In this document: piece after piece, positions 1 to 50,608 of the stretch
Layout of the letters: the number at the start of each line of letters is the position of its first letter
How positions within the stretch are numbered: the first letter of the stretch is position 1
Virus record (IMG/VR): IMGVR_UViG_2667527522_000001
Length of the DNA: 50,608 bases
From: a virus
Taxonomy: Duplodnaviria > Heunggongvirae > Uroviricota > Caudoviricetes
Reading direction: 5' to 3' (one strand)
The notes under the pieces: generated by a model
Databases searched by the model: none
The model's input: the letters and a program-made list of their open reading frames with translations, nothing else
What the model was told of the DNA's origin: nothing
Position numbers and translations under genes: made by a program

Positions 1-861
1 ATGGTTGACAATGTTTTTAAGAAGAAATTGGCATCAATTAAGAACGAACATGTGTCGGTGTTAGATAGTTACAAAGTAAGATCATTTAAAGAGACTCATA
101 GCGACACGGCCTGTATTGTGCGTATTATTGAAATATATTCACTGAATAAGCTGCGAGCTAAAGGTGAAAAGCTGTATTCACTTACGGGGTTAACAGTACC
201 TGATACGGAAACTGTGGCGAATGAGATCAACCTGCTCCTGAGCCGTTATGCCCAGTTGTGTCGTCAGGAAGAGGAAGAGTTATCTTTCCGGCAGCGTGAA
301 GTGACAAATGCGGAAGTTGCATGGAAAAGCACATTCTCAAAAAACGGCGTCAGTAGCATTGCTGAAGCCAAAACGAATAAAATGGGGCATGCTGAACGAG
401 CGGATGCTGAACGGTATTACCATCTGGCTGTTTCCCGGTTGAATGAACAACATAGTCGATTGAGCACGATCAAGCTTTTGCCGGGAGTACTGGCCGATGA
501 AGGAAACTACATTGGGAAGGGAATCGATAAGCGTTTACTGAATATATTTCCTCAATCCGGCCAGATCCCTGCTGATTTTATTTCTGTATTTAATGACAGT
601 GACGTTGTCCGTGATATTAAATTTATTACTGATGCACTCAAGTCTTTATCTGATTCCGTGAGTGAAATTATTAGTCGTTGTAGCGTTCCAACTGATCGTT
701 ATGTATTAAATAACGGTGGAATGGCAAGAGCTATGGCTTACAGGGAGTACTATCGAGCAGATAATTATGTATTACGTTCAGTCGTAAGTGACCGGGATTA
801 TGTTGAGCATGTAATGAAATACAATCTGGTTACTGAGTACAAAAATAAAATCTTTTCTTAA
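1..861 (+). CDS. Hypothetical protein in scaffold position upstream of the capsid gene; may be 5'-truncated by the window edge
   Basis: 286-codon frame open from base 1; ends 22 bp before the GpN-like gene; no family recognisable by eye. Confidence 0.4.
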   Translation: MVDNVFKKKLASIKNEHVSVLDSYKVRSFKETHSDTACIVRIIEIYSLNKLRAKGEKLYSLTGLTVPDTETVANEINLLLSRYAQLCRQEEEELSFRQREVTNAEVAWKSTFSKNGVSSIAEAKTNKMGHAERADAERYYHLAVSRLNEQHSRLSTIKLLPGVLADEGNYIGKGIDKRLLNIFPQSGQIPADFISVFNDSDVVRDIKFITDALKSLSDSVSEIISRCSVPTDRYVLNNGGMARAMAYREYYRADNYVLRSVVSDRDYVEHVMKYNLVTEYKNKIFS

Positions 862-883
862 ATACTTAAAAAGGTGAAAAACT

Positions 884-1888
884 ATGTATGCCTTCAAAAC
901 TGAAAGGCCGGACGCAGCACGTCGTTATCATAATAAATTCGTCACTGGCACTAACTATCAGGAAGAATCAAACAGACGCTTTGCATTAAGCGAACCTACT
1001 GAAAATATACTGCGTACCTCAATTCTGGAATCCGGGTGGCTTATTAAAAATATTACCCTACGTGATGTTAACGCCGTGTCAGGTAATGCCGTCAATATTG
1101 GTGCCAGTGAACTGTATACCGGACGTGTGGATGGTGGCCGTTTCCACAAAAAAATGGCAATCAATGGTACGGAGTTCTTTCTGACAGAGACGGATACCTG
1201 CGCCCGGATCAGCTATTCCGATATGTCTCATATTTACCATACCGGCGTGCCGGATGAGTTTGAGAAAACGGTTGAGAGCTTTTTTGCCCAGGCATATGCG
1301 CTGGACATGCTGCGGGTCGGTTTCAACGGTGTGTCGATTGCAAATACTACAAACCCGGAAATCAATAAAAAAGGCGAGGATGTCAATATTGGCTGGCATG
1401 CACTGGCGAAAGCCTACGGGAACGGAAAGCAAATCATCTCTGAGCCTGTCACTCTGGGAGAGACTGGCACCTGGAAAAATATTGATGCTCTGGCCAACCA
1501 TCTGATTACAGAGCTTATTGCTGAGCAGTTTCGTGAAGATCCTCGTCTGGTTGTACTGGTTGGGGCAGAGCTGGCAGCACATCAACGCCTGAAGTTATTT
1601 AATGCCGCAGACCGCCCGTCTGATGTGAATGCGGCACAGATGGCTACAAGTTCTGTTGCTGGCCGCTTTGCGTTTATTCCCCCGTTTATGCCGGGTAAGC
1701 GTCTGGCAGTAACGACGCTGGATAATCTGCATATTTACACTCAGGCGATAACACGCTGGTTTCGTGCTGAGTTTGATGATGAAAGCAGTGAATACGTGCA
1801 TTCCTACCTGCGCAATGAAGGTTATGCACTCGGTGAACCTGAACTGTACGCGGCTGTTGATGAGTGCACCCTGACGTTTGCGGATTGA
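884..1888 (+). CDS. P2-family (GpN-like) major capsid protein
   Basis: 334 aa; motifs GFNGV, NIGW, EDPRLVVLVG, LDNLHIY line up with P2 gpN as I recall it; SD-like aaaggtg upstream. Confidence 0.6.
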   Translation: MYAFKTERPDAARRYHNKFVTGTNYQEESNRRFALSEPTENILRTSILESGWLIKNITLRDVNAVSGNAVNIGASELYTGRVDGGRFHKKMAINGTEFFLTETDTCARISYSDMSHIYHTGVPDEFEKTVESFFAQAYALDMLRVGFNGVSIANTTNPEINKKGEDVNIGWHALAKAYGNGKQIISEPVTLGETGTWKNIDALANHLITELIAEQFREDPRLVVLVGAELAAHQRLKLFNAADRPSDVNAAQMATSSVAGRFAFIPPFMPGKRLAVTTLDNLHIYTQAITRWFRAEFDDESSEYVHSYLRNEGYALGEPELYAAVDECTLTFAD

Positions 1889-1901
1889 CTTAGCGACAGA
1901 A

Positions 1902-1930
1902 AGACCCGCTCAGAGGCGGGTCTCGTTTAC
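1902..1930 (+). terminator. Rho-independent terminator-like hairpin after the capsid gene
   Basis: GACCCGC-loop-GCGGGTC stem directly after the stop codon; weak T tract. Confidence 0.4.
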
Positions 1931-2085
1931 AGCATCAGGAAAAATGAAGAACTATTTTTAAGCAGAGGCTTAAGCATGCCAGCGTTAATTAATCCAGGCA
2001 ATGATCAGTTTTCGGTTATAAATTTCTTGCCTCACCAGGAATGCGCGGGATATAGTTTAAAGGTTGCCGCAAAATCGGCAGCCGG

Positions 2086-2141
2086 GCGTAGGAACCCGTG
2101 TTATCTGAAGGCGATACTACACGCGCTAGGCGTGTTTTTTT
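2086..2141 (+). promoter_or_regulatory. seqA-like target box followed by hairpin and T7 run (candidate immunity terminator)
   Basis: GTAGGAAC...TCTGAAGG box at 2088-2111; CACGC-loop-GCGTG stem plus TTTTTTT at 2120-2141. Confidence 0.45.
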
Positions 2142-2261
2142 GTGTCGCAGCTTTGACTCACCTAAAATTTATGGTGTGGTGGCTGATTGTATTTTTTTAT
2201 TTTTTACGCCACATCATCAGAATTATGGTAGTCCAGGCGGGGCAGCTTTCGGGCTGGCCGG

Positions 2262-2289
2262 TATCCTTCAGAGCCGGTATTCCTACCCC
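2262..2289 (+). ncRNA. seqB-like element, candidate CI-RNA-type antisense core
   Basis: TATCCTTCAGAGCCGGTATTCCTAC is the same-strand reverse complement of both halves of the flanking boxes. Confidence 0.4.
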
Positions 2290-2310
2290 CGTCTGGGCTA
2301 CCACCCATGA

Positions 2311-2352
2311 GCGTAGGAACTCCGGTGGTAGCGTTACCCGCTATCTGAAGGA
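2311..2352 (+). promoter_or_regulatory. seqC-like target box overlapping the Shine-Dalgarno of the first alpha-operon ORF
   Basis: GTAGGAAC...TCTGAAGGAGG; AGGAGG sits 10 nt before the ATG at 2363. Confidence 0.45.
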
Positions 2353-2362
2353 GGTTGCCATT

Positions 2363-2566
2363 ATGGCTACAGTCCCTGCTTTATCTCACCCTGAATTTAC
2401 CTTTGTCTTTCTGGCTGTCCGCCGTACAGACCGTGATGCCCGTCCACGCCCTGTGCGTGTAATCGCAGAATGCGAGCATGCTGCACGCCTTAAACTTGCC
2501 ACTGAATTTATCCTGAGCTTTGCTGCCCGTATCCCTGTGAAAAGAGCCGGGGAGGTGGTTGCATGA
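2363..2566 (+). CDS. Small hypothetical protein, first ORF after the immunity region
   Basis: 67-codon ORF with strong SD; the longer 1976-2566 frame upstream is probably not coding. Confidence 0.4.
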   Translation: MATVPALSHPEFTFVFLAVRRTDRDARPRPVRVIAECEHAARLKLATEFILSFAARIPVKRAGEVVA

Positions 2567-2799
2567 AATCCATGAATTTTAAGCAAGGCTGCATATTGAG
2601 TGAACAGGGGGAGAGTCGTCTGTTACGGGCGGCACTGGCCAGTGAGTTTCTTGCAGAGGTCTTGTCCGTGCCCACAGTGAATGGAGCGAGAACTGTTTCA
2701 GCGGAAGGCGCTGCGGCTTTAGTGGCCTGTATTGCCGAACAACTGGATGGCGTTGTTAAGGAAACCAGCACAATTAAGGGAGTGATGCGCGATGAATAA
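2563..2799 (+). CDS. Small hypothetical protein
   Basis: 78 aa; ATGA overlap with upstream ORF, translationally coupled. Confidence 0.45.
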   Translation: MKSMNFKQGCILSEQGESRLLRAALASEFLAEVLSVPTVNGARTVSAEGAAALVACIAEQLDGVVKETSTIKGVMRDE

Positions 2800-3202
2800 T
2801 AATCAAAATTTAAAGGCGCATGCTTTACGAACAGCAGTCTTACGCTACTACATTGCTGATGCATTCATTTCCTTAATGGTGCGTGTTCATAATGAACCTG
2901 TTTATATTGAAGATGGCGAACGAATAGAACTCTCCCACGAAAAAGTGGTGAGTAATATTATTTACCATATTGAAATGCCGTGGGTGAATGAGTTTGGGGC
3001 TGATGCTGGTTGCATACTGGCCGCAGAGAAACTGGAAAAAATGCTTAAACCAGGCTTTATGTCAGAAAATATTCGCCTGTCAGTTTTTGGTGTCACAGAG
3101 ATGCGTGAGGTTTACCGGGATATTATTTTCGGAGCACCTGATGGCGAACTACCCGAAGGTTTTGAATTTGTGAAGCCGGAAGGTCAGGAGGTGCTGCTGT
3201 GA
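2792..3202 (+). CDS. Hypothetical protein
   Basis: 136 aa; stop overlaps the primase GTG start. Confidence 0.5.
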   Translation: MNNNQNLKAHALRTAVLRYYIADAFISLMVRVHNEPVYIEDGERIELSHEKVVSNIIYHIEMPWVNEFGADAGCILAAEKLEKMLKPGFMSENIRLSVFGVTEMREVYRDIIFGAPDGELPEGFEFVKPEGQEVLL

Positions 3203-5886
3203 AAACACCGTCTGTATCCACGATTTCCGGAGCTGCAATTGGGCGCTGGCCTTATATCCTGTCAGCATTAGGTATTAAAGTACCGTCCGCAGGACATCAT
3301 GGGGCTTGCCCTGCCTGTGGTGGAAAAGATCGTTTTCGACTGGACGATAAAGCGGGGCGAGGGACGTGGTTTTGTAATCAGTGCGGTCATGGCGATGGTC
3401 TTGATCTGGTTCGTCTGGTGACAGGAAGAAAGATAAAAGAAGTCGCCGGGATGGTATCTGAGGCGCTTGCATTACCAGAAATACAGGAGAAGCCCGCATT
3501 GCCAGCCAGGAAAAAGGCCGCAGGAAAAGAAGCGGGCGCGGAGCGATATACCAGACTCAGACAGCAGTCCTGCAATGGTGAGCCGGTCTATCTGACAAAT
3601 AAGAGCTTACACGGGTATTCACTTCCCTTGCTGTCACAGCCTTTGAATCTGGCCGGAATAACATTTTCCACCGGTTCATTACTGCTGCCTTTGACGGATA
3701 TTTCCGGGAATATTACTGGTGGCCAGCTTATCAATCCTGACGGGGATAAAAGTCTGCTGCCCGGTAGCCAGCTGTCTGGCGCATTCATTGCCCTGACCGA
3801 TATACCCGCTGAAACACCTGAACAGGTGATTATCACTGAGGGTTTTGCCACGGCGCTTACCGTCAGTCTGCTGACTGAAGGATGGATCGTGGCGGCTGTC
3901 GCTGCCACCAATTTACTGAAGGTGACGGAGCAGATCCGAAAACGCTGGCCGGAAACCCGGATCATTCTGGCCGGAGATAATGATCTGGCTGACGGCAAAG
4001 AAAACACCGGGCGTATTCAGGCAGAGAAAGCCGCCAAAGCGGTGGATGGCTGGGTAACGCTCCCTCCGGTACGCCATAAGGCTGACTGGGATGATTATCG
4101 GCAGGAAGTGGGGAAAGAACGGGCGAGAGATGCCTTTCGTGAAGAAATGACGCTGCATGGCAAAGGGCAGACCCGTTTACCAGAAGGGTTCCGGCTGACA
4201 AAAGAATATTTGTGGTACGACAAGCTGGTTAATAAGTCTGATGGTGATACAGAGATACGTAATATCAAAATTTGCAGTCCGTTGCGGGTGACGGCAATCA
4301 CCAGTGATGCTGATGGAAGTAATTACGGGCGTTTGCTGGAATGGGAAGATACCAACGGAAACAGCCGTAAATGGGCAATGCCGATGGAGATGCTGGGCGG
4401 TAGCGGGGAAGAACTGCGCCGCGTTCTGCTGGTTAACGGGCTTTCTTACATCAACATTAACGGCATGGCCAGAGCATTCCTGATGGAATATATCTCGCTG
4501 TGTAAACCGGACAGAAAAGTAACCTGTGTGAATAAAACTGGCTGGCACGGCGGGGTTTACGTTCTCCAGGATGAAGTGATAGGGCGCGAAGCCCAGTCAG
4601 TCATCTTACAAACATCGAGTGTGCAGGGGCGTGATTTTCGTGTCAGCGGCACATCAGAGGGCTGGCGTGAAAATATAGGCCGTTATTGCATAAAGAATGC
4701 CCGTCTTGCCTTTGCGGTGAGTCTGGCATTTGCTGCCCCCCTTCTGAAACTGGTTGGTATCGGCGGTGGAGGTTATCACCTCAAAGGGGAATCCACAGAC
4801 GGTAAAACCACGACGATGAAAGTGGCTGCATCAGTATGTGGTGGAACAGATTTCTGGCATACGTGGCGGGCGACGGGGAATGCCTTAGAAGGAACGGCGA
4901 GCCGCCGCAATGATGCCACGCTGATGCTGGATGAAATCCGGGAGGTTGACGGCAGGGAGGCGGGAAATATCGCTTATATGCTGGCTAACGGGCAGGGCAA
5001 AGCCAGAGCCAGAACAGATGGTTCGGTAAGGGAAACCAACCGCTGGAATCTGTTGTTTCTGTCTACCGGGGAACTGTCACTGGTAGAGCATGCGGCAAGC
5101 GCCGGGGAACGTACGTATGCCGGGGTTGAGGTCAGAATGATCCAGATCCCAAGCGATTCGGGCAAGTATGGCGTGTTTGAAGAACTTCATGGCTTCAGTA
5201 GCGGGAAAACCCTGGCTGAGCATCTTGAGCAGCACGTAGCGCATTATCATGGTGCACCATTCCGCGACTGGCTGTATTGCCTGACCGCTGATCTGCCGGA
5301 ACTGACCAGTCAGGCGAAAGCCTTATTGAAAGAGTATACCCGAAGGCTGACGCCGGAAAATGCCGGGAATCAGGTTGGCCGGGCTGTTACCCGTTTTGCT
5401 CTGGTTGCGATGGCCGGGGAGCTGGCCACAAAAGCGGGCATCACAGGATGGCCGGAGGGAGAGGCCTTTCGTGCCGCTCAAAGCTGTCTGGCTGCATGGA
5501 TGGCTGACCGGGGCCATACAGCTAATCAGGAAGATAAAGCGGCACTTGAACAGGTTCGGGACTTCATGACGCGTAATCAGTTCAGTCGGTTTGCTGACTG
5601 GAATGACGACAGGAACCGGCCTGTTTCAATGATGGGATTCAGAAAAGTCGATAAAGGAGACAACGTGACAGAGCCGGTTGTGACGTTCTACGTTCTCCCG
5701 TCAGGCTGGAAGGAGATCTGTAAGGGATTTGACTCGCGTAAGGTGGCCAGGTTGTGTGTGGACGCGGGCTGGCTGAAACCCGGTGAAGATGGCCGGACGC
5801 AAAACAGCATTCGCCTGCCAGAAATAGGGCTTAAACGTGTGTACCAGTTCAATACACAGGTACTGGGAAGCGCTGAACCTGAGTGA
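3199..5886 (+). CDS. P4 alpha-type primase/helicase
   Basis: 895 aa; N-terminal CPACGG...CNQCGHGDG zinc-binding motif; long central and C-terminal region; GTG start with AGGAGG SD. Confidence 0.88.
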   Translation: MKTPSVSTISGAAIGRWPYILSALGIKVPSAGHHGACPACGGKDRFRLDDKAGRGTWFCNQCGHGDGLDLVRLVTGRKIKEVAGMVSEALALPEIQEKPALPARKKAAGKEAGAERYTRLRQQSCNGEPVYLTNKSLHGYSLPLLSQPLNLAGITFSTGSLLLPLTDISGNITGGQLINPDGDKSLLPGSQLSGAFIALTDIPAETPEQVIITEGFATALTVSLLTEGWIVAAVAATNLLKVTEQIRKRWPETRIILAGDNDLADGKENTGRIQAEKAAKAVDGWVTLPPVRHKADWDDYRQEVGKERARDAFREEMTLHGKGQTRLPEGFRLTKEYLWYDKLVNKSDGDTEIRNIKICSPLRVTAITSDADGSNYGRLLEWEDTNGNSRKWAMPMEMLGGSGEELRRVLLVNGLSYININGMARAFLMEYISLCKPDRKVTCVNKTGWHGGVYVLQDEVIGREAQSVILQTSSVQGRDFRVSGTSEGWRENIGRYCIKNARLAFAVSLAFAAPLLKLVGIGGGGYHLKGESTDGKTTTMKVAASVCGGTDFWHTWRATGNALEGTASRRNDATLMLDEIREVDGREAGNIAYMLANGQGKARARTDGSVRETNRWNLLFLSTGELSLVEHAASAGERTYAGVEVRMIQIPSDSGKYGVFEELHGFSSGKTLAEHLEQHVAHYHGAPFRDWLYCLTADLPELTSQAKALLKEYTRRLTPENAGNQVGRAVTRFALVAMAGELATKAGITGWPEGEAFRAAQSCLAAWMADRGHTANQEDKAALEQVRDFMTRNQFSRFADWNDDRNRPVSMMGFRKVDKGDNVTEPVVTFYVLPSGWKEICKGFDSRKVARLCVDAGWLKPGEDGRTQNSIRLPEIGLKRVYQFNTQVLGSAEPE

Positions 5887-5912
5887 TTATCGCGTGAGTC
5901 TTATTTTTATGA

Positions 5913-6103
5913 GGTAACACTGGTAACAGAGGTAACACCCGTTACTGATGCGGTTCTTCAGTGTTACCAGTCAAAAATACTGACTGGTAACAGAGGTAAC
6001 AAAAAATGGTGTGTTACCACGCGTTACCTCTTGATTTTGCTAACTGGTAACAGATTAAATCCTTTTAAATCAATAGCGTTACACGTGTTACCAGTGTTAC
6101 ACG
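5913..6103. repeat. Iteron cluster, candidate replication origin or cis replication region
   Basis: At least 6 direct GGTAACA and 4 inverted TGTTACC copies in about 190 bp directly after the primase gene. Confidence 0.55.
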
Positions 6104-6168
6104 TTCAGAACAAGAGGTAGGGATCCAAATCCCTTCTTCTGGCGGGCAACAGTATAGGGCACAGAACG

Positions 6169-6441
6169 ATGAAGATGATGAGAATGTACTGCCCCACATG
6201 TCAGGCAGTAGCACGGATAGGTAAAACAAACAGGAAACACCCACAACTGTACGATGTGTACTGCTATTGCTCTAATGTGGAGTGCGGTCACTCGTTTGTG
6301 ATGAATGTTGCTTTCTCCCATTCCGTTAGTCCAAGCGCGCTGAACGGGCAGGGAAGGGTTAAAGAGCTGATTGATGCAATTCCACCCGAGGAACGGGAAA
6401 AGGCTTTAAAGTTGCTGCTGGCTGCGCAAAAGAATGGGTAA
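6169..6441 (+). CDS. Ogr/Delta-family zinc-finger late activator
   Basis: YCPTCQ...(22 aa)...CSNVEC cysteine spacing as in P2 Ogr. Confidence 0.65.
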   Translation: MKMMRMYCPTCQAVARIGKTNRKHPQLYDVYCYCSNVECGHSFVMNVAFSHSVSPSALNGQGRVKELIDAIPPEEREKALKLLLAAQKNG

Positions 6442-7120
6442 AGTATGCGTCGGGAATGGCCGATCTGTTCCCGGAACCTGAACACAGGATTTCAGTTTAT
6501 ACGGTCATAAAATTATTATTTTTCAACTGGTTATCTTCTTCATGTTTCACAAACCTTCATAAAATCACACACCTAAAATTAATTATCCATTTAATATCAT
6601 AGAGTTGCGTATTCAGGCCATAGATTCGACGGACAGTAAAACTGAAAAAAAATGAATTTCTTTTCATTCTTTTCAGTTCCTGTATCGCAGTACATCTCGA
6701 GGACTGGCACGGACTGGCGGTATCGTTTGTAAAAAATCCAGGCTGAAAATTTTTAGTGATATGAAAACCGCAGGCGGGTGCGGTGTAGTGCCGTTTTGGT
6801 CTGTCGAGCGTATATTTTCCTTTTTCACGATTGCTGCATATCAAAACGAATGTGCAGATATCAGGCCGTGTCAAACCGTGAATCGTGGAGCCTAAATGCC
6901 CAAACTACGTTTGTAGACCTAGCTAGGGGAAGGTTTCCACATATACTGCTACCTATCTTCCAGTCGCTGGTGAGGATCAAGGTAAGCTAACTGGTGAACA
7001 AGAAAAGTACTTTCGTATCTTGCGTACTCGTTTTTTTTGATTAGTATGTACAGGTAGTAACTGGATGGTGAGAATTCGTCATAACTTATCAAATTGCATG
7101 ATGTTTATAGAGTATGAGTA

Positions 7121-8002
7121 ATGAGTCATAATAAAAAGGAATATGCTAAATTTTTCCGTCGCCCCATTTTTTCATCCTTAGCAAAAGGTAAGGATATTTC
7201 GGATTTATTTGGGAGTTTTGATTCTTACTGCTATGAAACACTGTTTTCAAACAATGATAATAATGAACATGAGATTTCACTAAGGGATTTATTTACATCA
7301 TTATATGATTTTTTGCGTCTGAATTATAGAAATGAATATGTTTATAAGACAGCACTTGTCAATAAAATAATATTCGGTAAGCACAGCCCAAAAACAAGTT
7401 CGTCGTCCATAGAGTTACCAATTAAAAACTCTATAGTGGATGTTGCGGTGTTTAATGGTACGTCTACAGCTTACGAGATTAAGACAGAGTATGATTCACC
7501 AAAAAGGTTGATTACTCAAGCCCCTGATTATTTGGATGTTTTTGATAAAGTGTATATAGTTACACATCCAGAGTATGCAAGTAAATATTGTGCTTTAAAT
7601 CTCCCCAGAGTGGGAGTTATGGTTTTGAATAAAAAAGATCAATTGAGTGTCATTAAGGAGGCAGATTCAAATATTGATTATATTAAAAGTGACAGCTTGT
7701 TTTCAGTTCTTAGAAAGGAAGAGTTCTTAGCTATAATAGAAGATTACACTTCAACTAAAATAAATATGCCTAACGGATTGGTTTATGAATATTGTAAAGA
7801 GATATTCATGCAGATGCCATTAAACATAGCAAATAAATACTTTATCTCTGCTATGAAAAAAAGATGTAACGATAAAGTTTTTTTGGATTATATTTATTCT
7901 CTTCCAGCATGTTTACGTGTTTTAGGTTATGCAACACCATTATCAAGAAAGCAAAAAGAATTCATCATGAATTTGATGGATGTAAAAATTAAAATTTGTT
8001 GA
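7121..8002 (+). CDS. Hypothetical protein, gene A of an AT-rich accessory cassette; possible PD-(D/E)xK-like nuclease motif
   Basis: 293 aa; markedly AT-rich versus flanks; IVDVAVF...AYEIK resembles a D...ExK signature. Confidence 0.65.
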   Translation: MSHNKKEYAKFFRRPIFSSLAKGKDISDLFGSFDSYCYETLFSNNDNNEHEISLRDLFTSLYDFLRLNYRNEYVYKTALVNKIIFGKHSPKTSSSSIELPIKNSIVDVAVFNGTSTAYEIKTEYDSPKRLITQAPDYLDVFDKVYIVTHPEYASKYCALNLPRVGVMVLNKKDQLSVIKEADSNIDYIKSDSLFSVLRKEEFLAIIEDYTSTKINMPNGLVYEYCKEIFMQMPLNIANKYFISAMKKRCNDKVFLDYIYSLPACLRVLGYATPLSRKQKEFIMNLMDVKIKIC

Positions 8003-8466
8003 TATCCTCAGGAGTTGTAAGTTATGTATAGCCCATATTTGTATGCGAGAAGTACAGAGTTATTATGCCTTAGGGACCTCGTTGCGAAGGGAGTTAGCCT
8101 AAATGGTCTGCTACCAATTTTAGAACCAATTAACGTCAATACGAGAAATTTATTAACATGTTTAAATGTTTGGAATTCTGACATAATTGTTATCCTTAAT
8201 CCTTATCAGGAAGATTTTTCTTCACACAATAACGTCTTAACTTTAAATCAAAATTTATCAAGTGTATTAACAAATAAAAATAATATCATCTCTGGATATC
8301 TTATTCAGCCCAATACAACGATTAATGATATTAATAATTGGTTGAATGCTAACTTAAATAGACGAGTTGCACTTCTATATGATAATCCATCATTATCCAA
8401 CTCTGATATTCGGTAATGGTGCCAACTTACTGATTTAGTGTATGATGGTGTTTTTGAGGTGCTCCC

Positions 8467-8742
8467 GTGGCTTCCATCTCCATCAGTTGTCCCTCCTGCT
8501 CAGCTACTGAAGGCGTGGTGCGTAACGGTAAAAGTACTGCCGGACATCAGCGCTATCTCTGCTCTCACTGCCGTAAAACATGGCAACTGCAGTTCACTTA
8601 CACCGCTTCTCAACCCGGTACACACCAGAAAATCATTGATATGGCCATGAATGGTGTTGGATGCCGGGCAACCGCCCGCATTATGGGCGTTGGCCTCAAC
8701 ACGATTTTACGTCACTTAAAAAACTCAGGCCGCAGTCGGTAA
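8467..8742 (+). CDS. insA: IS1 InsA
   Basis: [42 protein letters not shown] matches IS1 InsA. Confidence 0.9.
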
Positions 8743-9164
8743 CCTCGCGCATACAGCCGGGCAGTGATGTGATTGTCTGCGCTGAAATGGACGAACAGTG
8801 GGGCTACGTCGGTGCTAAATCACGTCAGCGCTGGCTGTTTTACGCGTATGACAGGATACGGAGGACGGTTGTGGCGCACGTCTTCGGTGAACGCACTCTG
8901 GCCACACTGGAGCGTCTTCTGAGCCTGCTGTCGGCCTTTGAGGTCGTGGTATGGATGACGGATGGCTGGCCGCTGTATGAATCCCGCCTGAAGGGAAAGC
9001 TGCACGTAATCAGCAAGCGTTACACTCAGCGCATTGAGCGACATAACCTGAATCTGAGACAACATCTGGCAAGGCTGGGACGGAAGTCACTGTCGTTCTC
9101 AAAATCGGTGGAGCTGCATGACAAAGTCATCGGGCATTATCTGAACATAAAACACTATCAGTAA
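8661..9164 (+). CDS. insB: IS1 InsB frame (transposase InsAB' by -1 frameshift)
   Basis: IS1 InsB sequence; slippery AAAAAAC at about 8718. Confidence 0.85.
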
Positions 9165-9729
9165 GTTGGAGTCATTACCTGATATTCAGTTGTTGGCGAC
9201 AAATCAATTGATTAGTTATCATGTTGTTTTAAATAATAAAATGCTTCCTAATCAGTGCGCTCTTCTTCCTTTGTCGAAGTTAATTATTATTAGCGATAAC
9301 TTTAGAAAGTTAGCAAAAAATGCTGATTATAATGGGCCGGAACTTTTCACGCACGCACATCAATTCGTGGGACAAAATTACTTAGGATTTGGCGATTATA
9401 CAATTACTGGCCAGGTACTAGATCTTGGAGGTGGTCAACCTTCTGCTGTTGCCGCACATTTGGTGTTCAAGAATTTACAAGCGAATACAGTTTGGATTCG
9501 TCATTTTGTATCAAGCAACACGCAACGAGGAAGTTCAAATGTTACTGCAAAATTTTTAGATGTTTCAGATCAAATTACAAATCTTGTTCCCCAACATCCA
9601 ACCCAGTTTGGCAGCAACATTGGTCTTAACTATTATTATTACAATAGTCAACCAACTGTAAGGCATTTCCCTGGGTTGCCAAAAAACAAACAGTATCAAA
9701 TTACTCACCATATTTGTTTCATGCTGGAT

Positions 9730-10953
9730 TTAATAGCAGGTCGTATTTAATAAGCTAGCGTACCATTCCATCATTACTTGTCGATCTTTAATATATTGCG
9801 CATGATTGTAAGTACCTCGAATAGAGTTCTTATCAACATGCGCAAGCTGCATTTCAATCCAGGCACTTTCAAACCCATGCTCATGCAAGATGGTGCTCAT
9901 GGTATGCCTGAAACCGTGACCCGTTAACCGACCGTGATAACCCAGTAGTTTTATCACTTTGTTGATGCTGGCTTCGCTCATTGGTTTACTGACGTCATTC
10001 CGGCCAGGGAAAACGAGGCTGTAATTCCCTGTTATTTCTTGCAGCTTTTTCAGGATATTGATCGCCTGAGTTGATAACGGAACCAGATGGGGGCGGCGTT
10101 TCTTCATCCGTTCTTTGGGGATCTCCCATAAGGCATTATCTAAATCAAACTCAGCCCATTCCGCTGCACGTAGTTCAATTGTTCGCACGCCTGTTAGCAT
10201 CAACAGCTGCGTGGCGTATTTGGTAACTAAACTGCCCTGATAGTTATCCAGAGCATTAACGAACTCGGGCAACTCGCTTTCAGTCAGGAACGGGAAGTGT
10301 TGGGTTTTAGGTTTGTTGAGTGCGATAGCTAAATCGGGTGCAAAATTATACTTTGCTCTACCAGTGGCAACAGCATAACGAAGCACTTCACCACAGCGGC
10401 GGCGGATCTTACTGGTTTGCTCTAGCGCACCTCTTTTCTCTATTTTTTGCAGGACGGTTAGCAGTTCTAATGGTTCAATCTGCTCAATTGGGCGCTGGCC
10501 GATAAAAGGAAAAATATCCTTTTCCATACAATTGAGAACCTCTTTTGCATAACCCTCTGACCAGGTGGCTTTTTTCGATGAGTGCCATTCTCTGGCCACA
10601 GACTCAAAGCTGTTCTCATGCGCGAACTGCAAAGCAATCTTATCTGCTTTTCTGGCTTCACTTGGGTTTATCCCGTTGGCTAACATCGAACGCGCTTCAT
10701 CACGTTTGGTACGTGCCTGTGCCAACGACACATCGCCATATACGCCAAAGGAAATCATCTTAGGCTTACCTGCAAAGCGATAGCGAAAACGCCAGCCTTT
10801 ACTGCCCGCTGTGTCGATCAGGAGTGATAGCCCCATACCATCGTTAAGCGTATAGGGTTTGTCCTTCGGTTTTGCTCTTTTTATTTGGATGTCAGATAGC
10901 AGCATGTGTATAGAAAAAAGATCGAACTCAGTTATACACAATGTTATACGCAA
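9730..10953 (-). CDS. int: Tyrosine integrase, P4 type
   Basis: 407 aa; N-terminal KRAKPKDKPYTLNDGMGLSLLI arm-binding type; C-terminal GHGFRHT...LAHVD...RGTYNHAQY catalytic region. Confidence 0.9.
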   Translation of the reverse strand: MRITLCITEFDLFSIHMLLSDIQIKRAKPKDKPYTLNDGMGLSLLIDTAGSKGWRFRYRFAGKPKMISFGVYGDVSLAQARTKRDEARSMLANGINPSEARKADKIALQFAHENSFESVAREWHSSKKATWSEGYAKEVLNCMEKDIFPFIGQRPIEQIEPLELLTVLQKIEKRGALEQTSKIRRRCGEVLRYAVATGRAKYNFAPDLAIALNKPKTQHFPFLTESELPEFVNALDNYQGSLVTKYATQLLMLTGVRTIELRAAEWAEFDLDNALWEIPKERMKKRRPHLVPLSTQAINILKKLQEITGNYSLVFPGRNDVSKPMSEASINKVIKLLGYHGRLTGHGFRHTMSTILHEHGFESAWIEMQLAHVDKNSIRGTYNHAQYIKDRQVMMEWYASLLNTTCY

Positions 10954-11075
10954 AGATGTATAGATTCCATTAGAAATAATGGTACTTTGCTGGACGAGTA
11001 TAAGGAGATGATATCAGTTAAAACAGTGAGTTATGGAATTAATTGAACTTAGTGAGAAGTGTTCATGGTGTCCCC

Positions 11076-11090
11076 TGCAGACATCTACTT
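11076..11090 (-). other. 15-nt match to the 3' terminus of tRNA-Arg (argW-like); att core candidate
   Basis: Minus strand reads CTGCAGGGGACACCA, preceded by non-tRNA sequence. Confidence 0.5.
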
Positions 11091-11153
11091 GAAGCGGCAG
11101 GGGATTGATTAGAATGGTATTTTTTAGATGTGAGAAATATTTTACCCGCTATT

Positions 11154-11354
11154 TTACCCATTGGCGCGGCTTAAGAGCTTATTTTTGAATTCACAATGGT
11201 CACGATATAACCATCTTGCTCGCCCGTGGATAACTTTGGCTTTTGGCAGGTCGCCGGACTTAATCCGGTCATAGATGAAGGTTTTACCGAAGCCAGTATC
11301 GGCCATGATGAATTTCAAATCAACCAGTGAATCAGGCTGTAGTTCGTGTTGCAT
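11154..11354 (-). CDS. alpA: AlpA-family DNA-binding protein (excisionase or regulator)
   Basis: 66 aa; LKFIMADTGFGKTFIYDRIKSGDLPKAKVIHGRARW resembles AlpA/Vis. Confidence 0.8.
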   Translation of the reverse strand: MQHELQPDSLVDLKFIMADTGFGKTFIYDRIKSGDLPKAKVIHGRARWLYRDHCEFKNKLLSRANG

Positions 11355-11364
11355 GAGTGCTATC

Positions 11365-11380
11365 TCCGAATAGGGAATCG
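11365..11380 (-). other. 16-nt match to the T-arm region of tRNA-Arg (argW-like); att core candidate
   Basis: Minus strand reads TTGCAGGTTCGATTCC, 19 nt upstream of the alpA start. Confidence 0.5.
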
Positions 11381-11390
11381 AACCTGCAAA

Positions 11391-11410
11391 TCAGGTAATA
11401 AAAAACCGCC
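11391..11410 (-). terminator. Rho-independent terminator ending the prophage leftward early operon
   Basis: Minus strand CCGCC-TGAT-GGCGG followed by TTTTTT. Confidence 0.5.
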
Positions 11411-11667
11411 ATCAGGCGGCTTGGTGTTCTTTCAGTTCTTCAATTCGAATATTGGTTATGTCTGCATGCGCTATCTGCGCCCATAGCATCCAGTGGTCAT
11501 AGCAGTCATTGATGTTCTCTGCTTCGATAACTCTGTTGAATGGCTCTCCATTCCATTCACCTGTGACTCGAAAGTGCATTTATCATCTCCATAAAACAAA
11601 ACCCGCCGTAGCGAGTTCAGATAAAAGAAATCCCCGCGAGTGCGAGGATAGTTACTTGTTCATATTA

Positions 11668-11967
11668 TTAATCGTCAATGTATTTTGAGCATTGTGGGCA
11701 ATCATCAATCCCACAATACGATTCATATGCATCCTTTATTGCGTCGCGGGCTTCAGTAAGAGTATTGAATAAGTTGCAGCTATTATCTTTTTGATATAGG
11801 TAAGTTCCTAATTTATAAGCAGAAGAAGCATCATTTCCGCTGTCTAAAATTACATCGTTATGGATTCTGCACCTTGCAAGAACTCCTGATCCCATAAGGG
11901 TCTGCATAGCCCATTGCTCTTGATCTTCACACAAATCATGAATGCTCATTTCAACACCTCTCTTCAC
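11668..11967 (-). CDS. Hypothetical early-left protein
   Basis: 99-codon ORF. Confidence 0.45.
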   Translation of the reverse strand: MKRGVEMSIHDLCEDQEQWAMQTLMGSGVLARCRIHNDVILDSGNDASSAYKLGTYLYQKDNSCNLFNTLTEARDAIKDAYESYCGIDDCPQCSKYIDD

Positions 11968-12063
11968 GTTTCACACACGTTAAGATTAACAGTGTTTTTA
12001 CATGCTTTGGAAGATTTATTTTATAAAAACTCTTTTAATACAAATAGATATAATAGTTCACTA

Positions 12064-12765
12064 TTATAGCTCCTTTAATCGAGGCGGTTCTGGTAGAGGC
12101 ATCCAGTGGGTTACCTCTTTGAGATACAGGTCTTCGCCATCACCGTCATCCCAAGTTGGATTGCCATCATTAAACCAGTCGACATATACGCCGACCTGAG
12201 TGTTGGGGATGTTTGGTGGGTAGTTGTTTTTAAAGTCAGCTGCTAACACATAGCATTGTCGCTCTCCCATTTCTGGCATTCGCTCACTACAGCTTATCCA
12301 ACCATCCGGAGTTACCGGATAGTTGCCGGGTTCTTTAATGTGCAAGCGAGGCTCACCATCTTTTGGCTCAGGCCACTGGCGCTCCATGTTGATCTTCAAT
12401 TTATCTTCCATAGCAGCGGTAATTTCAGCATCGCTGATGCCAGCACGGCGCTGTGCATCCCACAACAGAAACTGCATATCAGCCCACTCGCTAAGATCGT
12501 CTGGTTCGGCTGCGGCTTCAAGTGCCTCTTTTGAGAGATGTTTCAGCGGACCAATGGGGCCAACGCAGCCAAATGTGGAGTCAGACCATTTGGCATGCTC
12601 GTGGCGAATCTGTTCGCGTTCCAGTGATGCCAGTGCAATTCGTGCCAGTTCCATTTGTTCGCCACGAGTAAGTCCGTTATCAAGCGGATTTTTAATGAAT
12701 AATTTGATACGTTCTTTGGTTATAGCGCTCATATCACTCTCCTTTGATGCGAATGCCTGTTGCAA
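12064..12765 (-). CDS. Hypothetical early protein with DGNPTW...W C-terminal motif
   Basis: 233-codon ORF; probable start at MSAITKERIK. Confidence 0.55.
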   Translation of the reverse strand: MQQAFASKESDMSAITKERIKLFIKNPLDNGLTRGEQMELARIALASLEREQIRHEHAKWSDSTFGCVGPIGPLKHLSKEALEAAAEPDDLSEWADMQFLLWDAQRRAGISDAEITAAMEDKLKINMERQWPEPKDGEPRLHIKEPGNYPVTPDGWISCSERMPEMGERQCYVLAADFKNNYPPNIPNTQVGVYVDWFNDGNPTWDDGDGEDLYLKEVTHWMPLPEPPRLKEL

Positions 12766-13168
12766 TGCTGTTTATGATGCTGTCAGTGCATGGGGTAGAA
12801 AGCTGGGCATCTCCAGCAATTCTCATGACCTCAACATCTGCATATCGAATACCGAGGTGTATCAGACCGGCTATACCTGACTTAAGCCGAGCATTTTCCA
12901 TAAACAGATCCTTTGCCCGCTGTTTTTCTGCCTCAAGCTCAACGCGCAACTTCCCTACCGTTAACGCAATATCCTCGTTCTCTTGGTCGCGGCGTTTGAT
13001 GTATTGCTGGTTTCTTTCCCGTTCATCCAGTAGTGCAAGCACGGTAGCCGGATTAGCCCTGGCAACAAAATCCCGGACTGGCTTACAACCAATCTCCGCA
13101 ATGGGTTGATACGATGTGTAGCCATGCTGTCTTGTATAACTACCGTGACGAATAACGAAAAAAATCAC
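12734..13168 (-). CDS. Hypothetical early-left protein, possibly Ead/Ea22-like
   Basis: 144 aa; PATVLALLDERE segment and coiled-coil stretch. Confidence 0.45.
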   Translation of the reverse strand: MIFFVIRHGSYTRQHGYTSYQPIAEIGCKPVRDFVARANPATVLALLDERERNQQYIKRRDQENEDIALTVGKLRVELEAEKQRAKDLFMENARLKSGIAGLIHLGIRYADVEVMRIAGDAQLSTPCTDSIINSIATGIRIKGE

Positions 13169-13253
13169 CGTTTATTTTTTTTTAGCTTGCCACTTATCTT
13201 TACCGGCTTTCACTGCCGCCTCACGCAGTGCCTGATAGTCAATCTTGCTCACT

Positions 13254-13418
13254 GCTTGCCTCCTTTGCGCCACATAGCATTCAGATATTTGTTTTGATTT
13301 ACTGACGGAAAAGAATTTCTCTTAAGCAATTCCTCTCTCGATGGCATTGGCTTTACGCGTTGGCGAATAATCATTTCTGCCGGAAGAATGCCGGGATTGT
13401 ATGCAAGTCCTCTCATGA
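13254..13418 (-). CDS. Small ORF, possibly CIII-like
   Basis: 54-codon [15 protein letters not shown]...[10 protein letters not shown] not in the track; weak resemblance only. Confidence 0.25.
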
Positions 13419-13721
13419 TTTACTCTCCACGAGCTGGTCAATAGCCATGCTAAGTGACACACCTAAAGTCTCGATATGCTGCTGAATATCCTGTAGCGTC
13501 TGCGCCTGAGATAACAGGATTTCACGGTTGCATAACTCTTTAACCAGATGCTCAAACTTGCTGTAATAACCGATACGACTTAGTGTTTCTTTCCCTGCAT
13601 TCTCGCCTTCTTTAATAATTCCTCTTTCGCTAAGAATCAGATCGTGTTTGGTTCCGGTAATAACGTATTTTCCGAGGTCGATGTTTAGCTTCATTGTTTT
13701 CATTGTTAATTCCTCAGTCAT
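13413..13721 (-). CDS. Hypothetical early protein
   Basis: ORF 13413-13853, trimmed to an internal Met after the upstream stop. Confidence 0.4.
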
Positions 13722-14007
13722 TACTGATAGCGCCATAGCGTGAGCGGTAATTACGCAGGCGCGGGTCAATTTCAGGGAAGTGGGTATATGTGGCTTTGCG
13801 TAATGGGCGGATTGATGTCTGGTAAATTCGCTCGCGTTCTTCTTTCTCTGCAAGCCATATACAATGGCGAAATTCCTTTTCCTCTTTCGTTTCCTGCGGT
13901 AGAGACATTATCAGGTCGTAGTTTTTCCTGAATTTATCCAGCACCTCCGATACGGAATTGCCGGAACAGCGGCGCGGGTCATCCGCACCATACAGAGGCG
14001 CTGGCAT
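13714..14007 (-). CDS. Hypothetical early protein
   Basis: 97-codon ORF. Confidence 0.45.
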   Translation of the reverse strand: MPAPLYGADDPRRCSGNSVSEVLDKFRKNYDLIMSLPQETKEEKEFRHCIWLAEKEERERIYQTSIRPLRKATYTHFPEIDPRLRNYRSRYGAISND

Positions 14008-14030
14008 AATGGAATCCTTATTTTGCTAAT

Positions 14031-14414
14031 CTAGAAGGGGATTGAATCGTCGTATTCAGGATGATTTTGATGATTGCTACTTTGCTGCTGTTGGCTGTTT
14101 CCTGAAGTTGCAAATCCAATCTTTGCATTCAGTAATTCAAGAGTGATTGATTGACCATTTTGCCCCTGATAAACATCAACCCTGATGTTTTCTCCGGTAA
14201 TTTCCACAATGCCACCTTCAACAAGAACACTACGGTAGTAATCCGCTTGCGCTCCCGGCTTGGCAAATACAACGGCGCTGTAGTTTGTCCATTCTTTCTT
14301 TTTTGTCTGGCGATCGTAATACTGAACGCCAGCACGGATGTTGAATCCGATATTTTCCCCGGCCTGAAACTCTCTTGCGGGCTTGTTTAGTCTTACAGTA
14401 ATCGAATGTGCCAT
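14031..14414 (-). CDS. ssb: Single-stranded DNA-binding protein
   Basis: C-terminal acidic tail ...EYDDSIPF typical of SSB; start at MAHSITVRLNKP. Confidence 0.8.
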   Translation of the reverse strand: MAHSITVRLNKPAREFQAGENIGFNIRAGVQYYDRQTKKKEWTNYSAVVFAKPGAQADYYRSVLVEGGIVEITGENIRVDVYQGQNGQSITLELLNAKIGFATSGNSQQQQSSNHQNHPEYDDSIPF

Positions 14415-15019
14415 TAAGCAGCAGCTCCTTCTAATTCGTCTCGTCTGATGTTGTAAACGTCCTGCGCTTTGTGCTGCTCCGGTGTTCCTTCGAGCATCTT
14501 CCACGCTTTGGCGAACGCCTGTTTAAGCTCTTCCACGGTGTTTTTCTGCAATGCTGCGTCAGTGAATGCTTTTAGAACCTGTTCAGGTGTAGGTGATGGT
14601 TTTGATTGCTTTGCTGCTGCGTTCTGCTGATGTTTATGCTCGTCGGTATCTGCATCTTTCGCATCATCAATGCCGAACAAACCATTGAGGCAATACTTGC
14701 GTGCATAAGAGCTTGTAGCTCCAGTAACTTGTGCAGAATCCATTCCTTTCTTGCTTTCTTCCTCTCGTGCAAGAGCGGTTGCCGTATGACTGTTTTCGCC
14801 ATCGGTAATAGTTGCCGTTGCTTTCACGTAATACCGATCACCAATCAACACAACTTCATCGCTGATTGATAAAAACAGGCCATTCAGTAACGGCTTAACG
14901 CCTTCAAGAATATCTTCGCAGCTTCTGTATTTATATTTGCCGAATGAGTTGTACTGATTCTTTGGCGCGTTCAGATTCTCCTGAATAGCTGCCAGTCTTG
15001 CGTAAAATTCTTTGCTCAT
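14414..15019 (-). CDS. erf: Erf-family single-strand annealing protein
   Basis: MSKEFYARLAAIQENLNAPKNQYNSFGKYKYRSCEDILEGVKPLL close to P22 Erf. Confidence 0.85.
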   Translation of the reverse strand: MSKEFYARLAAIQENLNAPKNQYNSFGKYKYRSCEDILEGVKPLLNGLFLSISDEVVLIGDRYYVKATATITDGENSHTATALAREEESKKGMDSAQVTGATSSYARKYCLNGLFGIDDAKDADTDEHKHQQNAAAKQSKPSPTPEQVLKAFTDAALQKNTVEELKQAFAKAWKMLEGTPEQHKAQDVYNIRRDELEGAAA

Positions 15020-15108
15020 ATGTTTGTTCTCAGAATGGACATGGCCCAAGGAAATAACGCTGATTTAATACTTCAGTCTTTGCCGCATTTAAAAATACGC
15101 GAACACCT

Positions 15109-15294
15109 TCACGATCTCCCTTCTGGCGATACATTAACGCCTGCTGCGTGTACATGCGTCTCTGTAACTTGCTCTCCTTCACTGTGGTTGCAAGTGACAT
15201 GAATATCTCCTTCGTTACCGATTAATTCTTTCATCTGACGAATGAATTCTTCGTCTGACCAGCTATCTGTAAAACTCATTTCCTGCGATACCAC
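15109..15294 (-). CDS. Small hypothetical protein
   Basis: 61-codon ORF. Confidence 0.3.
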   Translation of the reverse strand: MVSQEMSFTDSWSDEEFIRQMKELIGNEGDIHVTCNHSEGEQVTETHVHAAGVNVSPEGRS

Positions 15295-15568
15295 GGAATG
15301 TTGATCGCTGATTTCATCGCTTTATTTGCTTCAAGCCACATTTTGGAATCACCAATAAATCTTGCTATTACTGCTTTGTTTTGTGCTGCACGAAGCATCT
15401 GGTGATTGATGGCTATTTCATTGCGCATAATAAGACCTCAACTCTTTTCCATCCGTCACGTAATTTACGGGTGATTCGTTCAAGTAAAGATTCATTTAGT
15501 TGGAAGGCACCCATGCGAGCGCCTCCCGCGATTGCGTAAATCATGGGTGGTTCCTTATGTTGGTTTTA

Positions 15569-16537
15569 TTAGTAGGTTATTTTTGTTGCGAATACTTCGC
15601 CTTTTACGATGGCTGTTATGATATTTTTAGCAACATCTTCTGATGCGCCAACCTTGATAAGGTCAGCAAGTATTTTGTTATTTACTTCTTTCCGGTGAGC
15701 TTTATCCTTTGCTCTACGCTCTTCTTCTTCCTTGATTCTTTTTTCTTCTGCTATTCTGGCTTGCTCTTTTGCTTCAGCCTCGCGCCTGATTCGTTCAGCC
15801 TCCTCCTGTGCTTTTCGGCGTTCTGCTTCAATTGCCGCCTGCTTTTCTCTTTCAGCTCGTTCTGCTGCCTCTTTTGCTTCGCGCTGTGCTCGTTGCTCGG
15901 CTTCAATGCGTTCACGCTCTGCACGTTCCGCTGCGGCCTTAGCTTCTGCTTCTCGCCTTGCTGCTGCTTCAATTTCGGCTTTTGCCTTTGCTTCGGCTTC
16001 TGCTCTGGCTTTCTCTTCAGCTTCTCTTTTTAAGCGTTCTTCATGCTCTCGCTTTTCCTGCTCCGCTTTGAGTCTTGCCTCTTCTCTTTGGCGGTCAAAT
16101 TCGCGATCCATCAAAATCGCTATTTCATGGTCAGACTCAATTTGCTTTGCGAGAGCTTCAGCTGCTGCCTTAGCTTCTTCTTCGGCTTTAATCCGCGCCT
16201 GTTCTTCCTCATAATCAGTAAGAGGCTGGCGTGCCTTGGCTTTCGGCTCATCAAGGCGATCACGCACTGTCTTGCGGTTAGCATCAATGAGCTTTGGAAT
16301 TTCCTTCAGTTCAGCAACAAGGTCTTTGCCAAGACCATCGAGATATGTTTTCGTCTGCGCAACTTTATACGCCAGAGAAGCGATCTCCTTTCTGCCCTTT
16401 GCCGTTGTGATATCAGGCACAAAGGACATAACTTCACGTTCAACCTTTTGAAGGATTTCTTCAATCTGGTCGGCAGACTGAAATACAGTCATTGCATTTG
16501 ATTTTTCAATAACAACTAAATCTGTTACTTCACTCAT
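15569..16537 (-). CDS. Coiled-coil protein rich in E/A/K/R repeats
   Basis: 322 aa; long EAEAKA / ERAERE low-complexity stretch. Confidence 0.6.
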   Translation of the reverse strand: MSEVTDLVVIEKSNAMTVFQSADQIEEILQKVEREVMSFVPDITTAKGRKEIASLAYKVAQTKTYLDGLGKDLVAELKEIPKLIDANRKTVRDRLDEPKAKARQPLTDYEEEQARIKAEEEAKAAAEALAKQIESDHEIAILMDREFDRQREEARLKAEQEKREHEERLKREAEEKARAEAEAKAKAEIEAAARREAEAKAAAERAERERIEAEQRAQREAKEAAERAEREKQAAIEAERRKAQEEAERIRREAEAKEQARIAEEKRIKEEEERRAKDKAHRKEVNNKILADLIKVGASEDVAKNIITAIVKGEVFATKITY

Positions 16538-16571
16538 ATATCCTCCTTCGTTGTATTCTTTAAAAACGCTC

Positions 16572-16940
16572 TCAGGCGGCTTTGATAGTCATATCATCTG
16601 AATCAAATATTCCTGATGTATCGATATCGGTAATTCTTATTCCTTCGCTACCATCCATTGGAGGCCATCCTTCCTGACCATTTCCATCATTCCAGTCGAA
16701 CTCACACACAACACCATATGCATTTAAGTCGCTTGAAATTGCTATAAGCAGAGCATGTTGCGCCAGCATGATTAATACAGCATTTAATACAGAGCCGTGT
16801 TTTTTGAGTCTGTATTCAGAGTCTGACCAGAAATTATTAATCTGGTGAAGTTTTTCCTCTGTCATTACGTCATGGTCGATTTCAATTTCTATTGATGCTT
16901 TCCAGTCGTAATCAATGATGTATTTTTTGATGTTTGACAT
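16572..16940 (-). CDS. Hypothetical early protein (DGN...GW motif family)
   Basis: 122 aa; ends ...KAA like 17121-17444. Confidence 0.5.
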   Translation of the reverse strand: MSNIKKYIIDYDWKASIEIEIDHDVMTEEKLHQINNFWSDSEYRLKKHGSVLNAVLIMLAQHALLIAISSDLNAYGVVCEFDWNDGNGQEGWPPMDGSEGIRITDIDTSGIFDSDDMTIKAA

Positions 16941-17120
16941 CTGTTCATATCCTCATAGATAAAAAATTGCCCTCACACTGGAGGGCAAAGAAGATTTCCA
17001 ATAATCAGAACAAGTCGGCTCCTGTTTAGTTACGAGCGACATTGCTCCGTGTATTCACTCGTTGGAATGAATACACAGTGCAGTGTTTATTCTGTTGTTT
17101 ATGCCAAAAATAAAGGCCGA

Positions 17121-17444
17121 CTATGCGGCCTTATCCACATTCCTGAACCAAACGCAGATCGGACCGTCTTCTGTATCGTGAATCGAACCAACAAACCATC
17201 CTTCTCCATCTGGCATGCTTGGCTCCCATCCACTGATGTTTGGATTCCCATCTTCAAAATACGAGTCAATTACCGTTTGATTGTTGTCGTTTTCCATTTC
17301 AACAATTGATGATTCAATGCCATGCTGCTTGCAGAAAGATCTGAACTCATCAGCTGAAATTACCTCTCTATCCCCAAACAGGTTGGCGTATTCTGGGTGC
17401 GTCCAGTAGCCATCCTCGCTTCGCTCTACTACTAATGCTTCCAT
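17121..17444 (-). CDS. Hypothetical early protein (DGN...GW motif family)
   Basis: 107 aa; GNPNISGWEPSMPDGEGW motif. Confidence 0.5.
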   Translation of the reverse strand: MEALVVERSEDGYWTHPEYANLFGDREVISADEFRSFCKQHGIESSIVEMENDNNQTVIDSYFEDGNPNISGWEPSMPDGEGWFVGSIHDTEDGPICVWFRNVDKAA

Positions 17445-17452
17445 ATCTCACC

Positions 17453-17779
17453 TCAAATAAGTGGTTTGCTGCCTAATTTCATTTTCTGGCGACCAACACA
17501 AGTCACACCCATTTCACTGCGTGGCTTGCTGTACCATGTGCGCTGATTCTTGCGCTCAATACGTTGCAGGTTGCTTTCAATCTGTTCGTGGTATTCAGCC
17601 AGCACCGTAAGGTCTATCGGATTCAGTGCGCTTTCTACTCGTGATTTCGGTTTGCGATTCAGCGAGAGAATAGGGCGGTTAACTGGTTTTGCGCTTACCC
17701 CAACCAACAGGGGATTTGCTGCTTTCCATTGAGCCTGTTTCTCTGCGCGACGTTCGCGGCGGCGTGTTTGTGCATCCAT
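17453..17779 (-). CDS. N: Antitermination protein N (lambda type)
   Basis: MDAQTRRRERRAEKQAQWKAANPLLVGVSAKPVNRPIL... essentially lambda N. Confidence 0.9.
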   Translation of the reverse strand: MDAQTRRRERRAEKQAQWKAANPLLVGVSAKPVNRPILSLNRKPKSRVESALNPIDLTVLAEYHEQIESNLQRIERKNQRTWYSKPRSEMGVTCVGRQKMKLGSKPLI

Positions 17780-17946
17780 CTTGATTCTCCTGTCAGTTAG
17801 CTTTGAGTAACGCGCCGTGATGCTTATCTCCACGGTTGCTGTCTTGCAGCTGCATTTCGCGCTACTCAAAGCTTTCTGCTTTGAATGCTGCCCTTCTTCA
17901 GGGCTAAATTTTTAAGAGCCTCACCTTCAATGGTGGTTAGTGCGTC

Positions 17947-18013
17947 CTGCTGATGGCTTAAAATTACAAGAAAGATTGTATGCTGTAAACAAGAAATATT
18001 GTAAAAATGGGCG
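17947..18013. promoter_or_regulatory. OL operators (434 type) with PL region
   Basis: Three ACAA-N6-TTGT sites: ACAAGAAAGATTGT, ACAAGAAATATTGT, ACAAACTCCATTGT. Confidence 0.65.
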
Positions 18014-18083
18014 TGAAAAACAAACTCCATTGTTTTTAAACGGAAAATAGTTTGTTTTTTGGTTGTCGAAATCGAGGTGAGGA

Positions 18084-19436
<1,353 letters not shown>

Positions 19437-19555
19437 GACATTCCCGCTCTTACACATCCCAGCCCTGAAAAAGGGCATCAAATTAAACCACACCTATGGT
19501 GTATGCATTTATTTGCATACATTCAATCAATTGTTATCTAAGGAAATACTTACAT

Positions 19556-19834
19556 ATGCAACTTACAAGTACTCGCAAGAAAGCGAATGCAATTACAAGC
19601 AACATCCTGAATCGAATTGCTGTACGTGGTCAGCGAAAGGTTGCTGATGCATTAGGGATCAATGAATCGCTAATTTCGCGATGGAAAGACAGCTTTATCC
19701 CAAAAATGGGAATGCTTCTGGCTGTTCTTGAATGGGGTGTTGAAGACGAGGAATTGGCGGAACTGGCTAAGAAAGTAGCCAGAATGCTGACAAAAGAAAA
19801 AGCCCCGAAGAACGGCGAATTCTTCGAGGCCTGA
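19556..19834 (+). CDS. cII: CII-like transcriptional activator
   Basis: ...RIAVRGQRKVADALGINESLISRWKDSFIPKMGMLLAVLEWGV resembles lambda CII. Confidence 0.85.
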   Translation: MQLTSTRKKANAITSNILNRIAVRGQRKVADALGINESLISRWKDSFIPKMGMLLAVLEWGVEDEELAELAKKVARMLTKEKAPKNGEFFEA

Positions 19835-20016
19835 TGTAGAAAGACTGGATCAATCCACAGGAGTAATTATGACAAAACGTCGTAAGAAATACCAGGAAAA
19901 AGAAGAGATTCGACACCCTGATTCACCTGAGGGATTAGTGGTAGCCGCAGCAAATAACAGGGCGTTCGCAGAGCGCCTTGTTGGTGTTTACAGACTAGCC
20001 AAAGCAGGAGTGAAAC

Positions 20017-20907
20017 ATGGGCGTCGTTAAGTTAGCTGATTACAGGCATAACCCTGTACAACATCAGGAGGCATCCAGTATGGGGTATGTCTCTATACAC
20101 CGCCAGTTTATGGACAGCAGGCTCTATAAGGACTCTCAGGCAGTACATCTTTGGCTTCACTTAATCCTCAAGGCTAATCACGAATCTACTGTCGTCAATA
20201 CTGATATCGGTCCGATAACTGTTGATCGCGGTCAGATGATAACTGGACGCCCGTCGCTGGTCAGAGAAACATTCATCCCCGACAACAAAGTTAGGAGCTT
20301 ATTACGGACTTTTGAGTCGAAAGGGATGCTTAATATTTGCTCGATGGGGAAGAAATTTAGCCTGTTTACAATCGTTAAATATGACGATTTTCAGGCAAAA
20401 AATTGTCCAACGGTTGTCCAACGGTTGTCCAACGCAAACACCAGTAATGGCGCGGCTCTCAGCGGAGATTGTCCAACGGTTGTCCAACGGTTGTCCATAA
20501 ACAATAATATAAATAATATCTCTAATACTGACGTATTAGAGAGTGCCACAGCAGACAAAAAGTCTGACAAGAAAAAACCTTCCGTTAGCTGTCAGGATGT
20601 TGTCGATGCTTACCACGAAATCCTTCCTGAAGCGCCAAAAATCCGCGCACTGAATGACAAGCGTAAAAACCAGATCCGAACGTTCTGGCGCAAAGCCGGA
20701 GTGATAACCCGCCAGCTTGACGGGCATGGGTTCACGATGCAGGACTGGAGAAATTATTTGAGCTACGTAGGCGAAAATTGCCGATGGATGTTCGAAGAGC
20801 GTCCAAACCATCAACGCGGAACTGTCTGGCACAAAAAGGGATTTGATTTCCTGCTTAACGATAATACCTACCTGAAAGTTCGTGAGGGTGAACACGATGA
20901 CCGATAA
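20017..20907 (+). CDS. Replication initiator, O-like, with internal origin
   Basis: 296 aa; iteron array inside the coding region; next gene is a DnaB-type helicase. Confidence 0.65.
   Translation: MGVVKLADYRHNPVQHQEASSMGYVSIHRQFMDSRLYKDSQAVHLWLHLILKANHESTVVNTDIGPITVDRGQMITGRPSLVRETFIPDNKVRSLLRTFESKGMLNICSMGKKFSLFTIVKYDDFQAKNCPTVVQRLSNANTSNGAALSGDCPTVVQRLSINNNINNISNTDVLESATADKKSDKKKPSVSCQDVVDAYHEILPEAPKIRALNDKRKNQIRTFWRKAGVITRQLDGHGFTMQDWRNYLSYVGENCRWMFEERPNHQRGTVWHKKGFDFLLNDNTYLKVREGEHDDR
20401..20500. repeat. Origin iterons: two triplets of TTGTCCAACGG followed by an AT-rich stretch
   Basis: Six 11-bp direct repeats read directly; AT-rich segment downstream. Confidence 0.75.
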
Positions 20908-22333
20908 TTTTTATGCGCCGCCCCATAGCATCGAGGCAGAGCAGGCGGTGATTGGTGGATTGCTTCTGGATGATGACAGCAGTGAGCGCGTCCAGAAAGT
21001 TCTGGCGATGCTGAAGCCTGATTCATTTTACGGCCGACCACACAAAATCCTTTTCGAAGAAATAACCAGAATGCACCGGGAGCAAAAGCCAGTAGATGGC
21101 CTGACGCTTTTCGATGAACTGGAGCGTAAATCGTTAACGGCGTCTGTTGGCGGTTTTGCTTATATCGCTGAGCTCGCAAAGAACACGCCAAGCGTAGCAA
21201 ACATTGTTGCCTATGCAATGCAGGTTCGTGAAACCGCAATGGAACGCTACGCCATCAACCGCATGACTGAAGCGACGGAATTTCTCTATTCCCGCAACGG
21301 AATGACTGCAACGCAGAAGTACGAAGCTATTCAGGCGATTTTCACGCAACTGACAGACCATGCAAAAACCGGATCGCGTCGCGGCCTTCGCTCATTTGGT
21401 GAGGTCATGGAAGACTGGGTTAGCGACCTTGAGAAGCGATTTGACCCGTCAGGCGAACAACGAGGAATGAGCACAGGGATCCCATCGCTGGACAGGATGC
21501 TGTCACCGAAAGGTCTGGTGAAAGGCTCTCTGTTTGTCATTGGCGCTCGCCCTAAGATGGGGAAAACGACGCTATACAGCCAGATGGCAATCAACTGCGC
21601 AGTGCATGAGAAAAAGCCCGCTCTGATGTTCAGCCTTGAAATGCCAGGTGACCAGATACTGGAAAAACTGGTGGGACAGAAGTCAGGTGTTAACCCGAAT
21701 ATTTTTTACCTTCCGGCGACAAATGACGCTGATGACGGCTATCAGGGTGATTACGATGGTGACTTCAACAGGGCGATCGAAACAGCTAATCGCTTGAGTG
21801 AAATCGACATGCTTTACATCGACGACACGCCGGGATTATCTCTGGCTCAAATCGTCAGCGAAAGCCGTCGAATCAAGCGAGAAAAAGGATGTGTTGGCAT
21901 GATTCTGGTCGATTACCTGACACTAATGACCGCTGAGAAGGCCGATCGCAACGACCTTGCTTACGGCATGATCACCAAAGGACTGAAGAACCTTGCCAAA
22001 GAGCTTGATTGCGTTGTTGTGCTTCTGACACAGCTTAACCGCGCACTGGAAAGCCGAACCAATAAACGCCCATTACCAAGTGACTCACGAGATACAGGGC
22101 AGATTGAACAGGATTGCGATTATTGGGTTGGGATCCATCGTGAAGGCGCTTTTGATGACAGTGTTCCACCTGGTGAAACCGAACTAATCCTTCGTCTCAA
22201 TCGTCATGGCAATACCGGCACGGTGTATTGCATTCAGGCAAATGGCGCTATTTATGACACAGACCAACAGTCTGCTGAAATGCGCCGACGTGAACGCGAG
22301 GAACCGCAGTCCAAGAAGAAAGGAGGATTCTGA
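20882..22333 (+). CDS. DnaB-family replicative helicase
   Basis: N-terminal ...SIEAEQAVIGGLLLD; Walker A GARPKMGKT; LILVDYL region. Confidence 0.85.
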   Translation: MRVNTMTDNFYAPPHSIEAEQAVIGGLLLDDDSSERVQKVLAMLKPDSFYGRPHKILFEEITRMHREQKPVDGLTLFDELERKSLTASVGGFAYIAELAKNTPSVANIVAYAMQVRETAMERYAINRMTEATEFLYSRNGMTATQKYEAIQAIFTQLTDHAKTGSRRGLRSFGEVMEDWVSDLEKRFDPSGEQRGMSTGIPSLDRMLSPKGLVKGSLFVIGARPKMGKTTLYSQMAINCAVHEKKPALMFSLEMPGDQILEKLVGQKSGVNPNIFYLPATNDADDGYQGDYDGDFNRAIETANRLSEIDMLYIDDTPGLSLAQIVSESRRIKREKGCVGMILVDYLTLMTAEKADRNDLAYGMITKGLKNLAKELDCVVVLLTQLNRALESRTNKRPLPSDSRDTGQIEQDCDYWVGIHREGAFDDSVPPGETELILRLNRHGNTGTVYCIQANGAIYDTDQQSAEMRRREREEPQSKKKGGF

Positions 22334-22361
22334 TGACCATCTACATCACTGAGCTAATAAC

Positions 22362-22394
22362 AGGCCTGCTGGTAATCGCAGGCCTTTTTATTTG
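22362..22394 (+). terminator. Terminator-like hairpin after the helicase gene
   Basis: AGGCCTGC-loop-GCAGGCCT then TTTTTATTT. Confidence 0.4.
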
Positions 22395-22408
22395 GGGGAG
22401 AGGGAAGT

Positions 22409-22735
22409 GTGGCTGACTGGCAAATTCCAATCATCATTCTTGCCGGAACTTCGCTGGTTGCTGGCTTTATCCTGCTGAAGAAGCATAAAGACCGTGATCA
22501 AAAAGTCGAAGTTCTCTATGGGTATCCAGCGAACAGCACAACATGGCTGACCATTTACCACTACCGAAAATCAGGCCGCTGGGTATTCGAATGGGATGAT
22601 CTGTTCGCTGAAAAGCGACCAAAGTCATGGGGAGACATCAGCGAATGCATGATGTTTGAAGAAAGAAAATCCGGCGCAACTCGAGAAGAGTTTAACGAAG
22701 CGTGGAGGCGATTAAGTGAGAGAGGGTATCAATGA
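22409..22735 (+). CDS. Hypothetical protein with N-terminal hydrophobic segment
   Basis: 108-codon ORF. Confidence 0.5.
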   Translation: MADWQIPIIILAGTSLVAGFILLKKHKDRDQKVEVLYGYPANSTTWLTIYHYRKSGRWVFEWDDLFAEKRPKSWGDISECMMFEERKSGATREEFNEAWRRLSERGYQ

Positions 22736-22968
22736 GCAGAATTAAATCTGGTTATCCAGGAAATGGGGAATACCCGAAGCCATATTTACCTGTAACAGTG
22801 ACCACTAAATCTAGGCATCCACATCATTTCAAGCAAAGTGGTACAGCTTATTGGAGTGGCAACCGGTGGATAGGTATTGATGGGTTCAAAATTGGGTATG
22901 CAAAGGTAATTAAATGGGAATTTAACATCACACACTGGAGTTCATCCCATGAGGAAACTAACGTTTGA
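22732..22968 (+). CDS. Hypothetical protein
   Basis: 78-codon ORF overlapping neighbours. Confidence 0.4.
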   Translation: MSRIKSGYPGNGEYPKPYLPVTVTTKSRHPHHFKQSGTAYWSGNRWIGIDGFKIGYAKVIKWEFNITHWSSSHEETNV

Positions 22969-23389
22969 ACTAAGAAGCCCCATCCATCAGCAGAACGCCA
23001 TTCAAGCCATCCAGAAAATCCTTCCGGACCCAACCAAACCAATCGTAGTAACCATTCAGGAGCGCAACCGCAGCTTAGACCAAAATCGGAAGCTTTGGGC
23101 TTGCCTTGGCGACGTTTCGCGTCAGGTTGAATGGCATGGTCGCTGGCTGGATGCAGAAAGCTGGAAGTGCGTTTTTACCGCAGCCTTAAAGCAGCAGGAC
23201 GTTGTTCCTAACCTTACCGGGAATGGCTTTGTGGTAATAGGCCAGTCAACCAGCAGGATGCGTGTAAGCGAATTTGCGGAGCTATTAGAGCTTATACAGG
23301 CATTCGGTACAGAGCGTGGCGTTAAGTGGTCAGACGAAGCGCGACTGGCTCTGGAGTGGAAAGCGCGATGGGGAGACAGGGCAGCATGA
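22949..23389 (+). CDS. ninB: NinB recombination protein
   Basis: [56 protein letters not shown] close to lambda NinB. Confidence 0.85.
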
Positions 23390-23562
23390 GACGACAGCGA
23401 CGAAGTTTCACCGACATCATCTGCGAAAACTGCAAATACCTTCCAACGAAACGCTCCAGAAATAAACGCAAGCCAATCCCGAAAGAATCTGACGTAAAAA
23501 CCTTCAATTACACGGCTCACCTGTGGGATATCCGGTGGCTAAGACATCGTGCGAGGAAATGA
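23386..23562 (+). CDS. Small nin-region protein (NinD position)
   Basis: ATGA overlap with ninB stop; Cys-containing basic 58-aa protein. Confidence 0.45.
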
Positions 23563-23564
23563 CA

Positions 23565-23924
23565 ATGGATTATTCACAGTTAAGTGATTTTGAAATTAAC
23601 AAGCGAGTGGCAATTTGCTGTGGATTTGCTCCCGAAGATTGCGAAATCGCAAAGTTGGGAACATCAATCGTTGGTGTTGAGTGGGATGACGAAACTGGTT
23701 ATGCAATAAAAACGGTTGATTACTGTAAAAGCCCATCAGACGCAGAGCCGATTATCGTAGAGAACAGAATTGGAATTATTCCAGCACCAGAAAATGGATT
23801 ATGGAAGGCAGCGCATAGAAAAGTTGGCGGTGATAGTACCCCATATCATATGACTCAAGATGAAAACCCACTCCGCGCTGCCATGATTGTCTTTCTCATG
23901 ATGCAGGACGCCAATAATGCTTAG
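23565..23924 (+). CDS. Hypothetical nin-region protein
   Basis: ORF 23523-23924; probable start MDYSQLSDFE. Confidence 0.45.
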   Translation: MDYSQLSDFEINKRVAICCGFAPEDCEIAKLGTSIVGVEWDDETGYAIKTVDYCKSPSDAEPIIVENRIGIIPAPENGLWKAAHRKVGGDSTPYHMTQDENPLRAAMIVFLMMQDANNA

Positions 23925-24632
23925 CCCATCCCAATCCATTCAATACCAGAAAGAAAGCGTCGAGCGAGCTTTAACGTGCGCTAACTGCGGTCAGAAGCTG
24001 CATGTGCTGGAAGTTCACGTGTGTGAGCGTTGTATATATGAATGCTTAAATATGGTGGAACATAATGAGAAATATAAGCAACATAGACGAATTAAGAAAT
24101 AAATTATCATATGATGATGTTTTAGGTGTACTTAGATGGAAAGTGTCTCCTTCTAATAATGTTAAGGTTGGCAGTGTTGCTGGTTACATTAGGAGTGATG
24201 GTTATAGGATGTTAACTATCGATGGTGTAATTACTTATGCTCACCACGTTATATGGATGATAAATAATGGTGAGATTCCATTAGGGTATAAAATTGATCA
24301 TATAAATGGAGTAAGGTCAGATAATAGGCTATCTAATCTTCGATTGGTTACACACCAACAGAATGCACAGAACCAAAAGAGAAAAATAACCAATTCGTCA
24401 GGAGTGACTGGAGTATATTTCAATAAAGAGAGATGTAAGTGGATTGCGAATATATGCGTAGATGGGCGCACCAAATATCTTGGAATATTTGCTAGCATCA
24501 TTGACGCTATTGCAGAAAGGAAGAGGGCAGAAAAAGAACTGGGTTTTCATGAAAACCATGGCAGACCATAACTGCGCAGAACTGATGAGCGATCCGAATA
24601 GCTCAATGTACGAGGAAGAAGACGATGAGTGA
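23917..24632 (+). pseudogene. ninF: ninF split by a homing-endonuclease insertion
   Basis: N-terminal 39 codons to ...HVCERC at 24033; matching C-terminal CAELMSDPNSSMYEEEDDE at 24573-24632, in frame if 24034-24572 is removed. Confidence 0.6.
24065..24571 (+). CDS. HNH homing endonuclease with AP2-like DNA-binding region
   Basis: HHVIW...IDHINGVRSDNRLSNLRLVTHQQN HNH motif; own SD GGTGGA. Confidence 0.8.
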   Translation: MRNISNIDELRNKLSYDDVLGVLRWKVSPSNNVKVGSVAGYIRSDGYRMLTIDGVITYAHHVIWMINNGEIPLGYKIDHINGVRSDNRLSNLRLVTHQQNAQNQKRKITNSSGVTGVYFNKERCKWIANICVDGRTKYLGIFASIIDAIAERKRAEKELGFHENHGRP

Positions 24633-24837
24633 TTACCTGAAATGGTATCTCTGCCACCGCTGGTTAATTAAGTTTGCTGTAAAAGACTGGATGACAGCGG
24701 ATGCCAACAAGCTTAAGCAAAGAAAAGACTATTACTACGCCAGAATGAAGGAAAACTACTGCTCAATTCGCACTCGCATATTTATTAAAAAAGACCTTCA
24801 GTCAATTCTTCAATTGCGAGGGAAGGTAAATGGCTAA
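24625..24837 (+). CDS. Small hypothetical protein
   Basis: 70-codon ORF. Confidence 0.35.
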   Translation: MSDYLKWYLCHRWLIKFAVKDWMTADANKLKQRKDYYYARMKENYCSIRTRIFIKKDLQSILQLRGKVNG

Positions 24838-25120
24838 CCTACGCAAAGAAGCGCGCGGCAGAGAATGCCAGGTACGTATTTACGGCGTATGCAATGGCAA
24901 TCCTGAAACTACAGTTCTGGCACATTACCGGATGGCTGGAATTTGCGGAACGGGAATGAAGCCTGACGACCTGATCGGCGCATGGGCTTGTAGCGCGTGT
25001 CGCGATGAAATCGACCGACGCACCCATAATCTCGACAACAAAGACGCCAGACTTTACCACCTCGAAGGCGTGATCAGGACGCAGGCGATACTGCTGAAGG
25101 AGGGGAAGATTAAGTCATGA
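24830..25120 (+). CDS. Cys-rich nin-region protein (YbcO-like)
   Basis: MANLRKEARGRECQVRIYGVCNGNPETTVLAHYRMAG...CSACRDEIDRR. Confidence 0.55.
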   Translation: MANLRKEARGRECQVRIYGVCNGNPETTVLAHYRMAGICGTGMKPDDLIGAWACSACRDEIDRRTHNLDNKDARLYHLEGVIRTQAILLKEGKIKS

Positions 25121-25641
25121 ACGGTAAAAGATATCCAACACAAAAAGAAATCAATGAATTGTATGAATATAATAGCGAAACAGGTTTGTTTATATACAAG
25201 AGAAGAGAAAGTGCAAGAGAGTGCTGGAATTCAACATATGCCGGTAAGATTGCTGGTTCTATAGATGAAAAAGGATACGTTCGTATATCTGTAAATAAAA
25301 AAGTTTGTCGAGCTCATAGAATCGCATGGATATCCTTTTATGGAAGTGAACCTGATGGGGAAATTGACCACATAAATGGAGTTAAAAGCGATAACAGAAT
25401 ATGCAATTTGCGCGTTGTAGATGATAAACAGAACTCAAGGAACAGAAAAAAGCCTATTAATAATCGCTCTGGAGTAATGGGGGTTGCCTACTATAAGAAG
25501 AATAAAAAGTGGGGCGCATATATAAACAGTGATAATAAAAAGATATTTCTTGGATTATACGATGACATATCTCTAGCCGTTAATGCCAGAAAATTGGCGG
25601 AATCACGATTGGGGTATCACCATAATCATGGGAGAGGATAA
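25117..25641 (+). CDS. Second HNH-AP2 homing endonuclease, paralog of 24065-24571
   Basis: HRIAW...IDHINGVKSDNRICNLRVVDDKQN; fits exactly between neighbouring stop and start codons. Confidence 0.8.
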   Translation: MNGKRYPTQKEINELYEYNSETGLFIYKRRESARECWNSTYAGKIAGSIDEKGYVRISVNKKVCRAHRIAWISFYGSEPDGEIDHINGVKSDNRICNLRVVDDKQNSRNRKKPINNRSGVMGVAYYKKNKKWGAYINSDNKKIFLGLYDDISLAVNARKLAESRLGYHHNHGRG

Positions 25642-26004
25642 ATGGCAGAATACAGATTCACACTTCCGTACCCACCGTCGCTGAATACCTACTGGCGAAG
25701 ACGGGAAAGCCAATATTACATAAGCGACAAAGGCCAGAAATACCGAAAAGACGTTCAGCAAATCATCCGCCAACTCAAGTTAGACATTTTCACCAAATCA
25801 CGACTCCGTATCAAAGTCATCGCAGACGTTCCGGACTCCCGCCGTCGCGACCTCGACAACATCCTGAAAGGTTTACTCGACTCCCTTATCCACGCCGGAT
25901 TTGCGGAAGACGACGAGCAATTCGATGACATTCGCGTAATTCGTGGCGTGAAAGTACCAGGCGGAAGGCTTGGAATAAAAATCACCGAACTGGAGAACGC
26001 ATGA
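25642..26004 (+). CDS. rusA: RusA Holliday junction resolvase
   Basis: 120 aa; PPSLNTYWRRRESQYYISDKGQKYRKDV...DLDNILKGLLDSL. Confidence 0.85.
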   Translation: MAEYRFTLPYPPSLNTYWRRRESQYYISDKGQKYRKDVQQIIRQLKLDIFTKSRLRIKVIADVPDSRRRDLDNILKGLLDSLIHAGFAEDDEQFDDIRVIRGVKVPGGRLGIKITELENA

Positions 26005-26189
26005 ACGCCACAATTCAAACGATACCAGAGCTTCTTATCCAGACACGAGGCAATCAGACCGAAGTGGCAAGGATGCTTTCCTGCGCAAGAGGAACAGTGC
26101 TCAAGTACAACCGAGACAGCAAAGGCGAGCGTCACGTAATAGTTAACGGCGTCCTGATGGTCAAACAGGGCAAGAGGGGAAGGCGATGA
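26001..26189 (+). CDS. NinH-like protein
   Basis: ...GNQTEVARMLSCARGTVLKYNRD...IVNGVLMV resembles lambda NinH. Confidence 0.65.
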   Translation: MNATIQTIPELLIQTRGNQTEVARMLSCARGTVLKYNRDSKGERHVIVNGVLMVKQGKRGRR

Positions 26190-26674
26190 GCATAAGAGAA
26201 CTAAACCTCACCAAAGAACAGCACGAGTGGCTGAATGGCTGGCTTGAACTGTGGGGCGCATGGGTTTATTCAGGTCGTCTGGAAAAGCGCATGAGCAGCG
26301 TAATAGCTAAGTTCATGGAGAGCGTAGAGCCGGGAAGAGTTATGATAAGGCCAATGTGTAATGATGATGATGGAATGTTGATTTCTCAGGTCGTCGATTC
26401 CGTCATGTACATTGACAAGAAAGCCTTTGGCATCCTCCTCAGCTACTACGCCCACGGCTCTTCCAAGCACGCCATTGCATCTTACTATCATCGCGTCGCA
26501 AGACCTCGCAAGATGTTATGCCGGGGCGGCGGGCGCATTCAAAAACCATCGCTCGCAACCTGTCGACGGGAAGTTGACGAAATCCTCAATGCCTCGTTGT
26601 TTATGATTTACCCGGTTCTGGATAGTGCGTTTAAAAACCGGAAACGTGTAGAGAAAATTAAACATGTAGCATAG
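26186..26674 (+). CDS. Q: Late-gene antiterminator Q
   Basis: 162 aa; LELWGAWVYSG motif; sits just upstream of the late promoter and lysis genes. Confidence 0.7.
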   Translation: MSIRELNLTKEQHEWLNGWLELWGAWVYSGRLEKRMSSVIAKFMESVEPGRVMIRPMCNDDDGMLISQVVDSVMYIDKKAFGILLSYYAHGSSKHAIASYYHRVARPRKMLCRGGGRIQKPSLATCRREVDEILNASLFMIYPVLDSAFKNRKRVEKIKHVA

Positions 26675-26680
26675 AACGTG

Positions 26681-26760
26681 TTGACATCATTGAGCAAATG
26701 AGCAACACTATTCGCATAAGCTGCCGTTAGTGACTCTTAAGTTGCAACGGTGGCTTTTTT
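26681..26760 (+). promoter_or_regulatory. Putative late promoter PR' with qut/tR'-like terminator
   Basis: TTGACA at 26681; hairpin CCGTT...AACGG followed by T run at 26754-26760. Confidence 0.35.
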
Positions 26761-27211
26761 TGTTTGCACAACAGGTAAGAGCATTGAACCCGCAGACCTC
26801 GCGGAATTGGTGAAAGGTGCCGCGCAGTGCTCTTATCGTTGTGGTGAAGCTCAATGGCGAGCTAGCAGATAGGCGACAGTGAAAATACTAGTCATGTAGC
26901 TGACCGCCGCGCGTACTGCAATCGGCAGCGCACCGATGGAAGCCGGTTCGATTCCGGCCGCCACAACCCAAACTGAGCCGTAGCCACTGGCTATCCTGAA
27001 TTCATCAGTGATAGTTACGCTGCGGCATTCTACGCATGACCTTCGTGAAAGCGGGTGGCAAGAGGCTGCGCTAACAACCTCCTGCCGTTTTGCCCGTGCA
27101 TATCGGTCACGAACAAATCTGATTACTAAACACAGTAGCCTGGATTTGTTCTATCAGTAATCGACCTTATTCCTAATTAAATAGAGCAAATCCCCTTATT
27201 GGGGGTAAGAC

Positions 27212-27535
27212 ATGAAGATGCCAGAAAAACATGACCTGTTAGCTGCCATTCTCGCGGCAAAGGAACAAGGCATCGGGGCAATCCTTGCGTTTGCAATGGC
27301 GTACCTTCGCGGCAGATATAATGGCGGTGCGTTTACAAAAACAGTAATCGACGCAACGATGTGCGCCATTATCGCCTGGTTCATTCGTGACCTTCTCGAC
27401 TTCGCCGGACTAAGTAGCAATCTCGCTTATATAACGAGCGTGTTCATCGGCTACATCGGTACTGACTCGATTGGTTCGCTTATCAAACGCTTCGCTGCTA
27501 AAAAAGCCGGAGTAGAAGATGGTGGAAATCAATAA
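27212..27535 (+). CDS. S: Holin, lambda S type with dual start
   Basis: [41 protein letters not shown]... Confidence 0.9.
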
Positions 27536-27995
27536 TCAACGTAAGGCGTTCCTCGATATGCTGGCGTGGTCAGAGGGAACTGATAACGGACGTCAGAAAA
27601 CCAGAAATCATGGTTATGACGTCATTGTTGGCGGAGAGCTATTCACTGATTACTCCGATCACCCTCGCAAACTTGTCACGCTAAACCCCAAACTCAAATC
27701 AACAGCAGCCGGACGTTACCAGCTTCTTTCCCGTTGGTGGGATGCCTATCGTAAGCAGCTTGGCCTGAAAGACTTCTCTCCGAAAAGCCAGGACGCTGTG
27801 GCATTGCAGCAGATTAAAGAGCGTGGCGCTTTACCGATGATTGACCGCGGTGATATTCGTCAGGCAATCGACCGTTGCAGCAATATCTGGGCTTCACTGC
27901 CGGGCGCTGGTTATGGTCAGTTCGAGCATAAGGCTGACAACCTGATTGCAAAATTCAAAGAGGCTGGCGGAACGGTCAGAGAGATTGAGGTATGA
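27519..27995 (+). CDS. R: Endolysin, lambda R type
   Basis: [39 protein letters not shown]... Confidence 0.9.
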
Positions 27996-28459
27996 GCAGA
28001 GTCACCGCGATTATCTCCGCTCTGGTTATCTGCATCATCGTCTGCCTGTCATGGGCTGTTAATCATTACCGTGATAACGCCATCGCCTATAAAGAACAGC
28101 GTGATAAAAAAGTCAGTGAGCTGAAGCAGGCGACCGCCACTATTACTGACATGCAGCAACGCCAGCGTGCTGCTGATGTACTCGATGCTAAATACACGAA
28201 GGAGTTAGCTGATGCGAAAGCTGAAAATGATGCTCTTCGTCGCAAGCTTGATAATGGTGGCAGGGTGCTCGTCAAAGGAAAATGCCCTGTGCCATCCTCA
28301 GCCGAAACCTCCGTCGCCTCCGGCATGGGCAATGATGCCACCGTCGAACTCTCTCCAGTTGCTGGACGAAACGTTCTCGGTGTCCGGGACGGAATTATCC
28401 GCGACCAAACAGCACTGAGAACTCTTCAGGAATACATCAGGACGCAATGCCTTCGATGA
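27992..28459 (+). CDS. Rz: Spanin inner-membrane subunit Rz
   Basis: [31 protein letters not shown]... Confidence 0.85.
28212..28418 (+). CDS. Rz1: Spanin outer-membrane lipoprotein Rz1, embedded in Rz
   Basis: Lipobox LIMVAGCSS and proline-rich [11 protein letters not shown] in the +1 frame. Confidence 0.7.
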
Positions 28460-28633
28460 TAGCGATAATTCTACTCATCATCCTTCACATCTGGCTCTGT
28501 AGACAGGGTGGTGATCACTTCTGGAGTAAATCCAGATTAAACATCTCATTGCTGATGCTTGATATTGAGCATCTGGCGCGCGGTAAGGGGCTGCGTTGAG
28601 ATAAGAGCCAGTCATCACAAACACCAGGATTTA

Positions 28634-28658
28634 GCCTCGCATTCGCGGGGCTTTTTTA
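28634..28658 (+). terminator. Rho-independent terminator after the lysis cassette
   Basis: GCCTCGC-ATTC-GCGGGGC then TTTTTT. Confidence 0.55.
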
Positions 28659-28804
28659 TATCTGCAACAAACGCGCTTCACACGCGCGACTTTTGAACAC
28701 AGAACCTTTCAGGATGACCCTTGAGGATGCCGGTTTGGTTATCGGTGCCTTTCTGTGGGCCGGAATCCTGTGTGACAAGGTTCATCACTAAAAGGTAATC
28801 ACTG

Positions 28805-29335
28805 ATGAAGTACCCAACAGTTATTGTCAATGGTGTGTCCGTTCGTGTTGATGAGGATGGACGCTACAACTTAAACGATCTCCATGCAGCAGCAGTTGCA
28901 AATGGAGAGGCTACAGAGCAACAGCGCCCAAGCCAGTTTTTGCGTAGCGCGCAGATAAAACGCTTCATAAAAGCACTGGAGGCCAAAGTGCAAAAAAGCA
29001 CTTTGGAACAAATTCAACCACTTAAAATAATCAAAGGTGGTGCAGAACCAGGTGTGTGGGGTGTTGAACTTCTGGCAATCAGATATGCAGCATGGATTAA
29101 GCCGGAATTTGAAATCGAAGTTTATGAAGTTTTCAAAACGGTCGTCCGTCTCGGCGTTGGCGCAATGTCCCGTCTGAATAGAATCGATCACATCATCAAT
29201 ACTGAAACCAAAGCGATAAGCCAGTGCGCAAGCCAAATGGCTAAGTGGGGCGTTGGTGGGCGAAAAAGATTGCTTCATGTTGCACGTGAGAGAGCGGCAA
29301 ATGAAGTGCAAATGTATTTGCCCGGAATGGTGTGA
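28805..29335 (+). CDS. KilA-N domain protein
   Basis: N-terminal TVIVNGVSVRVDEDGRYNLNDLHAA pattern. Confidence 0.55.
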   Translation: MKYPTVIVNGVSVRVDEDGRYNLNDLHAAAVANGEATEQQRPSQFLRSAQIKRFIKALEAKVQKSTLEQIQPLKIIKGGAEPGVWGVELLAIRYAAWIKPEFEIEVYEVFKTVVRLGVGAMSRLNRIDHIINTETKAISQCASQMAKWGVGGRKRLLHVARERAANEVQMYLPGMV

Positions 29336-29522
29336 TTTCGCAGGTTAATCCAGTTTTTGCATTACGGCAGTACCACGAAGCAACCCAAGCCAGTAAGTGG
29401 GGAAATAACACTAGCAGCCACTGAAAGATGAACCTCCTGCCTTATGGCAAAAAAGATTCTTTGTGGTGGCGGACTGATGGAAAGACATCCTAATCAAGCA
29501 ACCACTCCACAGGGTCATAATT

Positions 29523-29879
29523 ATGAACGACCAGCAAATCGAAAAAGAAATCGTTGAGAAAGGAAAAACCGCTCCGCGAGTTACGCCTCAATATATCGAA
29601 AGCATCATTCTTGAAGAGCATTTCTTTACTGCTTATGACGGCATTCGTGCTGCCAATATGGGCGTTGGCGATTCATGGACAGCGCATAAATCTACAGACC
29701 TCCTGACTTTCTGCGTACTGGTGCTGAAGAATGGCTTCACCGTCACCGGAGAGAGTGCCTGTGCAAGCCCGGAAAACTTTGATGCAGAAATTGGTCGGAA
29801 GATTGCCCGGCAGAATGCTGTAAACAAAATCTGGATGCTCGAAGGTTACTTGCTGAAGCAGAAGCTAAGCGAACAGTAG
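29523..29879 (+). CDS. Hypothetical phage protein
   Basis: 118-codon ORF. Confidence 0.5.
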   Translation: MNDQQIEKEIVEKGKTAPRVTPQYIESIILEEHFFTAYDGIRAANMGVGDSWTAHKSTDLLTFCVLVLKNGFTVTGESACASPENFDAEIGRKIARQNAVNKIWMLEGYLLKQKLSEQ

Positions 29880-29982
29880 TTATTACAAAAGCCATTCCCT
29901 ACAGAATGGCTTTGATAATGGCTTATACCCTACACGGGATAACTTAACTGATATCCCTTTTAACGGATAAACGGAGCCAACA

Positions 29983-30225
29983 ATGGCAGAGATTATTCCC
30001 ATGACTGAAGAACAGAAATTCCAGCTAGAGATTTACAAACTGGTCATGAACCAGAACGCAGCCGCAGAGGAAGCATTTCAGTTCATTGGCACTGACGAAC
30101 TGAAGCTTGAGCTATTCAAAATTCACTTCCAGTCAGGCGGCGCTAATTCGGATATCACGATCCGCACATTCGAAGCAGTGCGTAAATCGAAGGAAGCGTT
30201 AGACCTGTTCACTACCGGAGCATAA
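29983..30225 (+). CDS. Hypothetical protein
   Basis: 80-codon ORF just upstream of the terminase small subunit. Confidence 0.4.
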   Translation: MAEIIPMTEEQKFQLEIYKLVMNQNAAAEEAFQFIGTDELKLELFKIHFQSGGANSDITIRTFEAVRKSKEALDLFTTGA

Positions 30226-30227
30226 AC

Positions 30228-30668
30228 ATGGCGCGCCCAACAAAGTATCAAGAGGCGTACGCCGAACAGGCACGCAAACTGTGCTTGCTGGGCTACACCG
30301 ATGCAGAGCTTGCTGATTTCTTCGAAGTCAGTGAGTCAACTATTAACAAGTGGAAGCTTGATTATCCTGAGTTTTCGGAGTCCATAAAAAAGGGTAAGGC
30401 CGTCGCTGATGCAGAAGTTAGTGATCGTCTTTATCAACGCGCTATGGGCTTCGTGGCTCCAGACATCGATATTCGTGTTATTGAAAACAGAATTGTCGAA
30501 ACTCCGCTTGAGAAGTATTACCCGCCTGATACAACGGCCGCCATCTTCTGGCTTAAGAACCGACAGAAGGATAAATGGCGCGACAAGGTTGATCACGAAC
30601 TAACAGGCAAAGACGGCGGCGCAATCCAGATTGAAACATCACCGATGAGCACTCTATTCGGAAAATGA
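30228..30668 (+). CDS. Terminase small subunit
   Basis: 146 aa; N-terminal HTH-like YTDAELADFFEVSESTINKWK; ATGA overlap with the large subunit. Confidence 0.75.
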   Translation: MARPTKYQEAYAEQARKLCLLGYTDAELADFFEVSESTINKWKLDYPEFSESIKKGKAVADAEVSDRLYQRAMGFVAPDIDIRVIENRIVETPLEKYYPPDTTAAIFWLKNRQKDKWRDKVDHELTGKDGGAIQIETSPMSTLFGK

Positions 30669-32080
30669 CCTCGATTAATCCTATCTTTGAACCGTTCATT
30701 GAGGCGCATCGCTACAAAGTCGCCAAAGGCGGTCGAGGTAGCGGTAAATCATGGGCAATTGCGAGGCTGCTTGTTGAGGCGGCACGTCGGCAGCCTGTGC
30801 GTATTCTCTGCGCTCGTGAACTGCAAAACAGTATCAGCGATTCGGTAATCCGGTTGCTTGAAGATACCATCGAGCGTGAAGGGTATTCGGCTGAGTTTGA
30901 AATTCAGCGTTCCATGATTCGTCATCTCGGAACGAATGCTGAGTTCATGTTCTACGGCATCAAAAACAACCCGACGAAGATTAAATCGTTAGAAGGTATT
31001 GATATCTGCTGGGTGGAGGAAGCGGAAGCGGTAACGAAGGAATCATGGGATATCCTGATACCAACCATCCGCAAGCCGTTTTCCGAAATATGGGTGAGCT
31101 TTAACCCTAAGAACATCCTCGACGATACCTATCAGCGATTCGTCGTAAATCCTCCCGATGATATTTGCCTGCTGACGGTGAACTACACCGACAACCCGCA
31201 TTTTCCTGAAGTTCTCCGTCTGGAGATGGAAGAGTGTAAACGCAGAAACCCGACACTGTATCGTCACATCTGGCTTGGTGAGCCAGTAAGCGCAAGTGAT
31301 ATGGCAATCATCAAACGTGAATGGCTTGAAGCCGCAACCGATGCGCACAAGAAACTCGGATGGAAAGCGAAAGGCGCTGTTGTCTCTGCGCATGACCCAT
31401 CAGATACAGGGCCAGATGCTAAAGGTTATGCATCGCGTCACGGTTCGGTTGTTAAGCGCATTGCCGAAGGTCTGCTGATGGACATCAACGATGGCGCTGA
31501 CTGGGCTACTTCGCTGGCGATTGAAGACGGCGCTGACCATTACCTGTGGGATGGTGATGGCGTCGGTGCGGGGCTACGCAGACAGACAACGGAAGCGTTC
31601 TCCGGTAAGAAAATCACCGCCACGATGTTCAAGGGCAGTGAATCGCCATTCGATGAAGATGCACCATATCAGGCCGGAGCATGGGCTGATGAAGTCGTAC
31701 AGGGCGACAACGTTCGCACTATTGGCGATGTGTTCCGCAATAAGCGAGCGCAATTCTATTACGCGCTGGCTGACAGGCTGTATCTGACATATCGGGCGGT
31801 TGTCCACGGTGAGTATGCAGACCCCGACGACATGCTGAGTTTCGACAAAGAAGCGATAGGCGAGAAGATGCTGGAGAAGCTGTTTGCAGAACTGACGCAG
31901 ATTCAGCGCAAATTCAATAATAACGGGAAGCTGGAGCTTATGACTAAGGTCGAAATGAAGCAGAAGCTCGGTATTCCATCTCCTAACCTGGCTGATGCGC
32001 TGATGATGTGTATGCATTGCCCGGAGTCGGCTGCGCAACCCGACTATTCCAGTTACTCAATTCCTTGTGGTGTAGGTTGA
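30665..32080 (+). CDS. Terminase large subunit
   Basis: Walker A KGGRGSGKS; ICWVEEAE Walker B-like; C-terminal nuclease-length region. Confidence 0.9.
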   Translation: MTSINPIFEPFIEAHRYKVAKGGRGSGKSWAIARLLVEAARRQPVRILCARELQNSISDSVIRLLEDTIEREGYSAEFEIQRSMIRHLGTNAEFMFYGIKNNPTKIKSLEGIDICWVEEAEAVTKESWDILIPTIRKPFSEIWVSFNPKNILDDTYQRFVVNPPDDICLLTVNYTDNPHFPEVLRLEMEECKRRNPTLYRHIWLGEPVSASDMAIIKREWLEAATDAHKKLGWKAKGAVVSAHDPSDTGPDAKGYASRHGSVVKRIAEGLLMDINDGADWATSLAIEDGADHYLWDGDGVGAGLRRQTTEAFSGKKITATMFKGSESPFDEDAPYQAGAWADEVVQGDNVRTIGDVFRNKRAQFYYALADRLYLTYRAVVHGEYADPDDMLSFDKEAIGEKMLEKLFAELTQIQRKFNNNGKLELMTKVEMKQKLGIPSPNLADALMMCMHCPESAAQPDYSSYSIPCGVG

Positions 32081-32081
32081 T

Positions 32082-34280
32082 ATGGCAGAAAAAAAGATGA
32101 CTGACTGGCATCGCAAGGTGCTGTGCAACTTTGATAATGCCTGGTCAGCAACGCAGGATATGCGTGAGCAGATTATTGAGGCTCAACGTTTCGTCCGGGT
32201 ATCCGGCGCACAGTGGGAAGGCAGCACAAACGCTGGTTACTCATTTGATGAAGGCAGGTTTGAGCATTACCCGCGCTTTGAACTGAATAAGATTGCCCGT
32301 GAATGTGATCGCATCATTGGCGAGTATCGACAGAATCGCATCAGCGTTAAATTCAGGCCGAAGGATGACAAGGCATCGGAAGCGTTAGCCGAAAAGATGA
32401 ACGGCAAATTCCGCGCTGACTATCAGGAAACATCCGGTGGCGAAGCGTGTGATAACGCATTTGATGATGCCGTAACGGGCGGATTCGGTTGTTTCCGCAT
32501 GTGTGCCGATTACGAAGATGAAATGGATCCGAGTAACGAGCAGCGCCGCATCAGCCTTCTCCCGGTTTACGACCCAGCGACATGCGTCTTCTTCGATCAG
32601 GACAGCAAGCAATATGACCGCTCTGATGCTATGTGGGCTATGGAGATGTTCTCCATGACGCCTAAAGCGTTCGAGGCTGAATACCCTGATTCCATCGCGG
32701 CAAGCCTTTCTCGTGATGACACTGGCACTCAATATGACTGGTCAACGCCCGATGCCATCTATGTTGGACGCTACTACGAAGTTCGCATAGAGAAGGTGAA
32801 GCTCACGGCGTGGCGCAACCCTGTTAGCGGAGAAACGGCAATCTATGATGAAGAGCAAATCAAAGATATTGTCGACGAGCTGACCGATGGTGCATTCGAA
32901 CTGATTGGCGAGCGAACGGTGAAGAAGCGCCGCGTTTATTGCGGTCTTCTGTCTGGCGCTGAATGGCTGGAAGAACCGAAGCGTATTCCGGGTGAACATA
33001 TTCCTCTCATCCCGGTATATGGGCGTCGCTCATTTGTTGATAATCAGGAGCGAATCGAAGGCCACGCAGCAAAAGCGATGGATGCACAGCGTCTTGAGAA
33101 CCTGATGGTTTCCATGATTGCAGATAACGCTACTCAGGCTGGCGGTGATGGAATTCCTGTAGTTGATGTTGACATGATTCCTGGTCCTCTCGCCACTCAT
33201 TGGGCGGAGCGCAACAAAAAGCGCCCGGCGTTCCTGCCGATGGTAAGTCTGAAAAACAAAAACGGAGATATTACTGCGCAGGCTCAGGTCAGCAGTTATA
33301 CACCTCAGACACAAATGCCTCCTGCTCTTGCCGGGCTATTGCAGTACACCGGAACGGCTATTCAGCAAATTACAGGCGCGTCGCAGCTTGAGAACATGCC
33401 GAGCAACGTTGCTACCGATACCGTTGATAGCATCTTTAACAGGATGGATACGCAGTCCTATATCTACATGGACAACATGGCTAAATCCATGCGTCGCGCT
33501 GGCGTTGTGTGGCTTTCTATGGCTCGTGAAGTCTATGGCAGCGATACGCCGATGCGTATCGTTAATGAGGACGGAAGCGATGACGTGGCGCTGATGACTG
33601 GTGAAGTGGTTGACCGTCAGACAGGCCAGGTTATCGCGCTTAACGACCTTTCGCAGGGTAACTATGAAGTGACTGTCGATGTCGGTCAGTCGTTCGCTAC
33701 TCGCCGTGATGCAACGGTTAAGTCGTTACTTTCCATGCTGGCACTTATCCCACCAGGAACGCCGAAGCACGACCTTGTATCGTCGATGATTCTCGACAAT
33801 ATGGACGGCGAAGGGATGGATGACCTTAAAGAATACAACCGCAATCAGTTGCTTCTGTCTGGAGTTATCAAGCCGAGAACGCCAGAAGAGCAGCAGATGG
33901 TTGAGCAGGCGAAACAACAACAGGCCAGTCAGCCAGATCCGGCTATGGTTGCAGCGCAAGGTCAGCTTCTTGCTGGTCAGGCTGAATTGCAGAAAGCGCA
34001 GAACGAACAGGCAGCCATTCAGGTTAAAGCATTCCAGGCACAGACTGATGCTCAGGTTGCAGCGGCAAATGTTGTGAAAATCCTCGCATCTGCCGATAGC
34101 CAGCAGAAATCTGATATCCGCGAGGCTCTGAAACTGCTCGGACAGTTCCAGCAACAGCAAGGAGACAATGCCCGTGCTGATGCAGAGCTTGTCCTGAAAA
34201 GTCAGGCACAGGGTCATGCGCAGCGCATGGACATCAGCAGCATCCTACAAAAATCAACTCAGCAACAACCACAGCAGTAA
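32082..34280 (+). CDS. Portal protein, P22 gp1 type
   Basis: 732 aa; RRRVYCGLL...GEHIPLIPVYG and Gln/Ala-rich C-terminal helix as in P22 portal. Confidence 0.9.
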   Translation: MAEKKMTDWHRKVLCNFDNAWSATQDMREQIIEAQRFVRVSGAQWEGSTNAGYSFDEGRFEHYPRFELNKIARECDRIIGEYRQNRISVKFRPKDDKASEALAEKMNGKFRADYQETSGGEACDNAFDDAVTGGFGCFRMCADYEDEMDPSNEQRRISLLPVYDPATCVFFDQDSKQYDRSDAMWAMEMFSMTPKAFEAEYPDSIAASLSRDDTGTQYDWSTPDAIYVGRYYEVRIEKVKLTAWRNPVSGETAIYDEEQIKDIVDELTDGAFELIGERTVKKRRVYCGLLSGAEWLEEPKRIPGEHIPLIPVYGRRSFVDNQERIEGHAAKAMDAQRLENLMVSMIADNATQAGGDGIPVVDVDMIPGPLATHWAERNKKRPAFLPMVSLKNKNGDITAQAQVSSYTPQTQMPPALAGLLQYTGTAIQQITGASQLENMPSNVATDTVDSIFNRMDTQSYIYMDNMAKSMRRAGVVWLSMAREVYGSDTPMRIVNEDGSDDVALMTGEVVDRQTGQVIALNDLSQGNYEVTVDVGQSFATRRDATVKSLLSMLALIPPGTPKHDLVSSMILDNMDGEGMDDLKEYNRNQLLLSGVIKPRTPEEQQMVEQAKQQQASQPDPAMVAAQGQLLAGQAELQKAQNEQAAIQVKAFQAQTDAQVAAANVVKILASADSQQKSDIREALKLLGQFQQQQGDNARADAELVLKSQAQGHAQRMDISSILQKSTQQQPQQ

Positions 34281-34370
34281 TTAACCCATAACGTGCAATG
34301 GCTGTCTTTATGAGGCCTGGCACCCTATTGCCTTCCGATGGGCTGAACATCGAGTAAACAGGGGTAACAA

Positions 34371-35264
34371 ATGGACCAGATGGCAGAAAACACACCAGAA
34401 GTTGAAATCGAAACCGACGCGTCAGAGCAGATTCCTGATGATGTCGAACTGGCTGAAGAAGTCGAAACAGCAGATGGCAGTGAGTCCTCCGGCAATGATG
34501 CAGAGGAAGCTACTGAAACTGATGACGACGAATCAGAACAGGAATTCTACTTTGGTGACGAAAAGCTGGATTCGCCAACCAGCGAAGATGGAGCTGAGCA
34601 TGGACTGGTAAAACACTTGCGCAAGACGATTAAAGAGAAAGACCGCGAGCTGAAAGAGCTGATGCGTCAGTCTCAGAAACCCGTCGAGCAGCAGCCGGTA
34701 ATCACTCAACCACCGCGAATGCCAAAACTGGACGATGAGGACATCGGTTTCGATGAAGAAATCTACCAGCAACGCATGGCTAAGTGGGCAGAGGATAACG
34801 GCAAATACCAGGAGCAAGTACGAGAGCGGAAACGAGAGGAAGAGGCGCGTACCGCAACGCTTCAGCAGAAAGCAGCCAATTACATGCAGAGAGTAAAAGC
34901 ACTGAAAGTTGCTGGCTACCAGGATGCAGAACAGGCTGTACGCGAAGATGTTCCTGTTCATATTCAGGACATGATCCTTCTTGAGTCAGAGAAGCCGGAA
35001 ATCGTTGTTCTGGCGCTTGGTCGCAACGCTGAACTGCGCAAGCAACTGGCAGAAGCTACCAACCCCGTAGCAATTGGTCGTCTGCTGGAACGTATCGAAT
35101 CGAAGGCCAGAATCATGCCAAAAGCAAAAACCACGGCAGCCACAACCCCGACAGTTAAGGGGAGCAACGGCGCAGTAATCAATAACCTCGACAAACTGAA
35201 AGCCAAGGCGCTGGAAACTGGTGACTGGACGCCGTATTTCGCCGCTAAAAAGGCAAAAAAATAA
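34371..35264 (+). CDS. Scaffolding protein
   Basis: Acidic N-terminus, helical, C-terminal ...LKAKALETGDWTPYFAAKKAKK; sits between portal and coat. Confidence 0.75.
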   Translation: MDQMAENTPEVEIETDASEQIPDDVELAEEVETADGSESSGNDAEEATETDDDESEQEFYFGDEKLDSPTSEDGAEHGLVKHLRKTIKEKDRELKELMRQSQKPVEQQPVITQPPRMPKLDDEDIGFDEEIYQQRMAKWAEDNGKYQEQVRERKREEEARTATLQQKAANYMQRVKALKVAGYQDAEQAVREDVPVHIQDMILLESEKPEIVVLALGRNAELRKQLAEATNPVAIGRLLERIESKARIMPKAKTTAATTPTVKGSNGAVINNLDKLKAKALETGDWTPYFAAKKAKK

Positions 35265-35282
35265 CCTATCGGAGCATTAAGC

Positions 35283-36536
35283 ATGGCTAACCAATTAGCA
35301 AAAGACCTTGAAATCATGTTCGAAAACTACGTTGAAGGCTTTGAGGCCGCCTGCGTAGTTTCCCGTAACGCTAAAAAATTCCGTCCCGGTGATACAGCAA
35401 TGCAGCGAGCAGGTGATGTTCTGTATCGTCCGCAGCATTACCACATGAACATTGAGGAAGGCCTCGATCTCAGCAGCAAAACGCCAACAGCACTGGTTCA
35501 GCGCCTTGTTCCTTCAGTGTTCAAGGAGCCGAAAAACATTCTGTACTCTCTGGATGCGCGTGAAATGCGTGACCCGGAACATAAAACTGAAGCTGGTCGC
35601 GCCGCAGGTATGCGCCTTGCTGCACAGATTGACTCTGATCTGATTTCCATGGTCACGCAGCGTGCTACTAACGTGATCACAATGGCTGACTCAATCACTG
35701 GTTCACAGGGCCGTGATTTGTGGAACTGTGCGGCAGGTATTGATGCCACCATGACGGCGATTGGTGTACCACAGGGTATCAACCGCCGCTCTTTCTGGAA
35801 CCCCTTCAACTACAAAGATCTTGCTGGCGAGCTTGGTCACCGTGCCTATGCTCAGGGCGCAACCCTGACAGCATACGAAAAAGCGCAGATCCCTCCGGTT
35901 GCTTCCTTTGATAGCTACAAGACCGATATTTCTGGTCGATTACCGAAAGGAAGCGCTGAACCCTTGCAGGTATCAGGCCAACCTGAACACAAGGTTGAAG
36001 CGAAAGATTCAAATGGTATGCCAGTTGATAACCGACAGGGGACTATTACGGTATCTGCACCTGGCTTGCAGGTTGGTGATGCGTTCACCATTGCCGGTGT
36101 GAATTCCGTACACCAGATCACAAAAGATACCACCGGGCAACCGCAGGTATTCCGTGTTCTGGCTGTTATCGGAACTACCGTAACAATCTCTCCAAAGATT
36201 CTCCCTGTTGAAAATGCCGATGTTGCGAGTCGTCCATATGCAAACGTCGATGCCAAGCCGGCAGCATCAGCAGCAATCACCATTCTCAACAAGAACGCAG
36301 CACCTGCTAACCTGTTCTGGGCTGATGGTTCTGTTGAGCTGATGTACGGCAAACTGGCGTTCCCGACTGGTCAGGGTCCACAGGTAATGACAGCAACCAC
36401 CGAGCAGGGCGCTACGCTGATCATGTCTTACGCCTTCGACCACCTCAAAGGTGTAACCACTGCGCGTTTCACCACTCTGTACGGTTGCTCTGTACTGGTT
36501 CCTGAATATACGGGCATCGTTATTGCCGGGCAGTAA
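35283..36536 (+). CDS. Major coat protein, P22/Sf6 type
   Basis: 417 aa; NLFWADGSVEL motif; followed by a strong terminator. Confidence 0.85.
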   Translation: MANQLAKDLEIMFENYVEGFEAACVVSRNAKKFRPGDTAMQRAGDVLYRPQHYHMNIEEGLDLSSKTPTALVQRLVPSVFKEPKNILYSLDAREMRDPEHKTEAGRAAGMRLAAQIDSDLISMVTQRATNVITMADSITGSQGRDLWNCAAGIDATMTAIGVPQGINRRSFWNPFNYKDLAGELGHRAYAQGATLTAYEKAQIPPVASFDSYKTDISGRLPKGSAEPLQVSGQPEHKVEAKDSNGMPVDNRQGTITVSAPGLQVGDAFTIAGVNSVHQITKDTTGQPQVFRVLAVIGTTVTISPKILPVENADVASRPYANVDAKPAASAAITILNKNAAPANLFWADGSVELMYGKLAFPTGQGPQVMTATTEQGATLIMSYAFDHLKGVTTARFTTLYGCSVLVPEYTGIVIAGQ

Positions 36537-36542
36537 TTTTGG

Positions 36543-36566
36543 TGGGGCTTCGGCCCCATTTTTATT
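36543..36566 (+). terminator. Rho-independent terminator after the coat gene
   Basis: GGGGCTTCGGCCCC then ATTTTTATT. Confidence 0.6.
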
Positions 36567-36577
36567 GGGAGAAGACA

Positions 36578-36766
36578 ATGGCACGAACAATGCTCTATAA
36601 GCCTGGCAACATGATCACCTGTGGTCAGTTTGCTGTCGATTACATCATTGTTGATGACGAAGAAGTTAAATCTCACCTGAAAAAAGGTTGGGTAAAAACT
36701 CCTGAAGAAACCGCAACGAAGCAAAAAGTGGCTAAGGCGGAAGAAGATGGCGAAAACGAAGGGTGA
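36578..36766 (+). CDS. Small hypothetical protein
   Basis: ORF 36539-36766 trimmed to the first ATG (MARTMLYKPG...). Confidence 0.4.
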   Translation: MARTMLYKPGNMITCGQFAVDYIIVDDEEVKSHLKKGWVKTPEETATKQKVAKAEEDGENEG

Positions 36767-37208
36767 TCTCGTTCTAAAGGCTTTACGAAAAGCCGGGCTG
36801 TATTCCAATGCCACGTTGACAGATGCTGACCCTCAGGCAATTGAAGATGCCATTAATGACCTCGAAGACATGATGGCAGCATGGCAGGCGAAAGGTATCG
36901 AGCTTGGGTATCAGTTTGCTGATACAGAAAACGGCATCATGCCGTTACCTGACGATGATTCAGGTATCCCTGCATGGGCAAATGATGGCGTCGCTTTGAA
37001 ACTCGCTGTGCAAGTGTGCATGGATAACGTCATTCAGCCGTCAGACGCTCTCCTTACTGCTGCTGACTGTGCATATCAGACAATCTGTATCGCTTTAACC
37101 AAAATACCACCACTTGAGCGGCGAAATGACATGCCTCGCGGTAGTGGTAACAAAAGCGCGTTTACGTGGAATCGGTTTTACATCGAGAAAGATGATCCGA
37201 GTACGTGA
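36747..37208 (+). CDS. Head completion / tail accessory protein, P22 gp4 type
   Basis: MAKTKGDLVLKALRKAGLYSNATLTDADPQAIEDAINDLEDMMAAW. Confidence 0.8.
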   Translation: MAKTKGDLVLKALRKAGLYSNATLTDADPQAIEDAINDLEDMMAAWQAKGIELGYQFADTENGIMPLPDDDSGIPAWANDGVALKLAVQVCMDNVIQPSDALLTAADCAYQTICIALTKIPPLERRNDMPRGSGNKSAFTWNRFYIEKDDPST

Positions 37209-37217
37209 GGTGAATAA

Positions 37218-38636
37218 ATGCCGATTCAGCAACTTCCGCTTATGAAAGGTGTCGGCAAAGACTTTCGAAACGCCGACTATATCGACTATCTGCCAGTGAA
37301 TATGTTGGCTACACCCAAAGAAATCCTCAACAGCAGCGGATATCTTCGCTCATTCCCGGGCATTGCCAAACGTTCTGATGTGAACGGTATATCGCGCGGC
37401 GTCGAGTACAACATGGCGCAGAGTGCTGTTTATCGAGTGTGTGGTAGCAAGTTGTATAAGGGCGAAAGTGAGGTCGGTGATGTTGCCGGAAGTGGTCGCG
37501 TATCAATGGCGCATGGTCGGACATCTCAGGCTGTAGGCGTTAATGGTCAACTGGTCGAGTATCGCTATGATGGCACGGTTAAAACCGTATCAAACTGGCC
37601 TACGGACAGCGGATTCACTCAGTATGAGTTAGGCTCGGTCCGCGACATTACGCGCTTACGTGGGCGTTATGCGTGGTCAAAAGACGGAACTGATTCATGG
37701 TTTATCACTGACCTTGAAGACGAATCGCACCCTGACCGATACAGTGCACAATATCGCGCAGAATCGCAGCCGGACGGCATCATCGGTATCGGGACATGGC
37801 GAGACTTCATCGTCTGCTTTGGTTCATCGACGATTGAGTATTTCTCCCTGACTGGTGCAACCACAGTTGGTGCTGCTTTGTATGTCGCCCAGCCATCGCT
37901 GATGGTGCAGAAAGGCATTGCCGGGACTTACTGCAAAACGCCATTCTCTGATTCATATGCGTTCATCAGCAATCCGGCAACAGGTGCGCCGTCTGTGTAC
38001 ATCATCGGCTCCGGTCAGGTATCACCAATCGCCAGCGCGAGTATTGAGAAAATACTACGCTCCTACACTGCTGATGAACTGGCTGATGGCGTGATGGAGT
38101 CTCTGAGATTTGATGCTCATGAGTTGCTGATTATCCACCTTCCACGCCATGTTCTCGTGTACGACGCATCTTCAAGCGCCAATGGTCCGCAATGGTGTGT
38201 GTTGAAAACTGGCTTGTATGACGATGTGTACCGCGCTATCGACTTCATTTACGAAGGCAATCAGATAACGTGCGGCGATAAGCTGGAATCGGTGACCGGG
38301 AAATTGCAATTCGATATCAGCAGCCAGTACGACAAGCAACAGGAACATCTGCTGTTTACTCCACTGTTCAAAGCGGATAACGCCAGAGTGTTCGACCTTG
38401 AGGTTGAATCGTCAACTGGTGTTGCGCAGTTCGCTGACCGCCTGTTCCTCTCTGCAACCACTGACGGCATCAATTACGGTCGTGAGCAGATGATTGAGCA
38501 GAATGAACCGTTCGTTTACGACAAACGCGTTTTGTGGAAGCGAGTCGGGCGCATCAGGAAAAATGTTGGCTTCAAATTGCGCGTTATCACGAAGTCACCT
38601 GTCACTCTGTCTGGCTGCCAGATAAGGATTGAGTAA
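37218..38636 (+). CDS. Tail accessory protein, P22 gp10 type
   Basis: 472 aa; [49 protein letters not shown] close to P22 gp10. Confidence 0.9.
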
Positions 38637-39589
38637 TGGCTGATTCGAATCTCAATGAGCCAGTAATCATCCAGGCTACGCGGCTCGATACATCAGTTCT
38701 TCCACGCAATATCTTCTCGCAGTCGTATCTGCTTTACGTTATCGCACAGGGCACTGATGTTGGTAACGTGGCTAACAAGGCCAACGAAGCAGGGAAGGGG
38801 GCTTATGATGCACAGGTGAAGAATGATGAGCAGGATGTCACCCTTGCAGACCATGAATCCAGAATTGAAGCTGCTGAAGCAACTCTCATCAATCATGAAC
38901 ATAGAATTGCAGCAGCGGAAAGCACTCTTGCAGATCATGAAACAAGGATTACGGCTGCCGAAACAGAGCTGGCTGATCACGAGACGCGAATTGCTGCCAA
39001 TGAATCTGAGTTAGCAAACCATGATGCGCGAATAACTCAGAATACAACCGATATCGACGCACTTGATACCAGGCTCACAGCGGCAGAGGGAAGTATTCCG
39101 ACACTACAAAACACAGTTGGTGATCACTCAACAAGAATATCTGCGCTTGAGTATGCCACCACGCGCAAGAAATCAGAGGTTGTTTACTCAGGAGTATCGG
39201 TAACCATCCCGACAGCGCCGACCAACCTTGTTAGCCTGCTGAAAACGCTCACGCCGTCATCCGGCACGTTGGCACCATTCTTCGACACCGTTAACAACAA
39301 GATGGTTGTGTTCAACGAGAACAAAACCTTGTTCTTCAAGCTGTCGATCGTCGGGACGTGGCCCAGCGGAACCGCAAACAGGTCAATGCAGCTAACCTTT
39401 TCCAGCTCTGTTCCTGACACACTGGTAAGCAGTCGCAACTCGGCGACAACAACCGATAACATCCTGTTAGCTACGTTCTTCAGCGTGGATAAAGACGGCT
39501 TTCTTGCCACAAATGGCAGTGCGTTAACCATCCAGTCAAATGGGGCGGCGTTTACTGCCACAACCATCAAGATAATCGCGGAGCAGTGA
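38636..39589 (+). CDS. Tail needle, P22 gp26 type, with extended C-terminal domain
   Basis: [44 protein letters not shown]-terminus; heptad ADHETRI repeats; extra C-terminal region. Confidence 0.8.
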
Positions 39590-40044
39590 TGATTCAGTTC
39601 AAACCAACGCGAAACATCGACCTGATCGAAGCAGTCGGAAATCACCCTGACATTATTGCCGGGAGCAACAACGGTGATGGATACGACTACAAGCCTGAAT
39701 GCCGTTACTTTGAGGTTAACGTGCACGGTCAGTTTGGCGGCATTGTTTACTATCAGGAGATTCAGCCGCTGACATTCGATTGCCACGCCATGTACCTGCC
39801 AGAGGTTCGTGGCTTCAGCAAGGAAATCGGGCTGGCGTTCTGGCGATACATTCTGACTAACACCACTGTTCAGTGCGTCACATCGTTCGCTGCACGCAAA
39901 TTCCGCCACGGTCAGATGTACTGCGCAATGATTGGCCTTAAGCGTGTAGGAACCATCAAGAAATACTTCAAAGGCGTGGATGACGTGACGTTTTACAGCG
40001 CCACACGCGAAGAACTAATCGACTTCCTGAATCACGGGAGATAG
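39586..40044 (+). CDS. Hypothetical protein in the P22 gene 14 position
   Basis: 152-codon ORF between needle and ejection protein genes. Confidence 0.55.
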
Positions 40045-40046
40045 CC

Positions 40047-40739
40047 ATGTTATATGCATTTAAGCTGGGCAGAAAACTGCGCGGCGAGGAACCTTATTGC
40101 CCTGAAAAAGGCGGGAAAGGTGGCAGCTCTGATAAAAGCGCAAAGTATGCCGCAGAAGCTCAGAAGTATGCCGCAGACCTGCAAAATCAGCAGTTCAACA
40201 CCATCATGAACAACCTGAAGCCGTTTACTCCTCTGGCTGAGAAGTATGTCGGCAGCCTCGAGAACTTATCGTCTCTGGAGGGGCAAGGTCAGGCGCTTAA
40301 CCAGTATTACAACTCTCAGCAGTATAAAGGCCTTGCAGGTCAGGCTCGCTATCAGAGTCTGGCGGCAGCGGAAGCAACAGGTGGATTGGGTTCCACCGCA
40401 ACCAGTAATCAGTTAGCAACAATCGCACCAACGCTTGGTCAGCAATGGCTATCTGGACAAATGAACAATTACAACAACCTGGCAAATATCGGTCTTGGCG
40501 CTCTTCAGGGGCAGGCAAACGCCGGGCAAACATATGCCAACAACATGAGTCAGATTTCACAGCAAAGCGCGGCGCTGGCTGCGGCAAACGCCAACCGACC
40601 GTCAGCATTGCAGCAGGGGGTTAGTGGTGCTGCATCCGGTGCGCTTTTGGGTGGTGGCATAGCCAGTGCTCTCGAGCTATCAACTCCGTGGGGTGCTGGT
40701 ATCGGTGCTGGTCTTGGTCTGCTTGGCTCGTTGTTTTAA
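40047..40739 (+). CDS. Ejection protein, P22 gp7 type
   Basis: 230 aa; Gln/Ala/Gly-rich with C-terminal hydrophobic segment. Confidence 0.75.
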   Translation: MLYAFKLGRKLRGEEPYCPEKGGKGGSSDKSAKYAAEAQKYAADLQNQQFNTIMNNLKPFTPLAEKYVGSLENLSSLEGQGQALNQYYNSQQYKGLAGQARYQSLAAAEATGGLGSTATSNQLATIAPTLGQQWLSGQMNNYNNLANIGLGALQGQANAGQTYANNMSQISQQSAALAAANANRPSALQQGVSGAASGALLGGGIASALELSTPWGAGIGAGLGLLGSLF

Positions 40740-40748
40740 GGGGTAATC

Positions 40749-42164
40749 ATGGCTACGTGGCAACAGGGTATTAATTCTGGTGGTTTTCTGGCTGGCATCG
40801 GTACGCAAAATGAGAATGCGCCAAAGGCAAGCGACATTAACGCAACGCTTGGTCTGATCCGCGAAAACAATGAACTGGCTCGCTCAGGTGCAAATAACGT
40901 TGGCCTGACCGCGTTACATGGTCTGGCTGGAGTTGCTGATATTTACAATCAGGAACAGCAACAGAAAGCTATTAGTGCGTTCAATAAGGTTCACGCTGAT
41001 GCATGGGCTTCTGGTGATCCATCGGGACTATTTAAGTTTGCCAAGGAAAATCCAGCGTTTGTTGCACAGGCACAACAGGCGTTTTCCGGTCTTAATGAGC
41101 AGCAACGCAACGATATGGGCGATTTAGCCATGAGGGCTAACGTCGCTCTTTCTCAGGGACCGGAAGCCTACAGTAAATTCATTACTGACAACAAGGATAG
41201 GTTAAATCGCGTTGGTGCTAATGCTGACTGGATGATTCAGACAGGTATTCAGAATCCAGAGCAGCTATCACACATGCTGACTACTATGTCTCTCGGTGCA
41301 CTTGGGCCAGAAAAGGCGTTTGCTGTTCAGGACAAGATGGCTGGTCGTGAAATTGACCGAGGCAAACTGGCAGAGACAATCCGCAGCAATCAGGCTGGAG
41401 AAGCACTTCAGGCGAGAGGGCAAAACCTTTCCTATCAGTCAGCAATGACTGGACACAATATCGCAGCACAACGCTTGGCTCTGGATCAGCAAGAGTTCGG
41501 GTTTAAGATGCAGCAAGCACAGGAAAAGGCTCAGCAGTTGATTAGCGAAGCACCTAAGCTGTCAGTAAACATGGAAAAAGGCATCGAGACGGCTGTAAAC
41601 AATGCTACAGCATCATCAAACTCAGCCAATTCTATGAGTGCGCTTGCTCAACAGTTCAGAGCAGAAAAACCAACGACAGGTTTGTTCGGTAACGCACAGA
41701 ACATGTTCGCAAAACTTACCGGAAGCGATACAACATTGCGTGATTTGCGCATCCGCCAAAATGCCCTTGTTAACAGTCAGGTTCTTAAATTCCTACCTCC
41801 CGGCCCCGCAACGGATAAAGACGTTGAGATCGTTCGGCAGGGTGCACCAACTGACATGGATAACCCTGAGACGGTCGCAAGATGGCTTGATGCGATGGCA
41901 AACCTTGAGCGACGAAACGCGCAGTTTAATGAGTTTAAAGCCGAGTGGATGAGCGCGAATGGCAATCCAGGACAATCGCGTAATGGCGGTCAGATATTGG
42001 GGTTGGATGTTAAAAAAGGTGAATCATTGGGGAGTGCCGTTAAGCGGTATATGTCAATGAATACTGACGCAGCGCCAGCACAAGATTCGACACCTTCAGG
42101 AGAACCACGGAATCAGGTTGGATCATATACCTCAAAATCAGGCATTCAATTTACGGTGGAATGA
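40749..42164 (+). CDS. Ejection protein, P22 gp20 type
   Basis: 471 aa; position and composition. Confidence 0.75.
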
Positions 42165-44002
42165 TGAAAGTAACTGCAAACGGTAAGACATTTACCTTTC
42201 CTGATGGTACGAGCACCGAAGATATTGGCACCGCCATTGATGAGTATTTTGCTGGTCAGGCTGTTCAGCAACAAACAGTTAATCAGGCCAATAATGCACC
42301 AACACGGGAAGAACCATCATTGATGCAACAAGCTGGCGATTGGCTCACTGGTGGTCAAAGTGCAGGGCAAATTGCAGAACAGGCTGGTCGTGGTCTGGTA
42401 AACATACCATTTGACGTATTGCAGGGTGGCGCAAGTCTGATTAATGCAATCAGCCAGGGGCTTGGTGGCCCCAAGGTTTTGGATGATGTTTATCGCCCTG
42501 TCGATCGACCGACAGACCCCTACGCACAAGCCGGTGAAACAATTGGTGGGTATTTAGTTCCAGGAGTTGGAACGGCAGGAAGCATGGCTATTGGATCACT
42601 GGCAGAGGCCGCAAATCAGAAAGGCGATTTCGCACAAAATGCAGCTAAAAATGCCGGAGTTAACCTTGCCGCTCAGGGTGTTCTTTCCGCCGCAGCAAAG
42701 GGAATAGGGCGTGGAATAACGGCCATAAAAGGTGATATTGCGCCAGAAGTGGCGAAGAAAATTGCCACATCAGAATCGATGGGCGTGACACCAATGACAT
42801 CTGATGTTATCCCGCCGAAAAATGCTTTCACTCGTGGCCTTACTCAGGATGCTGAGGGGGCTTTGCTAGGGACAGGTTCAAAGCGTGCGGAGCAATATGC
42901 AACGCGTAGTAAGCTGGTAAGCAATTATTTTGACCGTTTTGGTGATTACAACCCTGATGATGTGGTGAAATCTCTGACCACCACGTTAAGGGGGCGGAAG
43001 GATGCCGCTGGCGCTGTTATCAATGACGTCACCAATAAAATGGGTAATGCCGCAGTTGATACCACAAATACCATGAATGCTCTGAATACAGCGATCGCAA
43101 GACAGGAACGGCTTGGGACGTCTGCCAATCAAAGCCTGCTTACATCCTTGCGTAACCTACGTGAAGAATTAGCAAACCCTGCAACTGATTTGGATGTTAC
43201 GTTTGATCTCTTGCGTCAGCACAGAACAGCATTTAGATCTAATGTTCAGGGAGATGCTATGGTCTTCCCCAACCAGGCAAAAGCAGCTACCAATATGGTA
43301 GAGAATGCAATGTCAAAAGACCTTCGTAACGCAGTTGCTAAAAACCTCGGTGCATCAGACGCAGCAAAATACCTTAAAGCAAATTCCGATTATGCAAACG
43401 TTTATAATAAGGTGCTTAATAAAAACATTGCTAACAAACTCAACAAGGCAAGCAGTGAAGCCAGTCCTGAACTTATAAATACCGTTGTATTAAGCAGAAA
43501 ACCATCTGACGTGAAACGAATCTGGAGCGCACTGGATGATAAAGGGAAAGATGCTATGCGTGCAGCTTACGTCAGCAAAATAGCGGAAAAGGCCGGTGAC
43601 TCTCCAGCCAAGTTCATCACTGAAGTTAATAAGCTGAAATCTCAGTCAGGCGGTGAAATTTACAACACTATTTTTTCTGGAAAGCACATGAAAGAACTTG
43701 ATGCTCTTCATGAAGTTCTGCAGCAAACAGCAAGGTCAGACACCGCAAATGTAGTAACTCAGACGGGGCAATCGCAAGCCAACAGGATAAGGACGATTGG
43801 CGCAACTGCGACTCTTGGCGTATCAATGGGGCTTGAGGCTGGTTTCGGTGCAATGATGCGCTTGTATGAGTCCAAAGCAGCAAGGAATGCGCTCTTACGT
43901 CTGGCAAACACCAAAGCAGGAACACCAGCCTATGAAAGAGCGTTGAGTAACGCTGCAAATGCCATCAGGCCGCTGCTTGCTACTGAGGCAACACAGCAGT
44001 AA
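42161..44002 (+). CDS. Ejection protein, P22 gp16 type
   Basis: 613 aa; position and composition. Confidence 0.75.
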
Positions 44003-44026
44003 CGTATGGGGAATTGGATTCAATCG

Positions 44027-44416
44027 TTAACATTTTCTTTTTACTTTTCCAACAAAAGCTTTGGTTGAATCCATATTCCCATAACCAGAAATGGTTTTTG
44101 ACATTAAAACTGTTCCAGTAGGATGTATTACCCATGAGTCGATAACGCGTTGAGTTTCGCCATTCGCGCCGATTCCTATGATGGAGTTTTTAGACAATGC
44201 TTTGTAAGCCATGCCGCCCGCATCTGTCCCAGAATATGTGATGCTGGCATCTTCACCGTTTGTCTTAATGATGAATGTTCCACTAAAACCATCTTCTTCC
44301 GGATGGAAATTATTTCGTTCTGAATAGCTTATTCCGCGCATATCTCCAACGACCCAGCACTCTGCTGTAGCCCCAAAAGATATGAATAAGAACATAGCAG
44401 TAAGAAATTGCTTCAC
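44027..44416 (-). CDS. Secreted or periplasmic protein in the sieA position, paralog of 18084-18488
   Basis: GTG start with AAGGAGG SD; signal peptide MKQFLTAMFLFISFGATA then ECWVVG; shared ...TKAFVGKV C-terminal motif. Confidence 0.6.
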   Translation of the reverse strand: MKQFLTAMFLFISFGATAECWVVGDMRGISYSERNNFHPEEDGFSGTFIIKTNGEDASITYSGTDAGGMAYKALSKNSIIGIGANGETQRVIDSWVIHPTGTVLMSKTISGYGNMDSTKAFVGKVKRKC

Positions 44417-44462
44417 ACCAACCTCCTTAGTTTTGAGCAGAACACCGGATGATAATGTTTTG

Positions 44463-44714
44463 TTATGTGTCTTTTGGGATTCTATCCAGTAACTCGTTGG
44501 AAATTTTATCAAGTAAAGATTTTATTTGTTTAAGATCTAATGATTTGTCTACTGATGAGACGTCAGATGATAACGCATCCTCAAGAATTTGAACTATCTC
44601 TGAGTTCATAGATCGACCGTTTCGTTTAGCCCTTTCCGCAATAGCACTACGCATGCCGTCAGGCATTCTAACCGTAAATCTTTCTATGAAATTTGATTCG
44701 TCTTTTTCTGACAT
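44463..44714 (-). CDS. Mnt-like ribbon-helix-helix repressor, copy 1
   Basis: FTVRMPDGMRSAIAERAKRNGRSMNSEIVQILEDAL RHH motif; 83 aa from MSEKDES. Confidence 0.7.
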   Translation of the reverse strand: MSEKDESNFIERFTVRMPDGMRSAIAERAKRNGRSMNSEIVQILEDALSSDVSSVDKSLDLKQIKSLLDKISNELLDRIPKDT

Positions 44715-44764
44715 TTTCTTATTCGCAAGGCATATGAGCAATAAAAAACACAGTAGCATCATAT

Positions 44765-44820
44765 TGACATTATGAGCAATGGCATCATAATGGTGTCATG
44801 ACATCATGGTGATGTCATTA
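44765..44820. promoter_or_regulatory. immI-type divergent promoter region with operator palindromes
   Basis: TTATGA-N9-TCATAA and ATGACATCAT-G-GTGATGTCAT inverted repeats. Confidence 0.55.
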
Positions 44821-45011
44821 TGACGGAGATATTGATGATGAGCGATGTTCTTTACAGTGGTCGTAAAAGTCAGAGTTTCCAGCTTCGTTTGCCAGCGCGA
44901 ATGAAGGAGGAGATCAGACGCGTAGCTGAAATGGATGGAATTTCTATCAACTCTGCGATTGTGCAGCGACTGGCTAAAAGCCTGAGAGAGGAAAGAGCTA
45001 ATGCCCAGTAA
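44820..45011 (+). CDS. arc: Arc-like ribbon-helix-helix repressor
   Basis: QSFQLRLPARMKEEIRRVAEMDGISINSAIVQRL. Confidence 0.7.
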   Translation: MTEILMMSDVLYSGRKSQSFQLRLPARMKEEIRRVAEMDGISINSAIVQRLAKSLREERANAQ

Positions 45012-45723
45012 AAATAGTGAAGCCCGGAAGTGCGCGAACACAAACCGGGCCTCTATGTCAGTAACCGTACCCAAGGAAACTAACATGAATATTGTAGCAA
45101 AATCAGATTATAACTTCCAAGGATTCACTTTTAACCCTGTAACAGAGGGCGGGTCTATCTGGTTCACCTCCGCCGAACTAGCTAAGGCTCTCGGCTATAA
45201 AAAAACTGATGCCATCAGCCAAATTTATGCCCGTAATGCTGACGAATTTTCCGACTCAATGTCATTGACCCTCAATATGAAGGTCAACGGAATAAACAAT
45301 AGCTTACGTAACAAATCGGTCAGAGTTTACTCGCTCCGAGGCGCTCACTTGGTGGCGATGTTTGCTTCTACGCCCAAGGCCAAAGAGTTCCGCCGCTGGG
45401 TGCTGGATATTTTGGATCGGCAGGCAGAATGCTCACCGATTGCAAAACAGTTTACTGACGAAGAACTGGTTAATCTCTGCTACTTACAATTGTGGATGGA
45501 GAAGAGTCAACAAATGTGCAAACACATCTACCCAGGAATGAAGCAAATTGGTTCTGAGCTTTCAGGAAGGATTTACGATATTGCATATGAGACTCGCTAC
45601 ATGTCAGAAGAAACCAAGAAATCGCTTCTTCGTGAAATGAAGAATCTTGATCCCAACAATTTTGTCGTAAAGAACGCTCAGCCAATGCTGGCAAAACTTC
45701 GCGGCGAGGAATGGATTCATTGA
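45001..45723 (+). CDS. ant: Antirepressor with Bro-N domain
   Basis: FQGFTFNPVTEGGSIWFTSAELAKALGY...VYSLRGAHLVAMFASTPKAKEFRRWVLDIL; alternative starts at 45055 or 45085. Confidence 0.7.
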   Translation: MPSKNSEARKCANTNRASMSVTVPKETNMNIVAKSDYNFQGFTFNPVTEGGSIWFTSAELAKALGYKKTDAISQIYARNADEFSDSMSLTLNMKVNGINNSLRNKSVRVYSLRGAHLVAMFASTPKAKEFRRWVLDILDRQAECSPIAKQFTDEELVNLCYLQLWMEKSQQMCKHIYPGMKQIGSELSGRIYDIAYETRYMSEETKKSLLREMKNLDPNNFVVKNAQPMLAKLRGEEWIH

Positions 45724-45810
45724 TTGGTGCCCAGGACGGCGCAAAAGAAAACCGCCAGTGTGCTGCTGGCGGCCTATGTCACACCCTTACTACCACATAA
45801 GGAATGCCTA

Positions 45811-46539
45811 ATGACTTTTAAGAATGTAGCAAACATCGGATCCGTTGTCACGGATAAAACCATTGATAGCCAGTACCTGTTAGAGATGGTCAATCATGCT
45901 CGTAGACAGTGCGGGGAAAAAGAAGTTCGCAATAACGACTTTATTGCACGCATTAAGGATGAACTTGAAGGTGAGCACTACGAAATTTTCGTAGTTCAAA
46001 AATCAAACAAGACAACTTCTGAAAAAGTTGTTATGTCAATTAAGCAAGCCCTTCGAGTGGCTGCTCGTGAATCTAAAGCTGTTCGCCGCTCACTTGTAGA
46101 CCAACTTGAAAGTATGCAAGAAGCGCACATTAAAAGCGGTAAATCGTCGAGTGGACTTGTTGAGTATCGCCAGGCGCGAACACTGAAAATGACGGTTGAA
46201 GCTGTTACCAATCTGTTCGATCTGATGCCAAATCTTGCGCCTGAGGCAAAGCAGACAGCGGCAGCAAGTATAATCAACCCGCTCGTTGGTTTTAATGCAA
46301 TACCTCTTCCGGCAATAGAAGAGCATTACTACTCAGCAGGGGAGGTTGCAGAGCAGCTTGGAGTAACGGCCAACAAGATTGGTCGCATTGCTAACGCAAA
46401 CAACCTCAAAACTGAGCAGTACGGGAAGTTCTTCCTGGATAAATCTGCGCATTCCAGCAAACAGGTGGAAGCATTCCGCTACAATGCGGAAGGTGTTAAA
46501 GCACTACAACACCTGATTCATGGGAGTAATGTTGCATAA
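45811..46539 (+). CDS. Second putative antirepressor / phage regulatory protein
   Basis: ORF 45724-46539 trimmed to MTFKNVANIG with AAGGA SD. Confidence 0.5.
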   Translation: MTFKNVANIGSVVTDKTIDSQYLLEMVNHARRQCGEKEVRNNDFIARIKDELEGEHYEIFVVQKSNKTTSEKVVMSIKQALRVAARESKAVRRSLVDQLESMQEAHIKSGKSSSGLVEYRQARTLKMTVEAVTNLFDLMPNLAPEAKQTAAASIINPLVGFNAIPLPAIEEHYYSAGEVAEQLGVTANKIGRIANANNLKTEQYGKFFLDKSAHSSKQVEAFRYNAEGVKALQHLIHGSNVA

Positions 46540-46760
46540 TGGCAAAGAAAAAATATGGCATTATGCCTCCAAGAATCAAAGGAAGAGCCAGGGTAAAAGG
46601 CGATGCTGGAAGGTATCACATTCTTGGAGTTCTGTGGCATGAGAGAGCTTTAATTTTAAGTAGACCTCATGGGTACATTGAAAAGGTATCTATAGATAGA
46701 GTAGAGATTCTTCCCCTTACACCTGAAGAAGAAGAAACGTACGGACTTTTTGATAACTAA
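46539..46760 (+). CDS. Small hypothetical protein
   Basis: 73-codon ORF. Confidence 0.4.
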   Translation: MAKKKYGIMPPRIKGRARVKGDAGRYHILGVLWHERALILSRPHGYIEKVSIDRVEILPLTPEEEETYGLFDN

Positions 46761-46766
46761 CCAACT

Positions 46767-46796
46767 AAACCCGCTTAATCGCGGGTTTTTTCTTTT
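46767..46796. terminator. Bidirectional terminator between convergent genes
   Basis: AAACCCGC-TTAATC-GCGGGTTT with A run 5' and T run 3'. Confidence 0.6.
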
Positions 46797-47029
46797 CTAA
46801 GGATATCAGCCGCAACTTCTTTTACTCGTTCCGAGATTAATGAGGCCAGCCTCTCTTCTTCATCACGATACCCGCTTACAGGTGATGGTTTGGAGAGTGA
46901 TTCTTCCATCGTAGCCACAATTTCGGAATTGATAGACCTGTTATTCATTTTTGCACGCTGCTTAATCTTAGCGTGCAACTCGTGTGTAAGCCTCAAGTGG
47001 AACTGCGCCTCATCGTATTTGCTGTACAT
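46775..47029 (-). CDS. mnt: Mnt repressor, copy 2 (closest to P22 Mnt)
   Basis: FHLRLTHELHAKIKQRAKMNNRSINSEIVATMEESLSKPSPVSGYRDEEERLA. Confidence 0.8.
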   Translation of the reverse strand: MYSKYDEAQFHLRLTHELHAKIKQRAKMNNRSINSEIVATMEESLSKPSPVSGYRDEEERLASLISERVKEVAADILRKEKTRD

Positions 47030-47164
47030 CATCAATGCCTCACCAAATGGGTGGAATGGCATCGTAAAACCCACTGTACAAATCAACAATCGTACCGTTT
47101 AGGTATGTAACAAATTCCAACCGTAGCCATGCTGCGGTGATTCCTTGTATCTGGAGCAAATTAA

Positions 47165-49342
47165 ATGACAGATTCAATAAATGCCAATGTTGTGGTAAGC
47201 ATGCCATCGCAACTCTTCACTATGGCGCGTTCTTTTAAAGCAGTTGCCAATGGTAAAATTTATATCGGTAAAATTGACACTGACCCAGTAAATCCAGAAA
47301 ACCAGATTCAGGTTTATGTGGAGAACGAAGACGGCTCTCACGTTCCTGTTTCTCAACCAATCATCATTAACGCTGCTGGTTACCCGGTATATAACGGACA
47401 GATTGCCAAGTTCGTAACTGTGCAAGGCCATTCTATGGCTGTTTATGATGCATATGGGGCGCAGCAGTTCAATTTTCCTAATGTGTTGAAGTACGACCCG
47501 GATCAGTTTAAATTACTTATTGGCGGTACAGATGGTAGTAAATATATCGGTTTCGGCGCTTCAACGGTTTACGATGCAATCAGGAAAACACCTCAATACT
47601 ATGGAGCTAAAGCAGATGGATTGACATCAGATTCTGATGCCATTAATGCCGCAGCATTAGCTGCTTTTAATAATGGTGGTGGGGAAATATTTTACCCTCC
47701 AGGTGTTTATTTAATAGATTCTCCTATCATTCTTTATACAGGCGTTCATCATAAAGGCTCTGGAAAGAGAGCAACATTTCTGTATGTTAAAAAAGGTAGT
47801 AATACAGATGTATTTAAAACACATGGCTTTGGCGTTGTGGAAAATCTGTCTGATGCGCCATATGGATTTAGCATAAAAGATATGACCATTGATGGTAATT
47901 ATCTTGACTTGCAAAGAGATACAAACTCATGGAGAACTTGCGACACTGTTAACAATGACTATGGAACTGCCATTAAAATATTCGGCAGCATGTACCACAT
48001 TGACGTTGAGATTAATAATGTTGCAGAACATGCTCTCTATTCAGAGGGGTATGGATCATTTCATGATAATCAGGAACACGCCTCTGAAGTGAGGATAACG
48101 GGAAGAATTTCAGGGAGAGAGGGGGTTGTGTTCAGGGGGCCAGGTGATATTAACCTAGATTATATTGTTTTTGGCCTGTGTGGACTTCCTCCTTACAGCG
48201 CAAGATTAACAGCAACAAGCCAACAAAGCCTTCTTTATCCAGGAGAATCATGTCATGGAATTGTTCTTGATAATCAGTCTCCTTATACAGGACATGTCGA
48301 TATAAATTACATCCATGTATATGCTGTGTATTATGGCTATGGATTTAAGACGCTGGGTGTTAACCGATTCAATGCGAGGCACGTGTGTGTTGATAATAGT
48401 TTAGGTGGTTACTGGTTTACCAACGGGGCACATGGTGTTGTTGCCATCGCAGAAGCCAGGGCGTGCGGAAGAATGCCAGATAACTACACTGGCGATTCAA
48501 TTTCTCCTCTCCGCGACATGCTTCTGGATAACGGTAAAATCTGGACACTTAACATCAATATAAAAGCACAAAGATATTCACCTTCAATTGATGATGATGG
48601 GTATCAGATAGCTATATCAGGCAACAACAATGTAGTTACAATAAACCAAATTGGTCAGTTGCAGAGTGACAATGCCCCTATTAAAGCCTCGCTTCTTTCT
48701 GTTACTGGTGACAATAACAATGTTACTTTTACATCCAAGAGGATAAAAGGAAATTTATGTTACTTATCCGGCGGTGGTAATAATATAAGAGGTTCGTGTG
48801 ATAATTTGTTTTCGGGTTCTGCTCTTATTCGCGATGCAGTAAATTCAACAACAATTTGTTTTGCGAACAGCGTAGATATAACTGCGAAGGGGCTTTCTTC
48901 TGATTGCACTGGATTTAACAGCATTGGCACATGTGCATCAGAGAATATAAGATTAATCACTTCAGGCGCAAATGGTTATAATAGGTTTTTAGGTGATAGA
49001 ATGGCAGCCCTTAACAGGACGTGTACGTGGACGATTATGGCAACAGTTGGAAACTCAATAAATGGGAAATCAACTGACGATTATATTGAGTGGAATATGC
49101 CAAACCCAACAGGTAGCGAATCTAACGAGGTTGATATTGAGCATAATTTTCTGTATGCCCCAACACCAAACCAGATTGCTGTGTTGGGGTTTAGACAACC
49201 TGCTGGTTCTGCAGAAGGTGCAACTTTAAGTCCAATAGAAATTATCGGAACTCCAAGTGAGTCTTCTTTCAGAATTAGATACCATTGGTCAGGCCCTTTA
49301 TCTTCTGGCTATGCTCCAATTGTAATGTTCAGGATTAGATAG
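47165..49342 (+). CDS. Tailspike: P22-type N-terminal head-binding domain with a different receptor-binding body
   Basis: [48 protein letters not shown]...VLKYDPDQ N-terminus; remainder does not match P22. Confidence 0.85.
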
Positions 49343-49393
49343 AATTAATTGATATTTTAAAAAATTAAATTATTAGTTGATAAATTGTATGCG

Positions 49394-49435
49394 CAAGGCC
49401 TGTAACTTGAGTGCCAGGCCTTGCATGTTTTCATT
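49394..49435. terminator. Terminator-like hairpin between tailspike and integrase
   Basis: CAAGGCCTG-loop-CAGGCCTTG then T-rich run. Confidence 0.5.
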
Positions 49436-49450
49436 GATTTTTAAGATGGT

Positions 49451-50608
49451 TCACTCCACCTTTTCATCAAGCCAGTCCGCCCACCACTGCATCATTTCTC
49501 TGCGCTTATCCAGATACTGAGCATGGTTGTAAATCCCGCGCACAGATCCGCCGTTGGCATGTGCCAGTTGCACTTCAATAGCGTCAGCAGGCCATTCGTG
49601 CTCGTTCATAATCGTGCTGAATTCATGCCTGAATCCGTGACCGCTTTCCAGACCCTCATAGCCGATTTGTTTGATCACAAGCAATACCGCGTTCTCGCAG
49701 ATTGGCTTCTTCTTATCGTTGCGCCCGGCAAAAACAAACTCTGAGACTGGTTTGGTGATTGAGCTTAGCGTAGTGAGAAGTTCAACCACCTGGTCTGACA
49801 TCGGGACCACATGAATTTTTCGACCCTTCATCACACTGGCATCGATGGTGATAATCCTGTTTTCAAAATCGACGTTCTTCCATTGCATGGAACGAAGCTC
49901 TTTCGTTCTTAGGGCTGTGTAGCGTAAAACTCTGGTCGCAATGAGCGATACGATGCTTCCTGAAAATGTTGCCAGTGCTTTGTTGAATGCAGGGATCTGG
50001 TCTGCTGGAAGAAACGGGAAGTTCTTCTTGCGGTATCCTTTCATGGCGTCTGCAAGGTCAGGTGCCGGGTTATATTTAGCCCTGCCGGTGACAATAGCGT
50101 AACGGAAAACCTCGCCGCATCTTCTGCGTGCTTTGTTGGCTCGCTCCATTGCACCGCGATCTTCAAATCTGCGGATTACTTCCAGCAGTTGCATCGGCTC
50201 AATATCCTGAATTTCAAGACCGCCGATGATGGGTAAAATGTCGTCATCAAACATTTTGGCAAGTTCAGTTGCATAGCCTACTGACCAGACTTGCTTCTTG
50301 TGCTCGTACCATTCCTTGTAAATCGCACTAAATGAATTGTTGTTAGACGAAGTCTTTTTCGCCTTTACCGGATCGATGCCAACCGAGATGTCTTTCCTCG
50401 CAGTCCATGCCTTATCCCTTGCTTCCTGCAAAGTCATAAGCGGATATTTTCCGACAGTCAGGATTTTCTCCTTACCGTCAATCTTGTAGCGAAGCTGCCA
50501 TACCTTTTTCCCTGATACAGGGACATAAAGGTACAGGCCATTACCATCGAGAAGGCGGTATGGTTTTTCTTTCGGCTTTGCTGCTTCAATCTGCTTAACG
50601 GTGAGCAT
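49451..50608 (-). CDS. int: Tyrosine integrase, P4 type, IntS-like; start codon at the last bases of the window
   Basis: MLTVKQIEAAKPKEKPYRLLDGNGLYLYVPVSGKKVWQLRYKIDGKEK...GHGFRHEF...LAHANGGSVRGIYNHAQY. Confidence 0.9.
   Translation of the reverse strand: MLTVKQIEAAKPKEKPYRLLDGNGLYLYVPVSGKKVWQLRYKIDGKEKILTVGKYPLMTLQEARDKAWTARKDISVGIDPVKAKKTSSNNNSFSAIYKEWYEHKKQVWSVGYATELAKMFDDDILPIIGGLEIQDIEPMQLLEVIRRFEDRGAMERANKARRRCGEVFRYAIVTGRAKYNPAPDLADAMKGYRKKNFPFLPADQIPAFNKALATFSGSIVSLIATRVLRYTALRTKELRSMQWKNVDFENRIITIDASVMKGRKIHVVPMSDQVVELLTTLSSITKPVSEFVFAGRNDKKKPICENAVLLVIKQIGYEGLESGHGFRHEFSTIMNEHEWPADAIEVQLAHANGGSVRGIYNHAQYLDKRREMMQWWADWLDEKVE

Follow-up and report, generated by a model that had tools for sequence, protein, structure and literature searches.

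A P2-family capsid gene and an orphan helical gene form a conserved pair in P4-related satellites of Enterobacterales

INTRODUCTION

Phage P4 is the textbook example of capsid piracy by means of an external scaffold. The stretch of viral DNA analysed here, IMG/VR record IMGVR_UViG_2667527522_000001 (50,608 nucleotides, referred to below as the window), begins with an open reading frame for 286 amino acids, ORF1, and a gene for a capsid-like protein of 334 amino acids, and these are followed directly by P4-like immunity and replication genes. An earlier note on this DNA had proposed either a satellite encoding its own capsid protein or a remnant of P2-like late genes fused to a satellite. The question is which of these applies and what such a pair of genes would do in a P4-like element. 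The searchable literature yielded no account of a P4-type satellite that carries a P2-family coat gene. A precedent is the Ccm protein of SaPIbov5, a coat homologue which resizes capsids (PMC6893505).

RESULTS

A bounded satellite related to P4

The element is a bounded, integrated satellite of 11 kb related to P4, with the features collected in Table 1. Its length, 11,009 bp, is the spacing of the 20-bp direct attachment repeats, ATGGTGTCCCCTGCAGGAAT, at the argW tRNA-Arg gene of E. coli strain SK1144. In intact E. coli copies the only features to the left of ORF1 are the alpA/Vis regulator gene and attL, beyond which lies chromosomal dsdC; no portal, terminase or tail genes are found upstream of ORF1. 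The alpA/Vis gene lies just outside the window in these copies (L001:14756-14983, + strand) and its product is 46% identical to P4 orf88. The same two coding sequences, ORF1 and the capsid gene, are annotated in identical copies in RefSeq.

Table 1. Features of the satellite, with positions in the window
Feature	Position	Strand	Evidence or remark
ORF1, orphan all-alpha-helical protein, 286 aa	1..861	+	ORF; always just upstream of the satellite capsid gene
Satellite-encoded major capsid protein, P2/GpN family, HK97 fold, 334 aa	884..1888	+	PF05125; fold match
G+C-rich hairpin, terminator-like, weak U-tract	1902..1923	+	9-bp stem, -17.5 kcal/mol, z -2.05
Icd-like ORF overlapping the immunity RNAs	1976..2566	+	RefSeq name; C-terminal part like P4 'cI ORF'
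P4-type immunity region	2063..2308	+	isrK-like RNA 2063-2140 (RF01394, 68.9 bits); C4/CI antisense RNA 2221-2308 (RF01695, 81.1 bits)
Two small conserved genes ahead of replicase, 78 aa and 136 aa	2563..3202	+	PHROG 38507, PHROG 5991 (function unknown)
Alpha-like replicase, 895 aa, Zn-ribbon and Toprim primase fused to DUF927	3199..5886	+	PF08273, PF13362, PF06048
Iteron-like direct repeats between replicase and delta	5919..6054	+	Repeat families D2, D4 (L001:20919-21054)
Ogr/Delta-type late-gene activator, 90 aa	6169..6441	+	PF04606 E 5e-14, single domain
cos site, ESSI-2 type	6641..6818	+	Core GGCGGGTGCGGTGTAG at 6773-6788
Variable cargo/defence hotspot	7121..9750	+	RefSeq names; PADLOC 'cll' match
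sce7726-family gene	7121-8002		In hotspot
sce7725-family gene	8024-9750		In hotspot; split by IS1
IS1	8412-9178		9-bp target duplication
Tyrosine integrase, P4-Int type	9730..10953	-	PF13356, PF22022, PF00589; RefSeq start = window 10905
Right attachment site	11065..11084	+	Hybrid att common to adjacent CUS-3-like prophage; window copy with 2 mismatches to the 20-bp repeat

Homologues of P4 genes run through the element: the integrase (40% identity over 406 aa), vis/alpA (46%), the cI region (58% at the amino acid and 71% at the nucleotide level), the primase domain of alpha (38%) and cII. The P4-type immunity region reported in the earlier note is real, being matched by the Rfam C4/CI RNA model and showing 71% DNA identity between window 2048-2443 and P4 8285-8707, and the Icd-like ORF which overlaps it is 58% identical to the P4 cI ORF over 105 aa. 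The alpha primase of that note stands for one half of the protein: the Zn-ribbon and Toprim part is 38% identical to P4 alpha over residues 1-311 only (about 320 aa), and the rest of the protein, a DUF927 half at the C-terminus, gives no alignment with P4 alpha. The two small genes ahead of the replicase have no similarity to P4 epsilon, orf151 or orf106. In P4, crr lies just downstream of alpha, and the direct repeats at the corresponding place here make this segment a candidate replication origin. The Ogr/Delta protein is 48% identical to the Ogr-like regulator of phage ESSI-2 and weakly similar to P4 delta. A Delta/Ogr-type dyad, TGT-N12-ACA, is present 73 nt upstream of alpA in E. coli-type elements; elsewhere it is only loosely conserved and for this reason it was given no weight. 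In relatives the hotspot position is filled by Kiwa, DndB, GmrSD or HATPase genes.

Several P4 functions are missing. Six-frame tblastn of window 1-11200 gave no match to Sid at E<=1 and no significant match to Psu, and Pfam found no Psu on any element ORF. The epsilon/Ash derepressor was not found in the E. coli element by comparison with P4 proteins and six-frame tblastn, while Providencia relatives do have PF10554 (Phage_ASH). Pfam and PHROG gave no terminase-like match for any element ORF, helper TerS had no tblastn match in the satellite loci, and portal, head-tail adaptor, TerS and TerL genes are absent from all 26 satellite loci. The genes alpA and int stand at opposite ends and on opposite strands, alpA on the left (+) and int on the right (-), and the arrangement of PICIs, in which adjacent co-directional int and alpA are followed by pri-rep, is not seen.

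No packaged satellite of this kind was present among 50,697 phage records. Two records were considered and set aside. The 7.8-kb 'Salmonella phage S.Kent 1-2-1' has ORFs that are a fragment of an ESSI-2-like phage, and the 7-kb 'plasmid' record OX345456.1, a possible episomal form, is a linear contig from a fragmented assembly.

The capsid gene

The 334 amino acid protein matches almost the whole of Pfam PF05125, Phage_cap_P2 (E 9.5e-67, profile positions 16-326 of 327), and PHROG 70, major head protein (E 1.8e-86). Profile matches to solved P2-family capsids were obtained with 7oz4 (E 1.5e-34) and 7jw1 (E 1.6e-28). In an AlphaFold (AF2) model with pLDDT 82.7 the predicted HK97 fold is intact, and Foldseek superposed it on GpN in the P4 procapsid, 7jw1, with a TM-score of 0.72-0.80 and E 5e-23. 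The HK97-like capsid anticipated by the earlier note is thus borne out by profile matches and by superposition of the model on GpN. The description 'P2-type' holds at the level of the family, PF05125, but the protein is closer to the coat of ESSI-2 (about 48% identity) than to P2 GpN (25%), and ESSI-2-type phages give its best capsid matches, at 47-50%.

The satellite capsid proteins are monophyletic and separate from phage coats in 100 of 100 bootstraps, and dN/dS values of 0.05-0.19 show purifying selection on the gene. The N-arm is the part of the satellite coat most unlike the helper coats, which would fit a different scaffold partner. In P2, GpO removes the first 31 residues of GpN (PMC7552001), and the Phe after which the cut is made is conserved in the satellite protein.

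The terminator noted behind the capsid gene is present as a hairpin right after the stop codon. It has a weak U-tract and was not called in a terminator scan, so that a role as terminator is only plausible.

ORF1, an orphan partner of the capsid gene

ORF1 had been described as lacking recognisable similarity and this was confirmed for both sequence and fold. It has no match in Pfam, PADLOC or PDB sequences. Its homologues form 105 clusters, all of them 'hypothetical' and all from Enterobacterales, with only 53 representatives among 1.84 billion proteins and none in the 50,697 phage records. The AF2 model (pLDDT 87.8) is entirely helical with a long hairpin, 73-113/126-157, and fold comparison found no relative of it; neither fold nor sequence profile linked it to Sid, Psu, GpO or any scaffold. 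ORF1 has a C-terminal tail of the form KKK[IL]FS. Homology to GpO, Sid or the ESSI-2 scaffold was rejected since BLASTP, hhalign with a 40-sequence profile and profile-profile comparison taking in 51 phage GpO-like proteins were all negative; the probability for the ORF1 profile against Sid was 0.2%. A 110 amino acid gene which follows the coat gene in Salmonella-type satellites was also considered as a truncated GpO, which it is not.

Across Enterobacterales, 26 satellite loci keep ORF1 and the capsid gene in synteny. In satellites of Providencia, Yersinia and Salmonella the ORF1 homologues are placed as here, and the order AlpA-ORF1-capsid is common to E. coli, these three genera and 20 more loci. 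Most pairs of ORF1 sequences give dN/dS of 0.06-0.26, and of the core genes ORF1 is the fastest to evolve. The scaffold analogue suggested in the earlier note remains a reasonable guess: conservation, an all-helical model and constant adjacency to the capsid gene make ORF1 a candidate scaffold or size-determination partner of the satellite coat.

The remaining possibility in the earlier note, that the pair is the remnant of a P2-like prophage head operon which happens to adjoin a P4-like element, recalls the order gpO then gpN in its gene lengths (about 285 and about 335 aa) but is highly improbable, as leftward there are only alpA and attL and then dsdC and neither a portal nor a terminase gene, ORF1 shows no relation to GpO, and the pair is kept in synteny across genera with a monophyletic capsid clade under purifying selection.

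A GpO-type protease domain in relatives

Thirteen relatives add a stand-alone GpO N-terminal domain of 169-177 aa, without the scaffolding C-terminal domain. D19, H48 and S107, which we take to be the full catalytic triad of the GpO protease domain, are kept. S107 is the residue mutated in protease-deficient GpO (PMC7552001). The domain is about 48-53% identical to its counterparts in ESSI-2-type phages. The gene is missing from the E. coli subtype.

The cos site and the probable helper

A cos site was located by aligning the spacers between delta and the hotspot of four satellites. The block matches ESSI-2 at 75% over 148 bp on the right-end side and 90% over 48 bp on the left-end side, and in the ESSI-2 record the ends share a 15-nt overlap, GCGGGTGCGGTGTAG. 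The 16-nt core is present a single time in the window, where 0 copies are expected; it is matched exactly by 22 of the 23 satellite loci that extend past delta and is invariant in four distant satellites. The cos site of P2 and P4 was tried as well: the 19-mer gave no match in the window with up to 3 mismatches, and a BLAST comparison with the cos regions of P4 and P2 gave only noise. The core also occurs in IMG/VR loci, mostly with too little flank for classification.

The satellite and an ESSI-2-type phage are found together in six genomes. Among 5,426 complete E. coli genomes the satellite is present in 444, many of which belong to one clonal clinical lineage, and ESSI-2-type head genes are present in 29-48; thus most copies of the satellite sit without a resident helper. 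The ratio of satellite to helper genome, 11.0 kb to 28.8-30.9 kb, is 0.36-0.38, compared with 0.35 for P4 and P2. On these sequence relationships the helper is most likely an ESSI-2-type P2-like phage (Peduoviridae: Seongnamvirus/Quadragintavirus, 29-31 kb) and not P2.

DISCUSSION

Proposed role of the pair

The proposal that the satellite encodes its own capsid protein is supported at the level of the gene content, the conserved monophyletic capsid gene, the helper-type cos and the boundaries of the element. The reading favoured here, to which a probability of roughly 0.55 is given, is that ORF1 and the capsid gene are a capsid-morphogenesis module of a P4-lineage satellite with an ESSI-2-type helper. 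We infer that the coat homologue enters capsids, that these capsids are small and that ORF1 acts as scaffold of the coat. AlpA/Vis, ORF1 and the capsid gene would form one leftmost operon, ending at the hairpin before the immunity region. In the presence of the helper, the satellite Ogr/Delta protein together with the helper Ogr would turn on the late genes. The satellite GpN-family coat would then build a small procapsid, probably T=4, on the helper portal, or divert assembly to it, assisted by ORF1 as dedicated scaffold or size-determining partner and, in many relatives, by the GpO-type protease domain. Helper terminase would read the helper-type cos of the satellite and package the 11-kb genome, and head completion, tail and lysis functions would come from the helper. 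Weighing against this reading are the absence of packaged satellites from the phage records, the reports on PICI capsid genes cited below, the lack of any link between ORF1 and known scaffolds, the missing protease gene in the E. coli subtype, the loosely conserved dyad upstream of alpA and the many satellite copies that have no resident helper.

Two other explanations of the pair are each regarded as unlikely. The first is interference alone, with the coat homologue and ORF1 acting as decoys that co-assemble with helper coat and scaffold and poison or misdirect helper assembly. The host population would be protected or the satellite favoured, and the satellite itself would travel in heads made by the helper, for example as multimers. 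A diverged paralogue of the helper coat at 48% identity is well placed for co-assembly, Ccm of SaPIbov5 stops phages from reproducing (PMC6092414, PMC6893505), a defence hotspot is part of the present element as well, and the faster evolution of ORF1 than of other core genes is as an arms race would predict. However, no other size-redirection gene is present and yet the genome is about 37% of that of the helper and is packaged from cos. Many members also keep a prohead protease domain which, judged from its residues, would be catalytically intact, and this speaks for maturation of a productive shell more than for poisoning alone.

The second is that the pair is a conserved but non-essential accessory, selected for another role such as regulation or some other interaction with the helper, and that transfer is independent of it. 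PICI capsid genes, present in 21 of 29 reference PICIs, are reported to be dispensable for helper-assisted transfer (PMC10111431), and in EcCICFT073, the best-studied Gram-negative PICI, deletion of the capsid homologue (c1499 or c1500 deletion) left phage interference unrelieved (PMC6092414). Those PICIs, however, have coats of the lambda-E type and use TerS or Rpp redirection, whereas this satellite family lacks both and relies on cos. The full-length HK97 fold, the Phe at the cleavage site and the linked protease also point to structural use.

Comparison with known systems

The element resembles P4 and P4-like satellites (Moura de Sousa & Rocha; PMC8628076, PMC10085698) in its size of about 11 kb, tRNA integration, P4-type integrase, Vis/AlpA, C4/CI-RNA immunity, an alpha-type primase half, Ogr/Delta, a probable Peduoviridae helper at a genome ratio of about one-third, and a cos adjoining a defence hotspot beside int. 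Unlike P4, it is without sid, psu and epsilon and has its own GpN-family coat with ORF1, joined in many relatives by the protease domain. The C-terminal half of its replicase is DUF927, its delta is a single 90 amino acid Ogr domain placed after alpha, its alpha operon and capsid genes are co-directional, and its cos is of the ESSI-2 and not the P2/P4 type.

With SaPIbov5 it shares a satellite-encoded, diverged homologue of the helper HK97-fold coat, cos packaging and the lack of a scaffold of the Sid/CpmAB type. SaPIbov5 belongs to another bacterial phylum, the coat lineages are unrelated, and Ccm turns prolate heads isometric; the coat described here is invariably linked to an orphan helical protein and often to a protease. 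Gram-negative PICIs such as EcCICFT073 and PmCI172 likewise integrate as small islands that encode AlpA, a primase-replicase and a coat homologue. Theirs is an adjacent co-directional int/alpA pair, a coat of the lambda-E type, sometimes a decoration protein, TerS or Rpp redirection and lambdoid or Mu-like helpers, whereas the present satellite combines P4 immunity and Ogr/Delta with a Peduoviridae cos and lacks TerS and Rpp.

The cfPICIs share the idea of a satellite making its own shell and borrowing the rest from a helper, but they also encode portal, head-tail adaptors, TerS and TerL. The present family is limited to the coat and ORF1, with the protease in some members, and would still need the portal and terminase of the helper. 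Among phages, the ESSI-2-type Peduoviridae (Cronobacter phage ESSI-2, Escherichia phages ESSI2_ev015/040/129/239 and Yersinia phage vB_YenM_324) come closest in the coat, the protease domain and Ogr/Delta, and their cos core and flanks are the same. They differ in that a full-length GpO with both protease and scaffold parts precedes the coat gene, in having terminase, portal and tail genes, and in lacking an ORF1 homologue.

A broader proposal is put forward tentatively, at somewhat less than even odds. A branch of the P4 lineage across Enterobacterales may have exchanged the Sid/Psu cage for its own coat, the helical scaffold ORF1 and a protease, the last either ancestrally or in many members. 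Such satellites would build their own small shell and take only portal, terminase, head-completion and tail functions from ESSI-2-type phages. They could be called 'half capsid-forming', an independent route lying between P4 and the cfPICIs.

Significance

These relatives of P4 appear to fit a genome of one-third size into a head derived from the helper by means of a captured, diverged helper coat and a new helical partner, a solution mirroring that of Ccm in the unrelated SaPIbov5 system. If this is true, capture of a coat gene for capsid resizing arose repeatedly, a function would be assigned to an orphan protein family, and a class would be added to the known satellites. It would also offer an E. 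coli model open to genetics, for which the helper type and cos site are known and three candidate genes are at hand. As sid, psu and epsilon are missing, the seven-component definition of P4 may under-detect satellites of this type. With a variable defence hotspot aboard, the mobility of the element would affect the spread of defence systems.

Limits and occurrence of the element

The left end of the window belongs to a satellite of the P4 lineage with defined limits. It has a cos site of the helper type, an Ogr-type activator and a conserved module of coat gene and ORF1, and it lacks Sid and Psu. In SK1144 the element sits between dsdC and tRNA-Arg (argW); one further gene, for a 75-aa AlpA/Vis-type regulator, precedes the first base of the window, and no portal, terminase or tail genes were found there in this copy. 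A 20-bp direct repeat, ATGGTGTCCCCTGCAGGAAT, bounds the element and gives it a length of 11,009 bp. The window copy is about 0.8 kb longer than this intact form, and a CUS-3/P22-like prophage, in tandem at argW, fills the remaining window (11065-50608). Over its head genes this prophage shares about 94-96% identity with phiv205-1 and CUS-3. No tRNA gene was found in the window. At least 80% of window 1-3200 was covered in 444 of 5,426 complete E. coli genomes, mostly at ≥99% identity, a count partly inflated by one over-sampled lineage.

Features of the satellite in the window
Feature	Position	Strand	Basis or remark
ORF1	1-861	+	286-aa ORF; its ATG is the first base of the window
Coat gene	884-1888	+	334-aa ORF; starts 22 bases past ORF1
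isrK	2063-2140	+	Rfam
C4/CI antisense RNA	2221-2308	+	Rfam, 81 bits
Ogr/Delta zinc-finger gene	6169-6441	+	Domain match
cos core, 16 nt	6773-6788		Occurs once; 0 expected by chance
IS1	8412-9178		9-bp target duplication CTGATATTC at flanks 8403-8411 and 9179-9187
Right att	11065-11084	+	Hybrid; 2 mismatches to the 20-bp repeat; common to satellite and CUS-3/P22-like prophage

Two side observations concern L001, an intact E. coli copy with its flanks. About 13 tandem CCCAG copies occur at L001:14420-14485 (~520-580 bp before window position 1), inside the element with attL on one side and the alpA promoter region on the other, and could be a slippage-prone stretch upstream of the capsid operon. 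A TGT-N12-ACA dyad is present at L001:14684-14701, 73 nt 5' of the alpA start in E. coli-type elements, with related yet inexact forms in the Providencia and Kosakonia relatives. Ogr/Delta binds dyads of this kind at the late promoters of P2 and P4.

Coat protein and ORF1

The 334-aa protein matched PF05125 over nearly the full profile (E 9.5e-67) and PHROG 70, 'major head protein' (E 1.8e-86), and a profile of 43 coat sequences matched two coats of solved structure, phiRSA1 (7oz4) and P2 GpN (7jw1). Its AlphaFold model (pLDDT 82.7, pTM 0.82) superposed on GpN of the P4 procapsid with a TM of 0.72-0.80. Judged by these profile matches and the predicted fold, the protein is a P2-family major capsid protein, as the earlier note had proposed. 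The terminator placed behind this gene in the same note is less clear, as a 9-bp G+C-rich hairpin (-17.5 kcal/mol) does follow the stop codon but the U-tract is weak and a consensus terminator scan gave no call there.

ORF1, said earlier to have no recognisable similarity, indeed gave no Pfam, PADLOC or PDB sequence match, and its profile was negative against Sid, the ESSI-2 scaffold and a 51-member phage GpO profile. A profile search found only 53 relatives among 1.84 billion representatives, nearly all of 276-308 aa, and a homologue is encoded in none of 50,697 phage records. ORF1 thus represents an orphan family, limited to these satellites and always beside the coat gene. The model is of high confidence (pLDDT 87.8, pTM 0.81) and wholly helical, with a long hairpin, 73-113/126-157. 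The coat N-arm (residues 1-30) is the part most divergent from helper coats, with a between-clade identity of 0.12-0.14, and E. coli-type ORF1 has an invariant C-terminus, ...KKK[IL]FS, similar to a basic-aromatic C-terminal tail that helper GpO-like scaffolds conserve. Both are weak leads from sequence comparison that would fit a scaffold role for ORF1.

Immunity, replication and cargo

The P4-like immunity and replication module is real. As well as the C4/CI RNA, isrK and the Ogr/Delta gene, window 2048-2443 has 71% DNA identity to the P4 cI region and the 895-aa protein carries a Zn-ribbon and Toprim primase as in P4 alpha (38% identity), although a DUF927 domain occupies the place of the helicase half of alpha. 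About 1,480 plasmid records, most of them for conjugative plasmids from E. coli and Salmonella, match the C4/CI-RNA segment (window about 2210-2332) over ~115-125 bp at 80-90% identity, and this recurrence explains the 892 plasmid places in the first E. coli search. Iteron-like direct repeats, ACTGGTAACAGAGGTAACA twice and a 32-nt repeat with an inverted GTTACCAGT motif, lie at window 5919-6054 between the replicase gene and delta; since P4 crr occupies that position, they are a candidate origin for the DUF927 replicase.

In the cargo hotspot the sce7726-family protein (window 7121-8002) gave a hit to PADLOC model 'cll' (PDLC02989, E 1.2e-18). It shares 39% identity with P4 cII over 61 aa, which links the hotspot cargo to a gene of the gop-beta-cII hotspot in P4. 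The sce7725-family cargo gene is interrupted by IS1 in the window copy, in which the hotspot system is probably inactive.

The cos site and the probable helper

The window does not contain the cos 19-mer of P2/P4. When the delta-to-cargo spacers of four distant satellites were aligned, one block stood out as strongly conserved; its core, GCAGGCGGGTGCGGTGTAG(T/C)GC, is invariant. This block resembles both genome ends of Cronobacter phage ESSI-2 (Peduoviridae, Seongnamvirus, 28.8 kb), the right one with 75% identity over 148 bp and the left one with 90% over 48 bp. The ends of the ESSI-2 record overlap by 15 nt, GCGGGTGCGGTGTAG, as expected for a cohesive end written at both termini. Of the 23 satellite loci reaching past delta, 22 have the 16-nt core without a mismatch, and the position of the site between delta and the int-side cargo hotspot is the same as in P4. 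Several AAACTGAAA/TTTCAGTT copies flank the core, in window 6640-6770 and at the right end of ESSI-2 (L013); they are common to satellites and ESSI-2 and may be terminase or host-factor binding sites.

The closest phage coats (47-50% identity, against 25% for P2 GpN) are those of ESSI-2, Escherichia phages ESSI2_ev015/040/129/239 and Yersinia phage vB_YenM_324, and satellite Delta is 48% identical to the ESSI-2 Ogr-like regulator. Satellite and ESSI-2-type phage were found together in six scanned genomes. In complete E. coli, ESSI-2-type head genes occur in 29 genomes (full coverage) or 48 (any match) against 444 with the satellite, thus being ~10 times rarer, and none of the 25 satellite-host genomes listed was among the helper-positive ones.

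Conservation of the module

There are about 600 coat homologues; those at ~50-100% identity have 330-340 aa and are spread over many genera of Enterobacterales. The order AlpA, ORF1 homologue, coat, primase-DUF927, Ogr/Delta, defence cargo, integrase is kept in Providencia, Yersinia ruckeri and Salmonella, with varying cargo (Kiwa, DndB, GmrSD and others). Their ORF1 homologues are 21-31% identical to E. coli ORF1, and hhalign relates the Salmonella type to it with a probability of 100%. A survey using one genome per species returned 80 loci. Classification by tblastn, reference loci included, gave 26 satellites with ORF1, coat, alpha and delta, all without portal, TerL or sheath, and 52 complete P2-like phages with GpO-coat-TerS, portal, TerL and sheath. 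Satellite coats formed a single clade in 100/100 bootstraps of a neighbour-joining tree rooted on P2 GpN; as phage coats were monophyletic in 24/100 only, the satellite clade may branch from within phage diversity.

Values of dN/dS were 0.05-0.19 for the coat gene and 0.06-0.26 for ORF1 (one close pair 0.61), so both genes are maintained by selection, with ORF1 changing 3-4 times faster at the protein level; alpha gave 0.03-0.11, its sole outlier pair at 0.42 including a truncated copy. The alternative in the earlier note, a late-gene remnant, is contradicted by the lack of portal and terminase at the left, synteny across genera, monophyletic coats and low dN/dS, and ORF1 and coat very probably constitute a functional module of the satellite.

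A gene for a 169-177-aa protein lies directly 3' of the coat gene in 13 satellites (Yersinia, Pectobacterium, Brenneria, Rahnella, Xenorhabdus, Proteus, Providencia). The protein is the counterpart of the protease domain at the N-terminus of GpO, being 39% identical to P2 GpO residues 11-141. Residues aligned with P2 D19, H48 and S107, which we take to be the catalytic triad, are kept in 13/13, and the scaffolding C-terminal domain is missing from 13/13. Domain limits are from PMC7552001, where S107 is the residue mutated in protease-deficient GpO and where GpO removes a 31-aa propeptide from P2 GpN. Satellites, helper-type phages and P2 all retain the Phe aligned with the last propeptide residue. 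The E. coli subtype of the window has no protease gene, and in the Salmonella, Intestinirhabdus and Buttiauxella subtype the coat gene is followed directly by an unrelated gene of 110 aa. This last subtype (L010-L012, L022, L024) also has another integrase, located at the opposite end; its ORF1 is longer (311-340 aa) and differs in the C-terminal tail, and its Delta is P4-like and of double length (162-165 aa).

Proposed mechanism and comparison with known satellites

The satellite/helper genome ratio (11.0 kb vs 28.8-30.9 kb) is 0.36-0.38, close to the 0.35 of P4/P2, where T=4 replaces T=7. In the reading we prefer, with a probability of about 0.55, coat homologue and ORF1 would form small heads on the helper portal, or redirect assembly to them, and the helper terminase would package the satellite genome. 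ORF1 would be the scaffold or size-determining partner, a GpO-type protease, the satellite's own or the helper's, would take part, and the terminase would fill the small heads from the satellite cos. The nearest functional precedent is SaPIbov5 Ccm (PMC6893505). A conserved role dispensable for transfer appears unlikely, even though coat genes are common in Gram-negative PICIs and reported as dispensable for transfer (PMC10111431), and deletions in EcCICFT073 left interference unrelieved (PMC6092414). It is equally improbable that coat and ORF1 are an interference-only decoy.

Satellite-encoded coat homologues are an already known kind, and in an incomplete coverage of the literature no description was found of a family in the P4 lineage that combines a Peduoviridae-derived coat with an orphan partner, a split-off protease and a tie to ESSI-2-type helpers. 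The element differs from PICIs in having neither their gene order nor TerS/Rpp, and from cfPICIs in having no portal, adaptors or terminase. Of the seven 'P4-like' components it lacks sid, psu and epsilon and matches alpha in part. Its layout, immunity, cos and hotspot resemble those of P4, and the place of Sid/Psu is taken by a coat gene like Ccm or like those of PICIs. P4 homologues are found for int (40%), vis/orf88 (46%), the cI region, the alpha primase domain and cII, and neither the ORFs of the element nor a six-frame search gave Sid, Psu or epsilon. The element is therefore a P4 relative that has ORF1 and a coat gene instead of the capsid-piracy genes.

Follow-up and report, generated by a model that had tools for sequence, protein, structure and literature searches.

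A short region near the left end of a 50.6-kb stretch of DNA (50,608 nucleotides, hereafter called the window, i.e. the whole sequence analyzed) is very probably the switch that controls lysogeny and immunity in a P4-related satellite that has integrated into the Escherichia coli chromosome, and it probably works by the P4 mechanism. This reading is carried by the anatomy of the region and its family membership, by strand-specific covariation at every proposed pairing, by the conservation of a reading frame through the module and by a C-rich tract behind its last box. The system itself is already known and is detected by curated models. Its combination of boxes differs from that of P4, which is a difference at the level of alleles, and we know of no experimental test of this combination.

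The underlying mechanism was established in the 1990s by work on P4, P1 and N15. In P4, the CI RNA is a stable RNA processed from the leader transcript by RNase P and PNPase, and it confers superinfection immunity. In the linear plasmid prophages of the N15 group (N15, phiKO2 and PY54), an anti-immunity locus is controlled by a small processed RNA, and we take the cargo of this locus to be an antirepressor operon.

Results

Layout of the module and complementarity of its boxes

The features of the region are collected in Table 1. Each of the two outer elements carries an a box followed by a b box, and the strings common to both elements extend to GCGTAGGAAC and TATCTGAAGG. The middle element contains b' and a'. 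On the same strand, these are b and a in reverse complement, and they stand in inverted order, as antiparallel pairing expects. The first-pass annotation had described boxes 1 and 3 as alike and the middle box as their reverse complement on the same strand, and this can be read directly from the sequence. Its coordinates pointed to the correct sites and needed two adjustments: the a pairing comprises 7 bp instead of 8, because the C at 2320 (2095 in the upstream copy) has no partner, and the ATG lies at 2363, inside the end coordinate of 2365 that had been given.

In a check against chance, the pattern GTAGGAAC-N5-30-TCTGAAGG has two matches in the 50.6-kb window versus 0.00 expected from 100 shuffles, and neither TCTGAAGG nor its complement occurs again anywhere in these 50.6 kb.

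The last box had been said to overlap the AGGAGG Shine-Dalgarno sequence (SD) of the first ORF. It does: b2 ends at 2352 and thus covers four bases of the AGGAGG at 2349-2354, with the ATG following at 2363. Occlusion of the SD had also been presented as a component added to the logic of P4. Here, only the overlap itself stands, since P4 and the P1-like phage RCS47 have the same one; SD occlusion would therefore belong to the ancestral design.

Table 1. Features of the immunity region and of the genes behind it (window coordinates).
Feature	Position	Strand	Remarks
Eta/Ash-type ORF, 196 aa	1976-2566	+	SD AGAGG at 1964-1968; in frame with the Icd-like ORF
Sigma-70-type promoter, TTGCCT-18-TATAGT	2027-2056	+	predicted start near 2063
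seqA/IsrK-like leader RNA	2063-2141	+	two 5' hairpins, b1, intrinsic terminator
Box a1, GTAGGAA (+C at 2095)	2088-2094	+	proposed upstream target of a'
Box b1, TCTGAAGG	2104-2111	+	proposed upstream target of b'
Intrinsic terminator, 6-bp stem, 5-nt loop, then T7	2119-2141	+	T7 at 2135-2141, the first T closing the stem
CI RNA (Rfam C4 antisense RNA)	2221-2308	+	predicted mature stem 2226-2303 (78 nt), two inner hairpins
Box b', TCCTTCAGA	2264-2272	+	half of "seqB"; loop of the second inner CI hairpin
Box a', TTCCTAC	2280-2286	+	other half of "seqB"; single-stranded CI junction
Alternative hairpin	2297-2332	+	CI-stem 3' strand 2297-2305 pairs with 2324-2332; a2 in the 18-nt loop
Box a2, GTAGGAA (+C at 2320)	2313-2319	+	part of seqC
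Box b2, TCTGAAGGA	2344-2352	+	part of seqC; over the SD AGGAGG 2349-2354
Icd-like ORF, 67 aa, P4 kil position	2363-2566	+	NCBIfam NF033153 phage_ICD_like
Downstream operon orf78, orf136, 895-aa primase	2563-5886	+	from the ORF list
Primase, 895 aa	3199-5886	+	domains Zn_Ribbon_Prim, Toprim_3, DUF927

Related loci in Enterobacterales

Comparative evidence was drawn from a scan of one genome per species, with a pattern that described the CI scaffold only and left the boxes free. It yielded 33 true loci from about 15 genera of Enterobacterales; one further hit, in Nitrososphaera, was a false positive of the pattern. The alignment used below, A2, comprises 34 sequences, namely the window, P4 and 32 further loci. 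A locus of Serratia silvae, which has the RNA module and a different downstream gene, was left out of it.

Promoter, seqA and terminator

When positions 1850-3300 were scanned, a single promoter-like site was found on the + strand (2027-2056), and its CTTGC and TATAGT are kept in most loci of A2. The -10 consensus feature of the P4 record X02534 (2367-2372) maps to the aligned position. The window promoter is thus the positional homologue of PLE, the constitutive immunity promoter of P4.

Downstream of the predicted start, the leader has two 5' hairpins, 2063-2082 and 2083-2098, the latter of which carries a1 in its loop. The Rfam family isrK (RF01394) matches 2063-2140 with 68.9 bits against a gathering score of 50, over model positions 1-77 of 77. 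The family c4-a1b1 (RF03163) gives 43.8 bits (E 1e-9), which is under its gathering score of 46.7; P4 itself scores 44.1, so that falling short of the threshold is typical of the P4 subgroup rather than particular to the present locus. The seqA helices are 98-100% paired in the 34 sequences, with compensatory changes.

A hairpin and a T7 run had been noted after box 1, and we indeed find a stem at 2119-2135 followed by T7 at 2135-2141. It is the sole terminator-like site of the 1850-3300 scan, apart from the terminator at the end of the capsid gene (1902-1923). It is kept in all aligned loci, with a GC to CG swap in 13 sequences, and the same terminator is present in P4 and in the P1-like RCS47. 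By family assignment, box 1 and this terminator together form a putative IsrK-like unit, which the first-pass annotation had overlooked.

The CI RNA and an alternative hairpin

The CI region matches the Rfam family C4 (RF01695) over the full length of the model (positions 1-87 of 87), scoring 81.1 bits (E 2e-14) where the gathering score is 45. A tRNA-like stem followed by ACCACCCA spans 2226-2307. The internal helices of CI are 100% paired, five pairs showing double changes, and the predicted minimum free energy is -47.2 kcal/mol. In the predicted 78-nt CI both boxes are exposed, with unpaired probabilities of 0.98-1.0 for a' and of about 1.0 for the core of b' (2266-2270).

The folding and duplex predictions that had been suggested as a check thus agree with the proposed role of the boxes, which are unpaired in CI and have cognate duplexes of -9.3 to -14.2 kcal/mol. 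More precisely, the predicted energies are -12.0 kcal/mol for b'/b1, -9.3 for a'/a1, -14.2 for b'/b2 and -9.3 for a'/a2. Combinations of the window CI with P4 targets, and of the P4 CI with window targets, reach only -1.9 to -6.1 kcal/mol. All these duplexes were computed box by box, since the CI stem is also complementary to a downstream arm and duplexes of the whole CI are long and uninformative.

This downstream arm is part of an alternative hairpin. In the 34 sequences it is 99% paired, with five of its nine pairs changed on both sides, versus 23-69% pairing in slid controls. The arm is also found in the P1-like RCS47 (GCTACCGC / GCGGTAGC). Such a hairpin would compete with the CI stem and would present a2 in its loop.

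Covariation of the boxes

The 34 sequences contain 3 types of a box and 6-7 types of b box, which occur in 11-12 combinations. The three a boxes of a locus (a1, a' and a2) agree with one another, as do its three b boxes (b1, b' and b2), with one exception: in the Mangrovibacter locus L037, the seqA boxes are of a different type from those of its own CI and seqC. The pairing of seqA is therefore not always maintained. Two Citrobacter loci (L011 and L021) share the window combination, TAGGAA with TCTGAAGG, while the a-type of P4, TGAGAA, is unique to P4 in this sample.

Taken together, the CI stems and the b'/b2 and a'/a2 pairings are 100% paired in A2 with 15 pairs changed on both sides, versus 33-49% in slid controls. 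Both target pairings downstream of CI are individually 100% paired, with two-sided changes in 7 of 9 pairs for b'/b2 and in 3 of 7 for a'/a2. For the upstream set, which comprises the hairpins of seqA, the terminator and the pairings a1/a' and b1/b', pairing amounts to 99.1% and 13 pairs are double-changed; a1/a' by itself is 99.6% paired with two-sided changes in 3 of 7 pairs, and b1/b' 98.9% paired with such changes in 6 of 8. Nearly all one-sided changes in A2 are G-U wobbles, a pattern that is consistent with RNA pairing on the + strand and that speaks against DNA sites.

Nested reading frames and the downstream operon

A conserved Eta/Ash-type ORF encloses the whole module, a point that the first-pass annotation had overlooked. 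This ORF spans the promoter, seqA, the terminator, CI and seqC, and the Icd-like ORF is its C-terminal third. Pfam PF10554 (Phage_ASH) matches residues 26-141 with 111.7 bits, i.e. nt 2051-2398, the RNA module itself. Counting upstream from the kil ATG, 30 of the 34 loci have 357 nt or more of open frame in the phase of kil. The spacing between seqA and CI falls into classes of 157, 166, 169, 187 and 214, all of them 1 mod 3, the single exception being a T6 in place of T7. The frame is thus kept across five indel classes, and we conclude that the long ORF is under coding selection.

The Icd-like ORF matches NCBIfam NF033153 (phage_ICD_like) with 68.1 bits versus a cut-off of 25, and its counterpart in the alignment with P4 is the ORF beginning at position 3260 of our P4 sequence, L002 (the kil position). 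The arrangement fits the eta/kil pair of P4, which is likewise nested and in which translation of eta from upstream transcripts prevents termination (PMC10111431, summarising Forti 1999).

The Rho-dependent terminator of P4, timm, corresponds to X51522 8365-8209 (PMC3177188). We mapped it to L002 3260-3416, so that it begins exactly at the kil ATG. The equivalent stretch of the window, 2363-2519 (157 nt), contains 31% C and 21% G versus 18-20% C and 26-28% G in its flanks. Such a composition would allow Rho to load on the RNA when it is untranslated.

The first ORF had been said to head a primase operon. The Icd-like ORF is in fact followed by orf78, orf136 and the primase, and stop and start codons overlap at 2563-2566, 2792-2799 and 3199-3202. 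The N-terminal 325 aa of the primase are 38% identical to the P4 alpha protein; its C-terminal half is DUF927 and is not P4-alpha-like. No match to an ANT/Bro-type antirepressor was obtained among the downstream genes, and no homologue of P4 epsilon or orf151 was detected among the downstream ORFs.

Genomic context and occurrence

Positions 1-8000 of the window are 100% identical in many ST131-type E. coli genomes; coverage of this stretch reaches at least 80% in 446 genomes. In strain SA186, the element extends from a partial tRNA-Arg repeat by dsdC to an integrase by tRNA-Arg. It encodes in this order an HTH protein, a 286-aa protein of no recognized family, a P2-family major capsid protein, the RNA region, two small ORFs, the 895-aa primase, Ogr/Delta, sce7726/sce7725 and the integrase. 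For the 286-aa protein (positions 1-861), no family was found in Pfam, NCBIfam or PHROGs, nor by tblastn against phages. The gene directly upstream of the module is the capsid gene, which ends in the terminator at 1902-1923, and there is no alpA homologue as in P4.

The 331-nt module is widespread: among 5,426 complete E. coli genomes, 2,706 match some part of it and 1,595 match 80% of it or more. In the RefSeq records inspected, it is labelled only as protein, "Icd-like" or "ash family", and the RNA gene is without annotation. In that of SA186, a 196-aa "Icd-like" protein runs across the entire module.

Comparison with known systems

The P4 immunity region was the best match in a BLAST search against phages. 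Aligned with it, a comparison that had been proposed at the outset, the window shows 78% column identity over about 610 nt. The likeness to P4 CI-RNA immunity that had been claimed is accordingly well founded, and goes beyond mere likeness of logic: the region is a true homologue of that of P4. Promoter, seqA, CI and seqC follow in the same order, the same three Rfam families match in the same order with similar scores, the promoter has the same position and the same intrinsic terminator follows seqA. P4 also has the same AGGAGG-N8-ATG under its seqC and a homologous Kil/Icd-like ORF nested in a long Eta/Ash ORF, with a primase operon downstream. Outside the module, the two share the integrase, a sce7726-family gene, a Delta-type activator and the N-terminal part of the primase.

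Where the module departs from P4, it does so in the boxes, and in a concerted way at all three sites, P4 having TGAGAA for a and TTCACAGG for b whereas the window has TAGGAA and TCTGAAGG. The spacer between seqA and CI is 27 nt shorter in the window. P4 lacks the small ORFs and the capsid gene of the element; upstream of the module it carries its alpA homologue, ori and sid-delta-psu, where the window has the P2-family capsid gene and its terminator. A survey paper on P4-like satellites discusses neither the immunity RNA nor satellite capsid genes.

The immI region of P1/P7 (c4, icd-ant), judged on the P1-like RCS47, has an identical layout of a1 b1, a' b' and a2 b2. In RCS47, b1 is followed by a terminator, b2 covers the icd SD, the first ORF is Icd-like (MATVP..HPEF) and the alternative arm is present between a2 and b2; the same three Rfam matches are obtained in the same order (75 bits for C4 versus 81 in the window). 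However, the DNA similarity is much lower (about 70% over about 170 nt), and the cargo of P1 is the antirepressor Ant whereas that of the window is a primase operon. In the N15 group, the seqA and CI segments have matches of 80-83% identity in PY54, phiKO2 and the Klebsiella phage 48ST307. Only these RNA segments align, not their flanks, and an Icd-like gene is annotated in one record.

In P4-like prophages, the Rfam families isrK and C4 correspond to seqA and the CI RNA, respectively, and termination control has been described for these RNAs (PMC3632133, PMC4825925, PMC10111431). A parallel can also be drawn with the IsrK/STnc1160-orf45-anrP locus of the Salmonella prophage Gifsy-1, where IsrK is a structural homologue of seqA and a processed C4-like RNA lies downstream. 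There, the short RNA is described as activating translation of the long isoform, and the locus governs a lambdoid antiterminator/antirepressor cascade, not satellite replication genes (PMC4825925). Gifsy-1 is the only case in which IsrK is known as an Hfq-binding sRNA that activates translation of the long isoform in trans (PMC4825925).

Discussion

Proposed mechanism

RNA processing, Rho dependence and the immunity phenotype are taken here from the experiments on P4, P1 and N15, and the following scheme is proposed by analogy with them. The constitutive promoter at 2027-2056 would transcribe the leader, and part of the transcripts would end at the terminator at 2119-2141, giving a seqA/IsrK-like RNA of about 78 nt. 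In the transcripts that read through, the tRNA-like stem (2226-2303) would be processed into a stable CI RNA of about 78 nt (Rfam C4), in which a hairpin loop would expose b' and a single-stranded junction a'. These two boxes would pair with a1/b1 in seqA and a2/b2 in seqC on nascent transcripts from the same promoter. Pairing at b2 would hide the SD of the 67-aa Icd-like (Kil) ORF. The C-rich RNA of 2363-2519, the equivalent of P4 timm, would then be left untranslated and open to Rho, and transcription would stop before orf78, orf136 and the primase. The outcome would be a quiescent satellite, and an incoming satellite with the same a and b boxes would likewise be shut off.

Transcription coming from upstream, by analogy with P4 from a late promoter, would have the opposite effect. 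Eta/Ash would be translated through seqA, the terminator, CI and seqC, and the block would be overridden. The cargo is unlike that of P4 in that epsilon and orf151 are missing and one half of the primase is DUF927, and the physiological output could therefore differ.

The weak duplexes predicted between the RNAs of the two systems lead us to predict that the element is heteroimmune to P4, whose classic heteroimmune relative is retronphage phiR73. On the other hand, co-immunity should exist with L011 and L021, the two Citrobacter elements that share its boxes.

Alternative explanations

One could assume that the short RNA adds a layer of control of its own. In this scenario, modeled on Gifsy-1, the 2063-2141 RNA would act in trans as an anti-antisense or decoy on a'/b', free the SD at 2349-2354 and activate the operon. 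We consider such a layer possible, albeit rather unlikely. Gifsy-1 IsrK binds the long read-through transcript and opens the downstream ribosome-binding site (PMC4825925), and the isrK match in the window is full-length and ends in its own terminator. Moreover, a1 and b1 are perfect complements of a' and b' (-9.3 and -12.0 kcal/mol), and the conserved alternative hairpin means that the long transcript can switch folds. A repressive role is nevertheless suggested by the report that P4 seqA is necessary for the establishment of lysogeny, and also by TraDIS in S. Typhi, where IsrK-like elements belonging to P4-like prophages were required (PMC3632133).

A control of the P1/P7 type only, in which the C4-like RNA would be a purely translational repressor of the Icd-like ORF and of the genes coupled to it, with no regulated termination, seems improbable to us. 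Its appeal lies in b2, which sits on the SD exactly as in the P1-like RCS47, and in the overlapping stop and start codons downstream, so that translational coupling alone could spread the repression. The region is, however, far nearer to P4 (78% identity) than to P1, the P4 homologue of 2363-2519 is an experimentally used Rho-dependent terminator (PMC3177188) and the window keeps its C-rich, G-poor composition. Translational repression and regulated termination are in any case compatible with each other and not exclusive.

That the repeats are a by-product of coding, arising from conserved peptide motifs of Eta/Ash (1976-2566), is very improbable. The ORF is indeed kept in frame and Phage_ASH scores 111.7 bits, but a middle element that is a reverse complement is inexplicable by a peptide repeat, box changes across loci keep base pairing, G-U included, and not amino acids, and the RNA covariance models score 69-81 bits. 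Still harder to sustain is the idea that the boxes are DNA operators for a protein repressor such as the HTH protein encoded at the left end of the element, for even though repeated 8-10-mers near a promoter are typical of operators, every box lies downstream of the promoter and they are spread across 270 bp, the one-sided G-U changes of the + strand would be A-C mismatches at the DNA level and the middle element occupies loop and junction positions in an RNA fold that has strong support.

Significance

Returning to the P4-type switch, a tentative extension, which we put forward with low confidence, is that the a and b boxes form a two-part combinatorial address that reassorts among P4-related satellites, in addition to a covarying alternative hairpin that would compete with the CI stem. 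One natural chimera is at hand, L037, whose seqA no longer matches its own CI. If true and if undescribed so far, the address and the hairpin would give, respectively, a matrix of immunity groups at the level of populations and a co-transcriptional switch between a CI-producing and a target-presenting fold.

The main value of the present analysis is one of annotation, and it opens no new biological question. Recognizing the RNA would explain the silence of the replication operon of the satellite, and the types of its boxes predict which satellites exclude each other.

An RNA module that is also a reading frame

The promoter, seqA, CI RNA and seqC of the satellite lie wholly within a frame annotated in RefSeq as an 'Icd-like' protein, with no RNA gene annotated at 1976-2566. 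The Phage_ASH family (Pfam PF10554) aligns with nt 2051-2398, i.e. the promoter-to-seqC RNA region itself. This region appears to be both translated, as the equivalent of P4 eta, and structured as RNA, because the frame is kept in 33 of the 34 aligned Enterobacterales loci over five spacer-length classes.

A possible fold switch could also be recognized at 2297-2332. Here, nucleotides 2324-2332 can re-pair with the 3' strand of the CI stem, and box a2 is then displayed in the loop. This alternative hairpin is conserved (99% paired, with compensatory pairs at 5 of 9) and is also found in the P1-like phage RCS47.

A natural chimera is provided by the locus of Mangrovibacter yixingensis (L037:1274-1655). 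Its seqA boxes are TAGGAA/CTCAATGG, but the TGGAAA/TCTAACGG type is found in its CI RNA and seqC; seqA, as the upstream target, is therefore mismatched to the CI RNA of its own locus.

Among the comparison loci, the contig of L014 is named 'Clostridiales bacterium MAG' and that of L018 'Vagococcus sp.'; both bear enterobacterial P4-type modules. L014 is nearly identical to P4, the a box excepted. Contamination or mis-binning is likely for both.

Organization of the satellite and its neighbour

We examined the left part of the satellite in the window (1-1888) and in the copy from strain SA186 (L001 8683-10888). This P4-related satellite possesses its own P2-family major capsid gene (PF05125, 226 bits). 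Together with the 286-aa gene, which gave no match when compared with Pfam, NCBIfam, PHROGs and phage genomes, it stands where P4 has sid-delta-psu. A TGT-N12-ACA dyad, the Ogr/Delta-type late-promoter motif, precedes the HTH gene (L001 8683), and a second one, at window 6095, precedes the ogr/delta gene. In strain SA186, a run of about 18 CCCAGC hexanucleotides (L001 ~8390-8490) lies just within the satellite left end, upstream of window position 1.

Further right, the sce7725-family gene is interrupted by an IS1 copy (~8417-9185), at the position of variable defence cargo in P4-like satellites.

Features of the window
Feature	Position	Strand	Remark
286-aa gene	1-861		before capsid gene
Major capsid gene	884-1888
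196-aa 'Icd-like' protein	1976-2566		spans entire RNA module
sce7725-family gene, N-terminal part	8024-8416
IS1 transposase ORF	8661-9164
sce7725-family gene, C-terminal part	9166-9750
Satellite integrase	9730-10953	minus
Partial tRNA-Arg 3' end, TGGTGTCCCCTGCAG	11068-11082		after satellite integrase
Integrase-sized ORF	49451-50608		assigned by size

Nowhere in the window is there an intact tRNA. The partial tRNA-Arg is followed by a lambdoid/P22-like prophage that begins with torI, includes ERF, anti-RecBCD, kil and cIII, and probably ends with the integrase-sized ORF. Among 5,426 complete E. coli genomes, only three (MNCRE44, Ecol_276 and 875) have the junction between satellite and prophage. 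Positions 9730-50608 are a tandem array of satellite and prophage at argW.

Follow-up and report, generated by a model that had tools for sequence, protein, structure and literature searches.

The P4 system Gop-beta-cII protects against lambda and P1, and its gop and beta genes have been read as a toxin-antitoxin pair (PMC9122126). A protein of the beta family, PD-lambda-2C, was found to be needed for defence and not for toxin neutralisation in a study that also termed beta “a P4 phage antitoxin” (PMC9519451). P4 beta is matched by the PADLOC model PD-Lambda-2_C (E 8e-14), and canonical Gop-beta-cII loci carry a gene of 143–161 aa 5′ of beta. To our knowledge, neither an activity nor a solved structure has been described for any beta-family protein.

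The window analysed here (a stretch of viral DNA of 50,608 nucleotides, IMG/VR record IMGVR_UViG_2667527522_000001) contains a cassette of two co-oriented genes which, judging by the homology of their products, is a relative of a known anti-phage system and not a wholly unknown system. Gene A (7121–8002, plus strand), a member of the sce7726/Phage_P4_cII family, is an intact ORF of 293 aa. Gene B, on the same strand, belongs to the sce7725 family and is cut by IS1 into a 5′ part (8024–8411; codons 1–129) and a 3′ part (9188–9750; codons 130–316 plus stop). Joining the two parts gives an uninterrupted 951-nt ORF (316 aa plus stop), preceded by the ribosome binding site AGGAG located 8 nt 5′ of the ATG. 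The first-pass annotation had therefore described gene A and the restoration of gene B by removal of IS1 correctly, but its estimate of about 317 aa for the split gene has to be amended. The repaired cargo showed no differences over 2172 nt from the IS-free cassette of SK1144, and repaired gene B is identical to the intact SK1144 gene at both the protein and the nucleotide level. With its leader, the repaired stretch (6803–8411 joined to 9188–9788) corresponds to the allele of SK1144 or EC958.

The AT-richness of the cassette relative to its surroundings, pointed out in the same annotation, was borne out by the GC content of genes A (0.31) and B (0.34), compared with 0.48 for the satellite backbone, 0.46 for the integrase and 0.52 for IS1. 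The cassette lies, as had also been noted, between an Ogr/Delta-like gene and the integrase, and the gene B stop codon (9750) and the end of the convergent integrase ORF (9730) produce the 21-bp overlap that had been reported. Upstream of gene A, an AT-rich leader (6803–7120, plus strand) is specific to this cargo and absent from the satellites carrying Kiwa or PARIS (see below). It presumably holds a putative promoter of the cassette's own; a promoter scan 5′ of gene A detected no convincing candidate. A GC-rich, terminator-like hairpin with T-runs on both strands (6767–6794), identified by a terminator scan, directly precedes the junction between backbone and cargo (6802/6803). Neither the ORF list nor comparison with related satellites indicated a third conserved ORF within 6803–9750. 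A 70-aa ORF (6778–6990) was considered as a gop-like third gene and rejected, being positioned across the backbone/cargo junction and not conserved in Hafnia.

The element interrupting gene B is a 768-bp copy of IS1 (8412–9179, plus strand), whose terminal inverted repeats begin with GGTAATG and whose insA (8467–8742) and insB′ (8661–9164) frames are intact. It is bordered by the direct repeat CTGATATTC (8403–8411 and 9179–9187), within which the unambiguous target-site duplication is 8 bp long, TGATATTC (right copy 9180–9187). The insertion inactivates gene B in the window, as the earlier annotation maintained, and since the gene is split after codon 129 the window copy of the cassette is non-functional. 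Among 5426 complete E. coli genomes, this IS1/gene B junction was found only in strain MNCRE44.

The cassette is carried by an 11-kb, P4-related satellite residing at argW in E. coli ST131. The satellite backbone comprises an alpha-type primase, Ogr/Delta, a C4 antisense RNA immunity region and a P2-family major capsid gene. Of the conserved genes of this backbone, the last one ahead of the slot encodes an Ogr/Delta-like zinc-finger protein (6169–6441, plus strand; Pfam PF04606, E 5e-14) and is annotated alike in SK1144, CT01 and FDAARGOS_1261. On the other side lies the tyrosine integrase gene (9730–10905, minus strand, using the RefSeq start; the ORF reaches 10953). The right end of the satellite is marked by a 15-bp att core, TGGTGTCCCCTGCAG, at the 3′ end of the tRNA-Arg gene argW (11066–11080, minus strand); in SK1144, this 15-mer is found on both sides of the 11,024-bp element. 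In the complete SK1144 element neither psu nor sid is annotated, and a 286-aa protein of the element gave no Pfam or PHROG match. The P4 cos region used as a query had no match in the window, including the DNA beside the slot, although the sequence was that of P4 and the cos of this satellite type may differ.

Comparison with sister satellites, whose backbones are 94–96% identical, revealed that they diverge from the window exactly at 6802/6803; for CT01 and FDAARGOS_1261, backbone identity up to 6802 is 96–97%. The CT01 satellite carries Kiwa (kwaA/kwaB) in the same slot, with homology to the window ending at 6802, and the FDAARGOS_1261 satellite carries PARIS (AriA/AriB), with homology ending at 6799. 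In the PARIS variant there is a similar overlap, of 22 bp, between cargo and integrase, and all three cargos (sce7726/sce7725, Kiwa and PARIS) are AT-rich. The slot is thus a real variable defence hotspot, in agreement with the first-pass description of a variable accessory position. Since the satellite lacks psu, the slot does not qualify as a canonical P4 hotspot of the psu-int type.

Gene A matched the NCBIfam profile NF033832 (sce7726) with 175.6 bits (E 9.6e-52; curated cutoff 70), a family to which P4 cII itself is annotated. Its homologues, among those listed, all carry Pfam PF26915 (Phage_P4_cII); a Pfam-A search of gene A gave no match in a copy of Pfam that does not include PF26915. 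The PADLOC “cll” model of Gop-beta-cII (PDLC02989) also matched gene A (E 1.2e-18), and BLASTP against P4 cII gave 39% identity over 61 aa (E 9e-11). Residues E98, D107, E119 and K121 (the last two forming an E-x-K motif) are invariant across 37 gene A homologues, and the AlphaFold2 (AF2) model (pLDDT 92.6) matches proteins of the restriction-endonuclease fold. Gene A is therefore predicted to encode a PD-(D/E)xK nuclease-fold protein with the motif placed on the core strands of the model, which upholds what had been suspected from a D...ExK-like segment. The published HHpred result for P4 cII, an MmcB-like match, agrees with this fold. Sequence searches of the PDB with the sce7726 and sce7725 profiles yielded no relatives.

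Gene B could not be assigned to any family by eye in the first-pass annotation, but a profile search places the repaired product in the sce7725 family (NCBIfam NF033831; 242.2 bits, curated cutoff 60), with profile positions 1–311 of 312 covered. It also matched P0001, which represents a 90% identity cluster of 524 members (100% identity and 100% coverage listed). The AF2 model (pLDDT 94.9) shows alternating strands and helices arranged as a TIM (beta/alpha)8 barrel, and the remark that gene B has no P-loop was upheld. The invariant residues E34, N59, D199 and H235/S238 are located at the C-terminal ends of strands, and the conserved pocket of the model is probably catalytic or ligand-binding. 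A fold search of BFVD produced one significant match, but the Gordonia phage protein that it identified is itself uncharacterised, so the match was uninformative. A Pfam-A match to NAD_synthase was below threshold (E 0.11) and was taken as noise.

The relationship of gene B to beta is visible with profiles only. HMM searches with Beta_protein (PF14350), PADLOC beta and PD-Lambda-2_C gave no match to gene B at E values up to 1, and BLASTP against P4 beta was not significant. Alignment of the gene B and beta (PF14350) profiles with hhalign extended over 250 columns (probability 89.7%, E 1.9e-6), and both profiles contain an N-terminal Y-P-x-L-x-x-R-x-x-E-x-x-x-L motif and a G-D motif. On the basis of this one profile-profile match, of less than 90% probability, together with the common partner, gene B appears to be a remote homologue of P4 beta.

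The cassette is present in 422 of the 5426 complete E. coli genomes, the ST131 strains EC958 and SE15 being among the carriers, and the copies are at least 99% identical. As the copies are nearly identical and ST131 is represented among their carriers, retention of the cassette is weak evidence of selection. A search of IMG/VR for related loci recovered almost exclusively the same E. coli element. The sce7725 family as a whole comprises about 1,500 clusters at 50% identity, distributed over several phyla. A cII-family gene adjoins the sce7725 gene in all nine loci examined in Proteobacteria and Acidobacteria, namely the E. coli element (window, L002) and eight further loci (L005, L006, L013/14, L015, L033, L034 and L035). 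One of the homologous pairs is convergent, like P4 beta and cII. No small gene of gop size was found at the gop position in the sce7725 loci examined. Two of the family loci have a defence-island context: the Paraburkholderia pair neighbours a type I restriction-modification (RM) system, Hachiman and a Cap4-type nuclease, and a pair on a metagenome contig neighbours an SLFN helicase and a BglII RM system.

Taken together, we consider it probable that the cassette, as slot cargo of a P4-related argW satellite, represents a two-gene, gop-less sister lineage of Gop-beta-cII with a predicted role in defence. An intact pair would defend the host against other phages, and the satellite would benefit from this protection. 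By analogy, gene B may act as an infection sensor or as a regulator and gene A as a DNA-cleaving effector, which would probably work by abortive infection or by degrading phage DNA directly as it replicates. A broader proposal, which we put forward tentatively and with some doubt, is that the beta-like TIM barrel and the cII-type nuclease might constitute an autonomous and widespread immune module forming the core of Gop-beta-cII, in which the barrel would be a phage-sensing or signal-processing enzyme of a new class that licenses the nuclease. Gop-beta-cII would then consist of this core plus the membrane toxin gop as an added effector, and PD-lambda-2 would reuse the beta-like component alone with HigB/Xre-peptidase.

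The same genes might instead form a toxin-antitoxin or addiction module that serves chiefly to stabilise the satellite in the chromosome rather than to block phages. The published readings of gop/beta and of beta (PMC9122126; PMC9519451) are in line with such a role, and toxin-antitoxin modules (HipA, HigB, RES) adjoin some of the homologous pairs, one of which is abutted by a RES-domain gene. However, strains with single disruptions of either gene were found: in MNCRE44 and THO-015, independent IS1 insertions have knocked out gene B while gene A is intact, and in FXCREC145 gene A is truncated with gene B intact. The viability of strains with A alone or B alone indicates that neither protein alone is constitutively lethal, which is unexpected for a classical toxin with a labile antitoxin, although this evidence is indirect. 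Since, in addition, PD-lambda-2C of the beta family is dispensable for toxin neutralisation and the pair is also found in defence islands of the chromosome, away from mobile elements, we regard an addiction module as unlikely.

TIM barrels of the TGT/DpdA type modify DNA or nucleotides, and the cassette could accordingly resemble a modification-restriction system, in which B would modify host DNA or the nucleotide pool and A would cut unmodified incoming DNA. Such an arrangement predicts that loss of B with A intact should kill the cell, but MNCRE44 and THO-015 are viable. Moreover, structure comparison showed that gene B is no more similar to TGT enzymes than to dozens of unrelated TIM barrels. 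A system of this type is, in our estimation, improbable.

P4 cII was first named for a lysogeny-related plaque phenotype, and this historical name suggests that the two genes might serve the life cycle of the satellite, be it in lysogeny, in the control of excision or in exploiting the helper. In sister satellites that share the backbone, however, Kiwa or PARIS takes the place of the cassette, and the exchange shows that the cassette is dispensable for the satellite. Homologous pairs are, furthermore, found in non-satellite settings in Pseudomonas, Paraburkholderia and Acidobacteria, and a life-cycle function is, in our view, unlikely.

IS1 favours AT-rich targets, and four independent IS1 insertions in or adjoining the roughly 2-kb cassette were counted among the 422 genomes. 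Given this target preference, and with disrupted copies in 3 of the 422 genomes, the interpretation of these insertions as selection against the cassette was rejected. The low GC content, the four insertions and the near-identity of the E. coli copies might suggest that the cassette is AT-rich DNA which was acquired horizontally, is now in decay and serves no purpose at present, even in its intact copies. This reading is very improbable and already largely refuted by family-wide conservation, for both proteins retain 25–65% identity and dozens of invariant residues across phyla, a full-length single-domain architecture is kept in the approximately 1,500 cluster representatives, the AF2 models are highly confident, and mass spectrometry of E. 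coli isolates has detected a protein of the sce7725 family (PMC8203672).

If the pair is indeed a stand-alone defence system, Gop-beta-cII would have a minimal two-protein core, and the beta-like TIM barrel together with the cII nuclease would become the focus in place of the toxin-antitoxin reading of gop/beta. The cassette would then make the biochemistry of beta-family proteins, which are needed for defence in two validated systems, experimentally tractable. Moreover, the range of satellite defence hotspots would be widened to include a P4-related satellite that lacks psu and encodes a capsid protein, a kind that psu-anchored surveys would miss. The presence of the intact cassette in hundreds of complete E. 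coli genomes, including those of EC958 and SE15, may bear on host range in phage therapy; the window copy itself is inactivated.

Compared with the P4-like psu-int hotspot (Rousset et al. 2022), the slot described here is likewise int-proximal and exchanges AT-rich defence cargos, but it is bounded by ogr/delta instead of psu, and the backbone lacks psu and sid and includes a P2-family major capsid gene. With respect to the sce7725/sce7726 gene pair (NF033831/NF033832), the cassette is a full member of a family that is named but has no assigned function. The term “uncharacterised” used in the first-pass annotation thus holds for the experimental record of the pair and not for its classification, as each gene has a named family to which it belongs: PADLOC v2 neither models gene B nor defines a system for the pair, and the literature found on sce7725/sce7726, PF14350, PF26915, Phage_P4_cII and MmcB with a TIM barrel consisted of genome-annotation mentions only. 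MmcB-like and restriction-endonuclease-fold nucleases (PDB 3dnx, NucS, PaqCI, Can2) have the core alpha-beta fold and the E...D...ExK signature in common with gene A. PD-lambda-2 (Vassallo et al. 2022), with its beta-family component, lends support to the view that beta-like proteins act as sensors or accessory factors. Its effector, however, is HigB-like with an Xre-peptidase and no cII nuclease, the cassette has neither HigB nor Xre-peptidase genes, and the PD-Lambda-2_C model does not match gene B.

Gop-beta-cII of P4 (Rousset et al. 2022; “gop_beta_cll”) differs from the cassette in possessing gop, a small toxic protein with two transmembrane segments and the only component of that system reported to be toxic; the cassette has neither gop nor any third gene. 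In the cassette, A precedes B in the same orientation, whereas in Gop-beta-cII gop and beta are convergent with cII. Gop-beta-cII is triggered by the ral-region orf184, a gene carried by phages. Compared with P4 cII, gene A is longer by about 64 residues at its N-terminus, and gene B is not recognised by the PF14350 and PADLOC beta HMMs that describe the beta component. The satellite that carries the cassette lacks psu, and the cassette is located there between ogr/delta and int. Both are nonetheless satellite-hotspot cargo beside the integrase. Their cII proteins are homologous, with the same NCBIfam and Pfam assignments and an MmcB-like PD-(D/E)xK core, and beta, which is of TIM-barrel size and has the N-terminal and G-D motifs in common with gene B, appears to be its remote homologue.

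The cassette consists of gene A (7121–8002, + strand, 293 aa in the ORF map) and gene B, which was mapped on the same strand as two broken ORFs (8024–8416 and 9166–9750). Gene B is interrupted by a complete IS1 (8412–9179; 768 bp long and bounded by terminal inverted repeats; insA, 8467–8742; insB′, 8661–9164), flanked on both sides by the direct repeat CTGATATTC. Removal of IS1 and one repeat copy (8024–8411 joined to 9188–9750) restores an ORF of 316 aa that matches the protein representing a 524-member cluster from E. coli. The whole cargo is identical to the IS-free allele of strain SK1144 (0 of 2172 nucleotides differ). Since gene B is split after codon 129, the MNCRE44 copy of the system is dead. 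The GC content of genes A (0.31) and B (0.34) is much lower than that of the satellite backbone (0.48) or IS1 (0.52), and gene B overlaps the convergent integrase gene by 21 bp (9730–9750). The gene arrangement, AT-richness and overlap described in the first-pass annotation are therefore correct. A 70-aa GTG-initiated ORF upstream of gene A (6778–6990) spans the backbone/cargo junction; it is not conserved at the homologous Hafnia locus and is probably spurious.

Gene A encodes a member of the sce7726 family (NCBIfam sce7726_fam, 175.6 bits; cutoff 70), also recognized by the PADLOC “cll” model (E 1.2e-18), and its homologs carry the Pfam domain PF26915 (Phage_P4_cII). The cII protein of P4 is itself annotated as sce7726 and shares 39% identity with gene A over the catalytic core (E 9e-11). 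The D...ExK-like segment noticed by eye proved to be real: residues E98, D107, E119 and K121 are invariant across 37 homologs, in agreement with a published HHpred analysis that classed P4 cII as MmcB-like (Table S3, PMC9122126).

Repaired gene B matches sce7725_fam (242 bits) and none of the Pfam or PADLOC models. Residues E12, E34, N59, D199, H220, H235, S238, K297 and H304 are invariant, and D176 and H303 nearly so. Several conserved residues are placed at C-terminal strand ends, the position of the active site in TIM barrels, which suggests a pocket for catalysis or ligand binding. Profile–profile comparison of 44 sce7725 proteins with 35 P4-beta-family proteins gave an alignment of 250 columns (probability 89.7%, E 1.9e-6), the two profiles having an N-terminal motif and a G-D motif in common. 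For neither family did sequence searches reveal a solved structure. The description of the pair as uncharacterized holds only in part: both families are already named, while no paper in the literature searched and no PADLOC v2 model treats sce7725/sce7726 as a system.

The sce7725 family comprises 1,490 representatives at 50% identity (counted at E up to 1e-3), all single-domain proteins of about 300–325 aa. In every locus sampled, the E. coli element and eight others, the sce7725 gene has a cII-family gene beside it. Co-oriented pairs with gaps of 4–48 nt occur in Hafnia, Pseudomonas, Paraburkholderia, a viral contig and two metagenome contigs; the acidobacterium pair is convergent and overlapping, as are beta and cII in P4. 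The Paraburkholderia pair lies within an island encoding a type I RM system, a Schlafen-AlbA protein, Hachiman and a Cap4-type nuclease, another is accompanied on its contig by an SLFN-type helicase and BglII RM, and TA modules and Bro-N were found near a cII/sce7725 pair. At two metagenomic loci of divergent sequence, the pair is followed directly by a third gene, encoding a RES-domain protein 4 nt downstream (L035, 6940–7911) or a 320-aa protein of no family (L034, 7078–8040); by analogy with gop, such genes may be additional effectors that are optional.

Upstream of canonical beta genes lies a gop-sized gene (143–161 aa) and downstream a convergent cII, whereas no gop-sized gene was present at any sce7725 locus examined. 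Against the sce7726 profile, beta-paired cII proteins score about 1e-11 to 1e-15 and sce7725-paired ones 1e-57 to 1e-133. This gap and the gop difference mark two co-diverging lineages of one two-protein core.

The window is a 100% match to E. coli MNCRE44. The IS-free element of SK1144 (11,024 bp; L002, 6382–17405) lies between dsdC and argW, and at both ends carries a 15-bp repeat, TGGTGTCCCCTGCAG, that is the 3′ end of the tRNA-Arg gene argW. The genes run in the order HTH regulator, a protein of 286 aa and unknown function, major capsid protein of the P2 family (window 884–1888; PF05125, E 1e-66), Icd-like/Ash gene with C4 antisense RNA and isrK, two small genes, DUF927 primase, Ogr/Delta, gene A, gene B and integrase. 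The 286-aa protein has no family match. DNA-level similarity to P4 is confined to the immunity region (P4 8285–8707, 71%, in the Ash/Icd-like gene region); within this region, Rfam models identified isrK (window 2063–2140, 69 bits) and C4 antisense RNA (2221–2308, 81 bits), and these sequences suggest a P4-type RNA immunity system. With psu and sid absent, the element is therefore a P4-related satellite, yet one that would have escaped the survey of Rousset et al., which was anchored on psu (PMC9122126); the phage collection contained no matching record. It is atypical among P4-like satellites in having its own P2-family capsid gene beside a P4-type primase, Ogr/Delta and an Ash/Icd region (window 1–6441).

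From 11081 on, right of the satellite, a CUS-3/Sf6-like prophage occupies the same att site; homology to an empty-site strain stops at 11080, within the 3′ end of tRNA-Arg (argW). Satellite and prophage are thus in tandem at one shared att site. As ARAGORN detected only incomplete tRNA sequence, if any, within the window, the full-length argW must lie past its right end. The prophage (11066–50608 region) is CUS-3/phiv205-1/Sf6-like (P22-type).

A backbone probe (5300–7100) matched 442 genomes over nearly its full length; some 28 of the best hits were 90–99% identical. Homology to the window (96–97% identity) ends at 6802 in CT01 and 6799 in FDAARGOS_1261, directly after a bidirectional terminator-like hairpin (6767–6794). 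Beyond this point, CT01 carries kwaA/kwaB (Kiwa) and FDAARGOS_1261 an AAA-ATPase with DUF4435 (AriA/AriB, PARIS), both confirmed by PADLOC models. These cargos are also AT-rich (GC 0.29 and 0.33, respectively), and in the PARIS variant, too, the cargo and the 3′ end of the integrase gene share 22 bp. On these sequence comparisons the slot, previously proposed to be variable, is a real hotspot. Hafnia alvei (L013/L014, 8819–11502) has this cassette near mlaA, at about 71% nucleotide identity; a short piece of satellite backbone precedes it, and gene B is overlapped by a truncated integrase. The locus resembles a degenerate copy of the satellite with only the cargo still intact.

The cassette was detected in 422 of 5426 complete E. 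coli genomes, always chromosomal, single-copy and at least 99% identical; the same satellite backbone is present in the ST131 strains EC958 and SE15. A “sce7725 family protein” has been observed by mass spectrometry in E. coli isolates, and was more than four-fold more abundant in aminoglycoside-resistant ones, unexplained there (PMC8203672). Because the cassette is near-identical and single-copy in a genome subset that includes ST131 strains, this suggests a lineage marker rather than a role in resistance.

Among the 422 genomes, four independent IS1 insertions were identified in or beside the ~2-kb cassette (L016, L017, L018 and window 8412–9179), which may reflect the preference of IS1 for AT-rich DNA. 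Gene B was disrupted independently in MNCRE44 and THO-015 (different positions, opposite orientations), gene A is truncated at its 3′ end in FXCREC145, and in AVS0155 IS1 lies between gene B and the integrase, whose end is truncated. Since single-gene knock-outs exist naturally, neither protein alone is lethal at native expression. A modification/restriction dependency is argued against by the tolerated loss of gene B in MNCRE44 and THO-015. A classical TA module is argued against by the single knock-outs of B and of A.

Gop-beta-cII protects against lambda and P1 (PMC9122126), and a phage gene of the ral region triggers its killing (bioRxiv 2023.04.06.535777). Its Gop component is a 2-TM protein. 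Defence by PD-lambda-2 depends on the beta-family component, which is dispensable for toxin neutralization (PMC9519451), and P4 beta matches the PADLOC model PD-Lambda-2_C. Because of these tests of related systems and the natural knock-outs, we propose that gene B would sense infection (or process a signal) and license gene A, which would then cleave DNA and stop the phage. The candidate is well founded, although its context is expected, its family already named and the MNCRE44 copy inactivated.

One canonical gop-beta-cII trio, in P. aeruginosa (L008–L010, 5563–8859), has a Pf-type filamentous prophage (Zot, coat B) as its neighbor and directly adjoins a HigB-like toxin and HTH gene, recalling the HigB/Xre/beta make-up of PD-lambda-2. 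The cassette itself belongs fully to the sce7725/sce7726 pair. Two defining features place it outside Gop-beta-cII, the lack of gop and a gene B product outside the beta models, but by analogy it plausibly works like that system.

Follow-up and report, generated by a model that had tools for sequence, protein, structure and literature searches.

We find that a complete IS1 element splits the second gene of a two-gene cassette in a P4-like satellite of E. coli and that the insertion, as judged from close relatives, is very recent and limited to a small clone. We consider it most probable, at roughly 0.7, that IS1 entered the cassette in a target-biased event of neutral or nearly neutral effect, because IS1 favours AT-rich DNA. 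The interrupted gene (gene B, sce7725 family) lies downstream of an intact partner (gene A, sce7726 family). Together, the two appear to form a relative of the P4 gop-beta-cII abortive-infection locus that is without gop and for which a role in phage defence is predicted. The sequence analyzed, hereafter called the window, is IMG/VR record IMGVR_UViG_2667527522_000001, with a length of 50,608 nt. Its relevant features are listed by position and strand.

6169..6441, + strand, Ogr/Delta-like zinc-finger gene, left edge of the hotspot
7121..8002, + strand, gene A, intact, 293 aa, sce7726 family/Phage_P4_cII, predicted PD-(D/E)xK nuclease fold
8024..8411, + strand, gene B (sce7725 family), 5' part: codons 1-129 and the first base of codon 130
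8404..8411, no strand, target-site duplication, left copy, 8 bp, TGATATTC, which fits the IS1 motif NRAWWWWN (PMC10359306)
8412..9179, + strand, complete IS1, 768 bp, identical at 768/768 positions to IS1 in AVS0155 and FXCREC145 and on many chromosomes and plasmids
8412..8434, + strand, IS1 left inverted repeat, pairs with the right end
8467..8742, + strand, insA, 91 aa, zinc ribbon and HTH (PF03811 and PF12759)
8467..9164, + strand, InsAB' transposase, 232 aa after a -1 frameshift, with the DDE domain in the insB' frame
8718..8724, + strand, A6C (AAAAAAC) programmed -1 frameshift site (role according to PMC12428005)
9157..9179, + strand, IS1 right inverted repeat, pairs with the left end
9180..9187, no strand, target-site duplication, right copy, TGATATTC
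9188..9750, + strand, gene B, 3' part: remainder of codon 130 to the stop
9730..10905, - strand, satellite (P4-like) tyrosine integrase, which converges on gene B with a 21-nt overlap

A complete IS1 element with an 8-bp target-site duplication

The ends of the element read GGTAATGGTGCCAACTTACTGAT and the reverse complement of GGTAATGACTCCAACTTACTGAT, and 20 of the 23 terminal bases match. Directly abutting IS1 at either end is TGATATTC, and an exact 8-mer would recur at two fixed positions by chance with a probability of 4^-8, or about 1.5e-5. A 9-bp duplication reading CTGATATTC is obtained only if the last C of IS1 is counted as target. The transposase frames of the element are intact. InsA matches the Pfam families Zn_ribbon_InsA and HTH_Tnp_IS1, the insB' frame matches DDE_Tnp_IS1 (PF03400) with an E value of 1e-74, and a -1 shift at the AAAAAAC site (8718) yields the 232-aa InsAB' fusion in translation. 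The model NF033558 matches the two transposase halves separately, at 91.2 and 147.7 bits (cutoff 100). Judged by its sequence, the element is complete and apparently competent for transposition. A copy of at least 99% identity is present in 747 records, and the best copy in most other records has 90-99% identity; no second IS1 copy was found in the 50,608-nt window. The insertion of IS1 in itself is textbook biology and an ordinary event.

IS1 splits a single gene and leaves a null allele

When positions 8024-8411 are joined to 9188-9750, the result is a reading frame of 951 nt, a multiple of three, which has no internal stop and encodes 316 aa. The restored protein scores 242.2 bits against NF033831 (NCBIfam sce7725; cutoff 60) in a single stretch that covers model positions 1-311 of 312, and it is 100% identical to P0001 (316 aa), the representative of a 524-sequence E. 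coli cluster. Of 48 full-length homologues that we aligned, drawn from Enterobacterales, Pseudomonas, the Burkholderia group and Acidobacteria, 47 have 306-321 aa and one has 359 aa. The SK1144 annotation has the locus as a single CDS of 951 nt (WP_000287253.1) directly after the sce7726-family gene. Structure prediction renders the restored protein as a single-domain TIM barrel, which IS1 cuts in the middle.

The frames at 8024-8411 and 9188-9750 are, by these comparisons, halves of one gene, because the site is uninterrupted in 420 complete genomes, the family model is matched from end to end and the homologues are uniform in length. That they are instead two independent genes with IS1 lying between them has a negligible probability. 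We found no evidence for two such genes flanking IS1, and this reading is opposed by the one continuous 951-nt CDS in the 420 genomes, by the single stretch in which the family model is matched, and by homologues that are uniformly about 315 aa and modeled as a single TIM-barrel domain. Gene B is accordingly presented here as one gene, with a single TIM-barrel protein as its predicted product.

These data bear on the first-pass annotation of this DNA, which had described a 768-bp IS1 with intact terminal inverted repeats, flanked by a target duplication, whose removal restores a continuous gene B. The element proved exact at 8412-9179, with 20 of 23 matching end bases and intact transposase frames, and the duplication was recovered as TGATATTC at 8404-8411 and 9180-9187. 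The 951-nt frame appears once the IS and one repeat are taken out. The annotation had also proposed a comparison with strains that carry the uninterrupted locus, and this comparison gave one gene in the 420 complete genomes and in all homologues.

In its interrupted form, gene B encodes 129 native residues and an Arg before a TAA stop, and the product ends in ...SNSDIR*. Both the Arg and the stop come from the IS1 end. We conclude that this is a null allele, because a single-domain TIM barrel is deprived of its second half in the 130-aa stub. At 9166-9750, an ORF with a TTG start joins seven codons from the IS to the 3' half of gene B.

Several other apparent variants of gene B were considered. 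The "frameshift alleles" P0003, P0004, P0010 and P0036 were rejected as evidence of decay, as they are probable homopolymer sequencing errors. Three P0003 loci were examined (GCA_949813075.1 and two Logan runs), each with 2-4 single-base gaps in 1,854 nt that break gene A as well as gene B; these gaps are probably homopolymer errors of long-read assemblies and not real pseudogenes. Four further contigs (three from Logan and one NCBI TPA record) all start at window-equivalent position 9215, inside gene B. They encode the 177-aa protein P0027 (121 member sequences); the index has this protein from many further samples, whose contigs are mostly 10-20 kb long. No IS bases were found at the ends of the four contigs. 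No complete genome has a junction at window-equivalent 9215, and the P0027 partial proteins were not taken as a sign of further IS insertion. Their common start may reflect either a loss of coverage in AT-rich DNA or a repeat that escaped recognition.

The cassette occupies the defence hotspot of a P4-like satellite

Along the satellite lie, in this order, a P2-family capsid homologue, an Ash protein, isrK and C4 RNAs and a Zn-ribbon/Toprim/DUF927 primase; farther along come the Ogr/Delta regulator, the A-B cassette, the integrase and a tRNA-Arg att site. The att core is common to the window satellite and SK1144. By its gene content, namely the integrase, an alpha-type primase, Ogr/Delta, C4 RNA and tRNA integration, we classify the element as a P4-like satellite. 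The cassette takes up the spot next to the integrase where P4 carries gop-beta-cII, and this P4 hotspot has been shown to hold anti-phage systems (PMC9122126).

Other parts of the window were also annotated. The P2-family major capsid homologue lies at 884-1888 (PF05125, E 1e-66). The isrK Hfq-binding RNA and the C4 antisense RNA, at 2063-2140 and 2221-2308 (Rfam, 69 and 81 bits), are inside or beside the Ash-family ORF, which fits a P4-type immunity region. Between the Ogr/Delta gene and gene A are 680 nt (6442-7120) that carry no annotated gene in related genomes, contain terminator-like hairpins at 6767-6794 and gave no match to P4. The P4 cos 19-mer was not found in the window. A second prophage (11081-50608) immediately follows the satellite integrase, and the two elements share one tRNA-Arg att site in tandem. 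This prophage carries an AlpA-like gene (11154-11354) and a gene for a dATP/dGTP pyrophosphohydrolase with DUF551 (12064-12765), and the annotation of matching genomes places ERF- and LexA-family genes in this region. Divergence from SK1144 sets in within the tRNA 3' end, after ...TGGTGTCCCCTGCAG, and no tRNA gene is present in the window. Ecol_276 (CP018953) and strain 875 (CP183996) have this tandem arrangement too, at 99.9% identity.

Gene A is related to P4 cII and gene B probably to beta

Gene A is identical to its counterpart in intact loci. It scores far above the curated cutoff of NF033832 (sce7726), as gene B does for NF033831. Its sole PADLOC match is "cll" (E 1e-18), BLASTP against P4 cII gave an E value of 9e-11, and PF26915 (Phage_P4_cII) is found in all the gene A homologues listed. 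RefSeq names P4 cII itself a "sce7726 family" protein and P4 beta a "beta family" protein. Residues D107, E119, K121 and Q133 are invariant among the homologues, and the D...ExK core is conserved. We therefore assign gene A to the PD-(D/E)xK type on the basis of the cII/sce7726 family matches and these invariant residues, as a predicted property.

The relationship of gene B is more distant. Gene B matched no Pfam or PADLOC model, that of beta (PF14350) included, and its BLASTP alignment to P4 beta was not significant. Profile-profile alignment of sce7725 with P4 beta (hhalign) gave a probability of 91%, with an E value of 1e-6 over 250 columns. PF14350 (Beta_protein) is the sole recurring family among sce7725 members, 15 of 49 of which match it weakly. 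On the one profile-profile match at 91% probability, gene B is a putative remote homologue of P4 beta. Sequence-profile searches of the PDB with genes A and B returned nothing significant, the best matches being a chaperonin and Lon (E > 0.05). A Foldseek search of the PDB with the gene B model gave no match at E <= 0.001, and only generic TIM barrels, including UVDE and Endo IV; for this reason no specific enzymatic activity can be assigned to gene B. With P4 Gop as a tblastn query, neither the window nor any of the three further sce7725 loci examined gave a match.

Pairs of A and B genes occur in distant bacteria. In Providencia the pair has the same Ogr-A-B-int arrangement as the window, in Paraburkholderia it is co-directional and adjoins Hachiman and a type I R-M system, and in an acidobacterium the two genes are convergent. 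None of the publications found to name the sce7726/sce7725 family deals with function, and the family carries a name only. The pair is absent from the supplements of PMC9122126, which were searched by accession numbers, family names and gene-start sequences.

We somewhat favour the view that the intact pair is a gop-less anti-phage module with A as a nuclease-like effector and B as an enzyme-like partner. A protein A with a PD-(D/E)xK nuclease fold would then act together with the TIM-barrel, enzyme-like protein B against phages. With 420 carriers among 5,426 complete E. coli genomes and relatives across phyla, the cassette is common, and through its link to the P4 beta/cII module it is a reasonable candidate anti-phage system.

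A recent insertion, seen only in a small clone

We searched 5,426 complete E. coli genomes with a 120-bp probe across the insertion site. The unoccupied site is present in 420 of them, where it is 99-100% identical, single-copy and chromosomal, and the occupied IS1 junction is present in 0 of 5,426. Junction matches of 80% coverage prove to be alignments that read through unoccupied sites or, in AVS0155, two distinct segments taken together as one. In Logan, only two short-read contigs were retrieved by exact look-up of the 130-aa gene B stub. One, from SRR3982153, crosses the left junction and ends 28 nt into IS1, and the second is similar.

Apart from IS1, AVS0155 and FXCREC145 agree with window positions 1-11085 at 100% identity, and SK1144 departs from these positions by one SNP; the satellite of about 10.3 kb is thus otherwise unchanged relative to these strains. 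Ecol_276 and strain 875, the two genomes in which the tandem prophage recurs, both bear the cassette. Gene B is uninterrupted in Ecol_276, where it was seen directly, and strain 875 falls under the general result that all matches to the site probe hold an uninterrupted site, without an entry of its own. The window IS1 is identical at 768 of 768 positions to chromosome or plasmid copies in cassette-bearing strains, among them AR_0086, 4/4, AR_451 and E41-1, and a donor IS1 is therefore at hand. In the mechanism that we propose, a resident IS1 would have moved into gene B at codon 130, with duplication of an 8-bp target. Its source would be one of the identical copies that the same E. coli lineages carry on their chromosomes and F-type plasmids. 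Gene A and the remaining satellite are unchanged.

Two further IS1 insertions at the cassette

The identical 768-bp IS1 is inserted independently at the cassette in two other strains. In FXCREC145 it is inverted (9924-10691 of the corresponding locus) and lies near codon 265 of gene A, with the target-site duplication TACGTGTTT at window-equivalent 7914-7922. This insertion costs gene A its C-terminal 28 residues, with the conserved LRVLGYATPLS motif among them, and leaves gene B intact. In AVS0155, IS1 occupies 10986-11753 of the corresponding locus, with the target-site duplication AGCTAGCG at window-equivalent 9753-9760. It begins 3 nt past the gene B stop, inside the 3' end of the integrase, and both cassette genes are whole. 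Neither the FXCREC145 nor the AVS0155 allele is accompanied by the tandem prophage. Together with the window, there are three independent insertions of an identical IS1 in or within 10 bp of the 1.85-kb cassette, which could exceed the neutral expectation; since the cassette itself was the query that revealed the AVS0155 and FXCREC145 insertions, their discovery carries an ascertainment bias. Among the matches listed, IS1 is in or next to the cassette in 2 of 420 carriers, in one of which it spares both genes.

Sequenced isolates thus include one with a null gene B and an intact gene A (the window) and one with a C-terminally truncated gene A and an intact gene B (FXCREC145). Because both reciprocal single-gene losses occur, these isolates suggest that at native expression neither A nor B serves the other as an obligate antitoxin. 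These natural knock-outs are also ready-made strains for tests of function.

Target bias and the alternatives

IS1 prefers AT-rich targets of 8-9 bp, and 8-bp duplications make up about one-fifth of its events (PMC10359306). The duplicated TGATATTC fits the published 8-bp motif NRAWWWWN exactly (motif from PMC10359306), and the density of this motif is 75 per kb in the cassette versus 24 per kb in the rest of the window, a threefold difference. At 32.4% GC, the cassette is the most AT-rich 1.85 kb of the window and falls within the lowest 0.4% of sliding windows. A role of H-NS in IS1 transposition, which appears among the references of PMC12428005, would work in the same direction as the AT bias.

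We consider it unlikely that the insertion was instead favoured by selection, as would be the case if the intact cassette were costly or autoimmune in this host and a null of gene B were beneficial. Such selection could explain why three independent IS1 insertions cluster at the cassette. It would also be in keeping with the related P4 gop-beta-cII locus, a cell-death/abortive-infection system triggered by a phage gene (PMC9122126; 10.1101/2023.04.06.535777), and with the documented use of IS insertion as an escape from costly immunity, for example self-targeting CRISPR-Cas (PMC10359306). However, the AT-rich target bias alone predicts clustering at this site, and the AVS0155 insertion spares both genes. 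The complete genomes that bear the cassette keep it at 99% identity or more and nearly all intact, with the low frequency of nearby IS1 among the matches listed (2 of 420), and none of the 420 has the window insertion, whose allele was seen only in a tiny clone. Selected loss is also opposed by Ecol_276, which has the same tandem prophage and an intact gene B, and by the other two IS1 alleles, which occur without it. Moreover, defence pseudogenes are reported to be rare in P4 hotspots (PMC13586616). The broader proposal that sce7726/sce7725 is a gop-less branch of gop-beta-cII in which the TIM barrel controls or signals to the nuclease, and that the IS1 hits reflect selection against an autoimmune cost, is in our estimation still more doubtful.

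Loss of B with retention of A could also have altered the activity of the cassette, for example through an unregulated A nuclease or an IS1-driven transcript that was then selected. Gene A and its upstream region are untouched, and the TTG ORF would supply a fusion to the gene B 3' half; yet half a TIM barrel is unlikely to fold according to the model, the co-occurrence of A and B across phyla implies joint action, and FXCREC145 shows the reciprocal loss. We regard this as very improbable. Misplacement of IS1 in gene B by the assembler is more improbable again. IS1 is multicopy and a classic source of misassembly, and no complete genome has the window's junction, but the element is flanked by a perfect 8-bp duplication that matches the IS1 consensus, the SRR3982153 contig crosses the left junction independently, and there is a second, similar contig.

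A target-biased, near-neutral insertion therefore remains our preferred reading. In interpreting this locus, the first-pass annotation had called the insertion recent and simple and had regarded it as what would be expected if the intact system were costly or toxic to the host. Its view of a complete IS1 that recently split a single gene stands, as the satellite is otherwise identical to its relatives and the IS1 is 768/768 identical to other copies in the same lineages. The expectation of cost or toxicity is unsupported, given the AT-rich target bias, the motif fit and carriers that are nearly all intact.

Comparison with known systems

The element itself conforms to the IS1 family of Enterobacteriaceae, with the same 768 bp, inverted repeats of about 23 bp, insA and insB' joined by an A6C shift, a 232-aa DDE transposase and the same 8-bp target duplication in AT-rich DNA (PMC12428005; PMC10359306). 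The window copy differs in nothing essential and is one sequence variant among many. The closest precedent for the lesion is the insertion of IS1 and IS10 into cas genes (PMC10359306), which involves the same element, type of lesion and 8-9 bp AT-rich preference. Those insertions were selected by lethal self-targeting, whereas no such selection is shown for the window.

As a sce7726 (NF033832)/sce7725 (NF033831) pair, the cassette has its genes adjacent, as in other genomes, and differs in that the window sce7725 gene is interrupted by IS1. Its counterpart in P4 is gop-beta-cII (DefenseFinder Rst_gop_beta_cll), which protects against lambda and P1 (PMC9122126) and causes programmed cell death on expression of phage orf184 (preprint 10.1101/2023.04.06.535777). 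Both loci hold the same hotspot position beside a P4-type integrase. Gene A corresponds to cII by BLASTP (E 9e-11), PF26915 and the PADLOC "cll" match, and gene B would be a remote homologue of beta (hhalign 91%) that falls below the Pfam and PADLOC beta models. In contrast to P4, the window cassette is without gop, and its A and B genes are co-directional and 21 nt apart, whereas P4 cII is convergent with beta.

Follow-up and report, generated by a model that had tools for sequence, protein, structure and literature searches.

We conclude that the window, the whole 50,608-nucleotide stretch of DNA that was analysed, almost certainly spans two independent integrative elements inserted in tandem in argW (tRNA-Arg), with a common 16-bp crossover core. 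Sequence comparison assigns the integrase gene at 9730–10905 to a satellite of about 11 kb on the left, and identifies the neighbouring 66-aa gene as TorI, which serves the P22-like prophage on the right as its excisionase. The boundary between satellite and prophage is accordingly placed by these comparisons at 11065–11080, between the integrase and what had been taken for alpA. Both open reading frames of the alpA–integrase pair that the first-pass annotation had called within 9730–11354 are present, on the minus strand. Of the two models offered there, one gave the pair to the satellite and the other gave it to the prophage, and neither considered splitting it. The features as read here, with the evidence for each, are as follows.

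1–9750, plus strand: satellite body, with a 286-aa ORF, a P2-family capsid homologue, an Ash/Icd-like ORF with C4 and isrK RNAs, a primase, Ogr/Delta, sce7726 and an IS1-split sce7725 (SK1144 collinearity; Pfam, NCBIfam, PHROGs, Rfam).
8412–9179: IS1 interrupting sce7725; its 8-bp target duplication, TGATATTC, occupies 8404–8411 and 9180–9187 (collinearity with SK1144 breaks and resumes here).
9730–10905, minus strand: satellite integrase, a P4/IntS-type tyrosine recombinase of 391 aa (domains; adjoins intact argW in 425 genomes without torI).
10906–11064: the satellite's att arm next to its integrase, where TATACAC/GTGTATA-type repeats are candidate arm-type sites (identical to SK1144 up to the core).
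11065–11080: 16-bp att core, ATGGTGTCCCCTGCAG, the hybrid satellite/prophage junction (exact breakpoints in genome and phage comparisons; published KplE1 core).
11081–11177: prophage-side arm of a KplE1-type attR, overlapping the 3' end of torI (collinear with MG1655 CPS-53 attR and HK620 attP).
11081–50608: P22-like (Lederbergvirus-type) prophage, torI to intS (annotation of the near-identical Ecol_276 locus).
11154–11354, minus strand: torI, the P22-like prophage's recombination directionality factor (excisionase), previously called alpA (100% identical to PDB 1Z4H; RefSeq; free phages).
11374–11389: 16-nt copy of the argW T-arm, GGAATCGAACCTGCAA, 19 nt upstream of the torI start (argW match; conserved in MG1655, HK620 and D6).
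11403–11422, minus strand: intrinsic-terminator-like hairpin, downstream of the ORF at 11412–11579 and upstream of torI (terminator scan).
49451–50608, minus strand: intS, which encodes the integrase of the prophage, TorI's partner (100% identical to Ecol_276 IntS; 98% to HK620 Int).

Two integrases and one excisionase

Under a longest-ORF rule the left-hand integrase ORF runs from 9730 to 10953; the ATG at 10905 is the RefSeq start in identical genomes and gives the 391-aa product of 9730–10905. This protein has the full P4/IntS-type architecture (Arm-DNA-bind_3, 3.7e-26; Phage_int_M, 2.7e-33; Phage_integrase, 2.2e-26). It shares the same domain set and 45% identity with IntS, a relationship that fits the common target of the two enzymes. 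Its best matches among 50,697 phage records are IntS-family enzymes, and no full-length match in those records exceeds about 47% identity. A promoter scan scored no σ70-like site between 10800 and 11800 on either strand and thus located no promoter for the integrase.

The 66-aa gene at 11154–11354 had been counted as alpA in the satellite core, and this assignment does not hold at the family level, as its product scores 12.7 bits (E=0.12) on Pfam Phage_AlpA (PF05930), below the gathering cut-off of 21 bits. All 66 of its 66 residues are identical to PDB 1Z4H, the 'Tor inhibition protein' (E. coli K-12 TorI), and the RefSeq matches are labelled torI. The excisionases of HK620 and Sf6 are likewise 100% identical to TorI (PMC2951348, PMC3509656). 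The alpA of the satellite itself lies 18 nt to the left of window position 1 (in SK1144, Ecol_276 and D6), where it adjoins the satellite's other att copy at the end opposite the integrase; it encodes 75 aa and scores 71.5 bits on the same Pfam family. TorI and this AlpA both fall in one broad excisionase PHROG, phrog_66, and align at only 27% identity over 51 residues.

The end of torI lies 73 bp from the 16-bp core, which makes it the terminal gene beside attR. In free phage genomes torI is found alongside the attP core and int: both torI and the attP core are present in HK620, Sf6, Kapi1, HF4s, N7 and others, with int adjacent wherever the annotation was read. The HK620 genome has int, the annotated attP core and hkaC (TorI) contiguous and co-oriented, and integration through such an attP puts int and torI at opposite ends of the prophage. 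The gene at 49451–50608 is annotated intS in an identical genome, and P22-like tailspike and virion genes adjoin it in continuity with the prophage. The same tandem array, minus the IS1, is present in strain Ecol_276, and there argW lies 162 bp upstream of the intS start in the same orientation, with the core at the argW 3' end; the argW-proximal att site of the prophage would thus lie about 160 bp past the right end of the window. The Ecol_276 annotation lists the P22-type genes of the prophage (capsid, gp4, gp10, DNA-transfer proteins and tailspike). The earlier claim that the prophage uses IntS in a tRNA-then-int arrangement is borne out by this position of argW and by the 98% identity to HK620 Int.

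The module corresponds to that described at argW for KplE1 (CPS-53), HK620 and Sf6 by Panis, Mejean and Ansaldi (PMC2951348, PMC3509656). KplE1 begins with intS and ends with torI, HK620 and Sf6 share this conserved module, and excision in vitro, studied for KplE1 and HK620, needs IntS, TorI and IHF (PMC2951348, PMC3509656). The copy in the window agrees in its proteins (TorI 100% identical, IntS 98% identical to HK620 Int), in its identical 16-nt core, in an attR arm that is collinear including the published primer site, and in gene order, with intS beside argW and torI closing the far end. It differs from KplE1 in two respects: outside attR stands the integrase end of another element using the same core, not the dsdC flank, and the prophage is a full-length P22-like genome, whereas K-12 retains a 10-kb remnant.

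The shared core and the element boundary

KplE1 (CPS-53) occupies argW, with a copy of a 16-nt core, CTGCAGGGGACACCAT, on either side (Panis et al., PMC2951348). The reverse complement of this core, which is the argW 3' end, stands at 11065–11080, between the integrase and torI. The second argW-derived 16-mer, at 11374–11389, lies on the other side of torI; each of the two is unique in the window, and neither was matched in any of 100 shuffles. ARAGORN found no complete tRNA in the window, and no match was obtained there with a 30-nt probe for the argW 3' end, allowing 3 mismatches or fewer, because the two argW fragments are split by 293 bp.

The boundary was sought by megablast of 9100–12100 against 5426 complete E. 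coli genomes. Many strains match 9179–11080 alone, at 100%, and in these an annotated, intact tRNA-Arg comes immediately after the integrase. The prophage-free strain SK1144 equals the window base for base from the integrase through 11080 and diverges abruptly at 11081, the next sequence being intact argW in SK1144 and torI in the window. The two are collinear over the satellite as a whole (1 mismatch over 1–8411, 0 over 9188–11080), with the IS1 as sole interruption, and SK1144 reads dsdC, att, AlpA-like HTH, 286-aa ORF, P2-family capsid protein, Icd/Ash-like, primase, Ogr/Delta, sce7726, sce7725, integrase, argW, yfdC. Rightwards from 11065 the window is collinear with MG1655 CPS-53 attR, HK620 attP and strain D6. 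To the left of the core these sequences have three unrelated flanks, namely the integrase side of the satellite in the window, the intS side in HK620 and the dsdC side in MG1655 and D6. Eight phage genomes are collinear with 11065–11620 at 96–98% identity, with homology beginning exactly at 11065, and partial matches to the junction probe break exactly at 11065 or 11080. A match to SK1144 that extends to 11080, combined with collinearity from 11065 onwards behind three different left flanks, points to 11065–11080 as the junction.

The first-pass annotation had cited the tRNA fragments, and a terminator at 11391–11410, in favour of giving both genes to the satellite. The fragments are both real and the one at 11065–11080 does mark the junction; the other, at 11374–11389, is internal to phage genomes and carries no such weight. 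The hairpin scored at 11403–11422, as a terminator on the minus strand only, and it too lies inside HK620, Sf6 and other phages. Either feature as an element end was ruled out, as MG1655 CPS-53, HK620, Sf6 and others are collinear across both; being internal to free phage genomes, neither marks a boundary. The stretch of HK620 homologous to the hairpin region is annotated as the integration promoter, which 11374–11389 overlaps. The CUS-3 GenBank record annotates the second 16-mer as 'attR core'/att core and stops short of torI, a labelling that probably explains its att-like look; the published KplE1 core is 293 bp further out than this CUS-3 'att core'.

Repeat motifs differ on the two sides of the core, and each is common to the far end of its own element. 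The TATACAC/GTGTATA-type repeats of the satellite side recur at the far end of the satellite. On the prophage side TATTTTACCC forms a tandem pair at 11138–11159, its 8-mer occurs three times upstream of intS, and the published attR primer attR-IHF2 matches 11158–11177 exactly. Published IntS P' sites have TAAA in common (PMC2951348, PMC3509656). The repeats flanking the core may therefore be read as putative arm-type sites.

The two elements were counted with 241-bp junction probes against the same 5426 complete E. coli genomes, a genome being scored where at least 80% of the probe was covered.

Satellite integrase / intact argW, no torI: 425 of 5426 genomes.
dsdC / core / torI, no satellite, MG1655 included: 857 of 5426 genomes.
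Satellite integrase / core / torI, the order of the window: 12 of 5426 genomes.
Reverse order (intS / core / alpA end of the satellite), which puts torI at one end and the satellite integrase at the other: 6 of 5426 genomes.

The claim that the integrase at 9730–10905 belongs to the satellite is confirmed by the 425 genomes in which it meets argW without torI. Strain D6 illustrates the reverse order, with dsdC, torI, a degraded prophage, intS, core, alpA, satellite, integrase and argW, so that about 20 kb separate torI from the satellite integrase and each stands with its own element. Among the 12 tandem genomes are several that retain the junction and diverge past about 11650, which indicates that different prophage bodies carry the same module. 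At the level of sequence, these comparisons demonstrate the gene identities, the exact breakpoint and the independent distribution of both elements.

Composition of the satellite

P4-like satellites are described as having seven components, int, psu, delta, sid, alpA, epsilon as well as alpha (PMC8628076). By Pfam and PHROGs the satellite here has an integrase, an alpha-type primase, a Delta-like zinc finger and, just outside the window, AlpA. It resembles the P4-like satellites of de Sousa and Rocha (PMC8628076) in its P4-type integrase by a tRNA, alpha-like primase (Zn-ribbon/Toprim/DUF927), Ogr/Delta zinc finger, AlpA, C4-family RNA and variable cargo by the integrase (sce7726/sce7725). It is not a canonical P4, however. 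Psu and Sid found no Pfam or PHROGs match among the satellite ORFs, and a 286-aa orphan followed by a diverged P2-family capsid homologue occupies those positions instead; alpA also differs in position, standing by the att site at the end opposite the integrase.

The capsid homologue is a diverged relative of the P2-family major capsid protein (PF05125, E about 1e-66; best phage match 48–50% identical), and the 286-aa ORF upstream of it is without a family match. The satellite also carries the C4 and isrK RNAs, the alpha-like primase and Ogr/Delta, and has the sce7726/sce7725 pair beside its integrase. In the literature we found nothing specific on sce7725/sce7726 or on satellites that encode a P2-type capsid. 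The N- and C-terminal halves of sce7725 flank the IS1. The IS1 was also considered as a link to the prophage-free strain AVS0155 and dropped, as the IS1 of that strain is at another site, between sce7725 and the integrase.

The direct repeat of the satellite is 20 bp long, ATGGTGTCCCCTGCAGGAAT, and contains the 16-bp core of the phage. The junction expected of an excised satellite (integrase-side arm, core, alpA-side arm) had 0 matches in IMG/VR and JGI metagenome contigs.

Excision, coupling and alternative readings

In the orientation of the window the array would read dsdC, att, satellite alpA, satellite body, integrase (9730–10905), core (11065–11080), torI (11154–11354), prophage, intS (49451–50608), core, argW. 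Its left part (dsdC, att, satellite alpA) and its right part (att core and argW) are outside the window, and the outer att sites are known from near-identical genomes (Ecol_276). The central junction is a chimeric attP-like site, composed of the integrase-side arm of the satellite, the common core and the torI-side arm of the prophage, and in this way it mimics a xis–int operon. We propose that the satellite's own integrase excises it, probably with the help of its own AlpA-family protein from the far end. Recombination by this integrase between the dsdC-proximal core and 11065–11080 would release the satellite and leave the junction seen in 857 genomes, while IntS, TorI and IHF would recombine the argW-proximal core with 11065–11080, release the phage and leave the junction seen in 425. 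The presence in the species of both product configurations and both tandem orders is consistent with this scheme.

Both elements are presumably still excision-competent in the strain of the window. At the hybrid junction the 20-bp repeat of the satellite is cut down to the 16 common bases, a loss that could impair satellite excision. Cross-reactivity may occur between the two integrases, which are 45% identical and use the same core. In other respects the array matches known tandem (piggy-back) integration at a single tRNA att site, with two elements, related integrases, one core, and both solo forms and both orders in the species. Set against the usual case nothing is unusual: the identity block is 20 bp for the satellite and 16 bp for the phage, and the hybrid keeps 16. 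The arrangement is known biology, an ordinary case in which a well-characterised phage module and a satellite occupy one tRNA att site in tandem.

It is unlikely, although less so than the readings discussed below, that the two genes are separate by descent and nevertheless form a working unit, either by read-through from torI into the satellite integrase or by TorI or IntS acting on the att sites of the satellite. The two genes are co-oriented with no minus-strand intrinsic terminator predicted between them, the junction mimics the torI–attP–intS arrangement of the phage, and the integrases share 45% identity, one domain set and the same 16-bp core. Against this, the arm repeat motifs differ between the elements, and the capsid, Ogr/Delta and C4-RNA genes of the satellite suggest a helper of the P2 type and not of the P22 type. 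The order seen in the window is rare (12/5426) and the reverse order occurs too, which gives no sign of selection for the juxtaposition, and the promoter scan of 10800–11800 scored no σ70-like site on either strand. We regard it as quite improbable that torI transcription runs into the satellite integrase so that induction of the P22-like prophage triggers excision of a P2-type satellite, or that TorI or IntS acts at the satellite att sites. If such cross-talk did operate, prophage induction would also mobilise the satellite or the whole array, and a phage and a non-cognate satellite would be accidentally coupled in their regulation.

That torI and the integrase are a single recombination module of a satellite ending at the terminator near 11400, as the first-pass annotation had favoured, is very improbable and refuted by the genome comparisons. 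The genes are indeed adjacent, co-oriented and 248 bp apart, like a xis–int operon, and TorI does share phrog_66 with the satellite AlpA, at 27% identity over 51 residues. Yet the same satellite ends at integrase and argW without torI in 425 genomes, the att core separates the two genes, and the 66-aa product, 100% identical to TorI, is encoded in free phage genomes. A Pfam-positive AlpA of the satellite's own stands at its other end, D6 carries one of the two genes at each end of the array, and HK620 and Sf6 have both the terminator and the second tRNA fragment in their interior. Comparison with related prophages in other genomes, a check proposed with that model, upheld it on both integrases and went against it on alpA and on the boundary.

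A lambda-style attL–int–xis prophage end at 9730–11354, with the right-hand IntS left to a third element, is extremely improbable and refuted by the comparisons: it has a superficial likeness to the lambda int–xis layout and two integrases of one family (45% identical) in its favour, but torI-bearing prophages end at torI, core and dsdC without this integrase in 857 genomes, the integrase stays with the satellite beside argW in 425, it has no full-length match above about 47% among the 50,697 phage records, IntS is 98% identical to the Int of HK620, where TorI, attP core and Int are contiguous, and the P22-like tailspike and virion genes by intS are continuous with the prophage. The pair does resemble lambda int–xis in combining a heterobivalent tyrosine integrase with a small winged-helix excisionase. 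Lambda, however, has both genes on one side of attP and keeps them together in the prophage, whereas here the core splits genes of different elements, which are found apart in the 425 and the 857 genomes.

For annotation, the tandem insertion of two elements at argW means that the boundary should be put at 11065–11080, that the 66-aa gene should be named torI, as the prophage excisionase, and that the integrase should be given to the satellite. No new biology is implied, and accidental coupling, to which we give a low probability, is the sole non-trivial possibility remaining. Because genes of the IntS/TorI family flank attP, an excisionase can come to abut a foreign integrase in tandem arrays, and an adjacent, co-oriented pair of a small HTH gene and an integrase is thus not necessarily a module.

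Capsid homologue and RNA elements of the satellite

The left end of the window lies within the ~11-kb satellite, where the following features were assigned:

1-861 and 884-1888, two open reading frames at the left end of the window
2063-2140, + strand, isrK (Rfam gathering-level match, 68.9 bits)
2221-2308, + strand, C4 antisense RNA (Rfam gathering-level match, 81.1 bits)

The satellite encodes a full-length but diverged homologue of the P2-family major capsid protein (PF05125, E about 1e-66), whose closest match among phage records is just 48-50% identical. Upstream of the capsid gene, a 286-aa ORF occupies the position expected for a scaffold gene; it had no match in Pfam, NCBIfam or PHROG. 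Neither Psu nor Sid was detected in the satellite. Supplying its own P2-type capsid protein differs from the canonical P4 strategy. A literature search returned no description of a satellite of this kind. The element is common: its integrase junction is present in at least 425 E. coli genomes.

Both RNA matches fall within an Ash/Icd-like ORF (1976-2566), and together suggest that the satellite has a P1/P4-type RNA immunity region.

Insertions and repeats

The variable slot adjoining the satellite integrase holds sce7726/sce7725, which may be a defence cargo pair. The sce7725-family gene is split in the window (8024-8416 and 9166-9750) by an insertion sequence:

8412-9179, IS1, 768 bp, with an 8-bp target duplication, TGATATTC (8404-9187 including the duplications)

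The gene is uninterrupted in the prophage-free E. coli SK1144, in the near-identical tandem array of Ecol_276, and in D6. Outside the window, the left end of the SK1144 satellite (L001, 5020-5110) has the pentanucleotide CCCAG repeated about 13 times in a row, between alpA and the dsdC-proximal att copy. For the nin region of the P22-like prophage (about 24065-25641), the annotation of the matching Ecol_276 stretch lists a split ninF along with two genes for HNH endonucleases, which suggests homing-endonuclease insertions.

The argW T-arm copy and the ends of CUS-3

The prophage excisionase gene torI is preceded by a short tRNA-derived sequence:

11374-11389, exact copy (16 nt) of the T-arm of argW, lying 19 nt upstream of where torI starts

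In these phages, two segments that follow directly on one another in the 3' end of argW lie on either side of torI. They are separated by 293 bp and keep the order and orientation that they have in the tRNA. The T-arm 16-mer is conserved in MG1655 CPS-53, HK620 and D6; in Erwinia phage Midgardsormr38 the fragment is in tandem duplicate (GGGAATCGAACCTG twice), and in Klebsiella phage Chronis it is absent. It is not required for the published 135-bp attR. The 16-mer may be what is left of an ancestral attP identity block that was once longer, or else part of a promoter or cII site, or a site for protein binding.

The CUS-3 GenBank record (CP000711.1) gives this T-arm 16-mer, TTGCAGGTTCGATTCC, as the att core, and therefore stops just before the expected position of torI. 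The core established by experiment for KplE1 is the neighbouring 16-mer, and the ends given for the CUS-3 prophage are probably off by about 300 bp.

Order of satellite and prophage at argW

E. coli D6 (NZ_CP010148.1, 3574951-3601191) carries the two elements in reverse tandem order: dsdC, torI, a degraded KplE1-like prophage, intS, core, satellite, int and argW. This order occurs in 6 of the 5426 complete E. coli genomes, and the argW-proximal position is thus open to either element.

Follow-up and report, generated by a model that had tools for sequence, protein, structure and literature searches.

The recombination directionality factor (RDF) of KplE1 (CPS-53) is TorI, and the module to which it belongs is also found in HK620, Sf6 and CUS-3 (PMC2951348, PMC3509656). 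KplE1 is bordered by a duplicated 16-nt core, CTGCAGGGGACACCAT (PMC2951348); IntS, IHF and TorI carry out recombination between its argW and attR copies, and attL has five GTTCG-type sites to which TorI binds (PMC2951348, PMC3509656). The TorI sites are defined by the pentamers GTTCG, GTCCG and GATCG, and IntS arm-type sites with a TAAA motif have been mapped on attL as well (P' sites); control of excision in the module rests on expression of the RDF, the regulation of which is not understood (PMC2951348). In Kapi1 the att site is as in KplE1, with attP between xis and int (PMC8787464). The order in the free phages HK620 and Sf6 is torI - P arm - 16-nt core - P' arm - intS; since attP lies between torI and intS, the two genes come to stand at opposite ends of the prophage after integration (PMC2951348; PMC8787464).

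The locus described here lies in a 50,608-nt stretch of DNA, referred to as the window. It has the defining arrangement of this module, with intS beside argW and attL, torI beside attR, and the core CTGCAGGGGACACCAT duplicated. Like KplE1 (argW-intS ... torI-pawZ) it has intS and torI at opposite ends, and it shares with KplE1 the same 16-nt core and the same torI (340 nt at 98% identity, including a 16-mer that resembles the T arm of argW); in the K-12 annotation the equivalent 15 nt at attR are the argW pseudogene fragment pawZ. KplE1 is, however, a 10-kb defective remnant with no satellite behind it; the prophage in the window has a P22-like genome of full length, and next to its attR, in place of the dsdC flank, stands a P4-like satellite. 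The P22-like, argW-integrating phages HK620, Sf6, Kapi1 and CUS-3 have the torI - attP - intS order, an identical core and the 16-mer upstream of torI in common with the window, while the rest of each genome is mosaic. Their records label the 16-mer in two ways: as a predicted pI promoter/cII site in HK620 and Sf6, as an att core in CUS-3.

The att core, torI, IntS and the tandem occupancy of argW are known biology, of which the window is one further instance. [quoted passage not shown]

Two elements at one tRNA gene

No tRNA gene was found within the window by ARAGORN, so the comparison with argW took sequence from outside it: argW and the outer att copies were read from a near-identical genome other than the window's own source. 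Positions 10900-11600 of the window are 100% identical to three complete E. coli genomes, including NZ_CP018953.1, which, an IS1 insertion excepted, is collinear with the remainder of the window (99.8-99.96%). There, argW (tRNA-Arg; L001 2143-2217, sequence GTCCTCTTAGTTAAATGGATATAACGAGCCCCTCCTAAGGGCTAATTGCAGGTTCGATTCCTGCAGGGGACACCA) and attL lie 162 nt beyond intS, and hence past the end of the window. Features of the window are collected in Table 1.

Table 1. Features of the window around the shared att site and the extent of the two elements.
Feature	Position	Strand	Remarks
P4-like satellite	1..11064	.	left end outside the window, with ~750 nt and the attR core beyond position 1
Satellite integrase, 391 aa (RefSeq start)	9730..10905	-	45% identical to IntS
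Satellite attL arm and int upstream region	10906..11064	-	holds GAGTTCGATC at 10920-10929
att core CTGCAGGGGACACCAT, 16 nt	11065..11080	-	argW 61-75 plus T; attR of phage and attL of satellite
P arm of phage attR	11081..11153	-	between torI stop codon and core; contiguous with core and intS in HK620/Sf6 attP
torI, 66 aa	11154..11354	-	excisionase / recombination directionality factor of the prophage
T-arm-like 16-mer TTGCAGGTTCGATTCC	11374..11389	-	argW 46-61; ends 19 nt upstream of torI ATG
Intrinsic terminator, hairpin and T run	11403..11422	-	after the 55-aa ORF, directly upstream of the T-arm-like motif
55-aa ORF ("ORF55" of phage 434 and HK106)	11412..11579	-	common to lambdoid phages with other integration modules
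P22-like (Lederbergvirus-type) prophage	11065..50608	-	attR to intS
intS, P4-family tyrosine integrase of prophage	49451..50608	-	window ends at the intS start codon

The right-hand element is marked as P22-like by a P22 portal protein, a P22 coat protein and a tailspike with a P22 head-binding domain. Its integrase had been called IntS-like in an earlier reading made from the window's sequence alone (the sequence-only reading), and it is indeed 99% identical to the Int of CUS-3; the tRNA gene beside it in the near-identical genome is argW, as that reading had also supposed. The left-hand element has the genes of a P4-like satellite: an integrase with Arm-DNA-bind_3, Phage_int_M and Phage_integrase domains, a primase with a zinc ribbon, Toprim and DUF927 (alpha-like), a P2-family capsid protein, and Ash/Icd-like and ogr/delta-like proteins. 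Inside it, Rfam models find isrK at 2063-2140 (68.9 bits) and the C4 antisense RNA at 2221-2308 (81.1 bits), a stretch corresponding to the P4-type immunity RNA region.

In the near-identical genome three copies of the core bracket the prophage and the satellite. One sits at argW's 3' end, with TTATCAG... and then intS behind it; the middle copy, AGATGT-core-GAACAC, lies between torI and the second integrase; and the third, ...CACATTC-core-TCTTGTG, which the sequence-only reading had proposed to look for to the left of position 1 and which is there, stands before dsdC. The three copies, together with both junction arms, bear out the proposal of that reading that two elements are integrated in tandem at one tRNA gene, argW. 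The middle copy, made up of CTGCAGGGGACACCA and the T that follows it, is a genuine hybrid site. It doubles as attR for the P22-like prophage and attL for the P4-like satellite, and is flanked by the P arm of the former and the arm of the latter. In the deposited phage genomes of HK620 and Sf6, attP reads AGATGT-core-TTATCAG, so that the sequence flanking the window's attR copy on the right meets the one flanking the attL copy on the left; this places strand exchange inside the core. The phage P arm contains two GGGTAAAA repeats that overlap the end of torI and match the TAAA-containing motif of IntS arm-type sites; on this resemblance they are candidate IntS sites. On the attL side, which lies outside the window (L001 2219-2378), a check for the presence of motifs found TorI-type sites (GTTCG, GTCCG, GATCG) and TAAA IntS arm sites, a set that fits the published description, overlapping the intS promoter (PMC2951348).

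Matches to synthetic sites show how these sites are occupied among 5426 complete E. coli genomes. The empty attB, with argW running directly into the TCTTGTG/dsdC flank, was matched end to end in 937 of them, and the junction of argW with the satellite arm, indicating the satellite alone at argW, in 425; the tandem junction torI-core-satellite integrase was matched in 17 genomes. Excision of the phage, by recombination of the argW copy with the attR copy, would leave the satellite abutting argW, which is the arrangement seen in those 425 genomes, and the satellite integrase would be expected to recombine the middle core with the third copy before dsdC. Of the two, the satellite was probably there before the phage, which would have entered the argW-proximal copy, since it is this copy that keeps the tRNA side of attB; the flanks themselves are compatible with either order of arrival. 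Some genomes carry 40 nt of the satellite arm past the core (window 11025-11064) and have no satellite integrase; what they carry may be left over from a satellite or belong to another island whose arm begins alike.

As a tandem array at one tRNA gene the locus has the features usual for its class, with two related P4-family integrases, one core, three direct copies of it and a hybrid site in the middle; each element also occurs alone at the site, and nothing about the arrangement is unusual. A P4-like integrase likewise comes after a torI phage, in the order torI - core - P4-like integrase, in Hafnia (L172) and an Erwinia-like viral contig (L094). The presence of this order in other genera indicates that occupancy of argW by a phage together with a P4-like satellite is recurrent, and such tandem occupancy by a P22-like phage and a P4-like satellite can be regarded as ordinary.

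Several further features of the two elements were observed. An IS1 copy at 8455-9178 (insA 8467-8742, insB 8661-9164) interrupts a satellite gene of the sce7725 family; it is missing from NZ_CP018953.1, of which ~50 nt are unaligned at the insertion point. Beyond the left end of the window, near the distal att site of the satellite, there is a run of ~20 GGCTG pentanucleotide repeats (L002 14228-14336), annotated in RefSeq as a 44-aa hypothetical protein. In the prophage, positions 26911-26969 hold a tRNA-like fragment with a perfect T-arm hairpin, GCCGGTTCGATTCCGGC (~26941-26957), in a non-coding stretch bounded by the ORF at 26186-26674 and the genes after it (the first ORF of at least 50 aa is at 27008). 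The fragment matches the tmRNA/tRNA clan below threshold (20.2 bits, E = 5e-6), and ARAGORN found no tRNA there; Kapi1 and similar related phages have tRNA genes at this place.

The argW-like sequence ahead of torI

The sequence-only reading had reported two strings on the minus strand matching argW. Each does occur there, once and with 0 mismatches, at coordinates that differ by ~10 nt from those it gave: TTGCAGGTTCGATTCC is at 11374-11389 rather than 11365-11380, and CTGCAGGGGACACCA at 11066-11080 rather than 11076-11090. Aligned with argW from NZ_CP018953.1, both are exact copies, and they meet at one point of the tRNA just as had been noticed, corresponding to argW positions 46-61 and 61-75 and abutting with a 1-nt overlap. 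An exact 16-mer match would be expected by chance ~2e-5 times in 2 x 50.6 kb, and shuffles allowing 2 mismatches gave a mean of 0.04 matches. The two pieces enclose a single gene, as described, over a gap of 293 bp where ~275 bp had been claimed. That gene had been taken for alpA and proves to be torI: torI is its RefSeq name, and its product matches PDB 1Z4H, "Tor inhibition protein", over the full length (E = 6.6e-43). With Pfam Phage_AlpA (PF05930) the product scores 12.7 bits against a gathering cut-off of 21 (E = 0.12), and an NCBIfam search with it gave no match. A label from the AlpA family (CP4-57 regulator) was rejected in view of the sub-threshold Pfam score, the exact match being TorI.

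The 16-mer TTGCAGGTTCGATTCC lies between the intrinsic terminator and the torI ribosome-binding site. The deposited genomes of the free phages HK620 and Sf6, and KplE1 of K-12, have the identical sequence at the equivalent spot, and of 80 IMG/VR loci of the E. coli type, 75 have an exact copy. Among E. coli prophages the left mosaic boundary of the recombination module is at ~11404-11409, at the terminator. Homologues of torI in Proteus have another gene arrangement, in which the integrase is convergent and overlapping.

In the sequence-only reading the two fragments looked like nested or hybrid att sites from tandem integration; as att junctions, they would have a regulatory gene trapped between two half-sites. 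The abutment of the two pieces at argW position 61, and the fact that the locus truly is a tandem array, speak in favor of this, and for 11065-11080 the description as a hybrid site is correct. The T-arm piece is a different matter. Its terminator-side and torI-side flanks are contiguous in HK620, Sf6 and KplE1, so that both are phage DNA and not the two sides of a junction, and the enclosed gene torI is the phage's own. Recombination at the 16-mer would have produced a junction of the 5' part of argW, the 16-mer and torI, found in 0 of the 5426 complete E. coli genomes, compared with 937 containing the empty-site product of core-core recombination. In addition, attP outside E. coli already has a degenerate T-loop, TTCGATGTA, next to its core; the T-loop is therefore represented twice, and a simple split of one site is ruled out. 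The trapped-gene account is thus very improbable: 11374-11389 is not an att junction but a conserved part of the phage's own module.

The degenerate T-loop is itself a conserved feature: in the non-E. coli modules (L007, L091-L108, L160, L172), (A/G)(A/T)TTCGATGTA stands in the 12 nt left of the core, on attP's phage side and directly before TGCAGGGGACACCA, a degenerate repeat of the tRNA's T-loop next to the identity block. A history in which torI was inserted into a longer ancestral core was also considered and rejected, non-E. coli attP having the degenerate T-loop AATTCGATGTA by the core and so the T-loop twice.

A related question is posed by the CUS-3 record (GenBank CP000711; CP000711.1), in which the 16-mer is labelled attL core at 1-16 and attR core at 40192-40207, where the record ends. 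Taken at face value, this would make TTGCAGGTTCGATTCC the true att core of CUS-3-type phages, and it does form a perfect 16-bp direct repeat around almost the whole prophage. We consider this hardly credible. The Int of CUS-3 is the 99% identical counterpart of the window's IntS; the canonical core and P' arm follow directly after the "attL core" in CP000711; in IHE3034 (L171), with a 100% identical prophage end, torI and after it dsdC come next; and attP lies between torI and intS in phage-form genomes (PMC8787464). From the core and P' arm behind the "attL core", the IntS integrase and the continuation in IHE3034 it follows that the CUS-3 record stops before torI: it ends one gene short, at the wrong repeat, omitting torI and the real attR.

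Ends of other records fall close by. Many IMG/VR prophage contigs (e.g., L014, L015, L018 and L020) end exactly at the torI stop codon, which puts their predicted boundary inside attR, before the core. For annotation, the prophage should be taken to run from the core at 11065-11080 to the argW copy just past intS, with torI included, and the satellite to begin at the core at 11065-11080 too.

Conservation of the leader motif

The E. coli 16-mer is one version of a motif in the torI leader, CAGGTTCGATT(C/T)CC, which was followed through torI homologues gathered from phage records, IMG/VR and public assemblies. It reads TTGCAGGTTCGATTCC in E. coli, CAGGTTCGATTCCC in Erwinia phages (in one or two tandem copies) and Hafnia, CCAGGTTCGATTTCC in the L103 group, CTCAGTTCGATTTCC in L100 and L160, CTGTTCGATTCCC plus GCGTTCGATTACC in L098, and CCAGGTTCGATTCCTG in L095. 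In 12 aligned representative leaders, GTTCGATT with a C two bases further on (GTTCGATTnC) is, the ATG aside, the sole block without variation; Hafnia, whose TorI is 70% identical, has it too. The sequence flanking GTTCGATT is scrambled across lineages, and torI itself has diverged considerably: third codon positions have pairwise identities of 39-73% among lineages (one closely related pair left out), 13 of 66 (20%) are invariant across nine diverged lineages, and the longest invariant run in the coding sequence of these nine is 10 nt. Against this 20% invariance, eight consecutive invariant non-coding bases (~0.2^8 per position) are far beyond a near-neutral expectation. After GATTCC comes a C in the leaders of E. 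coli, Erwinia and Hafnia (GATTCCC) but a T in the tRNA (GATTCCT), and this shared non-tRNA base points to descent under constraint rather than repeated copying from the tRNA.

The motif is missing from Klebsiella phage Chronis and Erwinia phage Eho49, isolated phages that have the module, and from Cronobacter prophages and L096, and is therefore dispensable. The TGCAGGGGACACCA core is kept in almost every module found, from which the modules appear to target argW orthologues (argW itself was read in E. coli only). A literature search with the motif string returned tRNA probe sequences only, and the T-loop-like leader motif is undescribed in the literature searched; its only mentions in sequence records are as a predicted promoter, in HK620 and Sf6, and as a wrongly placed att core, in CUS-3. 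Upstream of K-12 alpA (CP4-57, target ssrA), a search for a T-loop mimic on the same strand found only GGTTCAC, on the opposite strand.

Motifs resembling GTTCGAT also occur just upstream of P4-like integrase starts in three genera: GAGTTCGATC in the window, recurring at the same spot in related satellites of other genera, GAGTTCGAAT in Hafnia (L172, ~3425-3436) and GGCTTCGATC in the Erwinia-like contig (L094). The integrase arm of another island (L011, L103) has GCTGGTTCGATTGTA. These motifs ahead of P4-like and island integrases may be RDF sites of the elements concerned.

Possible roles of the leader motif

GTTCG is the DNA of the universal T-psi-C loop, and within the leader motif this pentamer is present and invariant, usually in single copy. 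One possibility, to which we would give somewhat less than even odds, is that the motif is a protein-binding cis-element, read by TorI and/or IntS, which modulates torI expression and with it the excision switch. TorI is a candidate reader because the motif contains a published TorI pentamer, and the core-binding domain of IntS is another because the motif copies the tRNA side of attB; modules from outside E. coli keep TTCGAT at an equal distance from the core on attP's phage side, which suggests that this domain may read that sequence. A more specific form of the idea, in which the site copies the tRNA side of attB, is bound by TorI and/or the IntS core-binding domain and serves to tune the excisionase, is offered tentatively and is the more doubtful of the two. 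The comparison with the TorI sites I1-I5 on attL (PMC2951348) cuts both ways. The leader motif has GTTCG, and in L100 and L160 CAGTTCG, like I1 and I3. It differs in being single-copy, with an invariant ATT after the pentamer, and in lying upstream of torI, not at the intS promoter. A TorI operator has several GTTCG-type pentamers about one helical turn apart, to which TorI binds cooperatively. The five mapped sites, as read off attL with the published pentamers (PMC2951348), have C or T after GTTCG where the leader always has A, and their ~10-bp phasing is not seen in the leader, in which duplicated copies have a period of 16 nt (Erwinia phage) or 13 nt (L098). The phages lacking the motif (Chronis, Eho49, the Cronobacter prophages and L096) also weigh against such a role, and protein binding at the torI leader is not reported in the literature searched.

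Alternatively, the motif could be a functionless relic, of an older att site or of illegitimate recombination with argW, that survives because it is young. Its position at the left mosaic edge of the module, its dispensability in several phages and the lack of a demonstrated function are all in keeping with a relic; the invariance of GTTCGATT in the face of 39-73% third-position identity in torI and scrambled flanks, the shared non-tRNA base in GATTCCC in E. coli, Erwinia and Hafnia, and the failure to find any simple recombination history that would place a T-arm upstream of torI make it on balance unlikely, if still a serious competitor. The HK620 and Sf6 records imply something else, a cII (C1)-activated promoter, pI, for integrase expression at lysogenisation. 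A "phage integration" promoter and a cII site, TTGCCTGATTTGC, are placed over this stretch in the HK620 record, and the transcript would start past the torI Shine-Dalgarno sequence, recalling pI of lambda, which lies inside xis. In the cII/C1 sites of lambda and P22, though, the tetramers are spaced by N6, and here by N5; the first TTGC reads TTAC in the window and K-12, both tetramers are missing in Erwinia and Hafnia even though GTTCGATT is kept, a consensus scan of 10900-11700 found no sigma-70-like promoter, and the invariant block would sit in the promoter spacer, all of which leaves a pI promoter improbable. Action as RNA is more improbable still. If the upstream terminator were read through, the motif would be transcribed with torI, as a T-arm mimic or an anti-Shine-Dalgarno element in the 5' leader, and UUCC could pair with GGAG; RNAalifold on nine lineages, however, predicted 0 pairs, the 3' half of the T stem, which a T-arm hairpin would need, is missing, and Rfam has no match at the locus. 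The promoter and RNA readings fare worse than the guess of a TorI and/or IntS site.

More broadly, RDFs of the TorI family may have evolved to read the T-loop DNA of the target tRNA. The leader motif is a modest but testable lead on how excisionase expression is controlled in these phages, with a target of 10-16 nt.

Follow-up and report, generated by a model that had tools for sequence, protein, structure and literature searches.

To our knowledge, the biology of homing endonucleases has been worked out almost wholly in T4-like and other virulent phages. A free-standing endonuclease gene that splits a phage gene is a known kind of event. Such genes lie within coding sequences, as 'transposition-like' insertions, in the case of mobE in nrdA of Aeh1, mobA between genes 60 and 39 of T4 and seg43 in gene 43 of phage 25, and many of the T4 seg and mob genes are promoterless and use the host transcript (Edgell et al. 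2010, PMC2988022). In FelixO1-like phages, nrdD is split by a homing endonuclease gene (PMC4837284). HNH-AP2 is a described architecture of homing endonucleases (Magnani et al. 2004, as cited in Barth et al. 2023, PMC10448857).

Here we analyse a split gene from the nin region of a lambdoid prophage. In lambda the whole nin region can be deleted, and ninF proves non-essential when the polar effect on Q is lifted (PMC10695390). The mosaic character of lambdoid nin regions has also been described (PMC2629481). The DNA that we analysed, referred to as the window, is a stretch of 50,608 nucleotides from IMG/VR (record IMGVR_UViG_2667527522_000001), in which ninF is interrupted by 539 bp. Our searches of the literature turned up no earlier report of a split ninF. 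The interruption is probably a free-standing, promoterless HNH-AP2 homing endonuclease gene that splits the non-essential ninF between codons 39 and 40, and from patterns in the sequence we infer that the gene is active in homing.

The split ninF gene and its genomic setting

The window contains a P22-like E. coli prophage. In addition to an integrase and a tailspike, this prophage encodes a DnaB-type helicase, a nin region, Q, lysis genes, and a P22-type portal and coat. The gene order in the nin region is ninB, ninX, ninF', an HNH ORF, 'ninF, a 70-aa ORF, ybcO, a second HNH ORF, rusA, ninH and Q. The features considered below are as follows.

9730–10953, minus strand: integrase
23917–24033, plus strand: ninF codons 1–39, the N-terminal piece (Pfam NinF, E = 6.4e-12; aligns base for base with uninterrupted ninF)
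23917–24102, plus strand: truncated NinF, the ORF as encoded (61 aa, of which 39 are NinF residues and 22 are insert-encoded)
24029–24033, plus strand: insert-linked substitutions G24029, T24030 and T24033 (CAC TGC to CGT TGT, His38Arg)
24034–24572, plus strand: 539-bp insert, the probable homing endonuclease gene cassette (35% G+C, versus 48% in the flanks)
24054–24059, plus strand: GGTGGA, Shine-Dalgarno sequence of the endonuclease gene (5 nt upstream of its ATG)
24065–24571, plus strand: ORF of the probable HNH-AP2 homing endonuclease (168 aa)
24573–24632, plus strand: ninF codons 40–58 and stop, an orphaned 3′ remnant that is the same as the 3′ end of intact ninF
24612–24837, plus strand: 70-aa gene 3′ of the ninF remnant, including its ribosome-binding site (ATG at 24625; PHROG 3973, function unknown)
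47165–49342: tailspike

From its start at 23917, the ninF frame can be followed to ...LEVHVCERC, whose last base is 24033; it then enters unrelated sequence (IYECLNMVEHNEKYKQHRRIKK) and ends at a TAA at 24100–24102. The missing part of the gene, CAELMSDPNSSMYEEEDDE followed by a stop, is encoded at 24573–24632, one base past the endonuclease stop. Deletion of 24034–24572 (539 bp) produces a 58-codon ORF; the boundary of the insert is ambiguous by one base, so that 24033–24571 is equally compatible with the alignment. An earlier interpretation made from the letters of the window only (the sequence-only reading) had described the break after HVCERC, the continuation right after the endonuclease stop and the frame restored by removing 539 bp, and we see all three in the DNA. 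That reading had also proposed that intact ninF genes would define the exact insertion point, and that the downstream match would be coincidental if such genes lacked the CAELMSD C-terminus. Alignment with intact ninF places the insertion between codons 39 and 40, and intact alleles do have CAELMSD.

Joined in this way, ninF differs from an uninterrupted allele, that of E. coli 2014EL-1343-2 (L003), at 3 of 177 bases, and all three substitutions cluster in the five bases next to the left junction. The ninF gene of phage vB_EcoP-683R2 is likewise uninterrupted, and its alignment to the window contains one clean 539-bp gap. Judging by these alignments, the match of the joined gene to an intact allele cannot be chance. 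The N-terminal piece of ninF, the endonuclease ORF and the 3′ remnant occupy three different genomic reading frames.

The N-terminal piece has all four zinc-knuckle cysteines (C21, C24, C36 and C39). Since the insertion point lies past the fourth of them (C21-x2-C24 ... C36-x2-C39), truncated NinF retains the protein's only conserved core; the acidic tail is lost. The 25-position Pfam NinF model has a full match to residues 20–44 of truncated NinF. Truncated products of 61 or 72 aa are represented in databases by clusters P0141, P0145, P0155 and others. The AlphaFold model of NinF (pLDDT 64) is too poor to place the insertion on the NinF structure, and no significant PDB relative of NinF was found. 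RefSeq annotation of the locus is inconsistent: there are two 'NinF' proteins and an HNH gene, the latter sometimes given as a 'partial' HNH pseudogene.

The insert and its endonuclease

The insert is nearly all ORF (507 of 539 nt), the non-coding part being 31 nt before and 1 nt after it. The sequence-only reading had given the endonuclease gene a ribosome-binding site of its own, and this is the GGTGGA at 24054–24059, which sits inside the read-through tail of truncated ninF. A scan of the coding strand detected neither a promoter nor a terminator inside the insert, and RNA folding around the ribosome-binding site revealed nothing beyond shuffled controls (z = −1.22). The cassette is promoterless and would ride the early-right transcript.

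The protein matches Pfam HNH_3 at residues 58–102 (E = 1.2e-19; 70.1 bits against a cut-off of 24.8), which is the only Pfam domain in the insert, and PHROG 99, 'HNH endonuclease' (E = 3.4e-70). Within a set of 67 homologues, D78, N91 and N103 are invariant, while conservation is 90% or more at H79 and N100. NCBIfam models match neither the endonuclease nor NinF. The AlphaFold model of the endonuclease, built on the homologue alignment, has a pLDDT of 90.8. Its top PDB match is I-HmuI (1u3e; Foldseek E = 9e-4, probability 1.00), with a TM of only 0.46 owing to domain arrangement.

The sequence-only reading had called the protein an HNH-AP2 endonuclease. The HNH part of this call is borne out by the HNH_3 match, whereas the Pfam AP2 profile gives 15.4 bits (E = 0.024), short of its cut-off of 33.3. 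The AP2 part has support from structure. Residues ~112–160 of the model form strands 117–120, 125–132 and 135–142 followed by helix 145–159, and this C-terminal domain superposes on plant AP2 domains, namely that of TEM1 (7et5) at 1.7 Å over 53 columns (probability 1.00) and also on AtERF1 (1gcc), the Foldseek E-values of these superpositions being weak (0.09–0.3). Thus, for the modeled protein, the 'HNH-AP2' label is supported by fold, not by profile.

Insert without intron, transposon or intein features

The insertion is codon-precise and its removal restores the frame, the exon base before the insert is T, which matches group I 5′ splice sites, and HNH_3 enzymes such as I-HmuI are often intron-encoded. 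These properties would suit a self-splicing group I intron, or some other splicing or bypassing element with an endonuclease ORF, that allows full-length NinF to be made. However, an Rfam covariance search at E ≤ 10, applied to 3.5 kb and to 631 nt, returned neither Intron_gpI nor any other relevant family. The insert folds no better than shuffled sequences (MFE z-score −1.29), and the ORF leaves just 32 nt for anything else. Moreover, the insert ends in ...CATAAC or ...CCATAA, that is, in C or A and not in G. Finally, in the diverged lineage described in the next section (L015), the right junction has been deleted while the ORF stays under purifying selection; since this junction is not conserved, it does not represent a splice site. 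An intron therefore appears extremely unlikely, and the sequence-only reading, which had considered the insert too short for an intron core plus the ORF, had likewise judged an intron the less likely option.

We give even less credence, next to none, to an insertion sequence, a transposon or an intein-like in-frame domain. The insert is indeed discrete, foreign and low in G+C, but a repeat search finds no terminal inverted repeats and no target-site duplication, and there is no transposase. As for an intein, the ninF frame stops 22 codons into the insert. This stop, together with the location of the ORF in another frame, means that the insert is neither an intein nor an in-frame domain. An intragenic ORF that lacks intron, intein and transposon features agrees with the free-standing endonuclease insertion that the sequence-only reading had favored.

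An older lineage and the fate of the 3′ remnant

An endonuclease protein with 85% identity (P0002) is encoded on a 909-nt contig, L015. In this contig a ninF that has diverged (...IHVCEKC) gives way to the insert at the same left junction, and the insert starts with the same ATATATG. The endonuclease genes of the window and L015 have 81% nucleotide identity, with dS of 1.18 and dN/dS of 0.07. A dN/dS this low at such a dS indicates long and strong purifying selection on the endonuclease at one site. The equivalent of the endonuclease ribosome-binding site in L015 is AGGAG, and the read-through tail of truncated NinF is not conserved there. L015 is missing ~30 nt that span the ORF stop, the right junction and the CAELMSD codons, and its ORF runs nine codons further. 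It retains only the distal ninF tail (PNGQMLEKDDG and stop), which is out of frame and overlaps the ybcO start; the GGAG ribosome-binding site of the next gene is located in this retained distal part.

Could the two parts of ninF be 'genes in pieces', like Aeh1 NrdA, such that the N- and C-terminal peptides reassemble into a working protein? The E. coli lineage does keep both pieces without disabling mutations. In addition, the C-terminal piece can be extended upstream in frame, with no stop, to an ATG at 24462, and RefSeq calls such an ORF NinF. On the other hand, the absence of disabling mutations has little to say, as the E. coli copies are too young for visible decay (0–4 differences per 539 nt). 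At the junction, the sequence has neither a start codon nor a ribosome-binding site from which the 3′ piece could be translated, and the ORF from 24462 shares DNA with the endonuclease gene in a different frame and would bring in 37 unrelated residues. L015, in turn, has deleted the CAELMSD codons along with the right junction, and this loss means that the 3′ piece is not maintained as coding sequence. Reassembly is accordingly very unlikely, and the 3′ remnant is most probably dead coding sequence. In the window, the GAGGA ribosome-binding site of the 70-aa gene (24612–24616) lies within the ninF remnant, and ribosome-binding site and start codon together take up 24612–24627. From this arrangement, the distal remnant may persist mainly because the next gene depends on it for its ribosome-binding site and start codon.

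Distribution of the insert and linkage of its flanks

Our genome searches gave the best place per record, so that the following counts take one ninF copy per record, also in polylysogens such as E2348/69. Of 5426 complete E. coli genomes, 44 have the insert at this position with 99.5–100% identity, E2348/69 and B7A among them; ~1190 have an uninterrupted ninF, which puts the element at ~4% of ninF-bearing E. coli genomes. The exact endonuclease protein occurs in 3440 indexed blocks of the assembly collection and at 30 IMG/VR loci. Identical copies are present in a few metagenome contigs, the other relatives from this source being at most 51% identical. The isolated phages of INPHARED contain no DNA match to the insert, even in distant mode, and their best protein matches, ~50% identical, are Klebsiella and Escherichia phage endonucleases in unrelated contexts. 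No relative of the endonuclease was detected in GTDB species representatives.

Junctions are identical in all 44 insert-bearing loci that were fetched. The endonuclease ORF is intact in 42 of them, the exceptions being one frameshift and one ORF cut by a contig end. We found only two sequence lineages of the cassette; among E. coli carriers, it varies by 0–4 differences over its length. The neighbors of the cassette are mosaic, with ninE or ninX upstream and the 70-aa ORF, ninG, an antirepressor gene or others downstream. Distant ninF polymorphisms (−67, +33 and +37) segregate in carriers and empty alleles alike. The bases CGT TGT at −5 to −1, by contrast, are present in all 44 insert-bearing loci examined, and no uninterrupted CGT TGT allele was found in IMG/VR, complete E. 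coli genomes or NinF protein clusters. The best empty alleles among complete E. coli genomes have CAC TGT, and TGT alone is seen in 7 of 111 empty alleles. Among NinF cluster representatives, 'CERC' always precedes the insert-encoded tail and never normal NinF sequence. Linked CGT TGT combined with segregating distal sites would fit co-conversion during homing; recombination within the short ninF flanks could also account for it.

These data bear on whether the cassette is simply a passenger, that is, a single insertion that has lost homing and has been spread by lysogen clonality and ordinary recombination, with the variable codons and deletions described below having some other cause. A passenger would be expected to show the low frequency observed (44 of 5426 genomes), the absence from INPHARED isolated phages and GTDB species representatives, and the restriction to two sequence lineages; lambdoid nin regions are, moreover, notoriously mosaic (PMC2629481). 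Yet dN/dS of 0.07 over dS of 1.18 and 42 intact ORFs out of 44 point to an activity under selection. Linkage to the insert is complete for the closest flank markers but not for the distal ones, and the break scars considered in the next section coincide with the junction to the base. On balance, we regard a mere passenger as unlikely.

Variation and breakpoints at empty ninF sites

The empty site was characterized in 111 uninterrupted ninF alleles from IMG/VR, in which sites −54 to −29 are fixed by the search pattern. Seven bases, −10 to −4, have non-major allele frequencies of 29–40%, whereas all other unanchored sites from −28 to +32 are at or below 9%. The stretch occurs as TGT GAG CAC, TGC TCC GAT, TGC TCA GAT, TGT GAA GCG or TGT GAG TAC. 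At the protein level, NinF residues 37–38 are EH, SD, EA, EY, EV, GH or SC, and the first knuckle, CANC, is invariant. The variable dipeptide, located between two zinc-ligand cysteines, may simply be unconstrained.

In five independent large prophage deletions (L188–L192), ninF homology ends after GAT, GATT or GATTG, which puts the deletion ends within 3 nt of the insert's left junction. Three of the deletions could be mapped. They remove ~2 to 20 kb, resume in sequences matching window positions 26806 (beyond Q), 27424 and 43794, and have junction microhomologies ATTG, CGATTG and TT. Joints with microhomology are typical of end joining at a break. The sample of breakpoints consists of cluster representatives chosen by NinF similarity, with uneven ascertainment; within it, a 3-nt window set a priori, out of ~81 detectable nt, takes in five of ~15 large junctions (binomial p ~1.5e-4), and 10 of 21 aberrant NinF alleles end within residues 35–40 (p ~0.009). 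There are also small frameshift alleles (+1, −2 and −2) at −8 to −3, and two more junctions at −12, one a NinF–YbcO fusion and the other a leftward deletion into the chromosome (L193). From the placement of these breakpoints, uninterrupted ninF copies seem to carry scars of attack at the insertion site.

All five large deletions are found in alleles of the Ser-Asp or Ala-Asp type, not in the commoner Glu-His type. A different nuclease, or some property of the SD/AD alleles, could be responsible for them. We therefore advance only tentatively, as a possibility that we rate rather low, that the endonuclease is at war with uninterrupted ninF in E. coli and Salmonella phages. The variable dipeptide would then represent escape of the target, and the cutting of resident prophages by a carrier, whether incoming or induced, would at times lead to microhomology deletions, making the enzyme a driver of mosaicism, prophage decay and competition between prophages. 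If this is true, deletions that extend from ninF codon 39 into the late genes would leave crippled prophages behind.

A proposed model for homing into ninF

Taking the insert to be an active homing endonuclease gene, we propose the following model. The early-right (pR, nin-region) N-antiterminated transcript would express the endonuclease during lytic growth. Truncated NinF and, from its own ribosome-binding site, the endonuclease would both be made, with no splicing involved. During lytic growth or co-infection, the enzyme would nick or cut empty ninF at the codon 39/40 junction or within a few bases of it. Recombinational repair off an insert-bearing genome would then copy the cassette together with the nearest flank bases, CGT TGT, in what amounts to intronless homing. 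The insert, and perhaps also His38Arg, would destroy the target and thereby make carriers immune. Failed repair would produce deletions, and target variation beside the site may reflect escape from cutting. The phage would tolerate the insert because ninF is dispensable as long as Q is expressed and because the insert has no terminator. Ordinary homologous recombination among lambdoid phages could shuffle the flanks as well.

Significance and comparison with known systems

The value of the locus is as a tractable model with a testable pattern of break scars and a possible arms race; it is no new mechanism. What we describe is an apparently active, simple element in relatives of lambda and P22, the most genetically tractable phages, and it resides within a dispensable 58-codon gene. 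In such a system crosses, target-site mutagenesis and competition would be easy. If the enzyme does cause the scars and the hypervariability, ninF would offer a rare population-genomic record of an arms race, of prophage deletions and of lambdoid mosaicism. At a practical level, the inconsistent RefSeq annotation of the locus can be corrected.

Among described endonucleases, the best match of the whole model is to I-HmuI of Bacillus phage SPO1 (PDB 1u3e), an intron-encoded HNH nicking enzyme, and the HNH motifs of the two align. The scars suggest that, like I-HmuI and other intron-encoded enzymes, the ninF endonuclease may cut at or beside its insertion site. However, the two proteins have 22% identity, and I-HmuI differs in its C-terminal domain, which is helix-turn-helix and not AP2, and in its home, a group I intron. 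In its modeled fold, an N-terminal HNH domain with a C-terminal AP2-like domain, the ninF endonuclease resembles the HNH-AP2 family (PHROG 99), which has thousands of phage homologues at 40–50% identity. Unlike the family at large, the ninF lineage has so far been seen only in lambdoid prophages of E. coli, where it occupies one defined position inside a gene. The 'IPA-HNH' genes of ICP1 (PMC10448857) are too divergent for the HNH_3 profile, whereas the ninF endonuclease matches it strongly.

As regards the split gene, nrdD of FelixO1-like phages provides a parallel, in that a phage gene is annotated as two fragments around an endonuclease ORF. There, however, the gene encodes an enzyme of an essential pathway, the phages are virulent and the endonuclease is unrelated. 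The closest counterparts are mobE of Aeromonas phage Aeh1, mobA and seg43. As in these cases, an HNH-type, promoterless, free-standing gene lies in a coding sequence with no intron or intein, uses the host operon transcript and has a start that overlaps the upstream ORF. The differences lie in the target and in what became of it. The genes split by mobE, mobA and seg43 encode essential enzymes whose halves reassemble, whereas ninF is tiny (58 codons) and dispensable; its 3′ piece lacks translation signals, and in the diverged lineage its deletion has begun. The cut, to judge by the breakpoints, may lie at the insertion site and not, as in those precedents, hundreds of bases away. Finally, mobE, mobA and seg43 reside in T4-like lytic phages, while the host of the ninF insert is a temperate lambdoid phage.

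Annotation and genomic surroundings of the split ninF locus

RefSeq annotation of the split ninF locus of E. coli E2348/69 (L002; NC_011601.1, 735687-736399) is inconsistent: the endonuclease gene is recorded as a partial pseudogene (3210-3359), yet its 168-codon ORF is intact, and the name 'protein NinF' is attached to a 51-aa ORF that starts inside the endonuclease gene. In some GenBank assemblies (L005-L008), the gene range begins where the HNH ORF starts and runs through to the stop codon of ninF.

Other integrative elements lie on both flanks of the P22-like prophage (window 1-9700 and 49451-50608), and no tRNA genes were found within the window. The flanking genes, together with a mobile element in one carrier locus (L009), are as follows:

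3199-5886, P4-like primase-helicase gene upstream of the prophage (DUF927, Toprim_3, Zn_Ribbon_Prim)
49451-50608, minus strand, second tyrosine integrase gene downstream of the prophage, extending past the window end
L009 3741-4523, IS21-type element whose gene for an IstB-like ATPase lies on the opposite strand

The IS21-type insertion in L009 lies just past the downstream end of the ninF remnant. In the same locus, bases +2 and +3 past the right junction also differ.

Variation and deletions near the insertion site

Among 111 IMG/VR alleles, ninF positions -10 to -4 relative to the insertion site at 24033/24034 (window 24024-24030) are hypervariable. This stretch corresponds to the two codons that separate the third NinF cysteine from the fourth, and change at these codons takes the form of replacements of several bases at once. 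Almost no variation, even at synonymous sites, is seen in the first knuckle or in the bases surrounding it.

Large deletions in five defective prophages (L188-L192) begin no more than 3 nt from the endonuclease insertion site. Their junctions fall at the equivalent of ninF codon 38/39, and all alleles are of the SD/AD type (Ser-Asp or Ala-Asp at NinF residues 37-38); the three of the five deletions that could be mapped have microhomology joints. One further prophage remnant (entry L193 and L194 (2001-2114)) carries a leftward deletion that stops 12 nt upstream of the insertion site and is fused to chromosomal gntP/lysR-type genes. Additional nin-region deletions starting in or near ninF are shown by two in-frame protein fusions: P0164 (91 aa, 19 contigs) joins NinF(1-35) to an internal YbcO segment, and P0082 (85 aa) joins NinF to the RusA C-terminus.

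Further endonuclease genes in the nin region

The window holds a second HNH-AP2 endonuclease gene, and related prophages carry others:

25117-25641, plus strand, second HNH-AP2 endonuclease gene (174 aa)
L004 1670-2179, HNH endonuclease gene after ninF
L011 2081-2683, HNH endonuclease gene between ninB and ninE
L012 1768-2253, HNH endonuclease gene before ninB
L192 699-1301, HNH endonuclease gene before dam

The 174-aa endonuclease is 40% identical to the 168-aa endonuclease within ninF; its gene has a G+C content of 36% and is carried by 33 of 5426 complete E. coli genomes. The insertion falls precisely where ybcO meets rusA: the ATG of the endonuclease gene overlaps the stop codon of ybcO, and its own stop is followed directly by the ATG of rusA. 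The four HNH genes in related prophages are unrelated, lie at further junctions within the nin region and encode either NUMOD4 and HNH_3 or HNH_3 and AP2 domains. In lambdoid phages, homing endonuclease genes seem to have a hotspot in the nin region. By comparison with the window, ybcO and rusA of phage 683R2 overlap, with no gene in between.
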